Part shown: piece after piece, positions 1-64,000 of the stretch | Layout of the letters: every line of letters begins with the position of its first letter | How positions within the stretch are numbered: position 1 is the stretch's first letter | Assembly (NCBI GenBank): GCA_965637545.1 | Contig: OZ281497.1 | Location: 17,050,001 to 17,114,000 of the forward strand | DNA length: 64,000 nucleotides | Reading direction: 5' to 3' | DNA from: Phallusia mammillata | Lineage: Eukaryota | Made by a program: the position numbers and the translations under genes | Notes under the pieces: generated by a model | What the model was told of the DNA's origin: nothing | Databases searched by the model: none | The model's input: the letters and a program-made list of their open reading frames with translations, nothing else

Positions 1-6
1 GTGCGT

Positions 7-3000
7 TCATCTTCGGTGACGTTCGCTCCTGTGCGACCTCTCGCGGCTGTCTTTGTGCCTGTGCAATAAACAGAAATCGTAAGAATTCCCAATTTAACGT
101 TTTGATAATCATTTTTGAACAGAAACATATACTTTGCAGTGAAACATCCTTAAGATGACAAACAACGAACGTGCAATGTTTAAACCAACTTGGCCACAGA
201 AGTTGGACCGTTTTCGGAGCATACAATTTCACGTAAGATATACGAAACCCTAAAAAACAAAGATTTCATTTACTTTTTAGACGATTTTTCTCTCCTGCGT
301 TGGTTGAGAGGATTTCGGGGATCAGAGATGTCAAACCGATCTTCAGTTACTTCCCGATTCACGTCTTTGGCGTCGCGAAGCTCGGTGGTGTGTTTTAGGC
401 GGTGAAGCAACCTGCCACAAAAAAGCTAATAAACTTCAAGAAATTTGCGCATGACAATACAAAAATCAAGGTAGTTTCGTTTTGCCGGTGTTGCGCCTTA
501 TGTTACAGTTAAAACCTAATATTTAGACTTACGACGTACAGCTTGAAAGGTATGTGTAAAGGCCATTGCTGATAAAGGCGTCTGACGTCGAAACGTCGGG
601 GATTTTACAATAACTATCTGCTGAAAGAGCAATACTTTTTAATACAGTATGCCTTACAGCAAACATTTTTTTGTGTAAAAGAAGGTTTTATTGAATTAAA
701 GTATTTTGGATCGCTTCTCGCAACACATGTTGTCATTTAGCGCATTCACACACCATCCTGAATCGTCCTCTTCATCCTCCAGCTCCTGATCTTTGTCTTC
801 CACTTCTTCATCTTTGCCATCATGATTCTCATCCTCCCATCCAGCCTCTTCCCGCATTGAAAACATCTTCGTCTTAAAGCTGTTTAACATTTCCAGCGTC
901 TGCGAAATAATACAGAAAAATGTATTTTTTCAAGCAGATGACAGGTATTTGAATGTTGAACAACTACGCAGGTTAACATTCATACAGTTTATGCCAGTGG
1001 TTCCCAACCTTTTTTGTCCTGTGCACCCTTTTCGTCGATATTCAAATCTAATTACCCCCTAGAAATTTAGTTTGCTAAAATATCGTTTACATTAACATTT
1101 TAATGTAATTCTTAGAACAGAAGTCAAACTTTTGGCATTGCTGCCTTAAATCGATTATATGAGAAATTTCTTTTTCTCGGCTCATATATGACAAATGCAG
1201 CAATAACACACAGCATAGACAACCAGTAAGAGATTAATATTGTGACACAAATTCACCCCTGGTGGGGAACTACTGGTTTATGCGGTGATATTTTTAACGA
1301 AATATAGGAAAAGATTGAAATACAGTAATGCTTTCTAGACAGGCCAGAGGTTTTTGTTTAATGGATTACACAAGGGGTCTGCAGCAAGTCAAATCCTGGT
1401 TGCAAGTCAAATGTTTGTGGCGGTTTAATACGGCTCTGGACTTTCAAGTGAGAAAAAATAGCATCTTACTGCACTTTCTCTTGACGAGCCCTTTTCTGTG
1501 TTCTTTGACGTCTTTTCTCTATATTTCTTTTGCTGTTGCTTGTAGTCAGCATAAAGCGGGTTCGAGTTGTCTTCCTCTGAAAAGTGTAACAAAGTGCCAT
1601 TGACGTTACAGCAATGCTTATCGAACTGTGTTCCACGAGAGATTCGTAGTTTTTAAGTGCACGCTTTTCTTTGGTGTTTTAAGAATTACGAAATCCAGGC
1701 GGACTTTTAAAACAACGTTTAAAAGCGCATAGTTTTAGTATTCACGAAAGGAAACCTTAGTCATCACAATAAAGTTTGGAAATAAACTTTCTTTCAACAA
1801 CATTCGTTATGTTGAGCTGCAAACTGTGCCATGGACTGAAAATTTAGTTTGTTAATGTGCCGCCCTAAACATTTTGAGAACCACTGACCTACAAGATTCT
1901 AGCTTCAAAAGCAGTTTGGGCATATATAACATTGATATTTTAAACTAAGTGTTTTGAGTAAGTCCAACTCACCATCATCGCCGCTAGAATCACTTGCACG
2001 TTTGTCATCTTTCTGTAACGCTTCCAGGCCCCTTCTACGTGATTTAAGAATTTCTCGCGCAAGACGTTTTGACTCTTTTTTCAATTCTTCACTATCAACA
2101 CCAATGTTTCTGTTTAAGCTCAATTAACCATTACACAAATACAGTCTATGTACAAACCTTTTATCCTCCTTTCCAAAAGATTCATTTTCTGCCTGTTCTT
2201 CAGTCTAACAAACAATAAGGATTAAAATACAATAGAAATTTTAATTGGTAAAACAAAAACAACTACCTTTAATTTCTTGTTTTCTGCATGTTTGGATTTC
2301 AGTTTGTCCTTAATTCTTTGCATTCTTCCAGATTTTGCCTCTTCACCTGAGGATTCTGAGTCACCACTTGAATCTTCACTATCCTGTTTTGTGCAATGAG
2401 TAGGTTTGACATTGTTGGTAAAAAAACAAAAGTCAAGCCTGTACATACACTTTCACTAACTTCATCATGCTTCCTCTTTTCAATTGTGCTCTCCTCAGCC
2501 TCTATAGCTGGCCGTGCACTTAGTTTAGGATCATTCAAAACATCGTGGCTACTTTTGCTTTTTTGTCCAATGTTCTAGAAATTAAAATTGCACAAAATAT
2601 TTTTTGCAATTATGGAACAACTGTATAAACATAATGTTTTTTGAGCAAAAAAATCAGAGCCATTTGTGTAGAACACGATGTTTCGACAAGTGCTATTGTC
2701 ATAATCAGGTTATAAGAAATAAAAACAGCAGAAGGCATGCAACTAGGTGACGCACAAAGGTAAAAAAAGGGTGACACAAAGTAAAAGGTAAAAGCAATTA
2801 AACGGAGATAAAATAAAACGCACGCGGAGGGTGCAAATACACTTTCTCTTGATTTTTTTGCTTAGATTATTCAAAACTGTGAATAGTGTACATAATGTTT
2901 TTTGTTCTGAACTGTGTAAACATAAAAATGCACCTCATCAAACTGTTTTGTTTCAATTTCTTCTTCCTCAGCTTCTTCCCCGAAAGATAGAAGTTTAAAA

Positions 3001-4315
3001 TCTCTGCAACAAAATAATAACATGCTTGTAATTTTAGACTTTATGTATAACAGAGTTAAATTTGAGTCAACCTACTTGGTTGCTTTCATTTGACTTTTCT
3101 TCTTCTTTTTGTTTCCAGCCTTCTCTTCCAGTTTTTGCTTGTCTACTCTTGGTTCTATGTCATCAAATGGGTTTGCCAAAACCTATAAATAAGTAAAATG
3201 TAATTGTCAGATCACTGAGTTTGTCACAGTGTTTAAATTCTCGGAAGTTTTTACTCCATATTCACTTCATATTTTTCAAAAATTGAATAATAATCTTTTC
3301 CCCAACATAACAGGTGTTGACGTAAATACATAGCATCTAAATAACTTGCTCATAAGCAGGCACTACCAGCTGGTTTGAAAGGATATTACCTATCATCATT
3401 TATTAAAACACCATTATTCATTTAAAATCACATAAACAAACTGTTAGTTGGAAGTTTGAATATTAAAACTGTCAGCATATAACACAGCATGGTTTCAACT
3501 TGTACCTTGGTCCATTTAATAAATGGAGGGTTAATAGGACGTTCATCACCAGTTGTCCCAACTTCACCAAGTCGAACAAGATTGTAGACTGTATCCCCTG
3601 TTACCTAAAAACAAGTAACAATCTTTTTACAATATTTGAAACACTGTATAAATACATTATGTTTTTGAAATCGTCCACTGAATATTACCTTGCCAAATAT
3701 GGTGTGTTTCTTATTTAAATCATTACATGGGCCAAGGGTGAAAAAGAATTGACTTCCATTATCATCTGGACCTGAATTTGCCATGGCAACAAGACCTCTT
3801 CGAACAAATCGCAACCTTGAGTGAAACTCATCCTGATATAAAACATAGACTGTGTTTACACTGATACACACACAAATACATTCAATCTGCTCAGATTGTA
3901 CCTTAAATGGTTTTCCAAATACAGATTCCCCACCCTGACCAGTACCAGTTGGGTCACCTCCTTGCACACAAAAGTTTGGGACAACTCGATGAAAAATTAC
4001 ATTGTTGTAGTATCCTTGTGAATGACAAATGGGGAATATTAAAATCTTTGACCAGACTGGGGCATCATAATCATAATCAAATTAGAAACAGAAAATGTAA
4101 CTGTCATAAGTTAAATTAGCACTTTTGACAACATTTTGTGATTTTTTATTAGTGCTAAATAACTGTTGTTAATCACCTTCCAAACATAGCTGCACAAAGT
4201 TGCGGCATGCTATTGGTGCTTCTTTTGACCATAGTTCAACATCTATATCACCCATAGAAGTATGAAGTAAAACCTTTCCAAATGTACTTGGTTCTTTAAT
4301 GTAAATGTTACTCAT
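7..4315 (-). CDS. CWC27: Spliceosome-associated cyclophilin CWC27, 14 coding exons, about 513 aa
   Basis: Phase-consistent GT-AG exons: 4177-4315, 3902-4014, 3689-3832, 3506-3604, 3076-3182, 2934-3003, 2449-2574, 2267-2383, 2158-2204, 1973-2109, 1470-1576, 754-899, 274-411, 7-58. Diagnostic peptides: MSNIYIKEPSTFGKVLLHTSMGDIDVELWSKEAP, QGGDPTGTGQGGES, NGSQFFFTLGPCNDLNKKHTIFGK (acidic residue where cyclophilin A has Trp121, as in CWC27), FKLLSFGEEAEEEE, KSKSSHDVLNDPKLS, EELKKESKRL, DRFDISDPRNPLNQRRRE. Confidence 0.95.
995..1275. mobile_element. Non-autonomous hAT MITE (Buster-like) in a CWC27 intron
   Basis: Imperfect TIRs CAGTGGTTCCCAACC ... GGTGGGGAACTACTG, flanked by an exact 8-bp TSD GTTTATGC (987-994 and 1276-1283). 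No coding capacity. Confidence 0.9.
1609..1886. mobile_element. Degenerate hAT-type MITE in a CWC27 intron
   Basis: Right end TTGAGAACCACTG (to 1886) matches the TIR family of the other MITEs. The left end is degenerate and its boundary approximate; no clean TSD. Confidence 0.45.
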
Positions 4316-6516
4316 ATTGCAGATTTTACCAGAGAGAAGATATGCAACTAGTTTTGTACAAATGAAAATGTTTTTCCTGCCAGTTGATGTGATGTTCAAT
4401 TAATAGAACCTAATCAATGATCAAATTAAAGTCACAAACCCATCTTAACAAAACATAAAATACCAAGAAATGTACTGGATTTTCGACTACGTGCAAGCAT
4501 ATAGCAGCTCGCTGTTATATAGTCGTCGTAGATAAAAATCAAAAGGTAACATTTTTTCTGTTTTGTAAACTCGCTTTTGTAAATTAACTCCAGCGCGCAA
4601 ACACTGCTCGAAGGGGAATCACCTGCACATTTGGGAAAGATGTTTACTCTGCCCTCATTGTTTTGTACCGAATATTATTTGACCACCAATGCATAGTTTA
4701 AACAAATACTACAACTGTTTGCATTGCAAATTATTTTTACTAAATACTAGACTTTTTCTTATCAGTACTTTCGTCATCAAATTTTTGTTTGAGGTGACGA
4801 TAACCTAAATGCATTAAAAACAACACCGACATAGTCAGTTTCATTCTTCAAATCCAATCGTGACAATCATTCATTTTTTACTTTCATTGAGAACTATAAT
4901 CGATTATATCGAGTATGAGACCCGCAGATTATTACCCTGATTAATGCCGGCTGCTGGCCGAAAACAGCCAGAGATTTCTACAATTATCTGAAGAAGTTTC
5001 CACTCATTTGTATATGTACTATTTATTAAAAGCAAACAACAAAAACAACAACATGGCATCTATTCAATGTGACGACGAATTGTGGGCGCGATGGTAGAAC
5101 AAAAAATACAGTCATTAGAATAAGAGGGCTTGCAAAAAATAATCTGAACAAGAAATACGACGACATATGCTGAAACGTGCGGCTGTGAAAAATCAAAAGC
5201 CGAAAAAATAAAGAGGTGCGCAAAATAAGTGAGGAATGAGTACAGAGAAAGAATAAAATGAAAACTTTTCAAAACAATGTTTAATAGTGGTTACTGTTGG
5301 TTAATTAAAACTAGTTAACAACATGTTGGGAAACAACTTGCTATTTTATATGATTTATTAAAGACCCACACAATAGACCACTAATAGGCCTATCTTAAAA
5401 TCCTCCACCCTAAGTTTTTCAACAGTTCAGTTTGTGAGAAGAATTGCGGTGAAGGCTTTATGCTGACATCAGCATCTTCAAGTCGTTTTGCGCTTGTCGA
5501 AATTCGAAAAAGGGTAAAAGGCGATCGCACACAACACAACTCGTACAGTGAGGGGCGGTGGACAGAATTTTATCACAAGCGACGCAAGAAAAACAAAAGT
5601 TGGCGAATGTCGACAAGCAATAAATAGTGCACTACAGAATAGGGGTACGCACAATTACCTAGTTCCTACACATCCACACAAGTAAAAAATGGGCTTCGTT
5701 GGGTTTTTCAAAAAATATTTTTGCTTCAACTTGCAACAATTTTAGTCTTGCTAAAAATACGTTGAAAAGTGTAATTTTGACTTCACTTTTAACTTGAACA
5801 ATGCCTGATGGAGGTTAAAGCAAGTGCAACAGCTTTGCACCTGACCAGGATTAAATAGATGGGAACAATTGTGGGAATAAAAGGGTGATCGTCGAGCAAC
5901 AAACAAAAGACAATTATTTAGAAAGGTGTAAAATCTAAGAAAAACGAATTGTCCTGTTCCATTTCTTTCTGTTGAGCATGAAACCCAAAGTCTACAGCAC
6001 AAATTATTTGACTTCAGATGTCTTGATGCTCATAAAACAAAAGAAACAGAAAAGGAATTTCGTCATTCTATGGTGGTTGTTATCCTAAGAGCGACACAGT
6101 ATCGCAATATAGAAATAATAATAAAAAACTACACCGCACACAATACCTTTTCCCTTTTGGAAAAGTGACAACATGATGACGATACTGTGTGATATGAACA
6201 GTTACGCACTAGTGTAAGTGATCAATTGCAATAACGGTGATATCAAAGATTTGTAAAGTGTTTAAGTGGGTGGGGCGAACAAATCGTACCATAAGTAAAA
6301 CACAACTCCTGTACGATTTGCCACAGTTACATAAAAACAACATTCCAAACTACATGACGGAAATACGTCAAAGCCACCTTGGACATTTTTTTATCCTTAG
6401 GCGGGGCCAACTTTTATACCCATATTAGGAAACAGGCAGTTTTGAGCGCAGTCTTAAACGCCGTCCCTTATTCCGGAGCGTAGCGATGTTTTTGCGTCCG
6501 GGTCAGCAGAGTGAGA

Positions 6517-8473
6517 TCACCGGTCACGGCAGGAACGCAGGCTGGGTGTGTTGAGGGCGTCGTCCTTAAAGCTTACAACCTCACCATGGATCTTAAAGGT
6601 CGACACACAACCGACAAACGAGTGGAAAAATGATTTGTAGAGGCCGACGCCTCTGGGTCGATAGTCCACACCACCTAAAAACAAAGCAAAGCGCGTTTTA
6701 TTTTCGTTTCGAAGAAAAGGTGAATGTTATTGCAGCGTATTGAACCTAGATTTAGTAATTGCATCCGTTTAAACTCCATAACATTGTAATGTTGCGGAGC
6801 TGTTTTCAGTTCGATAATTGTTTTAGTGCAATTGTGCAATTTTGTGTTTGTCTTTATTGCATAAAATATTTCTTACACATATGCTAATGAAGAAACATTG
6901 AAAATGCATGCACAAGGGCAGAATTCAGTTAGGCTATTGCTTACCGATCCAAACATTTCCATCTGTGTTCAGTTCCCGGGTATTTCCCTGCGCTACAACC
7001 TCTTGTGGTATTCCGTTATCGACGCTCAGCGTGGCTTTGGCGAATTTTCTGTATGTGCAAGTTGGGTTTTAGCAAAACAATGCTCCCGAATCAAGCCAAT
7101 TTATAATATACTTTAATAGATCGCACCTGTCCACTTTGATGGTGTGGAAACTGTTGTCGTTAATTCGCTCTTCCGAAATAAGGTGAGCAGGACCAGAACC
7201 GAGGTTAAATCGCAAGTGGACTCGTCCGTCGCTAATAGTTACAGCCAAGTAATCATGGTTGTCGATCGCCTTGCCGGCCATGAGCAGCAGACCGTGACGC
7301 GCAGTGGTGCGTATCACAAGCTCGAAGCGATTATGGCGAGTTGCTCGACTCCTTAAATAGAAAGAGTGTTAAGAAAGGAGGTTAACTAAATGAATTGGAT
7401 TTGGGCAAGTGGGAAAAAGTAATGTATTGGTTGAATGGTTCATATAATTTCTAAATGAACTCAGATACCCATGCACTGATGACGTTTGTTTTTCCACAAA
7501 AAGTTTTAAATTTTGAAACAAAGTCTATGATTTAGAGACATATACGTTGTATGCTTTGCTGCAGAAACCACTACAAACGCATAGTTTTGTAAGTTTTCAA
7601 CATAACACAATGCATGAAAACGTACTTAGGGGCAAAAGACAATGCATGCCGATTAAGAACAACAAAATCATGTTGATTTTGTAAATTTGTGGTATATGAC
7701 ATGGAATGTACTTAAACAAAAACTACATTTAAGAAAAGGAATCGGAAACTAAAACAAAAAGTTTTTGTAGAGCATAAAGTGTGATGACAAAACAAGAAAA
7801 CATTTCGAAGTTTTAAATATTGATCAAGTTATGTGGACAAAATGATTTCAATGACTGTTAGAATGAAGACACATTAACTGGTTAGTTTCCAAAAACACTC
7901 GTCTTACATTGGAGTGAAGGCCCTGCAAAAACGACAATAGATAGAAAATTGTCACCAGTTGTAGTAAACCTGTTTAACTTGTAGTGAAAATGTAGTTTTA
8001 ACAGTTAACTAACAATAAATAAATTACTTTGACCACGATTTGATGAATGATGAGCGACTGATGGCATGAATACTTACATTGGAATAAAATTGTTTTTGCT
8101 CTCTCTTGCGGGTGGCAAGAAAAAAGTAAATTAGATAAGGATTTAAGTTAAAAATGTCAAGATCTCTACCAATTTCCATTGCACTATATTTTCGCACCTA
8201 AGTTCTGACAGTCTAATCTGGAGGTTACTATAACGCATACGTTTACCCATCATTACTTAACACAAAATACGATTAAAACAGAAAAAAACGTTTTAAAAAT
8301 TTACGAACGGTCATGTTATTCTTAGTATTTAAAATGCAAAAACTTTAAACAAAATGTAACTTACTTTTCCTTCACTGCATTCCTGTACATTGCCACCACC
8401 TTCCCGTCGAAGTAAACCGCCGACGCCGCTTCATCGCGTAATACATTGACTGAACTTGTTCTTTCAGATGCCC
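6517..8473 (-). CDS. AGRN: Agrin LG3 domain exons
   Basis: AVYFDGKVVAMYRNAVKEK / SRATRHNRFELVIRTTARHGLLLMAGKAIDNHDYLAVTISDGRVHLRFNLGSG ... LNTDGNVWIGG ... FVGCVSTF ... SC; TGA at 6517-6519. Confidence 0.92.
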
Positions 8474-11400
8474 CTGTTTGAACAACAACATAAAAAACTT
8501 TAAAGTCAAGTTATTGATTTGAAACGTATGAAAAGGACTTAACGGAACAATCGTCATTTTTGTTTTTGTTTTTTAACTGAAAAAGTTTCTGTTTATATGA
8601 TTTGGGCTAACTTCCGTAATATGGACCAGACTTATATTCTTGCAAGTATGCATTAACGGGCAAAAACGGACTTCACTTACACTATAATACAAAGCCAATT
8701 TGACCAAACCGCGAATATTCGGTACAATTTTTTCAAAAGAATGGTAAAATCAATGATGGAAAATGGGTTAATTATAAATTGCATTACAAATTTGATTTTT
8801 ATTTCAACTTACGTTCGTCGCAACGGGAACCGGCGTAACCCTCTGCACACAAGCAGGTGAACTCGGCTTTACGGGGATAACACGTTCCACCATTCTCACA
8901 AGGTTTATGATAACACGCATGTGCATTGAAGGGCTGCACATTCCACTGCGCAACTCCGCCACCAGGAGTCAGAGACAGCGATATCCCGTTGACTTCAAAC
9001 TACAAACATAAACACTTTGTTACTCCGAAATATCGACACAAACATCGTTTCATTAGTGGGTGGTAACATTGTTGCCAAAATATGAAATCAGACAGGTATG
9101 TTTATTTATTTCCAGTCAGCAACCTGGAAAAATAGTAACAAAGAGAAATGTGCCGTAAACAAAAAAAGCTTAAGCAAGGACAAAAAAAGCAATCATTTCA
9201 CAATTTTTCAAAAATCGGCAGTTTTCTTTTTTCCTTTTCGTTACAAAGCCCCTGTTTGAAGTGTGAATCAAAGTGCAGTCATTTTTCCTCCTATGTGCCA
9301 ACAATTTTGCGTTGAGTAAAAAAATCTTTTTATCTTCATTTTTTTGTTTAAAAAAAATCGTTTTATCTTTATAACTTACCTTTTGTAAGGCTCCAACAAG
9401 GCCAGTTGTAATCCCGGTTGCTTTCGGTATCTTAGTGTAGTCAGGAACTCCACCCAGATATAAAGGTTGGTCCACGTTCAACTCAGAGTGGAGATTCTGT
9501 CGCAATAAAAATAAAATAAAAATGTCAATCCCTGTCAGCAGATAAGTGATAAACTCAGCTCAGCCGAGGCATATCCTGAAAAGCCTTTCGTTCTGGAACT
9601 TACCCAATGCTTCATATACCATTTGCGCTAGCGTGAAAAAGCATAAAAATTCAGTTAAAATGTGTCAACTGAAACACATTTATACCACAACAATCTCAAA
9701 AAACATCGACATAACCACGACATCAAGTATGTATTACCAACGGCAGCAAGCATGTCGAAACAACATTTTGTAACCAAATGTCTTGAGTATATATTATTAT
9801 CACTAATGCATGACTTTGACGTGCACAATTTTCACGCTTCTGTGCATCGTTTTTAAATGTAAAACAACAGCGAAACCACATAAGACACTAATACGGCAAA
9901 CGAACCTTGTTTTTCACGGACGTGCGAGCTTTCTGTGATATATAACATTCAGAGGTGAAAATCTACCGATTACCGGATGTCCCCTATCCTTAAGTACTAT
10001 AACTTATAATATAGTCTATAAGCTACCCTATTGACAATATAAAGCCCATAAAATAAAACTATCGCTGAATAAACGTGTTATGGAATGGCTGTGAACTTAC
10101 CGGTGACGTTCCCTGGACTGTAGGTCCGTTGTCAATTGACATCTCACCATGACGATTCTCACGTGACAATCGAACCACGTGCCACTCGTTGAGGCCAACC
10201 GGTGACGCACTCCTAATACATTAAATGTGGAATTAGTTGAGCTTACCTAAATGCCTTTTAACAAACGATGCACTCTAGTAAAGTAATACACCTATTTTAT
10301 TTATTTTCAAGTTACCTTATTTTTGCCAACCCCTGTCCAAGATCGTACATGTATACAAGATATCCGTCTTTGAGGTTAAGAGCTACCAAGTCTCTCCTAC
10401 TCTTGCCCTCCTTCTGTTGATCGTTGTAGAAAATCAAACCTGGGCATAAAAGGTCTTACACATTAGATATTTGGCTTTGCCCGCGCTCTTGGGTGCTCTA
10501 TAGGGCAGCAGTTTTGTTCTACTTTTTCTTATCTGTAGCAAAGGTGTTATTATCAATGCATGTTACACAACATTGAAGAACTGGGATCTAACTATTGACT
10601 TTATAAGAAATGTGAAATTATGAATAAACTTGAACTGACCGTCGGGTTGACTTGAATAAAACAAAACTTCCACCGACATTGACGAAGCGACGTCACTGCT
10701 CAATGGTTCAAACTGCAAGTAGGAATCCTCGGCAAACGCAGGCATGTAACCGGGACCACCCAAGTCAAGTTCGGCTGTAAGAAAAAACAATACAACTGCT
10801 AATCCATACCCACATAAGTAATGCAGTGGTTCGTGGCTCGGTACCAAACTACACATATTGTAAGCTAATACAAAAAATCGAAGAAATTGGCTAGCAACGT
10901 TAGTATGATTTGTATTGTGAGACGTAAAGCGGATTTTGGCAACAAATAAGTTTAACACGGAGTTCTACGATTTTCATTTTGTCGTGAACACTCTAACTTT
11001 GTCACCAATTTCAAAAGCACAACGACTTTCGCTTTGCAAAGATAAACTTTTGCGACAAATTTTAAACATTGGCCTAATTAGATTTTTATGTACTTACATA
11101 TAGAACAGACACCTTACATTAAAATAACAGCAAGTTACTCAAACAAAACAGTTTAAACTCACAATCCATACAAAGGGATCCGGACCTTCCAGGCGGACAC
11201 ACACAAGTGTAACCGTCACCATTTTCACTCCTCACACATGTTGATGACAAGTGACACTGATGGGCGATACATGGATCTTTCGGTTTCTTTGTAACAGGTT
11301 GTTCACATGTGGGTCCTGCATTAAACGACAGTGTTTCGTTATACCGCATCGAGAGCATTTCTTAAAAGGTTTACGAAGAAATCTTACCTTCGAATAATCC

Positions 11401-14400
11401 CTTGCATTGACACTTGTTGGTAAAGATGTCACCCTGTTTGGTGATAAAGCAGTTTGCAGAGTTACGGCACTTGCTGGGAAAGCATGGGGATGAACCACAT
11501 TCGGCGATTCTATACAAAATACAACGCTTAAGTTCTCACAAGTGTACTGAAATTTTGGACCTCTGGAACGAAAAAGGCATGTAAGGGCGTCGAAAAGGAG
11601 TAAGAACCAATTCAACCTCTAAAGTCAACAAGTTGTGTCTGCTAAGTTGACATACCTGCGGGCATTGATACAGTTTCGGGATGATGAGTTAAGGACGAGT
11701 TCCGAATTGTCAATTGAAACACTGTGAACGCACCCAGTCAAACCCTTGTCTACGCCGACCTGGTTTTGAATGGTTGTGGAACTGGAATGGAAACAAAAAT
11801 AGAATTCACTAATGTTTTTTAAGAAAAAAGTCAAACCGAAACCGGGCGAAAGTTTCAGGTTTGGCCAAATGCCCTTATAAGTGATTTGATGCCTGTTTCA
11901 ACAAAACCTATAACGTTAGTTTAAGTGAGAAGTGCAAACAAACAACAGCTTGCGGTTGATCGAGAGTATTTGTTTCGAGCACAATCGTCTGTTCCTGTCT
12001 ATTATTGACATTCAATTCGTAGGATTATTTTTTAAAAAACATTACAGATGTTTCACCCCACACATACATACAGGATTCTGTCGACTGAAACGAATCCTCC
12101 GATGTAAACATTAGAATCCAGGTTCAAACCCCGTCTTGGGCCAGGGGAGGTGCCGTGAACGGGATTGCCATCGTTATCAATCTAAAAACGGGAATAGTTA
12201 CATCTCTGTTTCCCACAATAAGAACACAAATTCATGTATTGGGATGTTGAAAATCCCATGTCCTACCTGTAACATTCCTTCCCTTCTGTTACGTCTTGCG
12301 ACAATACTGTGCCATTCTCCGTCGTCCAACGGTCTTTTGCTTCTTAATTTTAAAGCGCCGGAACCAGTGTCGAACCTGGGTACAGCGAGTCAACAAAATT
12401 GTAATTTAAGTCCGTAAAAGTGTATGTAAGTACTTTTTTGTCACAATGACCATGTCGGGAAGAAATGGTGTATACATAGGATGAATTCAAAATCTAGATT
12501 GCAATTTTGGATTCGCTTCATACATTAAACTTCAATTTGGACAGTCCTAATGATATGTTATCACCTCTTTCACTATTGTATCTATATGCGTATGATATTG
12601 CGATAAACGTGCCTAGGAAAACTTGAAAGAATGTAAAGTTTCAACGCATGCTAGTATAGTGTACTCGTTAGGTAGAGCAAACTTTGCCCAGGCGAGATAT
12701 GGCGTTGAATTACCTGAATTCCAGGTAACCTTTGTTGATGGCGAGTGAAATAAAGTCACTTGTTCCGGCGTAGAATAGAAGACCTTCTGAGTCGAAGGAT
12801 CGAAACCTCATCTCAATAGTTGTGGATGTCACTGCAGCTATACTACGGAATTCGGCATACGAGGCTCCTCCAAATTGCGGTATTGTCCATTCTGTGTCTG
12901 AATGATAAAATAGAGTTGGTTTACGACTTAATGGTATATTAAGTAATGAGGTTTTTATTTATTTTTTTGACTTAAGTTTTTGAAAATTAAAATGGTATGT
13001 TTTATGACCAAAATGAATCATGAGTTTAGTAAGATAGATGACGGCCTAAATAGACGTAAAATGGAGATATTTTTTGTTTAAACGTTTTTGCAAAAGCTCA
13101 TGCCCTAATCAGTATTATGAGACTATAACAGTCACACCAATTTATACATTAAAGTTATGAGCAAATTCCTGTCTAGGGTTCTTGATTTTATAAATCTGTT
13201 TTGAAATAACTAAGAGATAACGTGGCAAATCTACACTTCTATCAATATAAAAGACTAAACAAAAACAAAACGGAACAGATTTATTCTTACCTTCTTCGTA
13301 TACTGACTTGGGAACGGGGGAAGATATCACTGTGGAAAGATAAAAACTTTTTAACTAAGAGTGACATGTTACACCACACACGTGGACAATGAATCACAAG
13401 AAACACATGATTTTGTCACTGGTAGTGGGTGCTGTTAATAAAAGGCAACAGTTAGAAACATTTGAACACAAGCAAACAGTGTATGGTGTCCACACATTTA
13501 AAACTCGTTTTGTGGTGAGATACAACAACTAAAAACTCAAATTCGGTTCGAAAAAGTCTTTTTAACACATGGCGATAAAAAATAAAATATTGGAAACCGC
13601 ATTTTTGTCTGTAACCACTTTGCATACATTAGTGATAAAAAAGTAACCAATATCTCAAGATTTGTGGATGAACCGACGCGCAAAAGCACATATTGTATGT
13701 TACATCAAATGTTACAAAATTAAAAATAAAGTCATAGGGAATTGCTATATAAATGTAAGTAATATGGCAATATAACAAGCTAACTTCTGTCGCCAAAACA
13801 GCACAAATCTCACAAGGCAAACATAATCAACAATTTTTTGTGCAAAAACCAAAGCAAAAAGGTGATCACACCTAACAAACACCCACAAATTGTTTCACAG
13901 TGCCCAGTCACTTCGGTTGGTGCGCAAAAACAAAGCATAGCACTCGGTTATCAGGCACACTGGTACTTACACACTCGCTTGAAATCCGGTATCGACATGC
14001 TATAGCCATCGCGCAGATCTTCGGCGCCATCCAGCGGCGGAAACGGCCAATCGTGAACAAGCAAGTTCTCTTGCCCTGGCGGAACCAACGAGCATATAAC
14101 ACATAAAGCCGCCAAAGACAGCGACAAACGTGCCGGCAGCCCCAGATGTAGGATGTGGCAAATTTGGATTTTTCTCGGCTTCAATTAGCTTTGCAGTCTA
14201 ACCCTTGGTGTGAGGCCGGCAGACGCTGATGGCGTAAGCCAGCGTTTCCAGATGTACCTCAACAGGCATCTTAGTGCCGCTTTAACTGATCTACGTTTAA
14301 TTCTAGCAGCTATTTGCACATATTAATATCATCTACAACACGGCCTCAATACACAGAACTACTGCAAATTACCCATAAAGGCTGCTGCCTCTCTTTCTAC

Positions 14401-17400
14401 AAAGCGATTAGAATGCATTGTGGCGTCACAACCGGGCATTGAAGCAGCAGCGGCCAAAGCGGCATGGGGGTTTACGGCACCGGCGGAGTTGGACACTAGG
14501 GTTTGCGGCCTGTTGTCATGCCTTCCGCAGGGGTTAAGCGGCTACTAAAACGTCAGTCCAGTAAGATAGGGAAGGCTACAACGAGCACTATAGGGCAGAA
14601 ATTGTTTGGCAGAATCACAAGGGGCGATATATCATTAGCGAAGGGTGCACAAAGCGATGATTGTGCGCCATGAGGGGCAAGACATGATTGGTGGGAGTCG
14701 CCAATTCAGGCGGTGCAGGAATTAAATGTGACCAACGCGTGCATGCCAATTTCAACCCAAGGGCGGTGCTGTATGATGATGATTGCAAAATTCGCCGTTC
14801 CAAATCACTCAAATTTGCCACAGCCTCCATTGCATGAATTAGCGCAAAGTATAGGGTATATTACCCAAGTCAAAAGACCGTTGCGTTTTATGAACTTTGG
14901 TCTATAAAGAGGGTCGTATAGCATGAAGAGACGTTGTTCTTCCCACAATTGACACCCGAAACACACGCACCGCACAGAAATCAACCCGCAGATGATTACC
15001 AGAAAAGCACCAGTCAAAGTCTTGCTAAGTGATTCTTGTTTAAAATGTGCAGTATAAATATTTACATTTTGTTTCCATAAAATTTGAATTTGACTTATAA
15101 AACCAAACAATTGTGTTTGACTGATATCAGACTTGCTATTAGCCAATAATCACACGTTACAGAACAGGGTACTTTTAAGCTCAAGTTAACTTCCTTTAAA
15201 ACAAAACTTGGCGTTTCGTGTGTTTTTGACTGCATCGAATACATTTTCCCAGCTATGCTGCCAAAGCTTACGTAAAAATCAGCATAAAAGCCTACGCAAG
15301 GCAAAAGTTGGCAAACATACACTTATAGGCATGTGTAGCACGGATTCTACTGACTTTGACTGGCGCAAGGCAAAGAAGATAGGAAAATATCACGCTCACC
15401 CACACTCTACACAACAACCCAACACACAGGGCACGCACACCACGAGTCCTACCACAGCGAGGCTGTAGGTTTGGAGAAGCAATTAAGCTTTCAAGGCAAT
15501 CATACACTACACGACGGCACAAAAAACTGTCCGTCCCAAGGCACTACAACATGCGTGCAATGATTATTATAAAGCAAAGGTGGATATAGGTTTACACGCA
15601 AGCCATAAAAGCTGGTGCAAAGCCAAAGCATTAAAAGCATGTTAATCAAGCCAGGCATGATATAAGCAAGCGAATCTGAATTATGTACACTGCATGAACT
15701 GAAATCGAAAAAGCACACTTGCACACAGTTGAAAACCGGGACGGTTTTATTTCTGTGAGTTTTCATCTTGTTTTTCTCCGAACGAACGTTGCCACAACAA
15801 CGCATGGACATAGCTTGAACTTTAACAACTTTGGCACATCGCGAGAACGCTTTGAGAATCAACCAAGCTTATGTACGATAAAGCTAATCATGGATACTTA
15901 AATTACTTTAGGCGATCACTTTAGTTTTGAATAGGCGGAATATACAAGTTTAGCAATATCATAAGGTAAAGCTTAGCAAGCACAATGTTATGACGAGGCG
16001 ACTGTTTGAAAACGCTTGATATAAGCATCAGAAGCTAACGTATTTTCTACTTAAAAAGCAGACGTCTTATATGCAGCAATTCGGCTCAGCGAATAAAGAA
16101 GATTAAAGATTGAATGCTGCACAAATTTCGCTGTACGTTCGCAATGTGTATGCTGAATTAGGCGGCGAAGAATTGAACGCATTCGGATGACAATTGGCGC
16201 CGCAATTACACGGTATGACTGGCGAGGATGAATGAAATAAAACAATGCAAAATGCGCGAACGCCGATTTTCTACACACATGAAAGAACGCAATAAAAACT
16301 TCACCACGCGGGGATCCCCCTAGATAACTACCACCAACGTGCGTCACTGAAGACCGGTGGAGGGCGTACCTGTGGGGATGTTTATCTGGAAGTTGTACTC
16401 CTCGCCTGAAAGCTGGTTGAGCGAGTCCTGGATCTCGACCGGATCCGAACCAGGCGCCAGGCCCAGCTCGAAAGTCGCTATGACACCAGTCGAGAGGAAA
16501 AATACGTTGGATTTGAACGACTTAATGCTGAAGGTCATGACCTTGCCGTGCAGAGGTTCCTGGGCCGCCAACGCCATAACCTATAGAAAACAGGGAATAG
16601 AGTATTTACATAAATGTGGGCACGACCAGTGGCGGTTGTGCGAGCGTCTGAAGTGTAGTTTCTACTTGACTTAAATGGGCTTTGGCGTGGATTGATTGGA
16701 CGAGTACAGCAGAAGCGTATATGGATTTGCGTTGGATTTACTCTTATGAACGACAACATAAATAAGGTATGGTACACAAAACACATTCGGCGAAAGAACT
16801 AGTTAAAGTTGATCATATTAGGTCTGTTGGTCCAGTTTGATAGCACCAGTGGCTTACCTCCGAGCTTATGATGTTGCTGTACTCGGCAAAAAGCTCGGAA
16901 GATGAGTCTTCCAGGTCGGGGGAATAATATGTCCGTTGTCCGTCCACCCGATAGAAGTCAGCTGTGCCGTTGAACATACTGGGTGCTGCAAATAGAAGTG
17001 GATACAAAAGAATGAATACAACAGCACGCGGCTTGTGACGACATTCGAGCAGTGACGACAGCAATGACACACGACAATGCAGTCACGAAAAAAAAGACAA
17101 TGCAGTCACGTGGTAGCAACACTCACCGAGCGAGCGAAACGAAATGGATATTTTCACTTTTATGACGATGACTTTGAAAGTAAAAACAACAATAACTGAT
17201 ATACATTGGAAATGTGAATTGGTGAAACAATAATGTATGGTTTTGGATTTTGAATAAAAAACACATGTATATGTATTTGCAGACATGTAGTTGTAACACA
17301 AGTTGAGTTTGTCACTTGGTTCCGTATTAATAACCAACGAAAGCTAGAAAAAGACAAAAATCTGATGGATTAGTTTAATGGCAAGACAGTACATGAAAAC

Positions 17401-20400
17401 AATTGACTTTTTTATCCATAGCTTCTGTAATATTACACAAAGGCGAAAATATATAAATAAGGTTACAGGCCCAGAAATAGTGATGCAGTTATGAGAAAAG
17501 TTTCAGTTGAAATACCTTGCGTTGGTTTTTCCGCTGGCTCTTCTGTCGAGACTTTTGTTTCCTTGGTAGATGCCATAGTAGTGGCGATTTTCTGAAAGGT
17601 TGGCAGTAACCTCGTTATTGTTATGGCGAAAATTAAAACATAAAAATATAACCGATGTTTGAGCAAACAAAGGCTAATATTTTTGCTTTGTACCTCGGTG
17701 CTTGTCATTGGCTGCTCTTCATCACCACCAGATCCTTCCTTGCATCCATCCTCGTCATCTCCCATGCATCCACTTCCTAAGATTCAAAATACATACATTA
17801 AGATCAAGTGCAGCGAAACAGATTTACATTGTCCTTTTACAACAATACCCGCCTTGCCCGTAACCCAGCCATAAACCAAATACGCCCTTTACACCAAATA
17901 CTGCCATAAAATAGAAGCCAACATAGACGTAGCCTTCATTTAAAACGTGACCCCGAAGGGATTTTATGTATTTTTTTAAACGTTTTTTTTTTTTTCAAGT
18001 TACATAAATTCTATGTATAAAACGTGATTCAAAATGCGGCGATTTTGTTTGTCCTTGGCTTGCTAGGCAACATAAGACACCCCTTAGTAACTACAAAAAT
18101 ATGGTTCACACCAGTTTCAGCCTCTGTAGATGTAAGGTCGACAGGCGCTGAAGATGTTGACATCACAACTGTTGTAGTTGTGGCAGGAGTGCTTTTCGAT
18201 TCAGTCGAAGTGGTGGAAGACATCACTGGCTCCGGTTTGCTTTCAGGTTCCGGCTCCGGTTCCATAGTAGGTTCCGGACTTGGTTGAAAAGTTGTTGTCG
18301 TTTTCATCGTGGTGGTGGATTTTTCTGTAACTACAGGCTCCGGTTCAGGCTCCGGAGTAACCTTTGGCGTCGTTGGAGCTTTTGTGGTTGTGGGTTCGGG
18401 AACAGCAATTGGTTCTGTGGTTGTTATCGTCGTGGTTTGTGTTGTTGTTTGTTCAGGTTCTGGTTTTGGAGTGGTAGTTATTTTAACCAGTGGCTCAATT
18501 CCTAAAAAGACATAGAAACCGTCGCACGAACACACTATTTTACGGAGCGAAAATCGTTTTACACTTTTATTCTGAATGATCTAGTTCACACAAACACCAA
18601 CATCGAGAATAATTCAGGTTTGGAGTGTTAAGAGAGTCTACTAATTAATTTACTAATTAATTTGTCTTTCACAATAAAAAATTTAATCATTCAAAACCGT
18701 GATGTTTAAGCTTTATTCGACACCCTTTCGAAATCACCAGCCAGTTTTCAGACTTAATTTTCCGGAAAGTAATGAATAATCCCGAGTGATTCAGCAACCT
18801 CGCATCCCCGTAGGGACATCCCTCGTTTAAAACCCTGATTTAAAAATATAAGTTATGATATAACGTACTTATACATGGTCCTTCGGATGCCACACTAACA
18901 TCTATTCCCTCTTTACAGGTGATGACTCTCATCTGACATTCATCAGCATACGTGATCCCGTTACTTCCGCAAACCTGAGTGAAAGCAAATTATTTTATAG
19001 TAAACTTTTTTAGGCGCGATTAATATGCGTGTATGTGCAAGCAGGTGCTTTGGAGTGAACGGTATATGTATACGGCTTACCAAGGCAACGAATGCTAACT
19101 TATCTGTATGATGATGTTGGCTTAAAAAAATGTACATTGTCAAATATTATCAACACCTGTTTTATGAACGCCTTTATTTAATTAGTATTAAGTGCAAATG
19201 AACAATGAAAATTTTAGCATGAAACAAGAATAATCAAATTGAGTGACATTAATTATGAAAATTGTATGCACAAAAATGATTGTGAATTGTTATATGCAAT
19301 GCAGGATCAAATTATCAACAAGTATATTCAAATCAATAGAACTTAAAATGACGCGCATCCTAGTTGACAAGACGCAAATTATTTTCAAAACAATAACTTA
19401 AACTTGGAAAAGGGCAAAACTCTAGGCTAAGAGTTAGTACAGCTACAGTCTATGAAAAAAGTGCTCTAGCATGCTACTTGCCTTTAAGCTAACAGAACAC
19501 TGGCAGTTGCAAGTTTCATGTAAAAACAGAAATTATGAGTTATTAGAAAATGGCGACTGCTTAATAGAAGCTTGGTGAAAGCGCAAGAAGCAAGGTTATA
19601 GCAACGAAGGGTGGTAATATTAACACATTTTCCACCATTTACTTTAAGAAATCAGTGTTGAAATTAGGACTTTGTGAGCAAGACACTAGTAAAAGCTCGT
19701 GTGTGCTAAATTAAATACAAACTGATAAATTTTCCGTTTATCACATATATTTGCAATGATAACATTTTGATTTGGGGTGACCATTTAAATAACCAGACCA
19801 AAAATATGCACAAAACACAGCCATTTAACTTACGCTGCCTCCGAGGAAAGAGTTACATGAAGCCAACGTCGGACATCTGCATTCAAACAAGCCGTCCACA
19901 TTCTCAACGCATTCTTGTCCTGCTCGGCAGCTCAATTCACCACAAGACTTTGGAGATTGGGTGCCTGCAAAATAGGCCAATATGGTAACTTCTCTAAGGC
20001 GTGGGAAGCCAGGTATGATTGACCTAGCGTTGGAAGCCAAGTATGGCATTTATAAAAGATAAAATAGGTGTACTATAAAATACCACCTGTATTATTCTAA
20101 AGCCGGTAAGAAAAACATTGCATTAGGGTGCACACTGATACACATTGTTTGAAATACAATCAAATAGCAACGTGTTTGGTCATGAAAAACTGCCCGGGAT
20201 CTTACCTGTCTCGCACAGGTCGTTGGTGATCCAGGTTTCCACGCCTCCAATCATACAGTGAGTGCATTTGGTTCCGGACACATTTTCCTTACACGAACAC
20301 CTTCCAGTCATCTGGTCGCAGTCGTCTCTTATCGAACCGAGCGGGTTACATCGACAGGCTGTAAATTTGCAAGATATAAATAAGACAGTCTTACGTATGG

Positions 20401-23400
20401 ATTTTAGCGGAACAGAAAAGCCAAGAGTAACTTTTCCAAAAATTTAACAAATGTTTTTATGGATACATACTAAAAAATGCTGGTTTTTGTAACAATAGGA
20501 AAAACTACGTGCCAAAAACAGTCGATAAAGCAATGGTTGAAACGCAAAGGACAACATTTTACACAAATTTAAATAAAAGAAGCAGTAATTCACATTCAAA
20601 CACAACAAACCAAAAAATTAAAGGCAACCAACTTTCTTCTACTTACACATGCATCCTGAAATTTGTTTGTTTGCCACAGAAACAAAGTTCCAATAGCCTG
20701 GAAGACAGCGATCACACTTGACTCCGCCCACACCGGGCCGACACACGCACTGACCAGTGGTTTGGTTGCAAGTTGTCTCGTAAGAACCAAACTCGTTGCA
20801 GTTGCATTTCTCTGTGCAATAAATATAAACGGCTTTTATGTCAGGTTTGGAAAATATGAACAAATTCTGTGGCGGTTTTAGACTGTGCTGTATTCTGAGG
20901 GTTGTTTTCAAATGTATTTATACAAGCCTAAATGCACTATATAAGTAAGAACCAGTACTTCGTTTTTAGTGCAGTACTTGTACACAATGCTGCGGTTAAT
21001 GGGAGCAACATACTTTTTTTCTGCCGTAAAAAAAACAAGTTTTAAATACGCAGCAGAATTATAAAATTAACATGTTGTCGGTGCTAGTGTGCCAGCAATG
21101 TCAATTAACTCTAAAACCTTTTAACCGCAACCAAAGCTATTGCAACCTAAAATGTATGAAACCGCGGTTTAATCATAGCAATGCATAGAAGCAGTTGACT
21201 TTAAACTCGTTAAGAAAATAAAGTAGTGTGGTGACTAAGTTATTTATCAATATTCAAACCACATTGGTATTGTGTCTCACACATTTGTTAGAAAAGAGAA
21301 TGAGTTCTAACCTGGACAGCCGGATCGTTGCAAACCTTTGGCCGCTGTCACACCGTCTTCGCAGCAACCATATCTACTGCTCAGACATGCCGCTGTCGAA
21401 CATAAACAGAATCAACATTTTCGCGTAACAAACACATGTAATTTGCAAGCCGCAAACGAGTGAAGTACTCTAGTATTAAATCGGATGAGCAAGACTCGAT
21501 AGACGAGATTTCCTGCGATTTTCAGACGGAATGTTTAACGTAGGTTTGTGGTGGCATACTTTTGACGGGTCGAATTGCGAACAAGTCGATAAATGTGACA
21601 TTAAGTGATTGACGAAAGGTGCGCTGTACCTCTGCACTTAGCAGTGATTGTACTTTAGTTCACAAATGGAAAAGGAGAAAAGGGTTTGAACAAATATCAT
21701 GCCTTTTTCGGTGTGCGAATTTAACAGTTAAAACGGTAAGACAAGTATATTGAGGGGATAGATAGGAAACCAACCTGCACACGAGCCATTGTACACAACC
21801 TTGATAGTCTTCTGTTTCTTGCACTGGGCTTTTATAAGCTCGCACGCATTCGCGTAAGTCTTCCCGTCTGAACCACAAACCTCTCCAGGAGGACTAAAAA
21901 ACATAAAAACCGTGTTTGACAAATATGCACAGTTTAATTGTGGTAAAACTAAAACATACACCAAAGCTTCTCAAAGATTTTACCAAAAATCCTATTTTTT
22001 TTATTGTTTGTTTAAAAAATCAGCTTTTTGTTCCCTTTCCATAATCGATTGTTGGCGCGTACCGACTTACAAAACGCTTAGAAGTAAGCGGTATAGACCA
22101 GGTTGAGAAACCCTGGTCTAAACGCTTTGTAGCAGAGTTGTAAGCAGGCCTGAAATCGAAGCCTGAAAGAACAAGCTCGTTTTAATCATGTCTAAATCAG
22201 CGGTGCTCGGTAACGCGTCATATTCTTACAACTATGGTTTACTACTTTAGGCCAAAACAAAATAAACGAATAGATTTACAGTCACCTGTTAGTACATCTG
22301 ATGTCACATACGCAAGAAGAGTCTTCATCATCAAGCGTCGTCACACACACCGCACCGAAGTTACAATTACAACCGTCGCCTCCAGAACCTTCTCCGCTCG
22401 GGTCATATCGATCTCTGTCATCTGTCGCCAAACACCGAACATTTAAGCGGCGATTTTAACATTACTTGTAAGTTTATGTGATACTCACCGCACGGGCCCA
22501 TGTACTGCATGGTGACTTTGCTTCTACTCTTGCAAGCTGCTACCACGAGTTCGCATTCGTTGTCGTACGTCACACCATCCGTACCACACACAGGGGATAT
22601 GGCAGCGATACACTAAACAATAACACATTGTGTTGAATAAATTTAAGTGATTTTGACAGTTTCCTTGATTAAATCACATTGTTTCTGTTACTCTGGTTTA
22701 TTTTTCTACCTCAAAATCTGCTGAAGCTATCTACCGCTTTCAATATACGTATAGAAACTCTACACCTGCACCTTCACGAAACTAAGATATTTTTTAATTT
22801 ACACTCACTTTTCTTCTTGTCTCATATTCCCATTCTTTCGTCGATTTCTTGACTCATTTCTAATTCACTTCTCCTGTACTTTTTCTCACTTTCTCGTATA
22901 ATTCGTTTCTTATCTCTTGCAAACTCACTCTGTTCTTTGAGATTCTTAGCATGTTTCGTAATATTTTTGTGGTAACATAATACTGTGGGAAACAGGTTGT
23001 GTGTTACTTACCGTTGTGGGACAAACGCACACAGCTCCGTTGTTATTCACTTCGCACTGTTCGCCAGGAGCACACGTCACACCGTCGCATTCGCTCACTG
23101 GAAAAGCAAAAATGAAAGGTCGCAAATTTCTTCCAACCCACCGGTTTTGCATGGATCTGGTAGCTCATGACCATTTCGGCCTTATTGAACCAAGAATTTA
23201 TAAAAAAAACGCTACGATAAAGTATCTTGCTTACCACAAGGTCCATCATGTCGCGCGATGACCAAATTACCAAACGACAAGCAGTTGTGTCGCTGGACTT
23301 CGCATTCGCTTCTGCAAAGTAATGGTCGCGTAAAGAACCGTCTTCTGCGAAACACACACTACAAACAACGTTGAGACAACCCTTACCTGAAGGTTTGTCC

Positions 23401-26400
23401 ATCCACCGTACACACCGGTTTATACACGTCGTTACAAGTAATACATTCACATACTGGGCCGCCGTTAATTACGACGCACGATTGGCCTTCACCACGGCAA
23501 CCACCTTGACTGGCGCATGGGTCTTCAGAATCACCTGTGCAAGTATGTTGTAAAAAATCGGATGAGCGGATCTTTTGTTTCCGAAATGTTTTTTTTACGT
23601 TTTCTATGCTCACCTCTATGAATCCATGGCGTGGCAGTGCGGGAGTTAAGAGTTTATTTTTTACGGTAAGGGGTGAAAAGTGTGAAACGATATCATTGCG
23701 GTAATGATATGGCATGGGGTGAATTTTGCACGGTAAACGCAGAAACAAACGTTACACAATACAACAAACATTTACACAGTTTTTGTTCCTGTACAAGCTG
23801 TATAAACAGCTTACTGCATAAAATAGAAGTTATCTCTGGCAAAATTGTATGTTACGTAAAATACATTCGAACACTGTCAGTTTCCTACAATACTCTACCT
23901 TGACAAACATCCTGGAACGTAAGCTGCGTTTCAGCGTTGCAGGCGAACTTGTGAGCTGCTTGCATGTTTACAAACGTGTGTGTTGCACCTGCCCCGTCCG
24001 TAGCCAGTTTACATGCGTGGGTGACTGGCAGATAGTCAGAGTTTCCAACACCGTTGCACGAACACATTGGCTGGAGTTCGGAGTTACCAATGGTGATCTC
24101 ACATCGCGCGCCGTGACTGCATTGCTCTAGCAGGCAAACATCTGCAAAATAGATGCACAAAAATTAATTCTGCTTGCTTCAGAAGTAGCACATTTGGCCA
24201 CGAAAACGCGTTTACAGGGCAAAACCATTTATCCAATGCAAACAAATACAGGCTTTGATCACACAGAAGAGGTATGAGATCAATACGAGGTGCCATTGAC
24301 AGTGTGCAATTACTGCCCAGAGTTCGAGAGGCAGAGCGACCTCCCACCGCAATTAATCGGTGCCAATAAAACCGCAAGCACACCACACTGAAGGTCCGAC
24401 AGCAACAATTACAAGATATCAAGTTGATACAATGTTGAGGCGCTCGCTTGGCCAATCAAAACTTGTCGAGTGCTTTCATGACATGAGGCAGCCAACGATC
24501 AAAGCGAACTATGCCACAATCGTGAGCGCTGCATTTGGAAAGATCATACAACTCTGGTCACGACCGCTAAAACAACGGGTTAAACTCTAAAGTAAACCGC
24601 GGTCAAAGGCCACATGGATAATGTGATATCGTATAGATAAGCATTATCGGTCGTAGTACCTTCGACGATGAAGTCGTCCATTGGTTCTCGATCCTCAACA
24701 AACGATACATTGCTGTTAAGGACGGCATTGATGATAGCTCCGTTGATTGGGTCGAAAAGTCGTTTGTATATCCAGGCTGTGTTCGAGTCCGGCGGGTCAT
24801 CGCTATTGATCACTAGGGATCGTGTGGACGCGTAAGCTCTGTAACAAAGAGTTTAATCGAGTTTGACATTGTTTTTTTTACAAAAAGGTTTGTTTCAAGA
24901 ATTTAAAATAAAATTTCGTTAATGTTTAATTATCTTACATGTAAAAAATGCAATCACATACAATTAAAGAGTGGAAAAACAAGTAACATACCACAAAAAA
25001 GTGCTATACTACAGCGCGATTATTAAAATTCGATTGATTAAAATGTTGGACTGTTCTAAAAAAGGCCAATATAAAAAAGTAAGGCTTTTTGGCGCTTCAA
25101 AAGTAAAAAAAATTAGAACATTTGTCATGAAAACATGGTTACATTTATGGGAGGAACCACAAGCAGTTGTAAACATCTGTAAAAAATTTTGTACTCACTT
25201 GAAGATCAATACAACACTACCGGGTCTGCTTCCCGTCACAGTAAATTCACCCAACGTCAAAGTCTCAGGCGAGTCGAAGTTTTTGTTTTGCAAATCCTAC
25301 GGTTGGAGGAAAATCCAGTTTTCAACACATATTAACTCCACAACACGATCAAATACAAACCCCATTGACGACAGCTTCCATGTCTTCAACAAACTTCTGG
25401 AATTGCTGAGTTTCCGGATCACAATCACCTGGACACTGGGAATCCGCTTTGATGCCGACAGACCCACGAACCGTTGTCATGACTACAAATTAATACGACA
25501 AAGTTAAACGTTTTTTTGGGATCGCGGCGAATCTGATTTGGCTGACTGGACAAAAATCTCACTTACGTTTTTTTAAAGGACATAAACCAGGTTGTAGGAC
25601 GGACAAACTTCGACCAGTTTTGCACGCGTGTCTGTGGAAAATCATGGTTTAAATACCAATGACCAACGTAGCCAGAGATTTAAGCGGCCCCTAACGTGAA
25701 CTATTTTAAAAAACAAAAACAAAACTTACATTTTAGTAGGTATAATTATAGCACAAATGAGACCAAGTGTGAAGTCGGGTTTCATCCGTTTTAGATCAAG
25801 AAATATATTTTGGCAAGTGTGCGTTTTTTGAGCTTAGTCAAGTTCCACTATTAACCAAATGTTTCCCCATGTATATATATCTAAGGAACACAATACACCA
25901 TACCTTCTAAGTGCACACTCCGAGGCATAGCTGTTCCCGTCATTCCCACAGACAAGTTGTCCGTCATCAGGGCACGGGAATGTGTCGCAACAAACAGGGG
26001 ATCCGTCTTCACCCAGCGAACAAATCCCAGGGCAAGTGTTTTCAAATTCCTGAGAAGTTCCGTTAAAAACTTCGCACGGATCTAAACGAGACAGTGAACC
26101 CGGTAAAAGATACATATGAAGGGGATTTACATATATTTGGCCTTTCAAATATACTGAAACGTAAACGACGCTTTAGCTTATTGGCACACTAAGAATGTAA
26201 CACAGAAAACTAATATGTTTTATCAGAGGAACAGAGGAAAGGTTTCTTGCGGTTTTGTATTTTTTCTTTCATCCCGCTTTTTATTTTGTTTTTAGACACT
26301 GATGATGCTTTTATAGCGAAATGCATTTGTTTTGATAAAACACATAAAATATAGCGACAGATTTAGTGGTTTTCACACTGAATTTTCTTGATGTTTTATC

Positions 26401-29400
26401 AGGTCAAACTAGTGGTTTACGACACGAAAAACAGGTAGGGGCAATATGACTTACTGCACGCCAGTGGTCGAACCACGGTAATCTCGCTTCCCTTCAGACA
26501 AGACGCTCTTCGCAAATCACACTCGGAACGGTAGGAAACCTGGTCGGATCCGCATAGTGGCGTTACCGGGACATCGTTGCACGTCGGACAGACACAAGAT
26601 GGCGTAAGAGTGCTGTCAGGCTGGATGCGAACGACGCACTCGGCCGAGTTTCCGCATTGAACATCAGAACACAGACCTTCGTTTACGACCGGAGCTGCTC
26701 AAACAAAAAAGAAAATGCTTGTTTGCGTGAGTCTTCACGTTGCGCAATAGCTATTCTAAAAATACTCAAAGTGGAATGCGTTGTGTAATGCTAGGAATGA
26801 AAATGTGGGCGATTCCAAGTTATGCCGTTTTAAAGATTAAGCCTGTTGCAGGGAGAAATTATCTTTGAACGAACAACGAAATAGTAAGATCAGGCGCTCA
26901 GTGCGTTCGCAACAGGACTTCTAATGTATACACAACAGTTGCGGCAAAATTAACTACATAGCAATTTCACACATCCCAGAGTCAAACCACTACTGCTAGA
27001 AAAACTTCACAGCATATCACATGCAATTGAAAAGTGATCTAAATATACTATAGTATGGGCAACAATAAGTCAGAAAAAGCTAGGTTTGTAAAGGAAATGA
27101 TTTGCGGCAATCTGTAAAAGCTTAAACTTCGACCGACAGCACAACAACACAGGCATTTAAACTAGAAAATGAAAACATAAAATCTTGGGTATGCAATAAA
27201 AGTTCAAATCTAGATATTAAAGTGATGAATCAAAATTGGGGCGTTGCGTAACAGATAAATGGTGACGTAATATGGATCAAATACAGTCCTACGTGAAACA
27301 TTTATCTACACGTGTTCACGCACTGACGCTAGACATCAATTTCAGTATGAAAGCAAACTAGAGTCCCAGTTTTCTACTACAGGGGCAACAACAAGCATCT
27401 CATATATCCCGGCTCAGAGGTAAGCAAACACAATAGCGCAGTGAACAGGGAATAGGGAAACTTGTTCCCCCTAATTCGCCGCTTAGCATCAGTAGCAGAG
27501 GGCGACCACAACAAAGAGACGCCGCAAACGATGTTTAGGGGCCAACACGGGGGAGTCGACTCGCGCGACTTATAGCAAAGGGAGAAGTGAAAGGGTTCCC
27601 CCTCGTGCAACCCAAAACCTTAGAGAGAAGGCGGGTTTTGGCAACAGGGTTTACACGTGGAGCTGGTGAAAGTACAAACAGGGGCAAGTGGCGTGCTCTG
27701 ACGATGATCTATGTTCTACGATGGGCGTCTTTCGACCGAAACCAACCTGAACGGGTCATTTTAGGCGCCGGATAACGCTGGGGCCTCTTGGGGAGACCGC
27801 AACTGCCAAGTGAACACGAGCGGTACTTTGCAACGGGTTAAGAAAACAAGTCCGCTGCAGCGATTGTGATCTATTAGGCGGAAACTGCAGTTGGGACGAA
27901 TTGCTCCAGTGCGGTAATGCGTTTTTTAAAAGTTCGAACGCGTTTTCATATCGTTAAATTCAGCGACTTTATTATAGATAAGACCATCATTAATTAAGTT
28001 TTGATTGTCACCACAATGAAGAGAATTGACTAAATGCGTCGTCACGTGAATTTACCGGCCAGGAAGTTTAGCCTGGTATTGAATTATTAAAATAACCGAA
28101 CCGACAGTGGTATTTAATAAAGTTCCGGTTATAAGCTTATCAAATATCACTTAAGACGTTCAATAGCGTTATGGCATGGTCAGTTTGACGGCGTAACTTT
28201 TCCGACCCCACAATCGATCGGGGTTAAAGGTCGACCTCGAGCTTACCGGGAGCATGTGTAGGCAACGCCAAAGCGAGCAACGCGTGAAACCCAAGTGAGC
28301 CGGCATCCGTTTTCCAATGCGCCGTAGCGTTTATCACAAGCTGATCGCGACACGCCTGTTAAAGGCAGTGGACTTGCCCTTTCAATAAGGCTTGGCGATC
28401 GCCTTACTGAGGCTGGGTAAAGGGGACTGGGCACAAATCCACTGTTTACCTTAACAAATCCCTACATCCTACCAGGTGGCGAGGCTGACATTGTGGCGGC
28501 GGGAACTTGAGTGAGCGTAAGGGGAATGGCCACTTAATGCAGACGGCGCGCTCTTTACAAGGAGTTCAATATGGTTGAACTGTGAAGAGGCCACTTTGGA
28601 CAAGACATCCCAATATAGGGGCTGGACATTGCTAAGTACTCTGAGCTGATTGGCGGTTACGGGAAAATCCATCAAAGGGCAATACCAGAAAGTGTATTGC
28701 GTGTTAATATGTACGCTGGGAGTATACGACTTGCTCCTAAAGAGCGATAAATACGTAGCCAAAAATTTGAAACTTTGACACAACACAACATAGGGCTTAC
28801 AGTTTACATGCGTTGCGGTGACTTGTTGAAACGTAAGCAATAATTTTCAAGGAGCGGTTTCTGTCCGAGAAAGTAATAGCGGTCAGTGATAGGGGCGTGA
28901 CCCGATCTCTGTCTCATCGTAATTAAAGTACACCTAAGCCTGAGTTTAACTACAATTAGATGTTTTCAGCGAATCGAGAGGTCGCGCCCGAATCACTGCC
29001 CGCTACTTTGTACATCCCTAAACGGCGGTTTAGTGGAGACTTAAGGGAAGTTTTTGACAGTTTCGCATGTACAGTTATACAGTAGTGTCTGTTTCGTTCT
29101 GAAAATCAGGCTAAAGAGTATATGTATGTCGGGGTGTTTTTAAGTAACCGTCAAGCTATTATTTACTCGAACCTAATAACTCAAACTTAAAACATGTATT
29201 TTAGGAGCAAGACTAATTAAACCATGGCAATCAGTCAAAAAAGGTCAACCAATCAAGCGCGACTTGCTTTACACGTGACCACTGACGTAATCCAGAGCGT
29301 GGGAAAGGTCATGCAAGCTTCCCGATGGTAACTACAGCTATCATCAATTATAATCGAATTTAGGCTTAAAACCGAAGTAGCAACGCCATATGCTTCTTGA

Positions 29401-32400
29401 TGTTCCTTGGGGTCTGTAGTGGTTTTATTGTTTGGATGGTGATTAGAGGTCGTTTGAAGTTTTATTGGATTTCAGCTAAATCCTATAAACGCACACTTGA
29501 TTTTATTTGCCCTCTAATTACACTGGTCAGATCCGATGGGCTTTGCCAAGGAATGTCAACAACAGGACATTTTTAAACAGTGTTTTAGTGGAAGAACACT
29601 TACTGTCAAGGTTTAATGGAAATATTTCGCATGGTGTTTGTTAAGTAAATGTTCTTCACCACTGCTATTTTAAGTCACATCAGCTCTCAGCAGCATATGA
29701 GTAACAGCCACTGACCCATATTTAACATAATTATCACAAAAATACGAAGCTACGTTCATTTAAATGCATTGGCAGAAACGCTCATTAAACACATAGGAAT
29801 TATTGGCAGGTGAACTCCCTTTACTGTTGCGCTTTTAAATCATGATCTTTCTCGTGAGTAATTGCCCAATTGCCCTTGGGAAAACGCCGGTTTTCATCTG
29901 CGACAGTTATTAAACGATAGCGAAATACCACATCACTGGTTATAGTGGTCCCAAGGTGCAAGTATAGGGTTTCCGCGCAAATTGGTTTGCAAATCTACTC
30001 AATTCGATAAACAAAGACCGCTATTGTATTAAATGTCCACTGGGACGCCTGTCATGGGTCGCCAAGTAAAATTGATTTGGTTAGAGTTGAAAAGAAAAGC
30101 TCTGACACAATGAGCCTAAAGGTCCACACTTAGTTGGGGATGTGAATATTTCGATTTCAAATTAAATATCTCAAAATTATTGTTCACCTTTTGTGGATCA
30201 AACAGTCGTATCTACTCTACCACACATAACACACCAACAACTACGTGTTGACACCAGCAACAAAAAAATGAAAAAGCAACCAAACTACTTAAGCAACAAC
30301 AGCACACAACTATTTGCTGCGAATTTCTGCAGATAAGTAGCAGCTCTGTGCCTACATAAAGCCATACCTAACACAATCACAAAACACCACTACAATGGCC
30401 GCTACATGGCCTGACATACCATCAACGTCAACGACAGGTAGTACAGTACGAGGTCTAGTTATGATGGTTGTTGTTGTTATTGCTGCAAACGAAATAATGA
30501 TAAATGAAACAGAAAGCTGAAAGCATGACATTTATGATGAATGGTAACGGAAAATGATCAGGGTTGTTAATGCAATTCAGGTAAACGACAGAACCAAAAT
30601 GTAAAATGAAACCTGAATTAAGAAAAATGTTCGCAACCATTACAAATTACAATAAAATGCTGTTTTCAATAGTACCGCTTCTACTTAAACGAGAAATTTC
30701 TTCCTATGTTGCTGACCTTGATGCTGCCCTTCCTAACTGTTTTATTTAGTCTTCACGCAGGTTCATTTCAAACGTGGGATTTGAAATTTGGGTGTAGACA
30801 AACAACATAAACTATATGTATATATTGTAGTTTAGACTTCCGTGTCGTATGGACAAATGACAACAGGGGTTCTAAGTCAGTTAAGTGCTTAAGGTGAATT
30901 AAAGCGAGTTATATATGTTATGATGAAAACCACGTAACTAGGCGGAATACTATTTTACATGTCAGTCTTTATTTCAACGACGCACCAAAACGCGTGTTTC
31001 AGTCAAATATGCGCTTGAAAAACTCGTCTAACGATTGTCCGTCCCAATAACGCCAACACAAAGGCCTCAGCAGGATCCTTTCAAAAGCGCCCGATCTTAC
31101 AGAGGCGGACAAAGGAGGTGGAACGCGCAATACATGGAAGCTTATCAGGGTTGTTACGTGTGAAAGTGGCCGCTGTGCGCAACACTACACCGACGTTTCT
31201 AAAGATCCCTGCATGTTACAGGAAATCACTGTGTTCAATACGAAGTGTAGAGTTGACGGGTAAACGCTCGGAACACGGAACTAGTTCAAGAGGTTGGTGT
31301 CGTGGACAAACACACTCAAGAACTCAGGTGCTTTTGAACTTGCCCGCTTGTCGCCTAACGTGCAGCAAACCATGAAGCATAAGGGTTACACGCGTGCGCT
31401 CCACTGCTTATGTGATTTTAGGAAAGCCCTTTTGTGGCAAGCTAGGCCGCAGTGGTTGTGTTGGAATACACAGATATGTTTGAATAGGCTGATTGTGCGC
31501 AAGTCACTGTAGCGAAGTTTAAGGTATTTAAGCTTATTAGGTAATACGCTAAATAGAATCTTCTTGTGGTAAAATCAAATCTCTCAAAGCTCTATAACAC
31601 GTCTACTGTCCAAGCAACAACATCCTTCAGACACTTTCTAATTGGTTAGCCTTGAATTACCGCCAAAAGATTGCTTAAGTAAAGTCATTGTTGGCCTTAC
31701 AATCAAGTTTAAAACGACCTAAAGAGTGCGCTGTGTTCTTTGAAACCAGCGTTGGGGACAAATAAAACACCAACGTTTTCTTACCGCAGGGTTTCTCCTC
31801 GGCGATGCGAATGCGCCGTTGGGCCATGCACTGTGCAGCCTTTAACCTGCATTCATTTGGATAGGTGATTCCGTCTGATCCACAAAGCGGCGCAAAGAGT
31901 TCATCCTCTTCTGTGCCCGATGAGCAGGAAAGATCAGGACATAAGCAAGTCGCATTTCCATCCTTAGCAACCTGACAGCTTGCACCGTACCCGCATAGCA
32001 CATTCATACATGGGTCTGTAAAAAAACACTGTATTAGTTGTGGCATGTACATGTTGGAATGTAAGGATTTTAACATGAATGGTTGCATTGGTTTTTATGG
32101 GAACGCAGCACACAATGGATAAACCGTGAGAAATATGTTGCGCATCTGAAGTGTTGGGGCTGCGGGCTGCTTACGCCTGATTTCCAAGCGTTGGATTCAA
32201 GAGTCAAGCGTGGGTAATTTCAAACCACAAATCCCGGTTTACTATGGGTTAGATATGTCGCAGCCAAAAAGCACAAGGACCCGGTTGTTCAGAGACCCAA
32301 GGTAAAATTTGATGCATTGGAAATAATAGCTAAACACTTGGGAGGCAAGAACGCCACAATCGGCCCATAACGGTATCTGGTATAAAATTTCATTGTTAAA

Positions 32401-35400
32401 GGGTACGGACATACCTGGCTTCTTTTTGGGAGGTTCAACGATGCTTTTGCCTGCAAAACAAAATGCAAAATGTTTAATGTTTAACGTGTTTAACGATAAT
32501 AAATAGGGCAAATTCATAAAGTTGGCACAAAGTTTTTTAAAGTTACTGGCACATAATCTTGTGTGTAGTTTTTAGCTAAGCCTTTTCAAAAATAGATAAG
32601 CGTTTGGACAAGACAGATCGGTGGGCGGTGACACAGCACAAGGCCGATCTGTCGGCAAACGCCTGCACGCACCTGCCCCAACCGCCACATGAAAACGGTA
32701 TGTCCACAAGACACGGGAGATCACAGGGTAAATGACGAGAAATGCCCGATCAAGGAGATCTGTCTGTTTGCTATGATGGAAGGGATGAACCGATTTCATG
32801 CAACGCTGACACATGCGTAACGTGACGTTAGAAATGCGTCAGGTAAAATCACTTAAACGCGATGCATGAAAGGTTTAAAATCTACCCAACTTGTGAGAGG
32901 AATTACCTATAACCCAGGGCGGTACCTTTATCGAAGCCGAATCGTAGTAACACTGAATTCAGTCACTAAACTCATCACTTGTCACTGAATAAACACACAA
33001 AAATGTGGAACAAACGTTTCGGACGATTAAGCAAAACAACGCATGGACGAAATACTACAATGAATCCTTTATTTCCGAGCAAATGGAAACAGACTGAGTA
33101 ACTTACAACGCCTTACGTGACATAAAGAGTCCAACTCACGTTCATGCTGGCAGAAGGAACGTGCCACATGAAATGCTACATGGTGATGGCGAAACGATAG
33201 TGATGGGGATATCTAAGGCGCCGTGTGTTTTCTTTTCACAAAGTATACAACTTCAGTATTTAGGAAATCATAATAGGAGCTAATTCCAAATTGAGCATAT
33301 AAAACACCGCGCGGCTGAAACCAAAGGTCAGCTCGGCACCCTTATTAGTCCTACAGCCAGTATATGGATGTTTGTGGTTTAAATTTATCTTTTGTACAAT
33401 TGCGGCAAGCGGCTCCCTAAAGTTGGTCCACAAAGTCAAGAGAATGTGCGCGGTGTGTTATGTGGTCTGACCGGGTGCACTTGAAAGCTTACCTTTATCG
33501 GTGCGAAGTAACATCGGGTTAGGTGCGAGCGATTATACACAGACGTGACCTGGCTGCGGCGATCGGGCTTATAAGACGAAACCCGAAGCCCGAGAAGCTA
33601 TAGCGAAATCCACGGCAAATAGCGAGATCGCGTGACCGATCTAAAACAACGGGACAGACGCCAAAGTCAATACCCGCTCGGCTAGCCAAGTGGCCGCTTT
33701 ATTTGCTAACGGATAGCAGGAGGACATTAAGGTAAATCACTTCCACGTCGCGAGTACTGCCACGCAAAAGGGGAGTGTACGATGTTGTTGATGGCGAGAT
33801 ACGGAAAAAAGCTTTCATCACGTGCTGACCGACGAACCGGAGGATCTGAGTTCGGTGTTAAAACTGCCACCGTTGATGTAAATCTAGAGTTAGAGAAAAG
33901 TGTTTGCGCGACAGCTTTGTACTGATTTTTTTTTGCCCAGCGTTGAGACAAACTGATTTTGCCTTGTCGGCGAAGTTCTTTTACTGCTTAAAAGTCTTGA
34001 AACGAAACTGACTGAAAATGCTTCAAGTTGACTTGGAGAGCCAATCGACAAACAAGCCCAAAATGCCAGAGATTCATCGGTTGAAAAGGCTTCAGGATAC
34101 GAGCATAAACTTCCCGATGCATCCAAAACGCAAACACGACTTGCAGCATTTAAACAACATCCGCTCGGATTATCCGACGGCATCCGCGTGCTGCGTGCAG
34201 TTGCCTAGCAACGTTGTTGTGGGGTAATCACCGCTCGTTCACAGTCGATGCTCAAACAAATTACCCGGCGACCCGTGCCCGGATTCGGCTTATTAGGAGC
34301 TCGAGCTGCAATCCTTAGGCTTCGCGGTTTGCAGCTCGACCTCCGGGGTTTATCGCGATAAAACAGGGGGACCGAATCGTAAGGCGACCACAGTTCAACC
34401 TGACTGAAGGCATTAGAGTTGAGGTTGATGTGAGGTCTTAACCAAATCTCCCCCGTCTTTTCGCTAGTATCTTAATTGGCGCGTATCCAACACCAAAAGC
34501 AATGTTAAGGCGCAAACTGCCTGATGGTATACGTAAAGATTTTACCTGACAGCTTTTAACAGTTGCCCGTACTTTTAACGGTATTTTCACAACAGACTAC
34601 AAAATAAAGTCATAAAACCGAAACTGATAAAGCCAAACCGTGTTTTGCAAGATACTAATCTGTACCTGCATTGACCTTGCCAATTTGGAGTTAAAATTCG
34701 CGGTGCGGAATCGACGCGTTTGCAAAATGTGTCGGTTTCGAATTTCAAACCCAAGTCAGGGTTCGACTCTCTCAAGTCTGACCCCGATGTTTGCAAGTTG
34801 TTCTTGGCTATTTGCGATCTTGCGCCCGCATCTACTTAGCGTAGGTAAACACGCGACCACACACAGTATGCTGGGTGCTCCGCGAAGGTGTTTAACAGAC
34901 CTGGACTTGTTCTCAATGTGTTGAAATCTCGGCACAAACAGAAAGCCTTATACAAAGATTGAACAGACAAAACCTCTTGTGGTAGTCCATCGGATTCGAA
35001 AAGTTTCTGTTGGGTCACTGTAGGACTGCTGTGTTGTTTACGTTTTCCGTTTTAAGTCGTGAAATGCCGTGGAAACAGGAAAGACGTTGACGTAGCATTG
35101 AGACCACCGCAGTCGGTGGGAGAAGGCCTTAAGGTCGGGCGGAAAAGTTCAGTGGCACGGATTTCTGATCGGCGAAGTCAGAAACGGCAGATGCGGCCAA
35201 ATTAGGCAGGCGCCTTGCTGCGAACCTACAGACTCTGCATCTTTAAACTTTCTAGCGGTTATTGCATTCCGAGCATTTTATTTCCCCTTCAGGCCAAGCA
35301 ATTGATAAACCTCAATGCCAATGCGCTTCGACACCAAACCACCACTCCCATTAGCGACACGCATGACCGAGCGAAGAGTCACGTGATTGGGGGCGATGGC

Positions 35401-38400
35401 AGAGTTCAATTAGGCGAAAGTTTGTAACTTGTAGACTCTGCGATTGTAATCAGTAGCTACATCAGCTACTGTGTACCACAGGTCGTGTTAACCGCTCCAA
35501 AGTCGGTGACCCACGACGGAGCGCATCCAATTAACGTACGATGATCCATGAGCGCTGACGGAGGTGTGGGATTTGTAAGTAGTTTAAAACATGGGTCTGC
35601 GAATTTTTTTCCCTGCCCCACATACCGTACTGGGGTCATATGGAACAGTGTATATTTCATAAGCAAACTGTAACAATAAATTTCATCTTGTTTTGTAACA
35701 GTGCGACAGCGGCGGGTTCTTGACGAATCACCGGGGGCTTGCAACACGTGTTGGAGCGATCTGTTTGTTTATGAAACGCAAGACGCACGTAAGATTGCAA
35801 GTTTGATATGGGAAGAAGCGTAAGCCGCCAAATCGCAGTAACACGAAGAGTCTGCATTGCTGCTCCATGTCAATAGAACAGGGTAATGTGGCCATAATCC
35901 GAATTTTTACCGGATAAACCCGACCAACAGTCATAGGTTAATTATGTGTGTCTGAAGGACGCTTTGTTGTCGTTTAATGGTAGCTTTGTATTTCGTGGCA
36001 GATCAAGGCCGCATTTGCAAACCAGCGTCACGCTGTAAAGATCCGTGTTTGTTGCCGTAACATGATTATACGATTTCTTCTGCGCCGAAACGGATACCAT
36101 GCATTCTCGAGCCATGATTCCCCACATAAATTTGCTTACATTCCCATCAGGCACAACACACGAAAAATGTTAAGCGTAGTTTACAATTGAAGATTGTACG
36201 ACAGCTGAAAAGGGGACCTTTGTCTTGAAGCTCAAAATCGTCAAGATTAATCCGCGTTAATGACATCTGTAACATTTAAACATTAATGTAAATCTTTGAT
36301 CATAAGCCAAGCGTATCATCATCAAACACCACTGCCGTAAACCAGAACTGGGCAAAACAAACAACTTTGTCGATGAAGGAAGACCGACAGTGCGCTACTG
36401 TGTATCCAATACATCAGAAAACAGCGATTCTCCCACGCAGACAGCAAGGAGTTGTGTACCTGTCGAGCACACTGTGTAACTGCTAATGATGTCGATCCAT
36501 CACTTAGGCCAAGGACTTAAGGTCTTGGGCTCTTGGCTCGTGCTCCCTGCCTTGCTTGTGTTGGAAGGCTAACCACATAATATGTATAAACCATTTGTTG
36601 TTCCAAGCAGTATTTTGGAGAAGTATGGAGTGCAAATGATGAAGGTTTGACAGATAACAAATCCCTAACAACAAATCCACGTAAATTGTACTTTACAGCG
36701 CAAGTAATTACACCACTGGTCGTTTATGGTACCTTGACGTTGCGTAAGTACAAAAAACCTCTAGTGGGCAAATAACTGTCACCCCCATTTTGTGTTCCTG
36801 TCCACCCCCTTCATTTGAGTTGGGTCTCATTTTGCAACTTTCTTTCGTTTTGTTTGAAAAAATATTCTACAGGAAAACGGTCGACAACCTATAATTGCGA
36901 AGACAGTGACGAAAAAAGTTCAAACAAGTGAAATATTCTTTATAGAACAGCTCGTCTGGACTTGCATCCGGAACGTGGCACAAAGAGTGGACACTTCCGA
37001 AAACACGAGGACTGACCGCTTCACGTTCATTTGGTCGTATCGCAACAACATAAGCGGCATAAATCACTAAAACAGTGTGCGCGCCAACGCTCACTAAATC
37101 AGGCAAATCGTAAACACGGAACTAAAGAAAATGTGTGAAGTGTTCTTAGTGTCAAAATACGCCCCAGTGTTTTTACGTGAAACATGGTAAGTTGAGTTTC
37201 CCGGAACGACCAAAGAAGAAAAAAACAGCTTTTTTAATTGTTAAAAAAATAGACGCGGTTTAAATTTACAATTTTCATGGAAAACCCAACCCTTACATTT
37301 GGGATATTTGTAAGCGGGTTCGTTCAACTTCTAATCCAATGCGGAGGAACCTGTTTTGCATTGCCGACAAACAAAAAATATTTTTTTTGCAGTTTTTTAT
37401 CTTCATTGTAGCAAAGCAATTCAGATGAACGTTACACAGATAAAGTGCCACGCCTTTCAAGCGCTATTGGCCCGAGCAAAACGCCACACGCCTGACGTAA
37501 GTAATCTGGGTCGACAACAAACGAGAAGCGTTCACGGTCGTCGCAAGTGAATAAAGGAAATCGCACAAGAAAGGGTTGAAAGGCAACACCTGTGGCTTTT
37601 TATTTATAGTACGACATACTGAATGTATTGTCAACGGGGCATAGGCTTGACATTACACCTTTGACATCTAGTTCGACACGCACAGACATTCATTTATCCA
37701 GAGATTTGGAAAGTCAACTTCGGGATCGGTTACTCGCATTGGTTTGTGACGTCCAAAGCTTACTTGGATCCAGTAATTGGTCGCGAGGTGTCAAAGGCCT
37801 TAAAGATCGCATCACTTTGTGTCAGAACTCTTTGTATGGGGTGAGACAGGAGATCAAAGGAAGTGTGTGGAGCAATTTGTGCCACCCTTTTAAACTGACT
37901 GTGATTTGAATCAATAAACTTTTTATGTGGTCATTATGGAACAATTATCAAGCCTCAGAAGTGCAAAATATCACAAGTGCAATAAATTGGTAGGAAATGT
38001 CCACAGACATTTAAGGAAAGATTACGTAATCAACATAAGGCCTTCAATATAAGTAGGTAATTTAGTCTCAATTTTTTGGTGCCGTATTGTCACAGAGAGC
38101 CCCAAAGACCGGGCTATGCATAATTCATGAGCACTTAATTCCCTCACTTGAGGCGCATTAAGCCCAGCCAATACAGAGTTTGCTTTGGAAGCATAGAGGG
38201 GGATTTCCGCATAAATAAGAGATAGGGTTATGGTTGAAACAAGACAGCAGGTGCCCAGGTATGCAAGAAATTCGACGTTTTAAGGGAACGCTGATACAAG
38301 AACTCGATAAGGTTGCCTGAACGACAAACAGTATGAAGGATTATGCCTATGGTATCTGATGAAATTGGTAATTCTGGAATTGAAAATACTATCCAAATGT

Positions 38401-41400
38401 CACGATACAGTCGTGAATAAGACATTTATTTTACCATGTCTTTATTGTTACACTTCGGTGTCTAATAGATTTCAGTACAACGCTATTTCGTGAAACTGGT
38501 GCCAATCACGATTTAGTCTGAGTCGCAAGCCCAACTTCACGCCCGGCTTATAAAACTGACTTTAAAGTTGATCTTCACGACATCTATCTAGTTGGCCATG
38601 GAAACTACAATCGCTGTTGTATGTGATTGTGTTTGGACGGAAAATGCAACAAAATATCGCAAATTCAGCACAGAAACTAACCACCACGAATCCAACGCAC
38701 AATTTAAGCCCACACTTTACCGTTAGTTTCCCAAAGATCATTATCCATCAGACTGAATACGAAAAGGGAAACCATCACCGGATTTTGGTACGACACAACA
38801 AGATATGGGCGGTCACATCGTCCAGCATAGCACAGGCGACATGGTAGCCAATGTTAGGTCTCATTTCCGGCATTGTCTATGCGAAAAGCTGGACCTTTGA
38901 ACTCGCTACGCCAGTTAAGGTCCACATCAATGCCACGATTTATTGACACTGAACGATCAGAAGGTTGTTTGTACAACACTGCACCGGCGTAGCTCGATTC
39001 TGGTACAAAGATTTGGTCCACATACGACGCCAGGCCTATAGTATTTATTTGTTAACTTCATACATTGAAGGTTGGAGCACGATGATAAACGCTTCGCAGA
39101 TCTGGGAACTGGGAGTCAGGCGCCTACATGTCTGTGAACCGCTTTCAATACAAGCAAATGTATGATGTTCTTTAGGACGTAGGAACCAAATTCATTGGCT
39201 GTGAATCCATACTCGGGTGACTAAGGGTAGGGAAATGTCCTTTTCCCCCCATTTCCCGATTAAAGTTTAACCATTTTATGCGAATTGGTCAATATGTGCG
39301 TGTACCTTCACTGAAACCACACTTGAAGTACTATATTGCCTGTTATCACAATGACAAACAAGTTTTTCAGGAATTCGATAAACTATGAATCACCAGCTTC
39401 GTCCCACGACCGCAGTCAACCACCAGTGTCAGGCTAATCAAGCTGCAAACCGGGGCGACAGGGTGTAATTTATTCACCTAGGGTTAAAACGTCAAATCGC
39501 TTCCTGGCAAGACACACAACGAGCACAAGACAATTCGTGCAACGTCGAGTGTGACTCTCAGTGCGGAAGGAAACCCATCTATCCATTGCCATCAGACCGA
39601 CGGTGGGGCATCAATCAAGGCACTGGAGTGTGGGTGGCGAAGCGATCACTTACCATCAAATGGACGACTATAATCCGAGCATTCTATGCTTTATACGCGT
39701 GCTAGGGTCTCGCGATAATGCGGATAGAGATGCAACTGTACACGTTTGGATTGGACGGGGCAAGCACTACGCGTAATGGGATTAAAGACTGACCGGTGGT
39801 TGACAATTCCCAGGTAAGCGTGACTGAGCGAACGGCAGAGGAGGTTTTGCAGATCACGTGAAATCCTTACATAGCATTACGTCAACCTATCAGGCAATAG
39901 GCCAAACACGTTGTTATCCTCTGGCAAGCATTTCAGAGCGGTTGCTTGTCCTGTCACTCACACATTTTTAGACGCGAAAATCATTCACATCGCAATTACA
40001 GATGTCACATAAGCCGTGATTCGACACTTCCTTTCCTGCGGTCGCTGGTGGAAAATCATTAACGAGTCTGGGTGCGCCGAAGATGTTTCGGGGAGCAACA
40101 ACCTTTTAAGCGACTGGAGAAAGTAACCGACAAAGGTCCAAGTCCATCTTATACCTGGGCAACAGTTGTTTGCCGACCCCAAAGCTTGCCTTATTGTTTT
40201 TGCCTGATATAAAAAAAAAGACAGAAAACAAAAATGTTAAGAAGAAGTTGGCTAGAAAAAGCGTTATCATTGGTCAAAACAGGAAAAAAAATTAAAACAA
40301 ACGTTTCAAAATCAGCCAAGATCAAAATTATATTGCACACCTTTAAGTAATGTGCACACACGTGTGTAATTTTAAAGGAGTTTGAACCACTCTTGCTTTG
40401 CCAAACTAGAGAAACAAACCCACGACACTAAAATGAAGTCAAGAAGCAAACAAAATGCACAAAAAATGTGTGAGCCACAATAGAGCACAATGAAATTTGC
40501 CCACCAGCAAACCTTACTAAAATACAAAGTAATTATATTCAGGTTTCCGGCCAGCTAAGCCGCGGTATTTGTCTTTTAGTACCGAACGACTTCCTGGGGC
40601 TGTTTTGTTGATCTGCACTGAAGAATCTGCCAGTTTCTACGGTCGAGCGAGCATATGATTCATTTCTATGTTCAAAAAGGTCAAAGCAAAATCTAAGGCT
40701 GTCATGATTTGTTGCTGGAAACATTGTTTCCAAAGGTTTTGTTTGTTAAAAGGCAAGCAAAATGCAAAGTGAAAGGAAAACAGGAAATAACGCATTCCTA
40801 TGCGTACCTGGAAGTTTTACACACTTTATATATGCATGAACACAATGGTAGTTGCTATATATTTGACGGCTCCAACGCATGAGCGAATTCTGTTGTAGCT
40901 AAGATGCGCGCCTGCGAGGTGCTCAGCCACTAGAACGTTGTACAGGACAGAGTCTCAAAATCGTTCTAGACCCACACCACTATACATTACATCACGAATT
41001 CCAACAATACAATGTCGCTAAAATGTTTGTCCATGGTCATACAACGAAATGTGCGGCGACACGACAATAGTATGGCGTCCGTGGAAGCAATCTATAGCAG
41101 GAGGAATAGGATGATTTGTGATCATCGGCCTATACGTGACGATACGAAATCTGCTGGCATTAGGGTTAAGCATTAACCACGACTTCCTGAGTAGGGTCGT
41201 AAATTTAAACGATTGTGTCTTGGTAAGAAAACTTGTCGGGCGAGGTTCCAGATATCCAAGGGCGGGGTAAAAACACGAAGATGAGAATTGCGTTCCATCA
41301 TCGACAAGAAATATGTGTAGGCGGTAGGCGTAACGTTATTCGTCATTCAACTCATTTAGAAATGCACACATGCTTCCCATCAGCAAAAAACAACACTAGA

Positions 41401-44400
41401 GCGTATTAGGTGGAATAATATTACTGTCTAAAAATACTGACAAAATACTGGCTTCGGGTATAGACTGGAGAAGTGAACTAGTGTCCCTTTACATAAAGAA
41501 AGTGTGCGTGTGGGCAAGAAAGTAAAGCTGTGGTAAAGAATGCTGAGAGCATGACCCTGTGAAGTTTGCTATTTGCTTAATAAACAGTCTCAACCACAAG
41601 TGAATAGACGTGGCACCGCGCACTGTCGACATTGGGCACCTCGGAAGAGAATCACGCCAGCCCAGGTACGGCGGTTTGGTGTCTCATTTGAAATTTAAAG
41701 GCAAAGGTTTATGGACACTTAAACTTGTGCAGACAGTATGTCATAAATATTTGTCCGAACAAAGCCACGTGAAATTTTGACCGTAAAGTCTTTGCCTGAA
41801 ATTTACACAAAATTTACTTCGAATTGACGAAATGATAAGGAAATGTGGATTTGGTTGTACAGCATCTATAACCAATAGCGCGACAACATACCTTAGTAGT
41901 TAATCGGCTGTGGTTAGATTTTAACAGCACTTGGAATCAGTGTGTGCACTCGAGTAGCGGAACACAAAGGCCGGGTTTCCGCCCCGTCGTAGGAAGAGGT
42001 GCGATCAAGTTCAAACTATGCGGGACAAGAGGATATGAGCACACTCGAAAATCGTTGCTTGGTTGCTTCGCGCAAACTTCGCTGCAAAATTGTTTCCCAT
42101 TCTTACCTTGCAGTCGCTAAGCAGTTGATACAACGCACATCGGTGACGTCAAACAAGGGCTTCATGCAAGAGTAGTTTGTTGTGACGAATGCCTGAATGA
42201 CTTCGTGTCATTCTAGAAACTGTTTTTGTAGATCATGGTTAAGTTCTACAATAGACAACACACCGGACAAATGCACGGTATTTTGCAAAGGCATTCCTAT
42301 GACAACGATACGATAATAAATTCACATTACGACATTCAGCTTGTTGTTGATCATGTCCAGATTTTACTCCAACCATGTAAGATAACAAAGTAGTCCTGTC
42401 CACTCCGAACGCAACGACTATCAATACAGATCAATCAGAATTTACCGAGTGTAAAAAACTCAAAACAGGGGGCAAATTGCGTGTAACGCCAAGAATGCTT
42501 ATTGGGCGAAGAGCCGAACAGGTATAATCCGGCAACTACCGGTGACTACCTAATTTGTTGCAAAGGTCGACTTGGTGCATGTGGTGATTTCGGTGGCTTG
42601 CAATCACGCACGGCGGTTGTAAAAGTAATAGCCGGCATTGTTGACAGATCGGACGACAAGATGTCTGAAGCCATCATGCAAGCGAACACAAAGAGGCCGA
42701 ACGAGTGGGCGGCGCGTCTGTCATCTTCTTGACGGTCGTAAATTTGTCGCAATGCAACTCGGGCGCCTCCCACGCGCATTCAACGAGTCCGGACGTTTAT
42801 TTGCACACCGAAGGCTGGTGGCTGACCAAGTTTTTAAATCCGCTATACTCGCATTACCTAATTCCAAAAGTTGTTGACCAATTTAAGCCAACATGTTGAA
42901 ACAAAATCGCATATGGCATTATTCTTGAATGTAACAGTACATTTGTGGAGCGATTGTGCAGTTGCTGAAAATGTTTGGCACACTAACACAATAAACACAG
43001 TCAATTCCCACACCCTTCATCACAGGGTACGGTCAAGGACTTGGGCTGAGAGTCAGTTCCGCTTGTTGGTTGACAACGACCTTTCGGCAACAAAATTGAT
43101 GCTAATTCAAGTTTCTTTCGACACTACGAGCAAGCCGTGTAAGATAATTCGATCAAAGGCGTAACTGTTAACTTGGTTTGCGCCATGGCGGTTTCCTTTG
43201 CTGCAGGGAAAGCGACAGCGCGGATTTGGGGCTGGGACAAAAGAGCAACACACTGCGGTTTGTCGGTCGCCATGTTAAGCCATAAGTCGGTAAAAACAAA
43301 CAACATGCAAGGCGCTGTCCCCACAAAAGACACAACAACAGACCCACGGGCGTTAAGCTTCATTTGTAAAGCGTTTGGGGTCCAGACGCAAACAAAGAGA
43401 TTTTAGTCTGTGATATCGGGTTCAAACCACAATAAACAAAGCCGAAAATTCGGTTTGAAAGTAAATGTGCGACGTCCACAAACAAAAAAGTGACAGTGCA
43501 ATTGCAAAAGTCAAAATCTGAAATTTACGAGAAATACAGTTACCTTTGGTTTATTTGTCTCGACCCATCTGTTCCATCTTGTATGCAACTTGTGGTTAAC
43601 AAACAATTTTTGAGCACATAAGTACAGTGTGAACTTTATCGCAGAAGTCTGTAACGTCTACCGTCCTAAAACATCACTACTTCTACAAAAGCGTAACAAG
43701 GTCGGAGAATAGTAGATGAGAATGAGAAGAGCACACAAGTGGGATTCCGCCAAGTGGCAAACATCCACAACGAGAGGCGTGGGAGTGTGCCAAGTGCAGT
43801 CACATCGATCAGTCCCTCGTACTGCTAACAAGCGGCAAACCACCACGGCCCAAAACAAACCACAGGTATTCGATCGTCCAGTTTACCGCGAGCAAATATT
43901 CAAACAGCCACACCATGGCAACAGAACTCGACGCATGTCCGTTGCATTCACCTCAGGGTCGTCTCGCCCACCCCCAGCTTTTGTCCGTGCCACAATACGG
44001 CGTAACAGAAGACGCGATTTCGGCGGCGTTTTCAACACAACAATGTGACTCTCGTTGCCGAAACCTCGCGACTTTGGAGCTCGGACGGAACCCAGCGTCG
44101 GTTCGCATTGAATATGACAGAGCGACTGAAATAAGTCGGCCCAAAGGTGCTTGTTAAATATTTGTAGGTGTTGAAAAACGCCTGCATCAACTGACTGCGT
44201 ATAATGCCCCGTTGGGAACAAAGCCTTTTTGTCACTGAGATTGTCTACGTCTGTGACAAGGGTGCTCGTTTAGAAAAAGATACTCCCTTAAAGCGCATTT
44301 TTATGTACTTCGTGGGTCAATAGCAGAAATACAGAACAACGCAACAGACCAAATATACTTCTTGATAAATTCAGCACAATAAAATCTCAATTTTCACTGC

Positions 44401-47400
44401 ACCTGTCCATAAGGACATACAACCAAAACGGGATTTTGGACGTGTTGAAGAAGTATGCCCAATGTATTGGGTTAAATATGTAAGTCACTAAAAACAACAC
44501 AACAATTTTCGTTCTCGGTGTACGTTCATTGGACATCTCCTCGTCCCAGACGTAAGGCTCGCAAAGTCACAATCGACAGCAGGCAAACATTCAATCAGGA
44601 GAAATGCTTAACAACAGATCTTAGAGAGAAATTCGATAAAGTCAAACGATATAGCGAGGCCCAAGGGTTCCACAAGTTTGTCAATCAAGTAATTGCCCCC
44701 GGTCGATAAGCGCTTAAGTGGTAGGCGTCGTCTCACAGCACCAGTTAAGCAGTATCGATTGATAGAAGCAGATTTTCTACGTATTGATTGGGGGTTGAAG
44801 CATCACGACTGAGAGTTCATTAAACAAACGAAGGAAAAGTGATTTTAAATCGATCCAAAAGCTGTTTATAATTATCTCAACAAAATTTAAGGAAACAAGC
44901 TCAAGACATTTGCAAGCAATTGAGAGGTATTTTGGAATACAACAGAGGTAAAAAAACGAAACTACAAGCAAGAAAATATTTGTGCTTTTAGTCTTTGCAT
45001 GTATTTTAGTTTTTGGCACGGATTAGGCTTGCACGTAAATCATTTGTTTTTGCAAAACAAACATGTACCAAACGTGTTTAAGCACTGACAGACAGCAGCC
45101 GAATCCAAGTTAACCGATCGATCAAATATGTCCGAGTGTCACTTCAATGTGACACAGCGACGCGAGTTTCCCAAATTAAACACAGGCGACGGTCGCGACA
45201 AACAGCCAACTCATAATTAGATAAACTCCGTATCGCAGTTAATCGTTGAATCGACAAACACACTAATTGAATTTGGTCCGATACAGGGGGAGGGCAGGAA
45301 TGTATATATTAGACCGACCGTGTTCATTAGTCGCATCCCTGTGCAAACATGCGTTCAGGCTAATGCCACCTGCAACTAATTCCAGGCTTACATAGCACAC
45401 TGATGTACACTACGGTTAAGTATACGGATTCCCCTCCGAGCATAAAACGACAAACTCAGACACGCCAAATCCGATCGCCCATTATCACATATTGAACTTG
45501 TGCCAAGTCAGTTTGTTCAACAGGCTTTACATGGCGGAAAAAGCAGCCGATGTCAAATCATGTAGCCTTCCGCTTATACATCGGCTGGACCTTTTCACGT
45601 GACATAATCTTTTTTAATCAAGACCAAGGACCCGCGTCATAATTCATCGGCTAATCTCTCTATAGAGCTTGGCGAGAGACGATTCCCTTTGGCCTGTGTG
45701 AGGTCTTTCGAACTTTTGAGCTGTTCCTGTCAATCCGAGGGCCTTTGCATTGCCGAATAAGTCGGTTTAAACGCGAAACCCGTCACTTTTGGCTTGTTGT
45801 TGGTCAAAACACGACACTTTCAACCTGCAGTTCTCCGATTGATAGTAATGTTTTACCACAAGCCGCCTGTGTGGTCTCTTCTGTGAAATTCAAATCGGTA
45901 AATGCAAGCAGTCCTATATGCAAGCGTGAGAACTCCCACAGAACTCCTGTCACGATTTCAGCACTGATTTTACACAATGCCTTCAAGAAATGCCACAAAC
46001 GCCTTTCACACAAGCAATCCGAATTGTTGTGTCGAGTAAGTGCAGAATTATTTATGCAAGCCTTCTTATTTACTGGAGATTGGGGGCAGAGTATGTTATA
46101 TGAATCGCAGTGTGGCATTCATGATAAGTCAAGCCTAACATCACCAAGAGAACTGTGTCCAAACAATATAAATTGTCACAAACCGGAATTAGCAACAACC
46201 CCAAAACAGTCAAATGACGACGTCGTCTTGTGGGGTTCAGCAGCGCGTGGCGTCCCTCGGCGCCTGATGCGGCCCTGCTGGCCCCGTGACCACAGCGAGA
46301 TACAGTTTCGATGCTTAAGCATGCGATCAGGTGCGTGATTTTACTTGGCACACGTACAACCAAGTCTTAAAGCGAGCGTGAAGGTGATGGATGCCCGTTA
46401 AACGGAGATGTTCTTTGCAGCGGTACTTATAACAGCAAACTGCGGTTTAACGACCGAGAAATGGAGGGCCTTAATGGGTGGTTGAACGCAGGCCGCAACA
46501 TTATCACTTGACACTGTATCTATGAATGTGAAAACACTTATAAATAGAGCTCTATTGTTTCAGCGTACCGCGGTGTGAATGCAGGTGCGACCACAACGTG
46601 TCAACTTCGATGCGACTCGTTGCACATGCAACGGTCGGTGAGGACACATCCTAGAAGCCTTACCCTTTGCTGACCTGAACATATAAATAAAAGGAAGGCT
46701 GACAGTACTAGTCAAAACCTTAAATTCCGATTTATCTTGGCCACAATCTTCAAGAAAATAAGAAAATTAACGCAAAAGAAGCGCGTTAATATAAGATTAT
46801 TCGTCTTTAAAAGTCTACAAAGAGTTGTTTCACAGTACAACAGCGCGATAACGGACGGGAACGGGGGAAGCGAGGTGTAGAGAATGACATCCGAGCGGAC
46901 TCGGCGTATGTTTTGACGACAAACTGTGTATGGAAGTGCGTTAGCTCAGGGTGTGAGTGAACCATTGTCACCAGCAAATGGTTCGTCACTTTGCCTGTTG
47001 GCGACTACAAATTACTCACTCCATTGGCAACAAACTTCTGTCGATTCCAAGCGCTTAGGTTACATGTCGCAAGCGAAGACAAGAAATTAAGCTTTAACAT
47101 ACTTTCAGAGTTAGACAATCGTCGGATTGGACCCACTCTATAACACATCGGGTGACCTGCTTGATGACAGACGTAAGTACCTATTGAAGGCCAGCAAAAA
47201 ATACAACCACCACACCACAGGTGCAAGTGGTAATGAGTAGGGTTACATCATTTTCGTTTAATTCGCATTTCTTGCAACATCTGTATGTTTTATGTGTTGT
47301 ATTTTGTTTATACCTATAACGATCAGTTATAAAGACGACAAACTGTTGAGATTCTTAATCTACGTTTGACTGATAAAAACTTGTTCTGCAGCAATCCAAC

Positions 47401-50400
47401 AAATGTACTTTAAAATGTGGACAGGCGAATATAAGTAACCCGGATATGCGTTGCTGGGTAACTTACTGAAGGCAACGACCCTTAGGATACATACAGAGTC
47501 GAGCTTTGTGGTTTCATGTTCAAGTGCAAGTGTTTCGATGCGCTCCGAGTAGCACCCCACACGACGAAGTCAGTATTATCACACGCCTGTATGCCAAACA
47601 ATACCCCGTAGCCCACGGGAACTGGTCAGAGCAAAAATCGTGGTAAAATTGGTGGCAGTTATTAAAATTGCGGTTCCTTATTGGAATTGGCGTTTATTAA
47701 CCACCTCGGTTGATATAGCGTTTTTTGATTTCGTGCCTACTGTTATGGCGGGCGCTGTCATTGCGCAGACACAACATTCATGCGCCATGTGATTAGCAGT
47801 CCATTTTATCGAAATAAATAGTCTGGCGAAGTTTGCAAATGCCACAGAACAACGAGGCACAGCAAAAAACCGTTTTGATAAGCACAGAGTGGAACTCCGG
47901 CGGATGGACAGGAAACCTTAGCTGGCATTCCAAACTTCCCGCGCACTAAAACTCCTTCTTCCTGCTCTTTAGACTAGACGCAAGTCAGGTCTTGCAGTAG
48001 GAAAAGATCGAAACAAAAAGTGAATTGTTTGCAATCGCAAGAAGCCGCAGCCATAAAATAATCGAAGCTCATATCACCTTAACACCCGTTTGGCTCTGCG
48101 TGCCGACCGCAAATCGTCGTGGATTGCACTGGCGGTAAGCTAAAGAAGCAACAGAAGCGCTAGGAATTCGGGATGAGCCCTCATGAGACAAAGCGTTAAC
48201 CCCAGCTCAAGTGAGGAACGGTCGCGCGTGGCGCAATTTAACGCCCAACATATCCATTCAAGGCAAATCGTCGTGACCGCGATGGCCGTGTTGCGCTCCG
48301 TATAAGAACCAACACAATGGTTATGGATTATAGCATCTGATGTCGGAGCATATACCATAAGTAGGGAAAAAGTTCAGTTGCCCCTTATCTGTATGTTGGA
48401 TCTGTACACACGACAATACGCCACGACCGCATGCGACGATATCTTCACGGTCGTTGTAAATGCGAGCGTTGGTAAAAGTGCTGGGTTCCTTCGATTTTGG
48501 ACAGAAACGCGACAAAATGTGTAAAGAAATGCGTTTGCCTGTAGGCTTAAATTGGCAAAGTATAATTTCATTACCAAGCGATACAGATAAAAAGTCAATT
48601 CATACGTCCAATATACGATTGTAAAAAACATTTAACGTCTTAAACTCAAGTCCATTACGAAAGGCTGGCAATAATCCCTCGAAGTCGATTGTATTTACAT
48701 ACACGAGTAAAAGTCGGCAATAAGCTCTCCAAAAGGCAAGCGCGTTAACAAGCCAAACGACCCAGCTCAAGCGATTAACAAGTACAGGCCGAAAGTGGCT
48801 TTTAATAAACCGCCACAAATCTATTACTTTACGAGCATTCGCAATGTGCTGCTGGTTGGTCAGAGTTGTTCGACCACCGGCATAAATACCTTAACGAGCA
48901 CCGTCACGGCAATGCCCGCTTCCGCAAAGATCACGAAGCAGCGACCAGTCGTAACTTTCGACAAACTGCCGCCACGTTTTTAGTCCCTCGGGCGCAGGTC
49001 GGATTCGCTTCGTTTAATGGTCACTTTGCGTATGCCGCCTGAAATTACTGTGTTCGTCGATAACGCAACGCATGGCTGGCAAAGATAAACTTTTCCGAGG
49101 TGCGTATTTGGTCATGTTTCGACTTGCTAAGGCGGTAAAAACCGTTTCACCACTCATGCTTTGTTCTCTCCGAATATTAAATACGAAAATTTAAAGCTTT
49201 GTGTGCAATACCCAAACACAAATAAAAGGATATTTTACACAGTAAAAACACTAATACGTCAGAAGTTTTTTTAAAAGGTTTCCAATACAGGTAGGAAATT
49301 GGAAATGATAAGCTGTAAACATCATAACGCAATCCTCAAGCGGTTGAGCCCAATGATGACCTGGCGTTGAGCCAACTATTCGGGCAGTGCAGAAAAGGCC
49401 ATATTTTTCGTAGCAATGCTGGTATTGGTAGCGGAGGTAGGACTAACCGTGCATGAACAGTGGATAGTTGTTGACATACCTGGAGTGCCTTTTATCGACA
49501 CACACAGGCGTGCGCGCTGGGGGCCAGTGAAAAGATCGTGACATTTAATAAAGGCGTGCAAGTCGAACTGCGCTAGTCATCAGCCCGGCGAAACAGGGGT
49601 CTGAATATTTAGGGCGATTTTGTTGGCTTGGAAAGATATAGTGTCCTTGCAGGTGACACTCAACGGGTGTCGACGGCGTAAGAATGGCTACGCGACGCGA
49701 TGAGCGTGTACGAAACGTCAGGAAGCCCAGCGACCGTGGGTCAGACAAGCCGGAAACCAAGAAACACGGCGCATCATAAAATGCACCAGAGGCCTTGATC
49801 AGCGCTCATGACGAAAAACGCACAGGTGTGCTCTGTGGGCGACTGACGAAATGCGCGGCCGCACGCGGGACTTGTACGCTCCGACAACGGCCTTTCTCTG
49901 TCGCTTAACTCGATGTTTTAGCCAAAATTTCAAGATCGGGTTACTGTCGCGCGCGTTGTTCTCAGGGGCAAAACATTACACACATGAGTCATGAGAAAGC
50001 GATTACACTAACGCTGGCTGACCTTCAATGACGGCTTGCGTGTTCTCCAAGTTGGTCAGCGTTATGTGAACCACTGAAGCTGAAAGCACCAGCCTGTTGT
50101 TTATGCGATTGACGAAAAATATTCTTGTGTCCTCTTTGTTTACCTGGTTGTAAATGTTCAAACGTTTAGGATTAATGGCAAGAATACATATTTTTCTGCA
50201 TTGTTTATACTTGTTGAACATATTGTTTTGAAATTGTCTACACAAGCCTACTATGAAAAACAGTGTAATGGAAAACACACCATGAAGTTGTAATTATATG
50301 ACATCCTTGTTTTTAAAACAAAAAGTCATTTAAATATTGTTTGCACTTACATCTGAATCGCAGTACATAATATTTCCAAGACCATAGATGTTCACAAATT

Positions 50401-51042
50401 TTTGCTTGTACACAAGACCCATGGCACCATGCTGCTTTGAGGTTATTAGATCTTGGGCAAACTTTTGGCCTTTCATTATTCTCCAGATCTGAAAATGATG
50501 TTTAATGCAATGTTTGTTGACACAACTCACAAGAGAAGTGTGTTATGGTTACACTGGTAGCCAATTATAAGCGAGTTTGTATAATTGGAGCACAAATCAG
50601 ATTTAAGATGACCATTGTTGACAAACAAATAATCTCTAAATCCCCATTTAATTGGTCAACAAATGCAACCCAATTATAGACAGACAGTCCAAATTATACA
50701 AAACACTCTGTTGTATGGCTTTGAATTCATACTAAAACTGTTAAAAAATACCTGGACTGAGCATTTGTATGATCCTGCTTTTTTGCCATCACATTTTTCC
50801 ACTGTTGCCGTTAGAATTAATTTCGAAGTTGCATTTTTTTCTATGGTAGTTTGATCCAAACAGTTGGTAGCTCGCTTTCCAGGCATGGACAACATTACAC
50901 CTCTTGCAAACCGTCCTGCATCCACTCCCAATGACAGATGAGCAATACATAGTACAATAATGGCAAGTGATTTTATTGCAAAAAAATTCTTGGATAAATC
51001 CCATAATGTACAGAAATGTAGATTTATGTTTCGACAAGTCAT
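6517..51042 (-). CDS. AGRN: Agrin (secreted NtA form), 44 core coding exons, about 2089 aa
   Basis: Core exons 5' to 3', all phases compatible and the total divisible by 3: 50752-51042, 50351-50488, 50023-50143, 32415-32450, 31785-32015, 26455-26694, 25904-26081, 25567-25631, 25361-25482, 25199-25296, 24660-24838, 23899-24141, 23387-23534, 23235-23311, 23012-23097, 22489-22612, 22286-22421, 21775-21893, 21312-21392, 20647-20811, 20206-20358, 19834-19964, 18869-18974, 18112-18501, 17694-17776, 17516-17591, 16858-16985, 16370-16580, 13291-13329, 12714-12897, 12267-12375, 12072-12181, 11656-11781, 11388-11509, 11163-11315, 10640-10774, 10316-10439, 10101-10212, 9380-9496, 8813-8999, 8365-8473, 7127-7351, 6945-7048, 6517-6674. 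The NtA (DTRIFFV), FS, [9 protein letters not shown], laminin-EGF, SEA, LG and EGF order is agrin-specific. The start ATG at 51042 is tentative. Confidence 0.95.
7689..7866 (-). promoter_or_regulatory. Dispersed YCAY cluster downstream of z microexon 2
   Basis: 9 YCAY tetramers in about 180 nt of intron in transcript sense. Confidence 0.5.
7908..7922 (-). CDS. AGRN: Candidate agrin z/B-site microexon 2 (15 nt, AFTP plus split codon)
   Basis: gtttttgcag/GGCCTTCACTCCAAT/gtaaga; phase 2-2, in frame, no stop; lies between the NAVKEK and SRATRH exons. Confidence 0.8.
8043..8069 (-). promoter_or_regulatory. YCAY cluster (putative Nova splicing enhancer) just downstream of z microexon 1
   Basis: Transcript sense TTCATGCCATCAGTCGCTCATCATTCATCA contains 5 YCAY in about 27 nt, directly after the donor. 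Confidence 0.65.
8078..8104 (-). CDS. AGRN: Candidate agrin z/B-site microexon 1 (27 nt, ESKNNFIP plus split codon)
   Basis: ttttttcttgccacccgcaag/AGAGAGCAAAAACAATTTTATTCCAAT/gtaagt; phase 2-2, in frame; encodes N-N-F-I-P, compared with N-E-I-P in vertebrate z8. Confidence 0.85.
8813..12897 (-). CDS. AGRN: Agrin LG1-EGF-EGF-LG2-EGF exons
   Basis: IPQFGGASYAEF ... FDTGSG ... GLNLDSNVYIGG ... GLTGCV; CGSSPCFPSKC; DPCIAHQCHLSSTC; MPAFAEDSYLQF ... GLIFYN ... YDLGQG ... LNVDQPLYLGGVPD; ACYHKPCENGGTCYPRKAEFTCLC. Confidence 0.92.
9604..9627 (-). CDS. AGRN: Candidate agrin y/A-site microexon (24 nt, RKWYMKHW)
   Basis: tttttcacgctag/CGCAAATGGTATATGAAGCATTGG/gtaagt; phase 0-0; inserts between QGTSP and NLHSELNV, the position of vertebrate KSRK. 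Confidence 0.7.
9974..9988 (-). CDS. AGRN: Weaker second y-site microexon candidate (15 nt, DRGHP)
   Basis: cttaag/GATAGGGGACATCCG/gtaatc; phase 0-0 and in frame, but the polypyrimidine tract is poor. Confidence 0.3.
13971..14075 (-). CDS. AGRN: Candidate cassette exon after SEA (105 nt, GQENLLVHDWPFPPLDGAEDLRDGYSMSIPDFKRV)
   Basis: ttggttccgccag acceptor and GTAAGT donor; phase 1-1 matches both neighbours; no stop. Confidence 0.6.
16370..16985 (-). CDS. AGRN: Agrin canonical SEA domain (2 exons)
   Basis: MFNGTADFYRVDGQRTYYSPDLEDSSSELFAEYSNIISSE resembles the vertebrate agrin SEA start; no GSVV cleavage motif. Confidence 0.85.
17516..18501 (-). CDS. AGRN: Agrin Ser/Thr/Pro-rich mucin-like region with Ser-Gly GAG attachment cluster
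   Basis: TTTPKPEPEQTTTQTTT ... low complexity, followed by GSGCMGDDEDGCKEGSGGDEE (SG next to acidic residues). Confidence 0.85.
18869..24141 (-). CDS. AGRN: Agrin FS4-FS7, laminin-EGF 1-2 and FS8 exons; first SG/GAG site (SGEGSGGDG)
   Basis: [108 protein letters not shown]. Confidence 0.92.
22099..22115. mobile_element. Minimal hAT remnant (CAG plus one TIR)
   Basis: GTATAGAC / CAGGTTGAGAAACCCTG / GTCTAAAC: a TIR-like end between near-identical 8-mers (6 of 8 match). Confidence 0.35.
24660..25482 (-). CDS. AGRN: Extra SEA domain within the follistatin array (3 exons)
   Basis: Exons 25361-25482, 25199-25296 and 24660-24838 bridge FS3 and FS4 in phase (1-0, 0-2, 2-1). They encode MTTVRGSVGIK ... 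CDPETQQFQKFVEDMEAVVN ... FTVTGSRPGSVVLIFKAY ... WIYKRLFDPINGAII. Confidence 0.8.
25567..32450 (-). CDS. AGRN: Agrin linker and FS1-FS3 exons
   Basis: GKSIVEPPKKKP/DPCMNVLCGYGASC ... LCGSDGITYPNECRL; LCGSDQVSYRSECDL; VCGNDGNSYASECAL. Confidence 0.92.
28469..28840 (-). mobile_element. Possible decayed LINE (L2/Rex-like) ORF2 C-terminal fragment
   Basis: QSFKFLATYLS ... HINT ... LYWDVLSKVASSQFNHIELLVKSA resembles the FKFLG ... HIN ... LQRVVKTA region of LINE RT thumb domains. Recognised by eye only. Confidence 0.35.
30420..30482 (-). CDS. AGRN: Candidate 63-nt cassette exon between FS1 and FS2 (AITTTTIITRPRTVLPVVDVD)
   Basis: tttcgtttgcag acceptor and G/GTATGT donor; phase 1-1; no stop; Thr-rich. 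Confidence 0.65.
30495..30557 (-). promoter_or_regulatory. YCAY cluster upstream of the 63-nt exon (putative Nova silencer position)
   Basis: 7 YCAY tetramers in about 63 nt immediately 5' of the acceptor in transcript sense. Confidence 0.5.
31060..31560 (+). mobile_element. Possible decayed Penelope-like element RT N-terminal fragment
   Basis: ILSKAPDLTEADKGGGT ... HYTDVSKDPC resembles the PLE ADKG and Y..L..DPT motifs; interrupted by stops. Confidence 0.3.
50023..51042 (-). CDS. AGRN: Agrin signal peptide and NtA domain (3 exons)
   Basis: LAIIVLCIAHLSLGVDA signal-like segment; NCLDQTTIEK ... LILTATVEK ... YKCSVQIWRIMKG ... IYGLGNIMYCDSDV ... EDTRIFFV ... ITLTNLE. Confidence 0.9.
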
Positions 51043-52198
51043 TGTGCTTTTTGCAACCTTGTCTCAAATGTTTAGTTCCAATATATTTGACTGCTAATCC
51101 ACAACAGCCCTTTGTGCTTGTAGAACACTCTTGTTGAGTTATTCCATTTCAAAAACAGCAAGAAAATAATTTGTATACAGCACCCTAAAGTCAACAAAAT
51201 TCTGGTAATAGTCACAAGACAGTTTGAAGTATAACCACAAATCCACAATGCTATTGATAACATGTTTAGCTGTCATATAGAGACATGTTCTGTGAACTTC
51301 CTTAACATATTAATCTTTCCAGTTTTATTACATTATATACTTATTACTGATGTTATGTATACATAAGTCCTTTACATGGAGCAAACGTTGAATTGCTGTA
51401 CGCTTCTTAAACTATAGGCGCCTTCAGTATGAATTCTACTTCATCTAATGTGTGCAACTGTGCACCACACAAAAACTAACAATCTTAACCTTCCAAATCT
51501 TTTTACATATCTCGGTTTCATCTGTAGCCAGGTTCCACTTTAAAACGTCAAGTTACCAGTAAATAGGAGACACTGTTTCAATCAACAACATACGTCAGCG
51601 CTAACAACCGCTCACATACCTCGACGTTTTCTCCCTCTCTGCTAACATTACGAAGGGCAAAGGCCCGCGACTACTCAACGGTTGGCTGCAGGCCGTGGAA
51701 ACTAAACGTTAAAACTGTTTGGTGTCTACCCTTCTGGCGCAAAAGCACGGTACAGTCTTTTAGTGTCTTCTAGCGGCGATAGTTTTGTGCGCTTGTGGTG
51801 GTTTCTGCATTTACTCAGTAGCTCATTTTCCCGCGCAATGATAACCCACAACATATTGTTTTAATTCACAAGCAAAAGTATCGATGATGTCGTCCTGATT
51901 CCTATTTCCATGCAGACAGATTTCCAATTATTTTCTTTCAACGAGTTGACATAAAACAAGTCCAAGATTTCGTCGCACACCTTAATTTACAGAATGAACA
52001 TTTTTCTTTTTTAACGACTAAACTTGCCTCGACAAACTTATCTCTGGCTCACCAAGTTCTCTGTTATGGAGCCTGAGGAGTAAGCTTCGTATAACGCTAC
52101 ATGCAGGTTACCTAAGACTAGAATGGGACTACTTATCGAAACGTAATTTATAGTTAAGTTACATCGACGCAATGTTTATTTTTGCAATATGTGATGAC

Positions 52199-52260
52199 CA
52201 GTGGTTCTTAACCTAGTTTCGATCGAACCTTGGGGGTTTCGCCAACGAAGAAACATAACA
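52199..52260 (+). mobile_element. Truncated hAT MITE left end
   Basis: CAGTGGTTCTTAACCT TIR-like sequence; no matching right end found. Confidence 0.35.
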
Positions 52261-53452
52261 AAGAACATTGTGCGCAATGGGAAGTATTTACTCAGCAAAA
52301 CCTAATTTCGAACCTTCCGTAATTCTTTATTGTTGTCGATTATAGTGATTGGTTTAATTCAGTGCTGATTTAGTTTGATTTTAAATCTTTGCCTCTTTTA
52401 TGGCTCCGCGCCTAAAAGTTCTTGCTTAAAAAGTTTTGTCCCTGCTTAAAGACGAAATCATGTGGTACTCTCCAACACGGCTGTAGGCCTATACAGCTTT
52501 CAAAACACAAAATAGGCTAGGATTATAATATCCAATAAATAATGTCATGCAGAATATTTGTTTATCTGCATGGCTGTTGCATAAAACCACGCAAAAACAA
52601 TAGAAACAATCGCTTTTATGTCAATCGGTATACCTGACTAAAGTAGTTGCTTTAAATTGCTTTAACCGGAGGAAGGCCTATTTAGGTCTATACCACCATT
52701 ATTTATGCCTTTACCACCATACCACCGTTTTTTAACAAAAACTGCAGACATCTAGACGGAAAATCTAGATATCACTGTAGTCCACCAGACCCCAAAGTTT
52801 CGGACATTATGAGTGTTATTGAAAACTTTCATTAATCCCTGTTTAGATCCTATAAATCGCGCTCATTTTCAAAATTAAATGTTTTCTTGTCCAAATTTAT
52901 TTAATCAGAGGCGAAAATCTATTGCAAATATAAGAGGAGAGGACTTTTTATTTCAGAATTATTTTTTTGGTAATCGCACCAAAAGTTAAAAACGTAATGA
53001 TGGCACAATACGCTTTCACAGCTTAAAACGGATTTTTTACCAAATGATTAGCCATTAAACCCAGTTTCAAATTGCACGTGAACTGTTCGGGGACATTCTG
53101 CCACATTTGTGTTCCAGCTTTACTTTTTTTACAGTGAATTATTTCCACCAGTGGCCCCTAAAGTATATTTAAAATAACCGACCCTAATTTTGGATCAATT
53201 TTTAAAAGAATTTTTAGCAAATAGCTATTCGTGAAAATCCTGGTAAAAATGATCTATTAAGGTAGGCTAGGCCTGTTTTAGCCAATTACATTGGATTTTC
53301 TAGAAAGTTAAAAACCAATGGGTTATGGTAGTTTTGTTAATTGCTATGCTTAAATATTATGTTTTGCAGTTCGCCAACTAAACCTCCTCACAAGATCAAC
53401 ATTATCACCAAAACTCAGTTAGATCCGAAACATGGAAACGCATTGTTTGAAG

Positions 53453-53964
53453 CAGGAAGTCGAACCGTTTGTCATATGGGTTCAGGTTCGGTTCGGGTTC
53501 ACTTGGTTTTGTTTTTAAGGGTTCGGGTTCGGTTCAGGTTTTTAAAAATGTATATTTTCGGGTTCGGGTTTTGTTCCGGTTTGGGCAAATTATCCGGTCC
53601 GAACCGGTTTGCGGTTTTTAAACCGGTTCAAATTTGTATTCGCTTTTGTTTAATTCTACCCATCATCTACCTGGCCTTACCAAACTCAAAAAAGTGTCCG
53701 TGCACTATTATTTTGTACACGCCCTATAAGTGTTATCTCGTGTATTCTTTAGTGCGCTGTTTTGAAAAAAAATCACAAAATATAAAACAGACTGACTGCA
53801 TTTTTTTACCGGTTCGGGTCCAACGCCAAACCAAATATGGGGTTCAACTCCGGTTCGGGTTTTTAGAAAATCGTAATTAGCGGTTCGGGTTCGGTTCGGG
53901 TTTAATGAAATTCACCGCTCAAACCGGTTCGCGGGTTCGGGTTCAGTTCCGGTTCGACTCCCTG
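53453..53964. mobile_element. hAT MITE (Ac-like) with GGTTCG/GGTTCA subterminal arrays
   Basis: TIRs CAGGAAGTCGAACC ... GGTTCGACTCCCTG; exact 8-bp TSD GTTTGAAG (53445-53452 and 53965-53972). Confidence 0.9.
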
Positions 53965-54270
53965 GTTTGAAGGTCATGCAGTTAGCTAAAATATACAAGA
54001 TATTAGAGCTCATCTTAATACATTTGCTGCCACAAAATAAGCTAGCTATGTTAGTTTAGAAGTGTGATTTGGTTAGGAAGTTTTTTTTACGGTATTCCTA
54101 ATCATATTGATGCATTGACTCTTGTCATTCATAAATGTCGAAAAACCTTGGCATTTTTGGCATAAAAAAGCATTTGATTTGTTAAATCGGTTAAAGAAAC
54201 TTTAACACTCAAACTAACACATCCAGGATACTAGCAGAAAGCCTACAATAGTAAACCATATAGTGTAGAA

Positions 54271-54735
54271 CAGTGGTTCCCAACCTTTTTGTAGTCACGG
54301 ACCCCTTTTATAAATTTTATAGGTCCGCGGACCCCCAACGCAATTTAGTCCAGTTATGTTTTTTTGTTTCCTGCATTATGCGTTATTATACTTTCGCTTA
54401 TCAGGGCAGAATTTCGATCAACCTTCACAGTCCCTCAATCTCAATAAAGTTCTGTACTGTAGCAGTCAATGCAATGAAGAGATACATTTTCTGGTATACA
54501 ATACTTGAAACAAAGCACAATAAGTCCTATTGTTAATGTGTGTTGTGATGTCACAATGGAGGTAACAATTACTAGTTTTCCTGATCCAAGGGTTTGATAA
54601 ACAGTTTGCACTCAGATGCAGGATTGTAAAAACGGTTTGGGAACTTACAAATATTGTACTGTTGTTAATGCTACTACAATTGTTTGCCTCCACGGACCCC
54701 TTGGGGGTCCGTGAACCCCAGGTTGGGAACCACTG
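54271..54735. mobile_element. hAT MITE (Buster-like), same TIR family as 995-1275
   Basis: Perfect 15-bp TIRs CAGTGGTTCCCAACC / GGTTGGGAACCACTG; exact TSD GTGTAGAA (54263-54270 and 54736-54743); subterminal CACGGACCCC repeats forming a hairpin near the right end. Confidence 0.92.
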
Positions 54736-55872
54736 GTGTAGAACTTTTACAAACTTAAATTCCACTTGCCGACGCTAGTGTACCGGTATTACATCGTTTT
54801 GTTTAGCATGTTTTTTCCCTTCTAACAACTAAACGGAAACCTTTGAAAACCACACACAACGGGTAAATCGATTTAATATTGTTGCAGTTACCATGGCAAG
54901 CACAAATCTTGGTCAATAATATGGGTATTTTACTTGAAATTCAATAAAACGCTTTAAATTGCCGAATTTGGCGACATCTTGTGTTCAAAATTAACGTTTT
55001 TCCTAAACACTCGAACAGTCGCTTTGTCAGAATCGTCACGACTCGCGATCATTTCATTTGTTGAGATTTGAAAACTGGTTTGGATTTGGAGTTATGGGTT
55101 TGTGCTTGGGTGAGCGGGTTGACTTGTGGCGTGTGTCTTTTTTATCGTTTTGTCTAAATCACTACGTATGAAATTACTATCATAAGAAAAGTAGATAGGA
55201 TCATTGTTTGCTATACTACACATGCAGTGCCATGAGTGAGACTTGAGAGGTAAAATTAAAAAGCTTCTTTTTTCTGAGTTTATGTAACACTTTTCACGAG
55301 TCACACTTCTGTGAATAATATGTTGTGTTTTAAACATATGAAGTATATGTCACATAGAACTTATTCTAAAATTTTTGTTGCATCTGTTGTGTTATTAGTT
55401 CTTTGATCCTTATACTAAGCAATGTTTGATTAACTGAATGTTAATATATTTATGAAAGTTTCAGGGATGCCAATTTTTTGTTAAAAGAAAATAAAAGTTG
55501 TGGTTTAGGTCTATTTAGAATTTATGTAGTTACAATTTGTTGACTTTTGCTGTATTAAATTCTTTAAAGAGAATGAAATATATCTCTAATTGTTGTGATT
55601 GTCTCTACCATTGATCATCACAGGATGCAGTAACTTGATATTTAGGTTTTAACTTATGACCTTTTTTGAGTACTGTTTGATTCAGTAACGTGTTAAGAGT
55701 TACAGTTTGGTTTGTTGCGAACATCTGTCAACTTTATGCCTACTGCAATTAATACATATCTTCATACCTTATTGTGGCAGATAAATAGGATTAAAAAAAA
55801 TTGTTAACAAAGCATTTATCGGTTTATATGATTTGATTTTACTGGAATTATCGTGCCAGATAGAGCACAACT

Positions 55873-58800
55873 ATGGCACCGAGCATGGCGACAGCTCGTG
55901 TAAAAATGCTGGACAACTCCATTCACACCTATGACGTTAAAGTAAGTTGAACTATTCAAAAATTCCTACTTGTGATTTTATATAGTGCCTTACAATATAA
56001 ATTATAATAAGGTAGCTATCTAACCAAATGCTCCTGCTCCTGCATTTGTGTTGTGTACAGGTAGAAAGTATTTTTGGTGTTAAGTGAAATTTGTCGCAAA
56101 TGTTTGAATGCATCTGCAGAAAAACACACATATTAAGTCGTCGACTTTGTTTTTGCAAATCTGAGTCTATTAATTTTGTTATTCGGTTTTCGGAACACTG
56201 TTCATTAATTGTAAGCAGTAGAGTGCTATGAATTGCATAGTACATGAATTTTTACCCTATTTAAGTTGTGGTAGCTGTATAAGATATACAACATTAATGT
56301 GTATTTATTTAATTTAAATGTAGACCTAACTTGTTTCAGTGTTTTTATTTTGCGGTTAAGAGTCAGGTTAACAAGGGTTAAGTATTTTATGATTTGCTGG
56401 CAACACTATCACACTGTGTGTGTCAATAGTATCGTGAAATACCACACATTTTCCATTTGCTAAAATGCTGTATTTTACCTGTGGCTGTAGCACTAATGTA
56501 CAAAGTGTCTGTCTAACTTTTAAACTAAGTGTTTAACATATTGTATTGTAAAATTCAATGTCCAAGTATATCAGAGTTCTTAGGAGTTTTATGAATTCAT
56601 TCATCCAATGTATTATGACAATAGTGTAGGTTTTCTAATCGTTTTGATAGGAGAAACAGCACATGCCTGTTTCCTTACAGACAGGATATAATTGCGGGGT
56701 AGGTTTTGTAGTCGGCGCGGTACATGTGTGCGCAGTAATTCGTCCTTCGTGCAGTGCGCTAACCGAAACATCATAATTGCTTTTGAAAAGGCTCTTGTTT
56801 GCCTACGACAAACGAAAACGTCTTTCGTCAGCTGGATCCCGTTACGTCGCTATTGAATACGAATCGCGCCCGCCTGGCACTGGCTGCTCGCCGTGCGAGG
56901 AAAAGACAATGCCGCCTTGGCTTAAAGTAAATAGAGATGGCGCACTGCATGGACGGGGTTCGCTCTTTCTGTGGCATTCAGTCACATAAAATGTGGCATT
57001 CGGGTGTGACGTCAGCCGACCGACTTTTGTGACAAAGTTTGTAGGCAAAACACACACCACTTTATTCGCACTACTTTTCGAATTGCCCGGCGCATAACAC
57101 GCCCGATGTGCGATTTTCCGGATTTTGCACGTCTGTTCCACGCTTGACCAACAGCTGAAATGGACGTTGTTCATCGTCACCACGCACTAAAGTCACGCGA
57201 TAAGCAGCATGCAGCAGCGATGCGTGAAATTAAATCTGCTTAGTCAGCAATTTCATTCGACCCTTTGCCATTAACTACAGTTGCTAACTGTGCTTTGATG
57301 TTGACATATTGGTTTGGCAGTTGATGTCACTTGCCACATGGAATGAATTTCTGTTTCATCTTAGGAGCTGCTAGCTGACTGTTATACTGATACCCTGCAG
57401 TGCCTTGCAGACAGCTTTCAGCGAATTTGGAGTCTATTGTATTGTCTTTGAAATCGATTACTACACAGCAGGAAGTAATTCACTTCCTATTTCTCACTTA
57501 ATATGTAATTTACTACCCACCATCTTTTTGTCATTGCTTCACAAAGGGAGAGTGTAGTCATATTAACACTAAACCTCCTCCTTCTGTGTTTCTTTTATTA
57601 ATTCTCATATTTTGACATTGCAAAGCTGCTCCTATTCTTTCCCCCTCTATAGAAACTTTTTTGCTGGAAATACCTTGAATTGGCTTGAATTATTTTTATA
57701 AATTGTGCATCCTTCGTATTGCTGTCTTTTGAAATATCAAAAGTTTGTTAAATTATAGATCTGGGCTACATTGCTACTTCTTGCTTAGGGTTTCTTGGCC
57801 ATTTTTTGTGGTCCCCAGTTGCTATCTGTTCCGTATTTGTGTATATTTTGCTGGTTTATCCTGTGTTAATCAGATTTGTTTTATTTGAAGGTCAAAAACT
57901 TTGGGACAGTGCTTCTTCGAGCAGTGATGGAAGACCTTAACTTGCTTGAAGCAGATTATTTTGGAATCCAGTACAAAGATAGGGAGGGAAACCTTGTTTA
58001 TCTTGATCCCCTAAAGAAAATAAAAAGTCAGATAAAAAGTAAGTACATCAATCTTACTGTATGGGGTTTACTTCTGTTGTCTTACTAAATGTGCAATGTA
58101 AATATACTTTCTCCAAGACAATGTTTTGAGAGTTTAACCTTGTTTGGAAAAGTGTCTTGTTTGAATCTAAGCATAATTTTATTGCATTTCTTTCTATTAC
58201 AGATATCAACAACACTGTCCTGCAGTTTGTAGTCAAGTTTTTTCCTCCAGACCCTGGTCAATTACAGGAAGAATACACAAGATACCTGTTTGCTCTGCAA
58301 GTCAAACAAGATATATCAGCAGGACTGTTGCCCAGCAGCGATCAAACAATGATCAGCATGGCTTCTTATATGGCCCAAGGTATTTTACTACAAATATAAG
58401 AAACCGCTGTATAAGTTTAAAGCATTCTTCGTCAGTCTTTTGGGTGTAATAAAAAAATTTCAACATGAATTCAGTTACCATTTAAACTGAATTATATGGA
58501 AGGTGTTAATTAAAGTTCTTTTGCTTTCCAGCGGACTTTGGGGACTGGAACTCCTCAGATTGCTCTGATCCATCATACTTACGAGATATCAATCTTTTAC
58601 CGCCAACTGTCAATCCTAATGACCAAGAACTTTTGATAAACATTTCAGAAACTCACAGACAGAAAATGTAAACCATGCTGACATTCCTATGTTTATTTTT
58701 GCTCGATAACAGTTTTGCAGTTTCTGAAGATACTGTAAAAAAGAGTAAAGTATATCAGACAAAATTGTTAAAAATGCTTGTGTCTGCATTTGCTACACTG

Positions 58801-61800
58801 GCCCTTTTCTCACAATTTTTTTGTTTTGTGTTTTTAGGGGAAAATCTCCAGCAGATGCTGATTTCCAACTTTTGGACATTGCCAGACACCTTGAACACTA
58901 CGGTTTAAGGTTACACACAGCTAAAGATCAAGAAAACACTGAAATAAGCCTTGCAGTGGCCAACATGGGGGTGGTTGTTTTCAGGGCAAGTTTCTCATTT
59001 GTTTTTCTTTCACATAACAGTACAATAAACCACAAACTGTATGGTGGCCTTGTCTGCTATTGTGTGCTTTGAAAACTGAATAAAGGGGTGACATCCAGGG
59101 TCAATGGTGCTTGTAAAAGCAGCTTAATTGCTCTGTATGCCCAGTAAGTGTGCTTGGAAGACTCACTTGTTGCTTTTGATTATGTTTTAGGGAAATGCCA
59201 AAATCAACACATTCAATTGGGCAAGGATAAGAAAACTTAGCTTCAAGAAGAAAAGATTTCTGATCAAACTCAGGACTGAAGCAAATGTAAGTAGAATTTG
59301 CACTGTTGATATTGTGTGACTCATACCTAAATATAACAATACTGCAAATGCATTGTGAAGGATATGTTTTGTGTAACTTAATCACCACATTTCTTTAGCT
59401 TTTTGTGTAAAACATTTCAAACATATTTTGGTGTTTCATGTTTAGACCAACAATGTTGGGGACATCCTTGTGTTTGTGATGGCATCACGAAATACATGCA
59501 AGAACTTTTGGAGGCACTGCATCGAATATCATGCCTTCTTTAGACTGGAAATTCATCCTGAAAGAAAACCCCAACCAATGATATTAAAGCGAGGTTCAAC
59601 CTTTCGTTATAGGTAGGAAAAACTCATTTTTCTAATTTCCTGTCATAAAAACAGTTCCTCTCTTGCACGGTTTATACACTTTTATTGTTATAAAACACAG
59701 AAAAAAAGTATAAATTTTGGGTCAAAATTTGAGAACAACTTTGAATGTAGAACCATAATACATACCAAAACATCAAAAATTAAACTCTTTTATGACAAAT
59801 CGGGTGAAATACTCCTGAATGGGATAAAAAGAAACTGGAATACTATTAACTGCAACTTCAAGTTTCTTTTTTGTTCAGTGGTAAAACTCAGAAGCAACTA
59901 CATGAGTTGGTCCGCAACAGCAATTTCCGAAGGACAGCATTTGTTCGAATGTCCAGTCGAAAACCTGGAGCTAAACCGAAGAGGCACTCGTTTGATGCCA
60001 CTCCTTCTTTCAGGCCGCCAGTTGTGGAAAATGTGAGTTGTCTTGGAACATGATGAGTCATCATTGATGACTAATGTGTGGGTTGGCAAACTGTGCCATT
60101 AGATCGAGACAATTCGATTACTAATTATTACCTTTGGGGGCACCACTGTATTTATAGACATACTTGTGGTGCATATAGATTAATGGGTCTGCACTTTAAC
60201 TTTGGAATGTATGTGTGAATAAAATAAAGTGATTAAATACAGAAATTGCACCAATATGGTCATGTTTTTGCATTCTATTGCATTTCTTATTGCACAAGTC
60301 AAAAATTTCCATAAAAAAGTGAAAAGCTATTCATAAATAAAAACGTTGTTTCCAGTTATGTTGCTTGAGCTTTAAATTTGTTTAACTTCATGCTACAGGG
60401 TTCAAAAGTGGAAGTAATGACACATGAAGCAAATGTGGATATACCAAGTCCTATTTCACACCACAGTGAACCGCGAGAGCATCACATTCCTGGTAAGTTC
60501 ATGCTGCTGCAAAGACCAGTTAGATATTATGCTTTATTCTTCACATGGGGGTTTCAATATTTAACCGATTTATCACCTTTGGTTTAACCTCATTGAAACG
60601 AACATAAGAGCGTATCGTTAGTCTGTGGGCGCCATAACATCAATTATAACCAGTACGCGCGGTAGTTCAGCCCGGGCTCAGCGCCAACCCCTTGCCGGGT
60701 GTGAGACACAAGTGGGTTTGACAACAAAACAAAGCTCTCCAAGCCCCACTCACGCGTCAACTCATCCACAGAATACTCAGGCGTATCGCCCACCGACGAC
60801 CACGCATCAGACGAGGGACAGAAGCCGCCGTCTCCCTACGAAACACCACACGATCCACCACCTACGTCCCAACAGAGCCCGTCATACATGGCCGCCCAAG
60901 CGTGGCAGGTCGAGAGCGAGCATCTCCACAGCAGCGTGGCAAGCTCTCATGCAGAACCGCGCGACCGACACGCGGAGGAGCAAGGTAACACTTCTGAGGA
61001 GTTGCATGCTGAAGACACTGACCCGAACAATAGCGTGTGTGTTGTTGATTGTAAGGGCGCTAAGTTGCAGAGCCCCGACCTGTTAAGAAACGTAACTTGT
61101 GCTACTGCTGCGAGTCCGCCGACCCGCACAAATGACAACCGTGTCGCGTACGCAGCGTTGCCGTCGCCGGTATTACCGCACATCAGCCAAACCATATTTA
61201 GCATCGAAAGTGTGAGCAGTTCAAGCAAGTCGAGTATCAGTAGATCAAGCACAGGCCGATCGAGCAATAGTCTCAGGTCCAGAAGCCAGCAGCCACTGCC
61301 CCCTCCTCCACCACCACCCGAAGTTGATGACGTGATCGTGAAACCACCTCCGTTGCCCCCGAAGTCGTTCAAAGTAGCCACACCGAAGCAACGACCTCGC
61401 ATCACTTTAGCTCCGAATCATGATCACAGCAATATTGACAGCAGCACCGACGAACTGTGCGACCGAGACTCAAGCACTGAGCTTTTGTCGAACCGACCAC
61501 TCAGAGAGCTAGCAAAGAACGAACATGCTATGAGCCTATCGGAAAGCGAAATTAGCATTCCAGGTATGGGCGGCGGAGTACGACGCACCCCGAGTCAATA
61601 TGCTGCCATGGAGAAGAAAATGATCAAAGCCGGATTTTACGCGGCGCCTTCGAAGCCTCCGATTCCGCCGTCAGTTAAGGAGAACGCCGATCTCGATGAC
61701 ATTGATCGCGCGCTCAATGAGCTCGATGCCGCCACACGCAGTCTTCAATATATCGACTCTGATGGAGATAATACAACATCAAGCGGCTTGAACGACAGCA

Positions 61801-62240
61801 ACAACGGAATGTATGGCGTAGTGGCTGAATCGGACAGTGAAGTCTCACTACATCGCACTCCTACCAACTCTGCTTCATTCGACCCTACGCTTATGACGCC
61901 TATAGCCATGAACTTTAACGACCGATACGCGGGGCCTGATTACGGCAGCACCGACGCGCTTTCGTCTTTTGCCGTCGAAATGGAAGCATCATTTGACCGA
62001 ATTCGTCAGTCGATGTCCACGGATGGACTGAACACCGATTCAAAACCTGTGAAAAACGGCCCGCTTCTTACTAGCAGCATGGATGTTCTGTCGATGGGAG
62101 ACGTTCAGTCTTTGCATGAGCGAACCACCGATATGTCGATGTTGTCCCGATGCGGTGCCAATCCAAACAATAACAACAGCTGTAGAGGAACGCCGGCAAA
62201 CGGCGGAGTGTGGGTCAACAGACATACGATGGATATTTGA
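55873..62240 (+). CDS. FERM-domain protein of the FRMD7/FARP family (FERM, FA, long disordered tail; no DH-PH), about 885 aa
   Basis: Exons 55873-55941, 57891-58038, 58203-58379, 58532-58667, 58838-58985, 59191-59286, 59446-59612, 59879-60032, 60399-60492, 60772-62240. Peptides [99 protein letters not shown]. The acceptor of the last exon is tentative. Confidence 0.88.
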
Positions 62241-63758
62241 AAAGACCTTTAAGACTGTGGTATATGGGAGGTGAAATTTGAAAGTTCATGCGGAAAGTTC
62301 AACACCGACAACAGAGCTAAGACGTGGATTATTTGAGAGACTTCAGTTTTACACTGATTGAAATAAACTCCAGAGCAAGCGTTTTTTATGGGACCTTGAC
62401 AGCATGTCTCCACAAACTTAAACACATTACGGTAAACGTTTTGCCTGACCCGGTTTGACGCCTTAATTCTGATTGGTGTACTCACAATAACCTATCCCTT
62501 GCATGACAATCACAACTAACTATTCCTGCTTCTAATGCGAACTAACGTAATTAACGAACGCCATAATTCAGGGTGTGGTTTTAGGTCCGACAATTCACAT
62601 GCATCGCCACTGGGCTTTTTCCAAGGCTCAATTACCCGCTGTAAGCAACTTTAAGGCGTGGCTGTAAGATTAAGAGTGCTTTTCTATGGAGTGCCCTTAT
62701 CTGTAACCCCCAATAAAACATGTAATGAGGCTATATTCGCATTAAAGGACTTCTGCGTTGTAATGCTGTTAGAATAAAAATGTCAGAAGTAGTCCTAAAC
62801 TTACTTTTGCCAATTAATATGCCATTGAGTCTGTTACATTAGAAAGTGATTTTGTTGCGAACTAGGGTGCATGACGGTTTAAAAAAAGACGTACTACATC
62901 ACACACTGTTGTCATTTGTGTCTGGCGACTTCGCTTTGTCCCTTATGTTTGCTTGTCGGCTGGTTTGTCGCCATACCGTGAAAAAGTTCGCGTTTTTCAC
63001 CTATTTCTTCATTTTCGCCTTGACTTAAGCAATATGCCAAAGTGCATACAAATTTATCACTAAGTTTTTTTGTACGCCATAGGACATTGTGAAGCGTTTG
63101 TGTGATATTTATTAAACCCTTGAAGTTTGTGAAATTCCCTAACAAGGTTTGTGTTTTTTTCATTTCTACAACATTGTTTGATTGTTTTGAGTTTACCTTC
63201 ATCGTGTTTATGGCGAACAACTGTTTGATGCCAGTAAGCTACTGCTGGGCCAAACTTAATTAAAGCAAATAAATTAATGTAGCATTTAGAAAACCTTACC
63301 TTGCAACCGAATGTCGTTGTTTTTTCCCTACTTTTATTTTTTTTTTTCAAATGGAACCCCGGTCGTTTTTTTTTTTCACTACAAATTTTGAAAGTTGCCG
63401 TTTGACAAAAATGATTTTTATTTAAAGTTTTCTGTGGAGCTTTATATTATTCAGACATGTTGGTGCCAAATGCCTCAAAACGCTCCAACCTGCCAACATC
63501 GTGGGCAATTGCTAGGCTTAAAATAGCTGTGTTACTGTATTGAAAACGTTTTTGCTGATGTTTTTTTGCGAACGCGACTGGTGGAAATAAATTGAACGAG
63601 TGTGTGAGTTAACTTGAATGGTTATCTTTTCATGAGCTATAGACAGCTTCTGCCTTCTGCGCATGGAAGGTACGCGACGCGGTTGTCAATTGTCGATAAG
63701 ATTATTCGTTGTTACCGAAAGTTGATTATTATTGTCAAAAATGGTTATCACTTTTGTG

Positions 63759-64000
63759 ACAGATGTATTTCTGGAATTGCTTTAAACATCTGTACCGGAG
63801 TTTGCAAAATGTAATTATGTAGCAAACATGTAACCTACCAAACTAAATCAATACCACACATCACATTGGAAAAGGTTTAGCTGACCTTTGCCACATAAAA
63901 ACCCACTACCGGACGTTACTATAATCATTTCCATAATCCAACGCGGGTGGTGGTTGAAAACCAAAGCACTCCAGCACAGTAGTAGCCTGTTTTCCACGCC
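63759..64000 (-). CDS. Possible last two exons of a neighbouring gene entering from the right edge
   Basis: Open frame ...LLLCWSALVFNHHPRWIMEMIIVTSGSGFYVAK/gtcagc, then cag/ATGTTTAAAGCAATT ... TGA (MFKAIPEIHLSQK*). Product not recognised. Confidence 0.25.

Follow-up and report, generated by a model that had tools for sequence, protein, structure and literature searches.

The intron that splits the last laminin-G domain (LG3) in the agrin gene of the ascidian Phallusia mammillata (Tunicata, Phlebobranchia, Ascidiidae) holds two very short candidate exons, hereafter ME1 and ME2, and we consider it likely that these candidates are orthologous to the agrin Z exons of other chordates, the published Nova-dependent ones of Ciona among them. 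The observation of the two microexons is correct and goes beyond a chance pattern. Since Z exons that depend on Nova and encode N-x-I/V/F have already been published in Ciona and amphioxus, the Phallusia pair refines known work: it is an expected further example of a known element, with no new mechanism.

The agrin gene and its z-site intron

The window, by which we mean the whole stretch of DNA analysed (64,000 nucleotides, without any N), carries agrin on its minus strand. An exhaustive HMMER search with the downstream LG3 exon and a subsequent word-indexed search identified a Phallusia mammillata agrin of 2141 aa (P0153; UniProt A0A6F9D5B5 / CAB3220652.1), which in a tblastn comparison with the window shows 100% identity in most exons, from ~51 kb down to 6.5 kb, and whose exact mapping onto the genome resolved 46 introns. 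The gene had originally been predicted, from the letters of the DNA, to be an apparently invertebrate agrin; this identity secures the assignment and refines it to a tunicate, that is, to an invertebrate chordate.

The z intron (Table 1), at 1013 nt, exceeds its neighbours near the 3' end of agrin (78-388 nt). The upstream exon encodes ...VYFDGKVVAMYRNAVKE plus the AA of a split codon, its end reading AAT GCA GTG AAG GAA AA|GTAAGT at 8365, in phase 2, and the downstream exon begins at 7351 behind TTTAAG with G AGT CGA..., which corresponds to G + SRATRHNRFELVIRTTARHGLLL.... The latter exon matches residues 1909-1975 of human agrin 8s9p and also aligns to rat agrin 3v64_A (agrin isoform 4 in the PDB listing) and to chicken LG3 crystal chains. 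Regarding the junction from 8365 to 7351, spliced contigs from 4 RNA-like runs of 4 studies and the exact mapping of A0A6F9D5B5 agree, so that the intron indeed splits LG3 after NAVKEK, as had been claimed. An Rfam scan of 7300-8500 returned no structured RNA, and when the z intron was compared with the window itself by BLAST, no repeat or transposon emerged.

Other features of the locus deserve to be recorded. A 24-nt y-site microexon with GT/AG boundaries (9627..9604, minus strand; RKWYMKHW) is present in the deposited A0A6F9D5B5, which includes further very short exons of the same strand at 9906-9932 (27 nt), 13291-13329 (39 nt) and 32415-32450 (36 nt), and the longest agrin intron by far, 50023..32450, measures 17.5 kb. 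Downstream of agrin, minus-strand ORFs at 3605-4399 that bear the signature of a cyclophilin-type peptidyl-prolyl isomerase (GGDPTGTGQGGESVFG..., VELWSKEAPIACRNFVQLCLEG) presumably belong to a neighbouring PPIL-like gene.

Table 1. Features of the Phallusia agrin z site (positions within the window)
Feature	Position	Strand	Evidence and remarks
Upstream constitutive LG3 exon	8365..8473	-	Spliced contigs in 4 runs, exact protein mapping, translation
z intron	8364..7352	-	Phase 2, within LG3
ME1, candidate Z microexon, 27 nt, ESKNNFIPM	8104..8078	-	Sequence, splice scores, control-intron scan, Ciona Z6 pattern
YCAY cluster, 5 motifs	8043..8072	-	Begins 5 nt past the ME1 donor
ME2, candidate Z microexon, 15 nt, AFTPM	7922..7908	-	Best-scoring candidate in the intron; Ciona Z5 and Clavelina counterparts
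YCAY-enriched intron, ME2 to downstream exon	7352..7907	-	16 motifs against 8.4 expected; the first 150 nt hold 6
Downstream constitutive LG3 exon	7127..7351	-	Spliced contigs, exact protein mapping

Two candidate microexons in the z intron

ME1 is preceded by a pyrimidine tract with an AAG acceptor and followed by a GTAAGTA donor, while ME2 lies between a TTTTTGCAG acceptor and a GTAAGAC donor. Both are symmetric, in phase 2, and preserve the frame. When joined by script, the exons give z0 (KEK|SRA), z9 (with ESKNNFIPM added), z5 (with AFTPM added) and z14, with no stop in any of the four. The ME1 insertion comes after K and its peptide carries the N-x-I/V/F motif as N-N-F and as N-F-I. Indeed, two registers are open to NNFIP: N-N-F, which resembles the Ciona N-D-F, and N-F-I-P, which resembles the N-E-I-P of vertebrates and of a predicted Clavelina exon. 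The two symmetric phase-2 microexons of 27 and 15 nt, the four isoform translations and the N-x-I/F motif in the first insert, all of which formed part of the original prediction, were thus recovered from the sequence.

The 3' ends of ME1 (8068-8078) and ME2 (7898-7908), together with their donors, have the 11-mer TCCAATGTAAG in common on the minus strand. ME2 was considered as a duplicate of ME1 and this was rejected: only TCCAATGTAAG (FIPM/FTPM) is common to both, the shuffle p is ~0.02 and half of the match is donor consensus. The 11-mer hints only weakly at a partial duplication or at convergence.

Splice-site strength and chance expectation

Splice sites were scored with position-weight matrices for which the remaining 45 introns of Phallusia agrin served as the training set. 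ME2 ranks first among the 20 in-frame, stop-free AG...GT candidates of the z intron, its acceptor scoring 9.4 bits and its donor 8.4 bits, which among real sites correspond to the 93rd and the 62nd percentile. The ME1 donor reaches 9.6 bits (80th percentile), and the strong GTAAG donors that had been proposed for both exons are therefore real; the ME1 acceptor, however, is weak, at -1.4 bits, under all 45 real acceptors.

This low score favours a reading in which only one exon is real, most likely ME2, or in which ME1 uses another acceptor, the AG at 8099/8100, which would give a 21-nt exon and turn K into N (N-KNNFIPM). ME2 clearly outranks every other candidate and, moreover, a Ciona minigene supplied with Nova made only Z5 and Z11, never Z6 alone (PMC12445529). 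We nevertheless judge this reading unlikely. The alternative acceptor scores even worse (-5.6), ME1 carries the motif and a YCAY cluster of its own, and the validated Ciona Z6 shows an ME1-like pattern under the same Phallusia-trained matrices: its AAG acceptor is likewise weak (-0.7) and its donor fair (6.0). AAG serves as acceptor in the amphioxus Z exon too. As a further positive control, these matrices give the top rank in the Ciona intron to the validated Z5.

Both candidates might also be chance pseudo-exons, in-frame AG...GT pairs of an AT-rich intron whose resemblance to the motif is coincidental. N-x-I/V/F is a short motif, the in-frame candidate 8057..8028 (NRSSFIKSWSK) beats ME1 in summed splice score (9.7 vs 8.2), and inclusion is seen neither in RNA contigs nor in protein collections. 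A control scan of 34,387 nt of other agrin introns in all three phases speaks against this: with thresholds set post hoc (for ME1, a donor of at least 8, an acceptor of at least -1.5 and N-x-I/V/F; for ME2, acceptor and donor both at least 8), 0 candidates pass either set. The length of the z intron beside its neighbours, the rarity of the YCAY cluster and the order, phase and 15-nt length found alike in three ascidian genera (the Clavelina exons being predicted) weigh on the same side, and we hold a chance origin of both exons to be quite improbable.

A common z site in chordates

The alignment of the whole LG3 to human 8s9p breaks between the K and the S of KEK|SRA, where the human chain has extra residues, and the mouse Z8/Z- RT-PCR products (supplement of PMC12445529) place the Z8 insert behind GAG AG|, in phase 2. 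The placement of the Phallusia microexons at the z/B site, first made from the sequence, is thereby confirmed at the level of codon and phase. The same codon is split in phase 2 in mouse, human, amphioxus (Branchiostoma floridae CM022899.1), Ciona, Clavelina and Phallusia, the codon being the one after N-A-V/I-x-x in the C-terminal laminin-G domain.

An alignment with orthologous agrin introns had been suggested as a check; a comparison of these introns reveals a like layout in Ciona and, as predicted exons, in Clavelina (Table 2). The Clavelina lepadiformis candidates (GCA_961645235.1, L001:8142-8162, 21 nt with NEIP, and 8325-8339, 15 nt encoding FFASN) are unannotated; they are the two highest splice-scored ones in that intron, and the annotated protein CAK8688853.1 is z0. 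NCBI isoforms include Ciona forms with Z11 and Z5 and amphioxus forms with ESNSIREQ. ME2, the validated Ciona Z5 and the Clavelina candidate agree in length, phase and rank; the second-exon peptides AFTPM, QFSDN and FFASN are alike in length only.

Table 2. First and second Z exons and counts of YCAY motifs in the z intron
Species	First Z exon	Second Z exon	YCAY before first	YCAY between	YCAY after second
Phallusia	27 nt, K-ESKNNFIP-M	15 nt, AFTP-M	1	6	16
Ciona	18 nt, M-PNDFR-E/D	15 nt, QFSD-N	1	0	22
Clavelina (predicted)	21 nt, I-QENEIP-D	15 nt, FFAS-N	0	2	20 (594-nt intron)
Amphioxus	24 nt, R-ESNSIRE-Q	none seen			
Mouse	z8, ELTNEIPA	z11, 33 nt			

Compared with the vertebrate z8/z11/z19 system, Phallusia has the identical codon position and phase 2, and in both cases there are two consecutive cassette exons, candidates in Phallusia, that could be combined. 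Vertebrate ELTNEIPA and Phallusia ESKNNFIPM both start with E and contain N-x-I-P, whereas the exon sizes differ (24+33 nt in vertebrates, 27+15 nt in Phallusia) and the second exons lack sequence similarity. The N-E-I of vertebrate z8 binds LRP4 (PDB 3V64/3V65; Zong et al., 2012, as cited in PMC12445529).

The 24-nt amphioxus exon lies at the same codon as ME1 and in phase 2. A pyrimidine tract precedes its AAG acceptor, and its peptide ESNSIREQ, like that of ME1, begins with E-S and holds N-x-I; the residue after its I is however not P. Moreover, the annotated amphioxus isoforms show a single Z exon and no 15-nt second exon, whereas Phallusia has ME2. As a separate observation, the AAG acceptor of the B. 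floridae Z exon (L003:34814-34837) stands behind a CT-rich tract, as do those of Ciona Z6 and ME1; the first Z exon may have had a weak AAG acceptor from early on.

Outside chordates, a 36-nt phase-2 microexon (N-PLKNKTLDKTA-I) occurs at the chordate z-site codon in the brachiopod Lingula anatina (LFEI02001231.1; L004:11090-11125), in an intron of ~3.5 kb. It belongs to the RefSeq agrin-like model XP_023930285.1 and has no N-x-I/V/F, only NPL and NKT. A brachiopod microexon at this codon bears on the published idea that Z exons are specific to chordates, against which z-site microexons older than chordates would speak.

Comparison with the published Z exons of Ciona

The Z6 (N-x-F) and Z5 microexons have been described from between exons 40 and 41 of Ciona robusta Agrin (Hossain et al., 2025, PLoS Biol, PMC12445529), and the Nova-dependent Ciona Z exons named in the original prediction are thus a matter of record. 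Their inclusion is neural and late-embryonic by RT-PCR, the Z+ forms appearing only from mid-tailbud on and in brain, and their dependence on Nova was established with minigenes and YCAY mutagenesis, CRISPR having also been used, with AChR clustering in the tail muscle of larvae as readout (PMC12445529). Mouse Nova1/2 had no effect on the Ciona minigene (PMC12445529), and the compatibility of cis and trans elements therefore differs between ascidians and mammals. The same study reports N-x-V in the Z exon of C. savignyi and N-x-I in that of amphioxus; in C. elegans and in sea urchin it found none (PMC12445529). Phallusia is unmentioned in it, and the literature searched contained no relevant paper pairing Phallusia with agrin.

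Ciona and Phallusia have two microexons in the same order, in the same intron, at the same codon and in phase 2. Ciona Z6 and ME1 are both N-x-F exons with a weak AAG acceptor, Ciona Z5 and ME2 are both exactly 15 nt long with a strong acceptor, and in both species the intron is rich in YCAY after the second exon and poor in it before the first. In contrast, the first exon is longer in Phallusia (27 nt, ESKNNFIPM) than in Ciona (18 nt, PNDFR-D/E) and the N-F-I-P register is Phallusia's; the second-exon peptides are unrelated (AFTPM vs QLSDN/QFSDN); and a tight cluster of 5 YCAY sites between the exons is found in Phallusia and not in Ciona. Inclusion, Nova dependence and function have been demonstrated in Ciona, whereas the Phallusia exons are known here as candidates.

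Nova-type motifs around the candidate exons

The remaining introns of Phallusia agrin give a background of 1.52 YCAY motifs per 100 nt. Within 40 nt after the ME1 donor there are 5, a count reached by 0.07% of the 40-nt windows in those introns, the expectation after ME1 being 0.8 per 50 nt. Enrichment is also seen after ME2 (Table 1), while the segment upstream of ME1 holds 1 motif vs 3.9 expected. By motif counts, both exons are thus followed by YCAY in the downstream arrangement typical of Nova. Among the three ascidians compared (Table 2), the cluster between both exons is particular to Phallusia.

Transcript and protein record

In all 4 RNA-like runs (4 studies; region 6400-9900) the main contig is z0, with 8365 joined directly to 7351. 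The sole deposited cDNA-derived Phallusia agrin protein, A0A6F9D5B5, is z0 as well, a collection of 15 billion proteins holds Phallusia agrin only as z0, the lone member of its 90% cluster, and short protein fragments derived from assembled transcripts yielded no match to part of LG3. No spliced contig of the 4 runs, whose tissue and stage are unspecified, includes ME1 or ME2; since contigs drop rare variants and the Ciona Z+ forms are confined to the stages and tissue given above, this absence of z+ forms is no refutation. An unspliced 210-nt contig spans ME2 with its flanking sequence (7785-7994), at a depth of 3 where the mRNA has 57; as it occurs in one RNA-like run only, it is treated as what is probably pre-mRNA noise.

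That z0 is the sole form observed, and that the peptides have strongly diverged between genera, would suit a scenario in which the Z exons were functional in the ascidian ancestor and their splicing was lost in Phallusia, leaving relics. Unused exons of 15-27 nt would nevertheless be expected to lose their AG/GT sites, their frame, their strong donors and the downstream enrichment in YCAY, and both Phallusia exons keep all of these, which makes relics very unlikely.

Proposed mechanism

If ME1 and ME2 are Z exons, as we think probable, the work on Ciona and vertebrates suggests how they would operate. In most tissues both exons would be skipped, yielding z0, the form seen here, while in neurons Nova would bind the downstream YCAY clusters and promote inclusion, giving z9, z5 or z14. 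On muscle, the first beta-propeller of Lrp4 would then meet the Asn and Ile/Phe presented by the inserted loop, and the clustering of acetylcholine receptors would be triggered. Regulation by Nova, binding to Lrp4 and receptor clustering in Phallusia are thus proposed by orthology. The YCAY cluster right behind ME1, which has no Ciona counterpart, predicts moreover that Nova alone could drive the formation of z9 in Phallusia.

A joint reading of these comparisons can be offered, tentatively and with more doubt than confidence. The N-x-I-P core might have been kept in Phallusia (N-F-I-P) and in Clavelina (N-E-I-P, predicted), the Ciona N-D-F-R being derived, and the common ancestor of tunicates and vertebrates might already have had a Z exon of the form E-x-x-N-x-I-P. 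The 15-nt second exon would be a separate innovation common to the lineages of Phlebobranchia and Aplousobranchia studied, and the YCAY cluster of ME1 could permit a Nova-driven isoform with the first exon only, absent from the Ciona minigene; the Lingula exon would leave room for z-site microexons that predate chordates.

Conclusions

If confirmed, the Phallusia exons would add a second ascidian family, beside that of Ciona, to those known to have the Nova-Agrin-Lrp4 switch, and the Clavelina candidates would carry it to a second order. The differing placement of the YCAY clusters would amount to a natural experiment on the choice that Nova makes between two exons. Moreover, the series NEIP, NFIP, NDF, N-x-V (C. 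savignyi, PMC12445529) and NSI would, once confirmed, show what the Lrp4-binding loop tolerates, and would make a more convincing link between the exon of tunicates and vertebrate z8 than the Ciona motif does by itself.

Follow-up and report, generated by a model that had tools for sequence, protein, structure and literature searches.

The stretch of Phallusia mammillata DNA considered here (64,000 nucleotides, hereafter the window) carries on its minus strand Kazal, laminin-EGF and EGF exons together with three sets of laminin-G exons, as recognized by Pfam in the exons of the window. Judging from its sequence, this gene is the Phallusia mammillata agrin. In fact, the public agrin of this species (CAB3220652.1 / UniProt A0A6F9D5B5, 2141 aa, hereafter P0052), whose Pfam set includes NtA, Kazal, EGF_laminin and Laminin_G, matches successive exons of the window between 51042 and 6520 with an identity of about 100%. 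Agrin is the first PDB match of the LG2 exons, and the domains recognized in the window gene and in P0052 agree with an agrin orthologue. Four internal residues of P0052 differ from the window (C21F, V29I, A282S and A316V), so that the record comes from another, independent haplotype.

The Y and Z inserts of agrin are textbook examples of very small exons with an effect on synaptic matrix signalling. In Phallusia, the LG2 exon ending in ...NGPTVQGTSP and the next one, which starts with NLHSELNVDQPLYLGG (NLHSELNV), are separated by an intron of 604 nt (Table 1). When aligned with human agrin (8s9p_A), the GTSP end of the upstream exon corresponds to GESP 1748-1751, with its last residue on P1751, and the third residue of the downstream exon (H3) corresponds to H1758, leaving exactly four human residues unaccounted for between the two. 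In the PDB, the downstream exon finds its best matches in agrin 8s9p_A (residues 1758-1793) and in mouse agrin G2 (3pve). Moreover, teleost agrin isoforms retrieved by protein search read either GEAP-KSRK-NLHVDLNLKE or GEAP-NLHVDLNLKE, and every insert occupies the same columns of a 35-sequence LG2 alignment. The PDB alignments, the teleost isoforms with and without KSRK and the 35-sequence alignment all agree with the first-pass annotation, made from the letters of the window, in placing the y/A site of LG2 between GTSP and NLHSELNV. On the strength of these alignments, the 604-nt intron is the agrin y/A-site intron, bounded exactly by the residues equivalent to the immediate neighbours of KSRK in vertebrate agrin.

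Table 1. Exons and splicing elements at the agrin y/A site of Phallusia (window coordinates) and corresponding microexons in other ascidian sequences (coordinates of each locus).
Sequence	Feature	Position	Strand	Peptide	Donor	Evidence or remark
Phallusia (window)	Constitutive LG2 exon ending ...IDNGPTVQGTSP, upstream y-site flank	10101..10212	-			RNA contigs of 4 runs; translation
Phallusia (window)	Ya, 27-nt phase-0 cassette microexon, upstream partner of Yb	9906..9932	-	KARTSVKNK	gttcgt	open AG..GT unit; in P0052; orthologues
Phallusia (window)	3' splice region of Yb: TTAAC, pyrimidine tract, UGC, TAG acceptor	9628..9670	-			
Phallusia (window)	Yb, 24-nt phase-0 cassette microexon	9604..9627	-	RKWYMKHW	gtaagt	translation; P0052 match; Ciona orthologue; shuffle test
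Phallusia (window)	GTAAGT donor of Yb	9598..9603	-			107-nt intron from there to next exon
Phallusia (window)	Constitutive LG2 exon starting NLHSELNVDQPLYLGGVPDY, downstream y-site flank	9380..9496	-			RNA contigs; PDB matches
Ciona intestinalis (L004)	Ya	7308-7334		KAVPPVKNK	gtttgt	
Ciona intestinalis (L004)	Yb	7536-7559		RQWYWKHR	gtatgc	
Clavelina lepadiformis (L001)	Ya	5815-5841		KAIPAVRNK		unannotated
Clavelina lepadiformis (L001)	Yb	5992-6015		HAWLLTHR		unannotated
Ascidian contig ENA ERZ25067582 (L002/L003)	Ya			KFLANSVTS		unannotated
Ascidian contig ENA ERZ25067582 (L002/L003)	Yb			HDSYWKQL		unannotated
Styela clava (L005)	15-nt microexon; Yb none	42445-42459		RSKAK	gtttgt	RefSeq isoforms y0 or RSKAK

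The exon originally noticed in this intron, here called Yb, reads CGCAAATGGTATATGAAGCATTGG on the minus strand and encodes RKWYMKHW without any stop codon. The sequence directly upstream of it ends in ...tttttatgctttttcacgctag, and the donor gtaagt follows directly downstream. Its 3' splice region consists of a branch-like TTAAC and of a 16/20 pyrimidine tract, containing a UGC at 9643, that leads to the TAG. Yb is therefore an in-frame microexon with canonical splice sites, and its description as a 24-nt phase-0 exon with a GTAAGT donor and a T-rich TAG acceptor was exact in coordinates and sequence. Weaker open AG...GT units are also present in the 604-nt intron, but Yb is by far the best and the sole strong exon-like unit; in first-order Markov simulations, with sequences drawn from the dinucleotide transitions of this intron, a Yb-like unit arises in 0.06-1.4% of introns, depending on stringency. 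No unit of this type was found on the plus strand of the whole 64-kb window, and the minus strand holds a single other unit combining an acceptor pyrimidine content of 0.8 with a GTAAGT donor, a candidate Z-site microexon at 8104-8078.

Upstream of Yb, in the same intron, lies a further microexon, Ya, with an acceptor reading ...tatatatcacag and a weak donor, so that the y site of Phallusia holds a tandem pair of 27 and 24 nt. The first-pass annotation, which had recognized a single y exon, was right about Yb and incomplete in that this 27-nt partner was overlooked. A weak donor of the ...AAG/gtttg type is common to Ya-type exons across species.

Both microexons are present in the public Phallusia record, since P0052 reads GTSP-KARTSVKNK-RKWYMKHW-NLHSELNV and its residues 1835-1842 map to 9627-9604 at 100%. 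The Yb-containing form is known from this protein record, which may be cDNA or gene model; the Z inserts are absent from it, so it is not a model in which everything has been included. As for RNA, exon end 10101 is joined directly to 9496 in contigs of 4 runs from 4 studies, i.e., both microexons are skipped (y0), and neither Ya nor Yb was found in the RNA contigs of these four studies, which contain y0 alone. The y0 form exists and dominates the four contig assemblies. The contigs in question are Logan contigs, and contig assembly drops minor variants, so that the exclusive recovery of y0 is no proof of absent inclusion. Given that the contigs skip both exons and the public record contains both, Ya and Yb are probably cassette exons. 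A junction from 10101 to 9627 had been anticipated; it is probably not the usual one, because in P0052 Yb comes after Ya, and the junctions to be expected are 10101 to 9932, 9906 to 9627 and 9604 to 9496.

Ascidian agrins were identified by searching protein representatives with the downstream exon, and their genomic loci were then located (Table 1). The DNA of Ciona, reached through XP_078487748.1, contains Ya and then Yb, in the Phallusia order and with AG/GT ends. The two Yb exons share 5 of 8 amino acids (R1, W3, Y4, K6 and H7) and 17 of 24 nucleotides, and the two Ya exons 6 of 9 residues; neither level was attained in 5000 shuffled versions of the Ciona intron. The conservation of Yb in related genomes, proposed as a check at the outset, is thus borne out by Ciona DNA, in which length, frame, AG/GT ends and five of the eight residues are kept. 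Clavelina Ya is identical to that of Phallusia at 5 of 9 positions (1 of 5000 shuffles), and the layout of a 27-nt exon followed by a 24-nt exon is maintained both in Clavelina and in the contig ENA ERZ25067582, with Yb counterparts identical to Phallusia at 2 of 8 positions, a value reached by 2-2.4% of shuffles. In the 342-nt intron of Styela clava a single microexon (RSKAK) and no Yb were found. On present comparisons, Ya is conserved more widely than Yb.

The public isoforms of Ciona comprise y0, y9 and y17. Among the RefSeq entries, X3 and X5 are y0 and X1, X2, X4, X6, X7 and X8 carry KAIPPVKNK; Yb occurs in none of the nine listed isoforms X1-X9, which have Ya at most, and KAIPPVKNK followed by RQWYWKHR is found in UniParc UPI00089DC9F0 (P0177). 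The one annotated Clavelina agrin record examined is without Ya and Yb. The insert VSNMI of the Ciona UniProt entry F6ZH24 was considered as a y insert of 4-5 residues and rejected, as Ciona DNA shows it to be a read-through of the donor gtaagtaatatgata. In lamprey, none of seven agrin protein records has an insert, which, coming from records only, is weak evidence. Apart from these, the protein representatives inspected turned out to be perlecan, pikachurin or unnamed proteins, and a word search gave no further tunicates.

From an evolutionary perspective, the insert had been proposed to be either homologous to KSRK or convergent with it. Homology holds for the site and fails for Yb, which has no counterpart in vertebrates and none in Styela; no similarity between RKWYMKHW and KSRK was found, and the two do not qualify as homologous exons. 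In the 35-sequence alignment the beginning of Ya and of RSKAK is where KSRK is placed, a stretch too short for proving homology. Ya, or RSKAK of Styela, is a better candidate for the KSRK homologue than Yb, which looks like an addition within ascidians, a lineage-specific second exon. We tentatively extend these observations to a scenario that is possible, although the odds are against it: a short basic Y microexon would predate the tunicate-vertebrate split, being represented by KSRK, by RSKAK in Styela and by K-A-x-x-x-V-K/R-N-K in Ciona, Phallusia and Clavelina, and a second, Trp/Tyr-rich microexon would have been added in the lineage of the latter three, giving rise, together with the first, to a composite 17-residue element on the LG2 rim for the binding of glycans or proteins and to a three-state y0/y9/y17 switch that has no vertebrate equivalent.

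From a biochemical perspective, the 17-residue insert (KARTSVKNK plus RKWYMKHW) comprises seven Lys/Arg and one His and is devoid of acidic residues. At the junction of the two exons the Phallusia sequence runs K-N-K-R-K and then W-Y-M-K-H-W, and that of Ciona K-N-K-R-Q-W-Y-W-K-H-R. When Phallusia LG2 is modelled together with the insert in AlphaFold2, the mean pLDDT is 85.3 and the best PDB match of the model is mouse agrin G2 (3pve; TM 0.91 on target). The insert (model residues 127-143) is predicted with a pLDDT of about 65-72, and a helix is placed at residues 135-142; this helix has moderate pLDDT and concerns two Yb-carrying sequences. In vertebrates, KSRK forms part of the J-K loop of LG2, adjacent to the Ca2+ site; its presence makes agrin bind heparin and reduces the binding of alpha-dystroglycan (PMC6450144; PMC10139058).

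The reading that we regard as probable is that Yb represents a true, alternatively spliced microexon of the cassette type in Phallusia agrin, the second of a tandem Ya/Yb pair at the y site, whose insert most likely switches the binding of glycosaminoglycans and alters that of alpha-dystroglycan. Skipping of both exons produces y0, as seen in the RNA contigs, and inclusion of both would produce the 17-residue insert, which, by position homology with KSRK, would sit in the J-K loop on the Ca2+/glycan rim of LG2. There it would most likely turn on the binding of heparan sulfate/heparin and change that of alpha-dystroglycan, with Ya representing the putative ancestral basic patch and Yb contributing further charge and aromatic residues, perhaps in the form of a short helix. 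It is from its composition that we infer heparin binding of the Phallusia insert; the ligand binding, tissue specificity and regulators attributed to Yb are what we infer as well.

With regard to regulation, inclusion of the exon probably depends on the neural microexon machinery. The UGC at 9643 is located 16 nt 5' of the Yb acceptor, and a UGC also precedes the Ya acceptors of Ciona, Clavelina and Styela. Microexons of the eMIC/SRRM type are recognized by a length of <=27 nt and a UGC close to the 3' splice site; the 24-nt Yb has both features, and the placement of its UGC fits this class. Near Yb, the density of YCAY does not exceed the window average, with neither Nova-type enrichment nor a flanking cluster, and neither UGCAUG nor GCAUG was found; no CU-rich tract of the PTB type is present there beyond the short pyrimidine tract.

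The function of the insert is the point at which another explanation comes closest. A real and conserved Yb could serve for contact with a protein (e.g., Lrp4, MuSK, an integrin or another matrix partner), or could simply alter the shape of the Ca2+/glycan site in LG2 and thereby tune dystroglycan binding, and not bind heparin or heparan sulfate at all. The aromatic residues of Yb are conserved between Phallusia and Ciona along with the charged ones, the predicted short helix would suit a docking element, the Clavelina counterpart HAWLLTHR, with one Arg and two His, is more hydrophobic, and inserts on the same rim of neurexin LNS/LG domains regulate protein ligands. However, the combined insert has a net charge of about +7 and no acidic residue, it occupies the very site where KSRK creates heparin binding in vertebrates, and no result of the analysis points to a protein partner, so that we consider this explanation rather unlikely, if still a serious one, and keep to a glycosaminoglycan switch as the probable function.

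Two further explanations deny Yb a function altogether. Prediction software may have put Yb into the Phallusia record and into one old Ciona isoform, the exon being spliced hardly or never in vivo. The RNA contigs of the four studies, with y0 only, would be expected under such an artefact, as would the lack of Yb from Ciona RefSeq X1-X9; CAB3220652.1 and UPI00089DC9F0 could each be cDNA or prediction, and the VSNMI read-through in F6ZH24 is an artefact at the same site. Nevertheless, an unused Yb would not retain length, frame, AG/GT ends and five of eight residues between Ciona and Phallusia amid dissimilar introns, as the shuffles indicate, and P0052, being without the Z-site candidates, is not a maximal model; an artefact of this kind is quite improbable. 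Even less credible is a chance look-alike of splice sites devoid of any biological role. Short open AG...GT units do arise, weak ones in this same intron, but the simulations leave little room for one as good as Yb, which moreover lies exactly at the y site, is matched by an orthologous exon in Ciona and occurs in a public protein; conservation and the public record already contradict this explanation.

In the literature, the KSRK insert at the A/y site has been stated to be one that "is missing in invertebrate agrins," a statement that covers Ciona (Banyai et al., 2010; PMC2874008). A study of Caenorhabditis elegans agrin found no alternative splicing (PMC1939731), and the 2025 PLoS Biol study of Ciona agrin is confined to the Z exons and makes no reference to a Y exon or site (PMC12445529). 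The first-pass annotation knew of no y exon described outside vertebrates; this is correct for the searchable literature, where none was found, and does not extend to sequence databases, because public protein entries from both Phallusia and Ciona already include such inserts. Y inserts of ascidians are contained in RefSeq, UniParc and UniProt records, yet the two-exon Y-site variant of ascidians is, as far as searched, undescribed in the literature. Ascidians appear to splice basic microexons into the loop that carries the Y insert in vertebrate agrin, in one- and two-exon versions. Regulation at the Y site would then be no younger than the common ancestor of tunicates and vertebrates. It was not until 2025 that the Z exons were followed back to tunicates, and the one published statement found on the Y site describes the insert as missing in invertebrates. 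Furthermore, CRISPR and minigene assays are already available for Ciona agrin, which make it a system for studying in vivo the role of the Y insert, poorly resolved in vertebrates. Several annotations also deserve attention, namely Ciona RefSeq X1-X9, which omit Yb, the examined Clavelina record, which omits Ya and Yb, and the artefactual UniProt F6ZH24.

The closest known system is the vertebrate agrin Y (A) exon, 12 nt long and encoding KSRK, with which the Phallusia exons share the gene, the intron position in LG2, phase 0, basic character and, probably, optional use. The sequence context of the site is also common to vertebrate and ascidian agrins, the insert being placed after G-E/T-S/A-P and before N/V-x-H. 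Unlike the vertebrate exon, Ciona, Phallusia and Clavelina have two tandem exons (27 + 24 nt) and hence inserts of 9 or 17 residues, and Yb is rich in Trp/Tyr; heparin binding is shown for vertebrates only. A second comparison is offered by the Z microexons Z6/Z5 of Ciona agrin (PMC12445529), likewise alternative microexons arranged in tandem, which belong to an LG domain of tunicate agrin and lie at a position also used in vertebrates, and isoform records of Ciona combine Z microexons with Y inserts. The Z exons differ in that they precede LG3, carry the motif N-x-F for Lrp4 and depend on Nova, as established by experiment (PMC12445529), whereas Yb is without a flanking YCAY cluster. Neurexin LNS structures (1c4r, 2r1b) are among the fold matches of the Phallusia LG2 model. 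The splice inserts of neurexin LNS domains (e.g., SS#4) are optional peptides in the Ca2+-rim loops of the LG/LNS fold, where they retune ligand binding. Neurexin is another protein, its inserts are longer and its exons of ordinary size, and the likeness to the agrin Y site is one of principle only.

Upstream of the reported 24-nt y-site exon of Phallusia agrin lies a second, 27-nt y-site microexon, Ya, encoding KARTSVKNK; it is conserved in both Ciona and Clavelina, and six Ciona RefSeq isoforms include it. A candidate microexon was also located at the Z site, with splice signals equal in quality to those of the y-site exon; no Z insert is present in the public Phallusia agrin record (P0052), which reads …YRNAVKEK joined directly to SRATRHNRFEL…. 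Downstream of agrin, ORF pieces containing …GGDPTGTGQGGESVFG… and …MANSGPDDNGSQFFFTL… encode a cyclophilin-type peptidyl-prolyl isomerase. Separately, two contigs (L002 and L003) of the ENA assembly ERZ25067582 each carry an agrin LG2 region of ascidian type, and the two copies are identical.

Features in and near the agrin loci and their coordinates
Feature	Location	Strand	Length
Ya microexon	window 9906-9932	(-)	27 nt
Candidate Z-site microexon	window 8078-8104	(-)	
Cyclophilin-type ORF pieces	window 3605-4399	(-)	
Ciona intestinalis 5' splice site	L004 (genomic locus) 6915-6929		
Styela clava microexon RSKAK	L005 (genomic locus) 42445-42459		15 nt

In F6ZH24, the UniProt model of Ciona agrin, the y site is occupied by VSNMI, which is the translation of the 5' splice site gtaagtaatatgata in Ciona intestinalis genomic DNA; it is either an artefact of the model or the product of a putative alternative donor. 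Some teleost RefSeq agrin isoforms (P0098, P0100, P0120, P0153 and P0126) carry y-site inserts other than KSRK, namely VRKST, VRKSK, VGDKKP, VRDG and KKSRK, and the ones whose first residue is V may have arisen by read-through of the donor or from alternative 5' splice sites. The Styela clava RefSeq isoform X5 (P0183, 1813 aa) terminates right past RSKAK with the residues …SPRSKAKV, an ending that would fit read-through of the weak donor gtttgt up to a stop. The Styela y-site insert itself strongly resembles the KSRK of vertebrate agrin.

What the first reader, a model, noticed from the sequence alone, without database searches (positions are those of the whole stretch)
24660..25482. A second SEA domain with an intact G/SVV autoproteolysis motif inserted in agrin's follistatin array
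Seen: three phase-compatible exons between FS3 and FS4 encode about 135 aa with a SEA pattern, including TGSRPGSVVLIF (GSVV at 25210-25221). Only 7 FS modules precede the laminin-EGFs, versus 8 in vertebrates. Known: MUC1-type SEA domains self-cleave at G/SVVV and act as non-covalent mechanical break points, while the single SEA of vertebrate agrin lacks this motif, as does the canonical SEA here. Inference: this agrin may self-cleave, separating the laminin-binding NtA anchor from the signalling C-terminal part, a protease-independent or force-dependent release mechanism I do not know from any agrin.
Basis: partly seen in the sequence, partly recalled or inferred. Interest (0 to 1): 0.8.

Follow-up and report, generated by a model that had tools for sequence, protein, structure and literature searches.

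The report
Unassigned 133-residue module in tunicate agrin
Three expressed exons insert a conserved 133-residue domain with a MUC1-like G-S-V-V site into the follistatin array of a sea-squirt-type agrin. It may be a hidden self-cleaving SEA domain, but no sequence test confirms this and the fold could not be modelled here.

Summary
On the minus strand, exons 25482-25361, 25296-25199 and 24838-24660 (399 nt, phase 1-1, GT..AG) encode 133 aa, with GSVV at 25221-25210. Transcript contigs from four studies splice them between FS3 and FS4; no skipping form was seen.

The gene is an agrin: NtA, Kazal/FS, two laminin-EGF, a canonical SEA and LamG. It most resembles Ciona agrin.

The module is not unique to this genome. 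The same 133 aa, without indels and about 40% identical, occur in a second species (L001) and in the published Ciona intestinalis agrin. A 2010 paper listed that stretch as 'unassigned by Pfam'. R65, G67 and S68 are invariant, but the following residues differ: SVVL here, SSVL in L001, SAIL in Ciona.

The SEA assignment is unproven:
- Pfam SEA does not hit the window or the Ciona module.
- PDB profile searches find nothing.
- Comparison with the gene's own SEA gives nothing.

Support is limited to the motif, its mid-domain position, the domain size, the exon phases and a crude strand-helix-strand-strand-helix-strand pattern.

My estimates are about 0.6 for a SEA-like fold and about 0.35-0.4 for self-cleavage. 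Earlier scan notes cover other parts of this gene, not this module.

The parts
25361..25482 (-). Module exon A (122 nt, enters in phase 1). It encodes residues 1-41: a predicted first strand (VRGSVxI), an invariant CPG[DN]C loop and an amphipathic helix (DP..QF..F...VN).
   Evidence: Splice joints 25482|25567 and 25360|25295 in transcript contigs of 4 runs. Translation. 55% identity to L001 and 48% to Ciona.
25199..25296 (-). Module exon B (98 nt). It encodes residues 42-74(part): a loop, a predicted second strand, and the R-P-G-S-V-V-L-I-F hairpin.
   Evidence: Joints 25295/6|25360 and 24838|25199. Translation. Orthologous exons have the same size.
25210..25221 (-). Codons for G67-S68-V69-V70. 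The putative scissile bond lies between G (25221-25219) and S (25218-25216).
   Evidence: Sequence read directly. G67 and S68, together with R65, are invariant in the window, L001 and Ciona.
24660..24838 (-). Module exon C (179 nt, leaves in phase 1). It encodes residues 74-133: the rest of the third strand, a helix around W96...RL, the terminal strand(s) and the invariant P.DDF..E end.
   Evidence: Joints 24838|25199 and 24141|24660. It is homologous to P0003 on L001.
25567..26081 (-). FS3, in two exons (26081-25904 and 25631-25567), directly upstream of the module. The linker after its last Cys is only about 4 residues.
   Evidence: Pfam Kazal_2 E=2.8e-7 on the first exon. Splice joints.
23897..24141 (-). 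'FS4': an 81-aa Cys-rich module directly downstream of the module. It is a divergent follistatin-like domain with an invariant LPVTHACK motif.
   Evidence: Spliced directly to exon C. There is no Kazal hit in Pfam. It is conserved in L001, L002 and Ciona. The AlphaFold model has pLDDT 46.5 and is uninformative.
16370..16985 (-). Canonical agrin SEA domain, in two predicted exons (16985-16858 and 16580-16370; 113 codons, phase 1-1). It lacks a G-S-V-V site.
   Evidence: Weak Pfam SEA hit on exon 1 (E=0.21). It closely resembles the Ciona agrin SEA printed in Fig. S6 of PMC2874008. Translation. These splice sites are predicted and were not covered by reads.
50006..51063 (-). NtA (laminin-binding) domain exons of the same gene. 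This is the part that self-cleavage in the module would separate from the rest of the protein.
   Evidence: Pfam NtA E=7.2e-6 and 2.9e-8 on two exon ORFs.

Best explanation
The three exons encode a compact 133-residue globular module that is a fixed, constitutively spliced part of tunicate-type agrin. It sits with almost no linker between FS3 and a divergent FS4.

The most likely reading is a highly divergent SEA-like (ferredoxin-type beta-alpha-beta-beta-alpha-beta) domain. Its beta2-beta3 hairpin would carry the invariant R-x-G-S turn. In this species the turn reads RPG|SVVL, which matches the self-cleaving class (GSVVV, GSVIV, GSVIA, GSIVA).

On that reading the domain would cleave itself between G67 and S68 during folding, by an N-to-O acyl shift driven by hairpin strain. 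Agrin would then be a non-covalent two-chain molecule. One chain would be NtA-FS1-3 plus half of the module; the other would be the second half plus FS4 through LG3. The shared sheet would hold them together, and only unfolding force could separate them.

Shown: the exons, their expression, conservation, motif, and domain size and position. Inferred: the fold, the cleavage and the mechanical role.

The stated confidence is for the whole chain, SEA-like fold plus self-cleavage. The fold alone I put at about 0.6.
For: - Exons and splicing are confirmed in transcript contigs of 4 studies.
- The module is exactly 133 aa with no indel in three lineages that are about 40% identical to each other. 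Forty positions are invariant, including R65, G67 and S68.
- L001 has identical exon sizes (122/98/179 nt) and phases.
- The motif RPGSVVL sits at residue 67 of 133, in mid-domain. By crude propensity and hydrophobic-moment analysis it lies between a predicted strand and a buried hydrophobic strand. The overall order is strand-helix-strand-[GS]-strand-helix-strand.
- GS[VI][VI] is expected only about 0.013 times per 133 aa.
- Published self-cleaving motifs tolerate variation at the fifth position.
- SEA folds are known to be conserved despite low sequence conservation, and have been missed by sequence methods until a structure was solved, as for GPR126 and Notch.
- The module is phase 1-1, like the gene's canonical SEA.
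Against: - Pfam SEA (PF01390) gives no hit at E<=10 for the full window module or for the Ciona module.
- PDB phmmer and profile searches give nothing.
- hhalign and shuffle-controlled global alignment against the gene's own SEA show no signal (z between -1.2 and 0).
- A library-wide HMMER search (1.84 billion representative proteins) with exon C found only one real relative and no SEA protein.
- The two orthologues have S or A at position +2 (GSSVL, GSAIL), outside the published GS[VI][VI] rule.
- 30% of all positions are invariant, so conservation of G and S is only mildly significant.
- The secondary-structure evidence is crude.
- No structure model and no protein-level data exist.
Confidence: 0.38

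Rival explanations
1. The module has a SEA-like fold but does not cleave. It would be a structural spacer or glycosylation-guiding module, like the canonical SEA of agrin. The G-S would be kept only because a tight turn needs Gly and a small residue.
For: The orthologues carry GSSVL and GSAIL, which deviate from the 'GSxxV, x = V or I' rule quoted in PMC9478142. Many SEA domains, including agrin's own, do not self-cleave. Cleavage depends on hairpin strain, not on the motif alone.
Against: The window species has the full G-S-V-V, preceded by R-P as in MUC1. Ser, the nucleophile, is invariant in three lineages at 40% identity, although a turn could accept other small residues.
Confidence: 0.22
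2. The module is a lineage-specific domain of some other fold, or a fold not yet described, and the GSVV tetrapeptide is a coincidence. The module would act as a rigid insert or a binding surface within the FS array.
For: Every homology test run here was negative: Pfam, PDB, the gene's own SEA, the ESM Atlas feature search with exon C, and protein word and library-wide searches. PMC2874008 also left the region unassigned. The strict motif is present in only one of three species.
Against: The motif lies where a SEA hairpin would be, in a domain of SEA size, with a compatible strand/helix order, in a protein family that already uses SEA. R-x-G-S is invariant. The chance expectation of the motif is about 1%.
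Confidence: 0.35
3. The exons are an annotation or reading artefact: non-coding sequence, a pseudo-exon, or a cassette that is normally skipped.
For: None found. Contigs cannot exclude a minor skipping isoform, and the module is phase 1-1, so skipping would keep the reading frame.
Against: Spliced contigs from 4 independent studies include all three exons at exact GT..AG borders in one open frame. Orthologous exons with identical sizes exist in L001, and the segment is part of the Ciona agrin protein.
Confidence: 0.02

Closest known systems
Self-cleaving SEA domains of MUC1 type (MUC1, MUC3/12/13/17, enteropeptidase, matriptase, ADGRF1/F5, IMPG SEA-2)
   Same: Domain size is about 120-130 aa. 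It is an extracellular mosaic-protein module flanked by phase-1 introns. A G-S site followed by a hydrophobic strand lies in mid-domain, and in this species it reads RPGSVV, identical to MUC1's RPGSVV. The predicted order is strand-helix-strand-strand-helix-strand. The proposed consequence is two chains held non-covalently and separable by force.
   Different: There is no detectable sequence-profile similarity. An invariant CPG[DN]C loop follows the first strand. The fifth motif residue is L, and the orthologues have S or A at +2. The module sits in a secreted basement-membrane proteoglycan between Kazal-type modules, not next to a membrane or mucin region. Cleavage is untested.
Canonical SEA domain of agrin (vertebrate and Ciona; also present in this gene at 16985-16370)
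   Same: It lies in the same protein, is also a phase 1-1 module, and has a phase-0 intron close to the end of the first helix. Its size is similar (113 vs 133 aa).
   Different: It is a different position in the protein, after FS8 and the S/T-rich region. It has no G-S-V-V. There is no measurable sequence similarity to the module. The canonical domain is at least weakly seen by Pfam SEA, while the module is not.
Cryptic SEA-like domains found only by structure (GPR126/ADGRG6 'unknown region', Notch NRR, dystroglycan)
   Same: These were unassigned stretches in multidomain extracellular proteins that sequence profiles missed. Proteolysis occurs in the beta2-beta3 loop, and the fragments stay associated.
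   Different: Most of those are cut by furin or metalloproteases rather than by themselves. For the agrin module no structure exists yet, so the parallel is a precedent and not evidence.
'Region unassigned by Pfam' 431-677 of Ciona intestinalis agrin (XP_002123658.1; Banyai, Patthy and colleagues 2010, PMC2874008)
   Same: This is the orthologous segment: a 133-aa module plus the divergent FS4, with the same length, the same flanks and invariant R-x-G-S.
   Different: The Ciona motif is RQG-SAIL. The paper did not interpret the region and counted it neither as FS nor as SEA.

Membership tests
SEA domain (Pfam PF01390) | Significant match to the SEA profile HMM | tested here: not met
   hmmscan of the full 133-aa window module and of the Ciona module at E<=10 gave no SEA row. 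Single exons also gave none. As a control, exon 1 of the gene's canonical SEA alone gives a weak SEA hit (E=0.21).
SEA domain (fold level) | About 110-130 aa alpha/beta sandwich with beta-alpha-beta-beta-alpha-beta order | tested here: inconclusive
   The length of 133 aa is invariant in 3 species. Averaged Chou-Fasman and hydrophobic-moment profiles give strand 3-11, helix 26-38, strand 54-63, strand 69-75, helix about 96-102 and strands 108-122. This is crude. AlphaFold could not be run on the spliced peptide.
SEA domain (fold level) | Structural superposition on solved SEA domains (e.g. MUC1 2ACM) | not testable with these tools
   Structure prediction accepts only sequences found exactly in the window, in fetched loci or in protein searches. 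No contiguous copy of the module could be fetched.
Self-cleaving SEA subclass | G|S[VI][VI]x motif in the beta2-beta3 hairpin | tested here: inconclusive
   The window has GSVVL, which fits the first four positions. L001 has GSSVL and Ciona GSAIL, which do not fit at +2. The hairpin location is inferred only.
Self-cleaving SEA subclass | Demonstrated cleavage between Gly and Ser, with the fragments remaining associated | not testable with these tools
   This needs protein expression or proteomics.
Agrin orthologue | NtA, then an FS/Kazal array, two laminin-EGF, FS, an S/T-rich region, SEA, and EGF/LamG modules in this order | tested here: met
   Pfam gives NtA, Kazal_2, EGF_laminin twice and Laminin_G. 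The S/T-rich exon is at 18580-18032. The gene is collinear with, and close in sequence to, the Ciona agrin of PMC2874008.

The most novel reading that the evidence does not exclude
Tunicate agrin contains a cryptic, sequence-undetectable SEA-type autoproteolytic domain inside its follistatin array. The mature protein would then be a non-covalent heterodimer. Its laminin anchor (NtA-FS1-3) could be torn from the dystroglycan- and receptor-binding part by mechanical load, without any protease. That would be a built-in mechanical fuse in a basement-membrane linker, at the place where vertebrates rely on MMP cleavage.
Probability: 0.3. Interest if true: 0.7.

Novelty: new variant of a known kind. 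Interest (0 to 1): 0.5.

Why it matters
Agrin links laminin in the basal lamina to dystroglycan and signalling receptors. In vertebrates its release and inactivation depend on outside proteases: neurotrypsin, and the MMPs described in PMC3439447.

A self-cleaving, force-separable domain between the laminin anchor and the rest of the molecule would be a different way to regulate a matrix linker. It would also extend SEA-type mechanical break points from membrane mucins and receptors to a secreted proteoglycan.

It would explain a conserved stretch of Ciona agrin that has stood unassigned since 2010. It would show that one FS position of the chordate agrin array is occupied by a different module in tunicates.

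If the fold turns out not to be SEA, the module is still a conserved orphan domain of a well-studied protein.

Tried and rejected
- Pfam on single exons gave no relevant hit, as did Pfam on the full module and on the Ciona module.
- PDB sequence searches found nothing: with the module profile, with exon B alone, and with the three-species profile.
- The library-wide HMMER search with exon C returned three hits. Two are bacterial Ig-repeat or subtilase proteins and were rejected as chance. One is real (P0003).
- Word searches with exon C, the module profile and FS4 returned only P0003, P0004 and P0005.
- The JGI metagenome scan found no relative.
- The ESM Atlas feature search with exon C gave scores of 0.86 or less, with no SEA.
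- hhalign and shuffle-controlled alignment against the canonical SEA gave nothing.
I did not send that peptide to any other tool afterwards.
- The AlphaFold model of FS4 had pLDDT 46.5 and was not used.
- I tried to fetch a cDNA contig through ORFs in the 3'UTR, but they are not on record.
- L002 does not reach the module.
- I considered typing published SEA alignments for an offline profile.

Full report
**What is there.**
The finding lies on the minus strand. Reading the sequence gives three exons with AG/GT borders:
- A, 25482-25361 (122 nt)
- B, 25296-25199 (98 nt)
- C, 24838-24660 (179 nt)

Together they are 399 nt, or 133 codons, entering and leaving in phase 1. The peptide contains TGSRPGSVVLIF, and GSVV is encoded at 25221-25210.

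**Expression.**
The look-up of sequencing runs listed about twenty small contig sets that hold roughly 29% of the sampled words of 23300-26800. That share matches the exonic fraction. Read laying on 22200-27000, with four runs from four studies, showed contigs that join the exons in this order:
- FS2, 26695-26455
- FS3a, 26081-25904
- FS3b, 25631-25567
- A, B and C
- FS4, 24141-23897
- 23532-23387, 23311-23235, 23097-23012, 22612-22489 and 22421-22286

Every skipped part begins CT and ends AC on the + strand. The joined sequence is one open frame of 565 aa. No contig skips the module. Contigs drop rare variants, so a minor skipping isoform, which would stay in frame, is not excluded.

**The gene.**
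Pfam on exon ORFs gives these domains:
- NtA at about 51063-50006
- Kazal_2 for FS1, FS2, FS3, FS6, FS7 and FS8
- two EGF_laminin exons and Laminin_G
- a weak SEA hit on the first exon of the canonical SEA (E=0.21)

An S/T-rich exon lies at 18580-18032. This is an agrin.

The supplement of Banyai, Patthy and colleagues (PMC2874008) prints Ciona agrin domains. FS1, both laminin-EGFs and the canonical SEA of the window closely resemble the Ciona ones. The resemblance includes a hairpin-region insertion in the canonical SEA that vertebrate agrins lack. The window therefore most likely comes from a tunicate. This is an inference, because organism names are coded.

Seven Cys-rich FS-type modules precede the laminin-EGFs. 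'FS4' is divergent: it has no Kazal hit, and an AlphaFold model from three sequences had pLDDT 46.5.

**The module is conserved.**
The library-wide HMMER search with exon C returned one real relative, P0003, a 64-aa ORF. The two other hits are bacterial repeat proteins. P0003 lies on a 4-kb Logan contig, L001. That contig is collinear with the window: FS1, FS2, FS3, module, FS4. Its module exons are 122, 98 and 179 nt, the same sizes and phases as here. The peptide is 133 aa, 40% identical, with no indel.

Table S1 of PMC2874008 prints the corrected Ciona intestinalis agrin. The same 133-aa module sits there between FS3 and FS4. The paper lists residues 431-677 as 'Region unassigned by Pfam' and counts seven FS domains in total. 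The module aligns without a gap in all but one place.

An ungapped three-way comparison gives about 40% identity for every pair and 40 invariant positions. These include:
- V5, R6, G7, S8
- C17, P18, G19, C21, D22
- F28, F31
- R65, G67, S68
- W96, R100, L101
- P126, D128, D129, F130 and E133

A fourth contig, L002, is from a close relative. It covers FS4-FS6 only and stops short of the module.

**Is it a SEA domain?**
Every homology test I could run was negative.
- Pfam SEA gives no row at E<=10 for the window module or the Ciona module.
- PDB searches with the profile or with exon B give nothing relevant.
- hhalign against the gene's own SEA gives probability 0.1%.
- Global alignment scores are no better than shuffles, with z between -1.2 and 0.
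- The ESM Atlas feature search with exon C is uninformative.
The spliced peptide is not an exact stretch of the window, and I could not obtain a contiguous copy.

What speaks for SEA is indirect.
- The hexapeptide RPGSVV equals that of MUC1. This comparison rests on my own knowledge of the MUC1 sequence.
- G-S sits at residue 67 of 133.
- Averaged propensities and hydrophobic moments give strand, helix, strand, [G-S], buried strand, helix, strand(s).
- The module is phase 1-1, like the canonical SEA.
- Chance expectation of GS[VI][VI] is about 0.013 per 133 aa.

The literature shows that the SEA fold is conserved despite low sequence conservation (PMC6586460). It also shows that a SEA domain in GPR126 was an 'unknown region' until a crystal structure was solved (PMC6954182). 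A negative profile search therefore lowers the SEA reading but does not exclude it.

**Is the cleavage motif intact?**
Published self-cleaving motifs are:
- GSVVV, GSVIV and GSVIA (PMC2958558)
- GSVVV or GSIVA
- 'GSxxV, with x = V or I' (PMC9478142)

The window's GSVVL fits the first four positions. L001 (GSSVL) and Ciona (GSAIL) do not fit at +2. Only R-x-G-S and the hydrophobic strand after it are invariant. Cleavage is driven mainly by hairpin strain (PMC10556640), which cannot be judged from sequence.

**Mechanism and odds.**
I estimate these probabilities:
- about 0.6 that the module has a SEA-like fold
- about 0.35-0.4 that it also cleaves itself in this species
- about 0.22 that it is SEA-like but uncleaved
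- about 0.35 that it is an unrelated fold

If it cleaves, agrin would be a two-chain molecule, split between the laminin-binding NtA-FS1-3 part and the rest, and held together by the shared sheet. In vertebrates, detaching agrin from laminin is the work of MMPs (PMC3439447).

**Novelty.**
The segment itself is not new sequence, because it is in a published Ciona protein. I found no paper that interprets it. The SEA/autoproteolysis reading is new but unproven.

Earlier notes of this scan on the same window concern z- and y-site microexons, not this module. Another note reports a SEA-like domain with a furin site elsewhere in the same genome.

Noticed in passing
window 23897-24141 (-): 'FS4' is an atypical follistatin-like module. 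It is Cys-rich with an invariant LPVTHACK...DG motif in four species. Pfam Kazal models do not recognise it, and its AlphaFold model has low confidence (pLDDT 46.5). Between the window and the close relative L002 it is only about 59-64% identical, while FS6 is about 97% identical. It therefore evolves much faster than its neighbours.
   Followed up: partly
window 26260-26392 (intron between FS2 and FS3a): Runs X1 and X17 each hold a separate short contig (362 nt in X17) over this intronic stretch, with 3 mismatches and 2 one-base insertions. It looks like a transcribed repeat or a paralogous copy rather than part of the agrin mRNA.
   Followed up: no
window 16370-16580 (-): The canonical agrin SEA has a hairpin-region insertion (…FKSNVFFLSTGVIATFEL…). 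Ciona agrin shares it (…FRSASIFWGGVIVTFEL…), and it is absent from the vertebrate agrin SEAs aligned in Fig. S6 of PMC2874008. This is a tunicate-type signature.
   Followed up: partly
window 32094-50006 (-): The intron between the last NtA exon and FS1 is about 18 kb, far longer than the other introns of the gene (60-500 nt in the FS array). Its content was not examined. In vertebrates the alternative TM-agrin first exon lies in the equivalent interval.
   Followed up: no
window 3608-4399 (-): Exons of a cyclophilin-type peptidyl-prolyl isomerase (…MGDIDVELW… / …FHRVVPNFCVQGGDPTGTG…) lie downstream of agrin on the same strand. I identified them by eye from the translation only.
   Followed up: no
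L001 2260-2836: In the second species, FS2 and FS3 are each encoded without the internal introns seen in the window, and all introns are about 55-65 nt. The three-exon structure of the module is nevertheless preserved exactly.
   Followed up: partly
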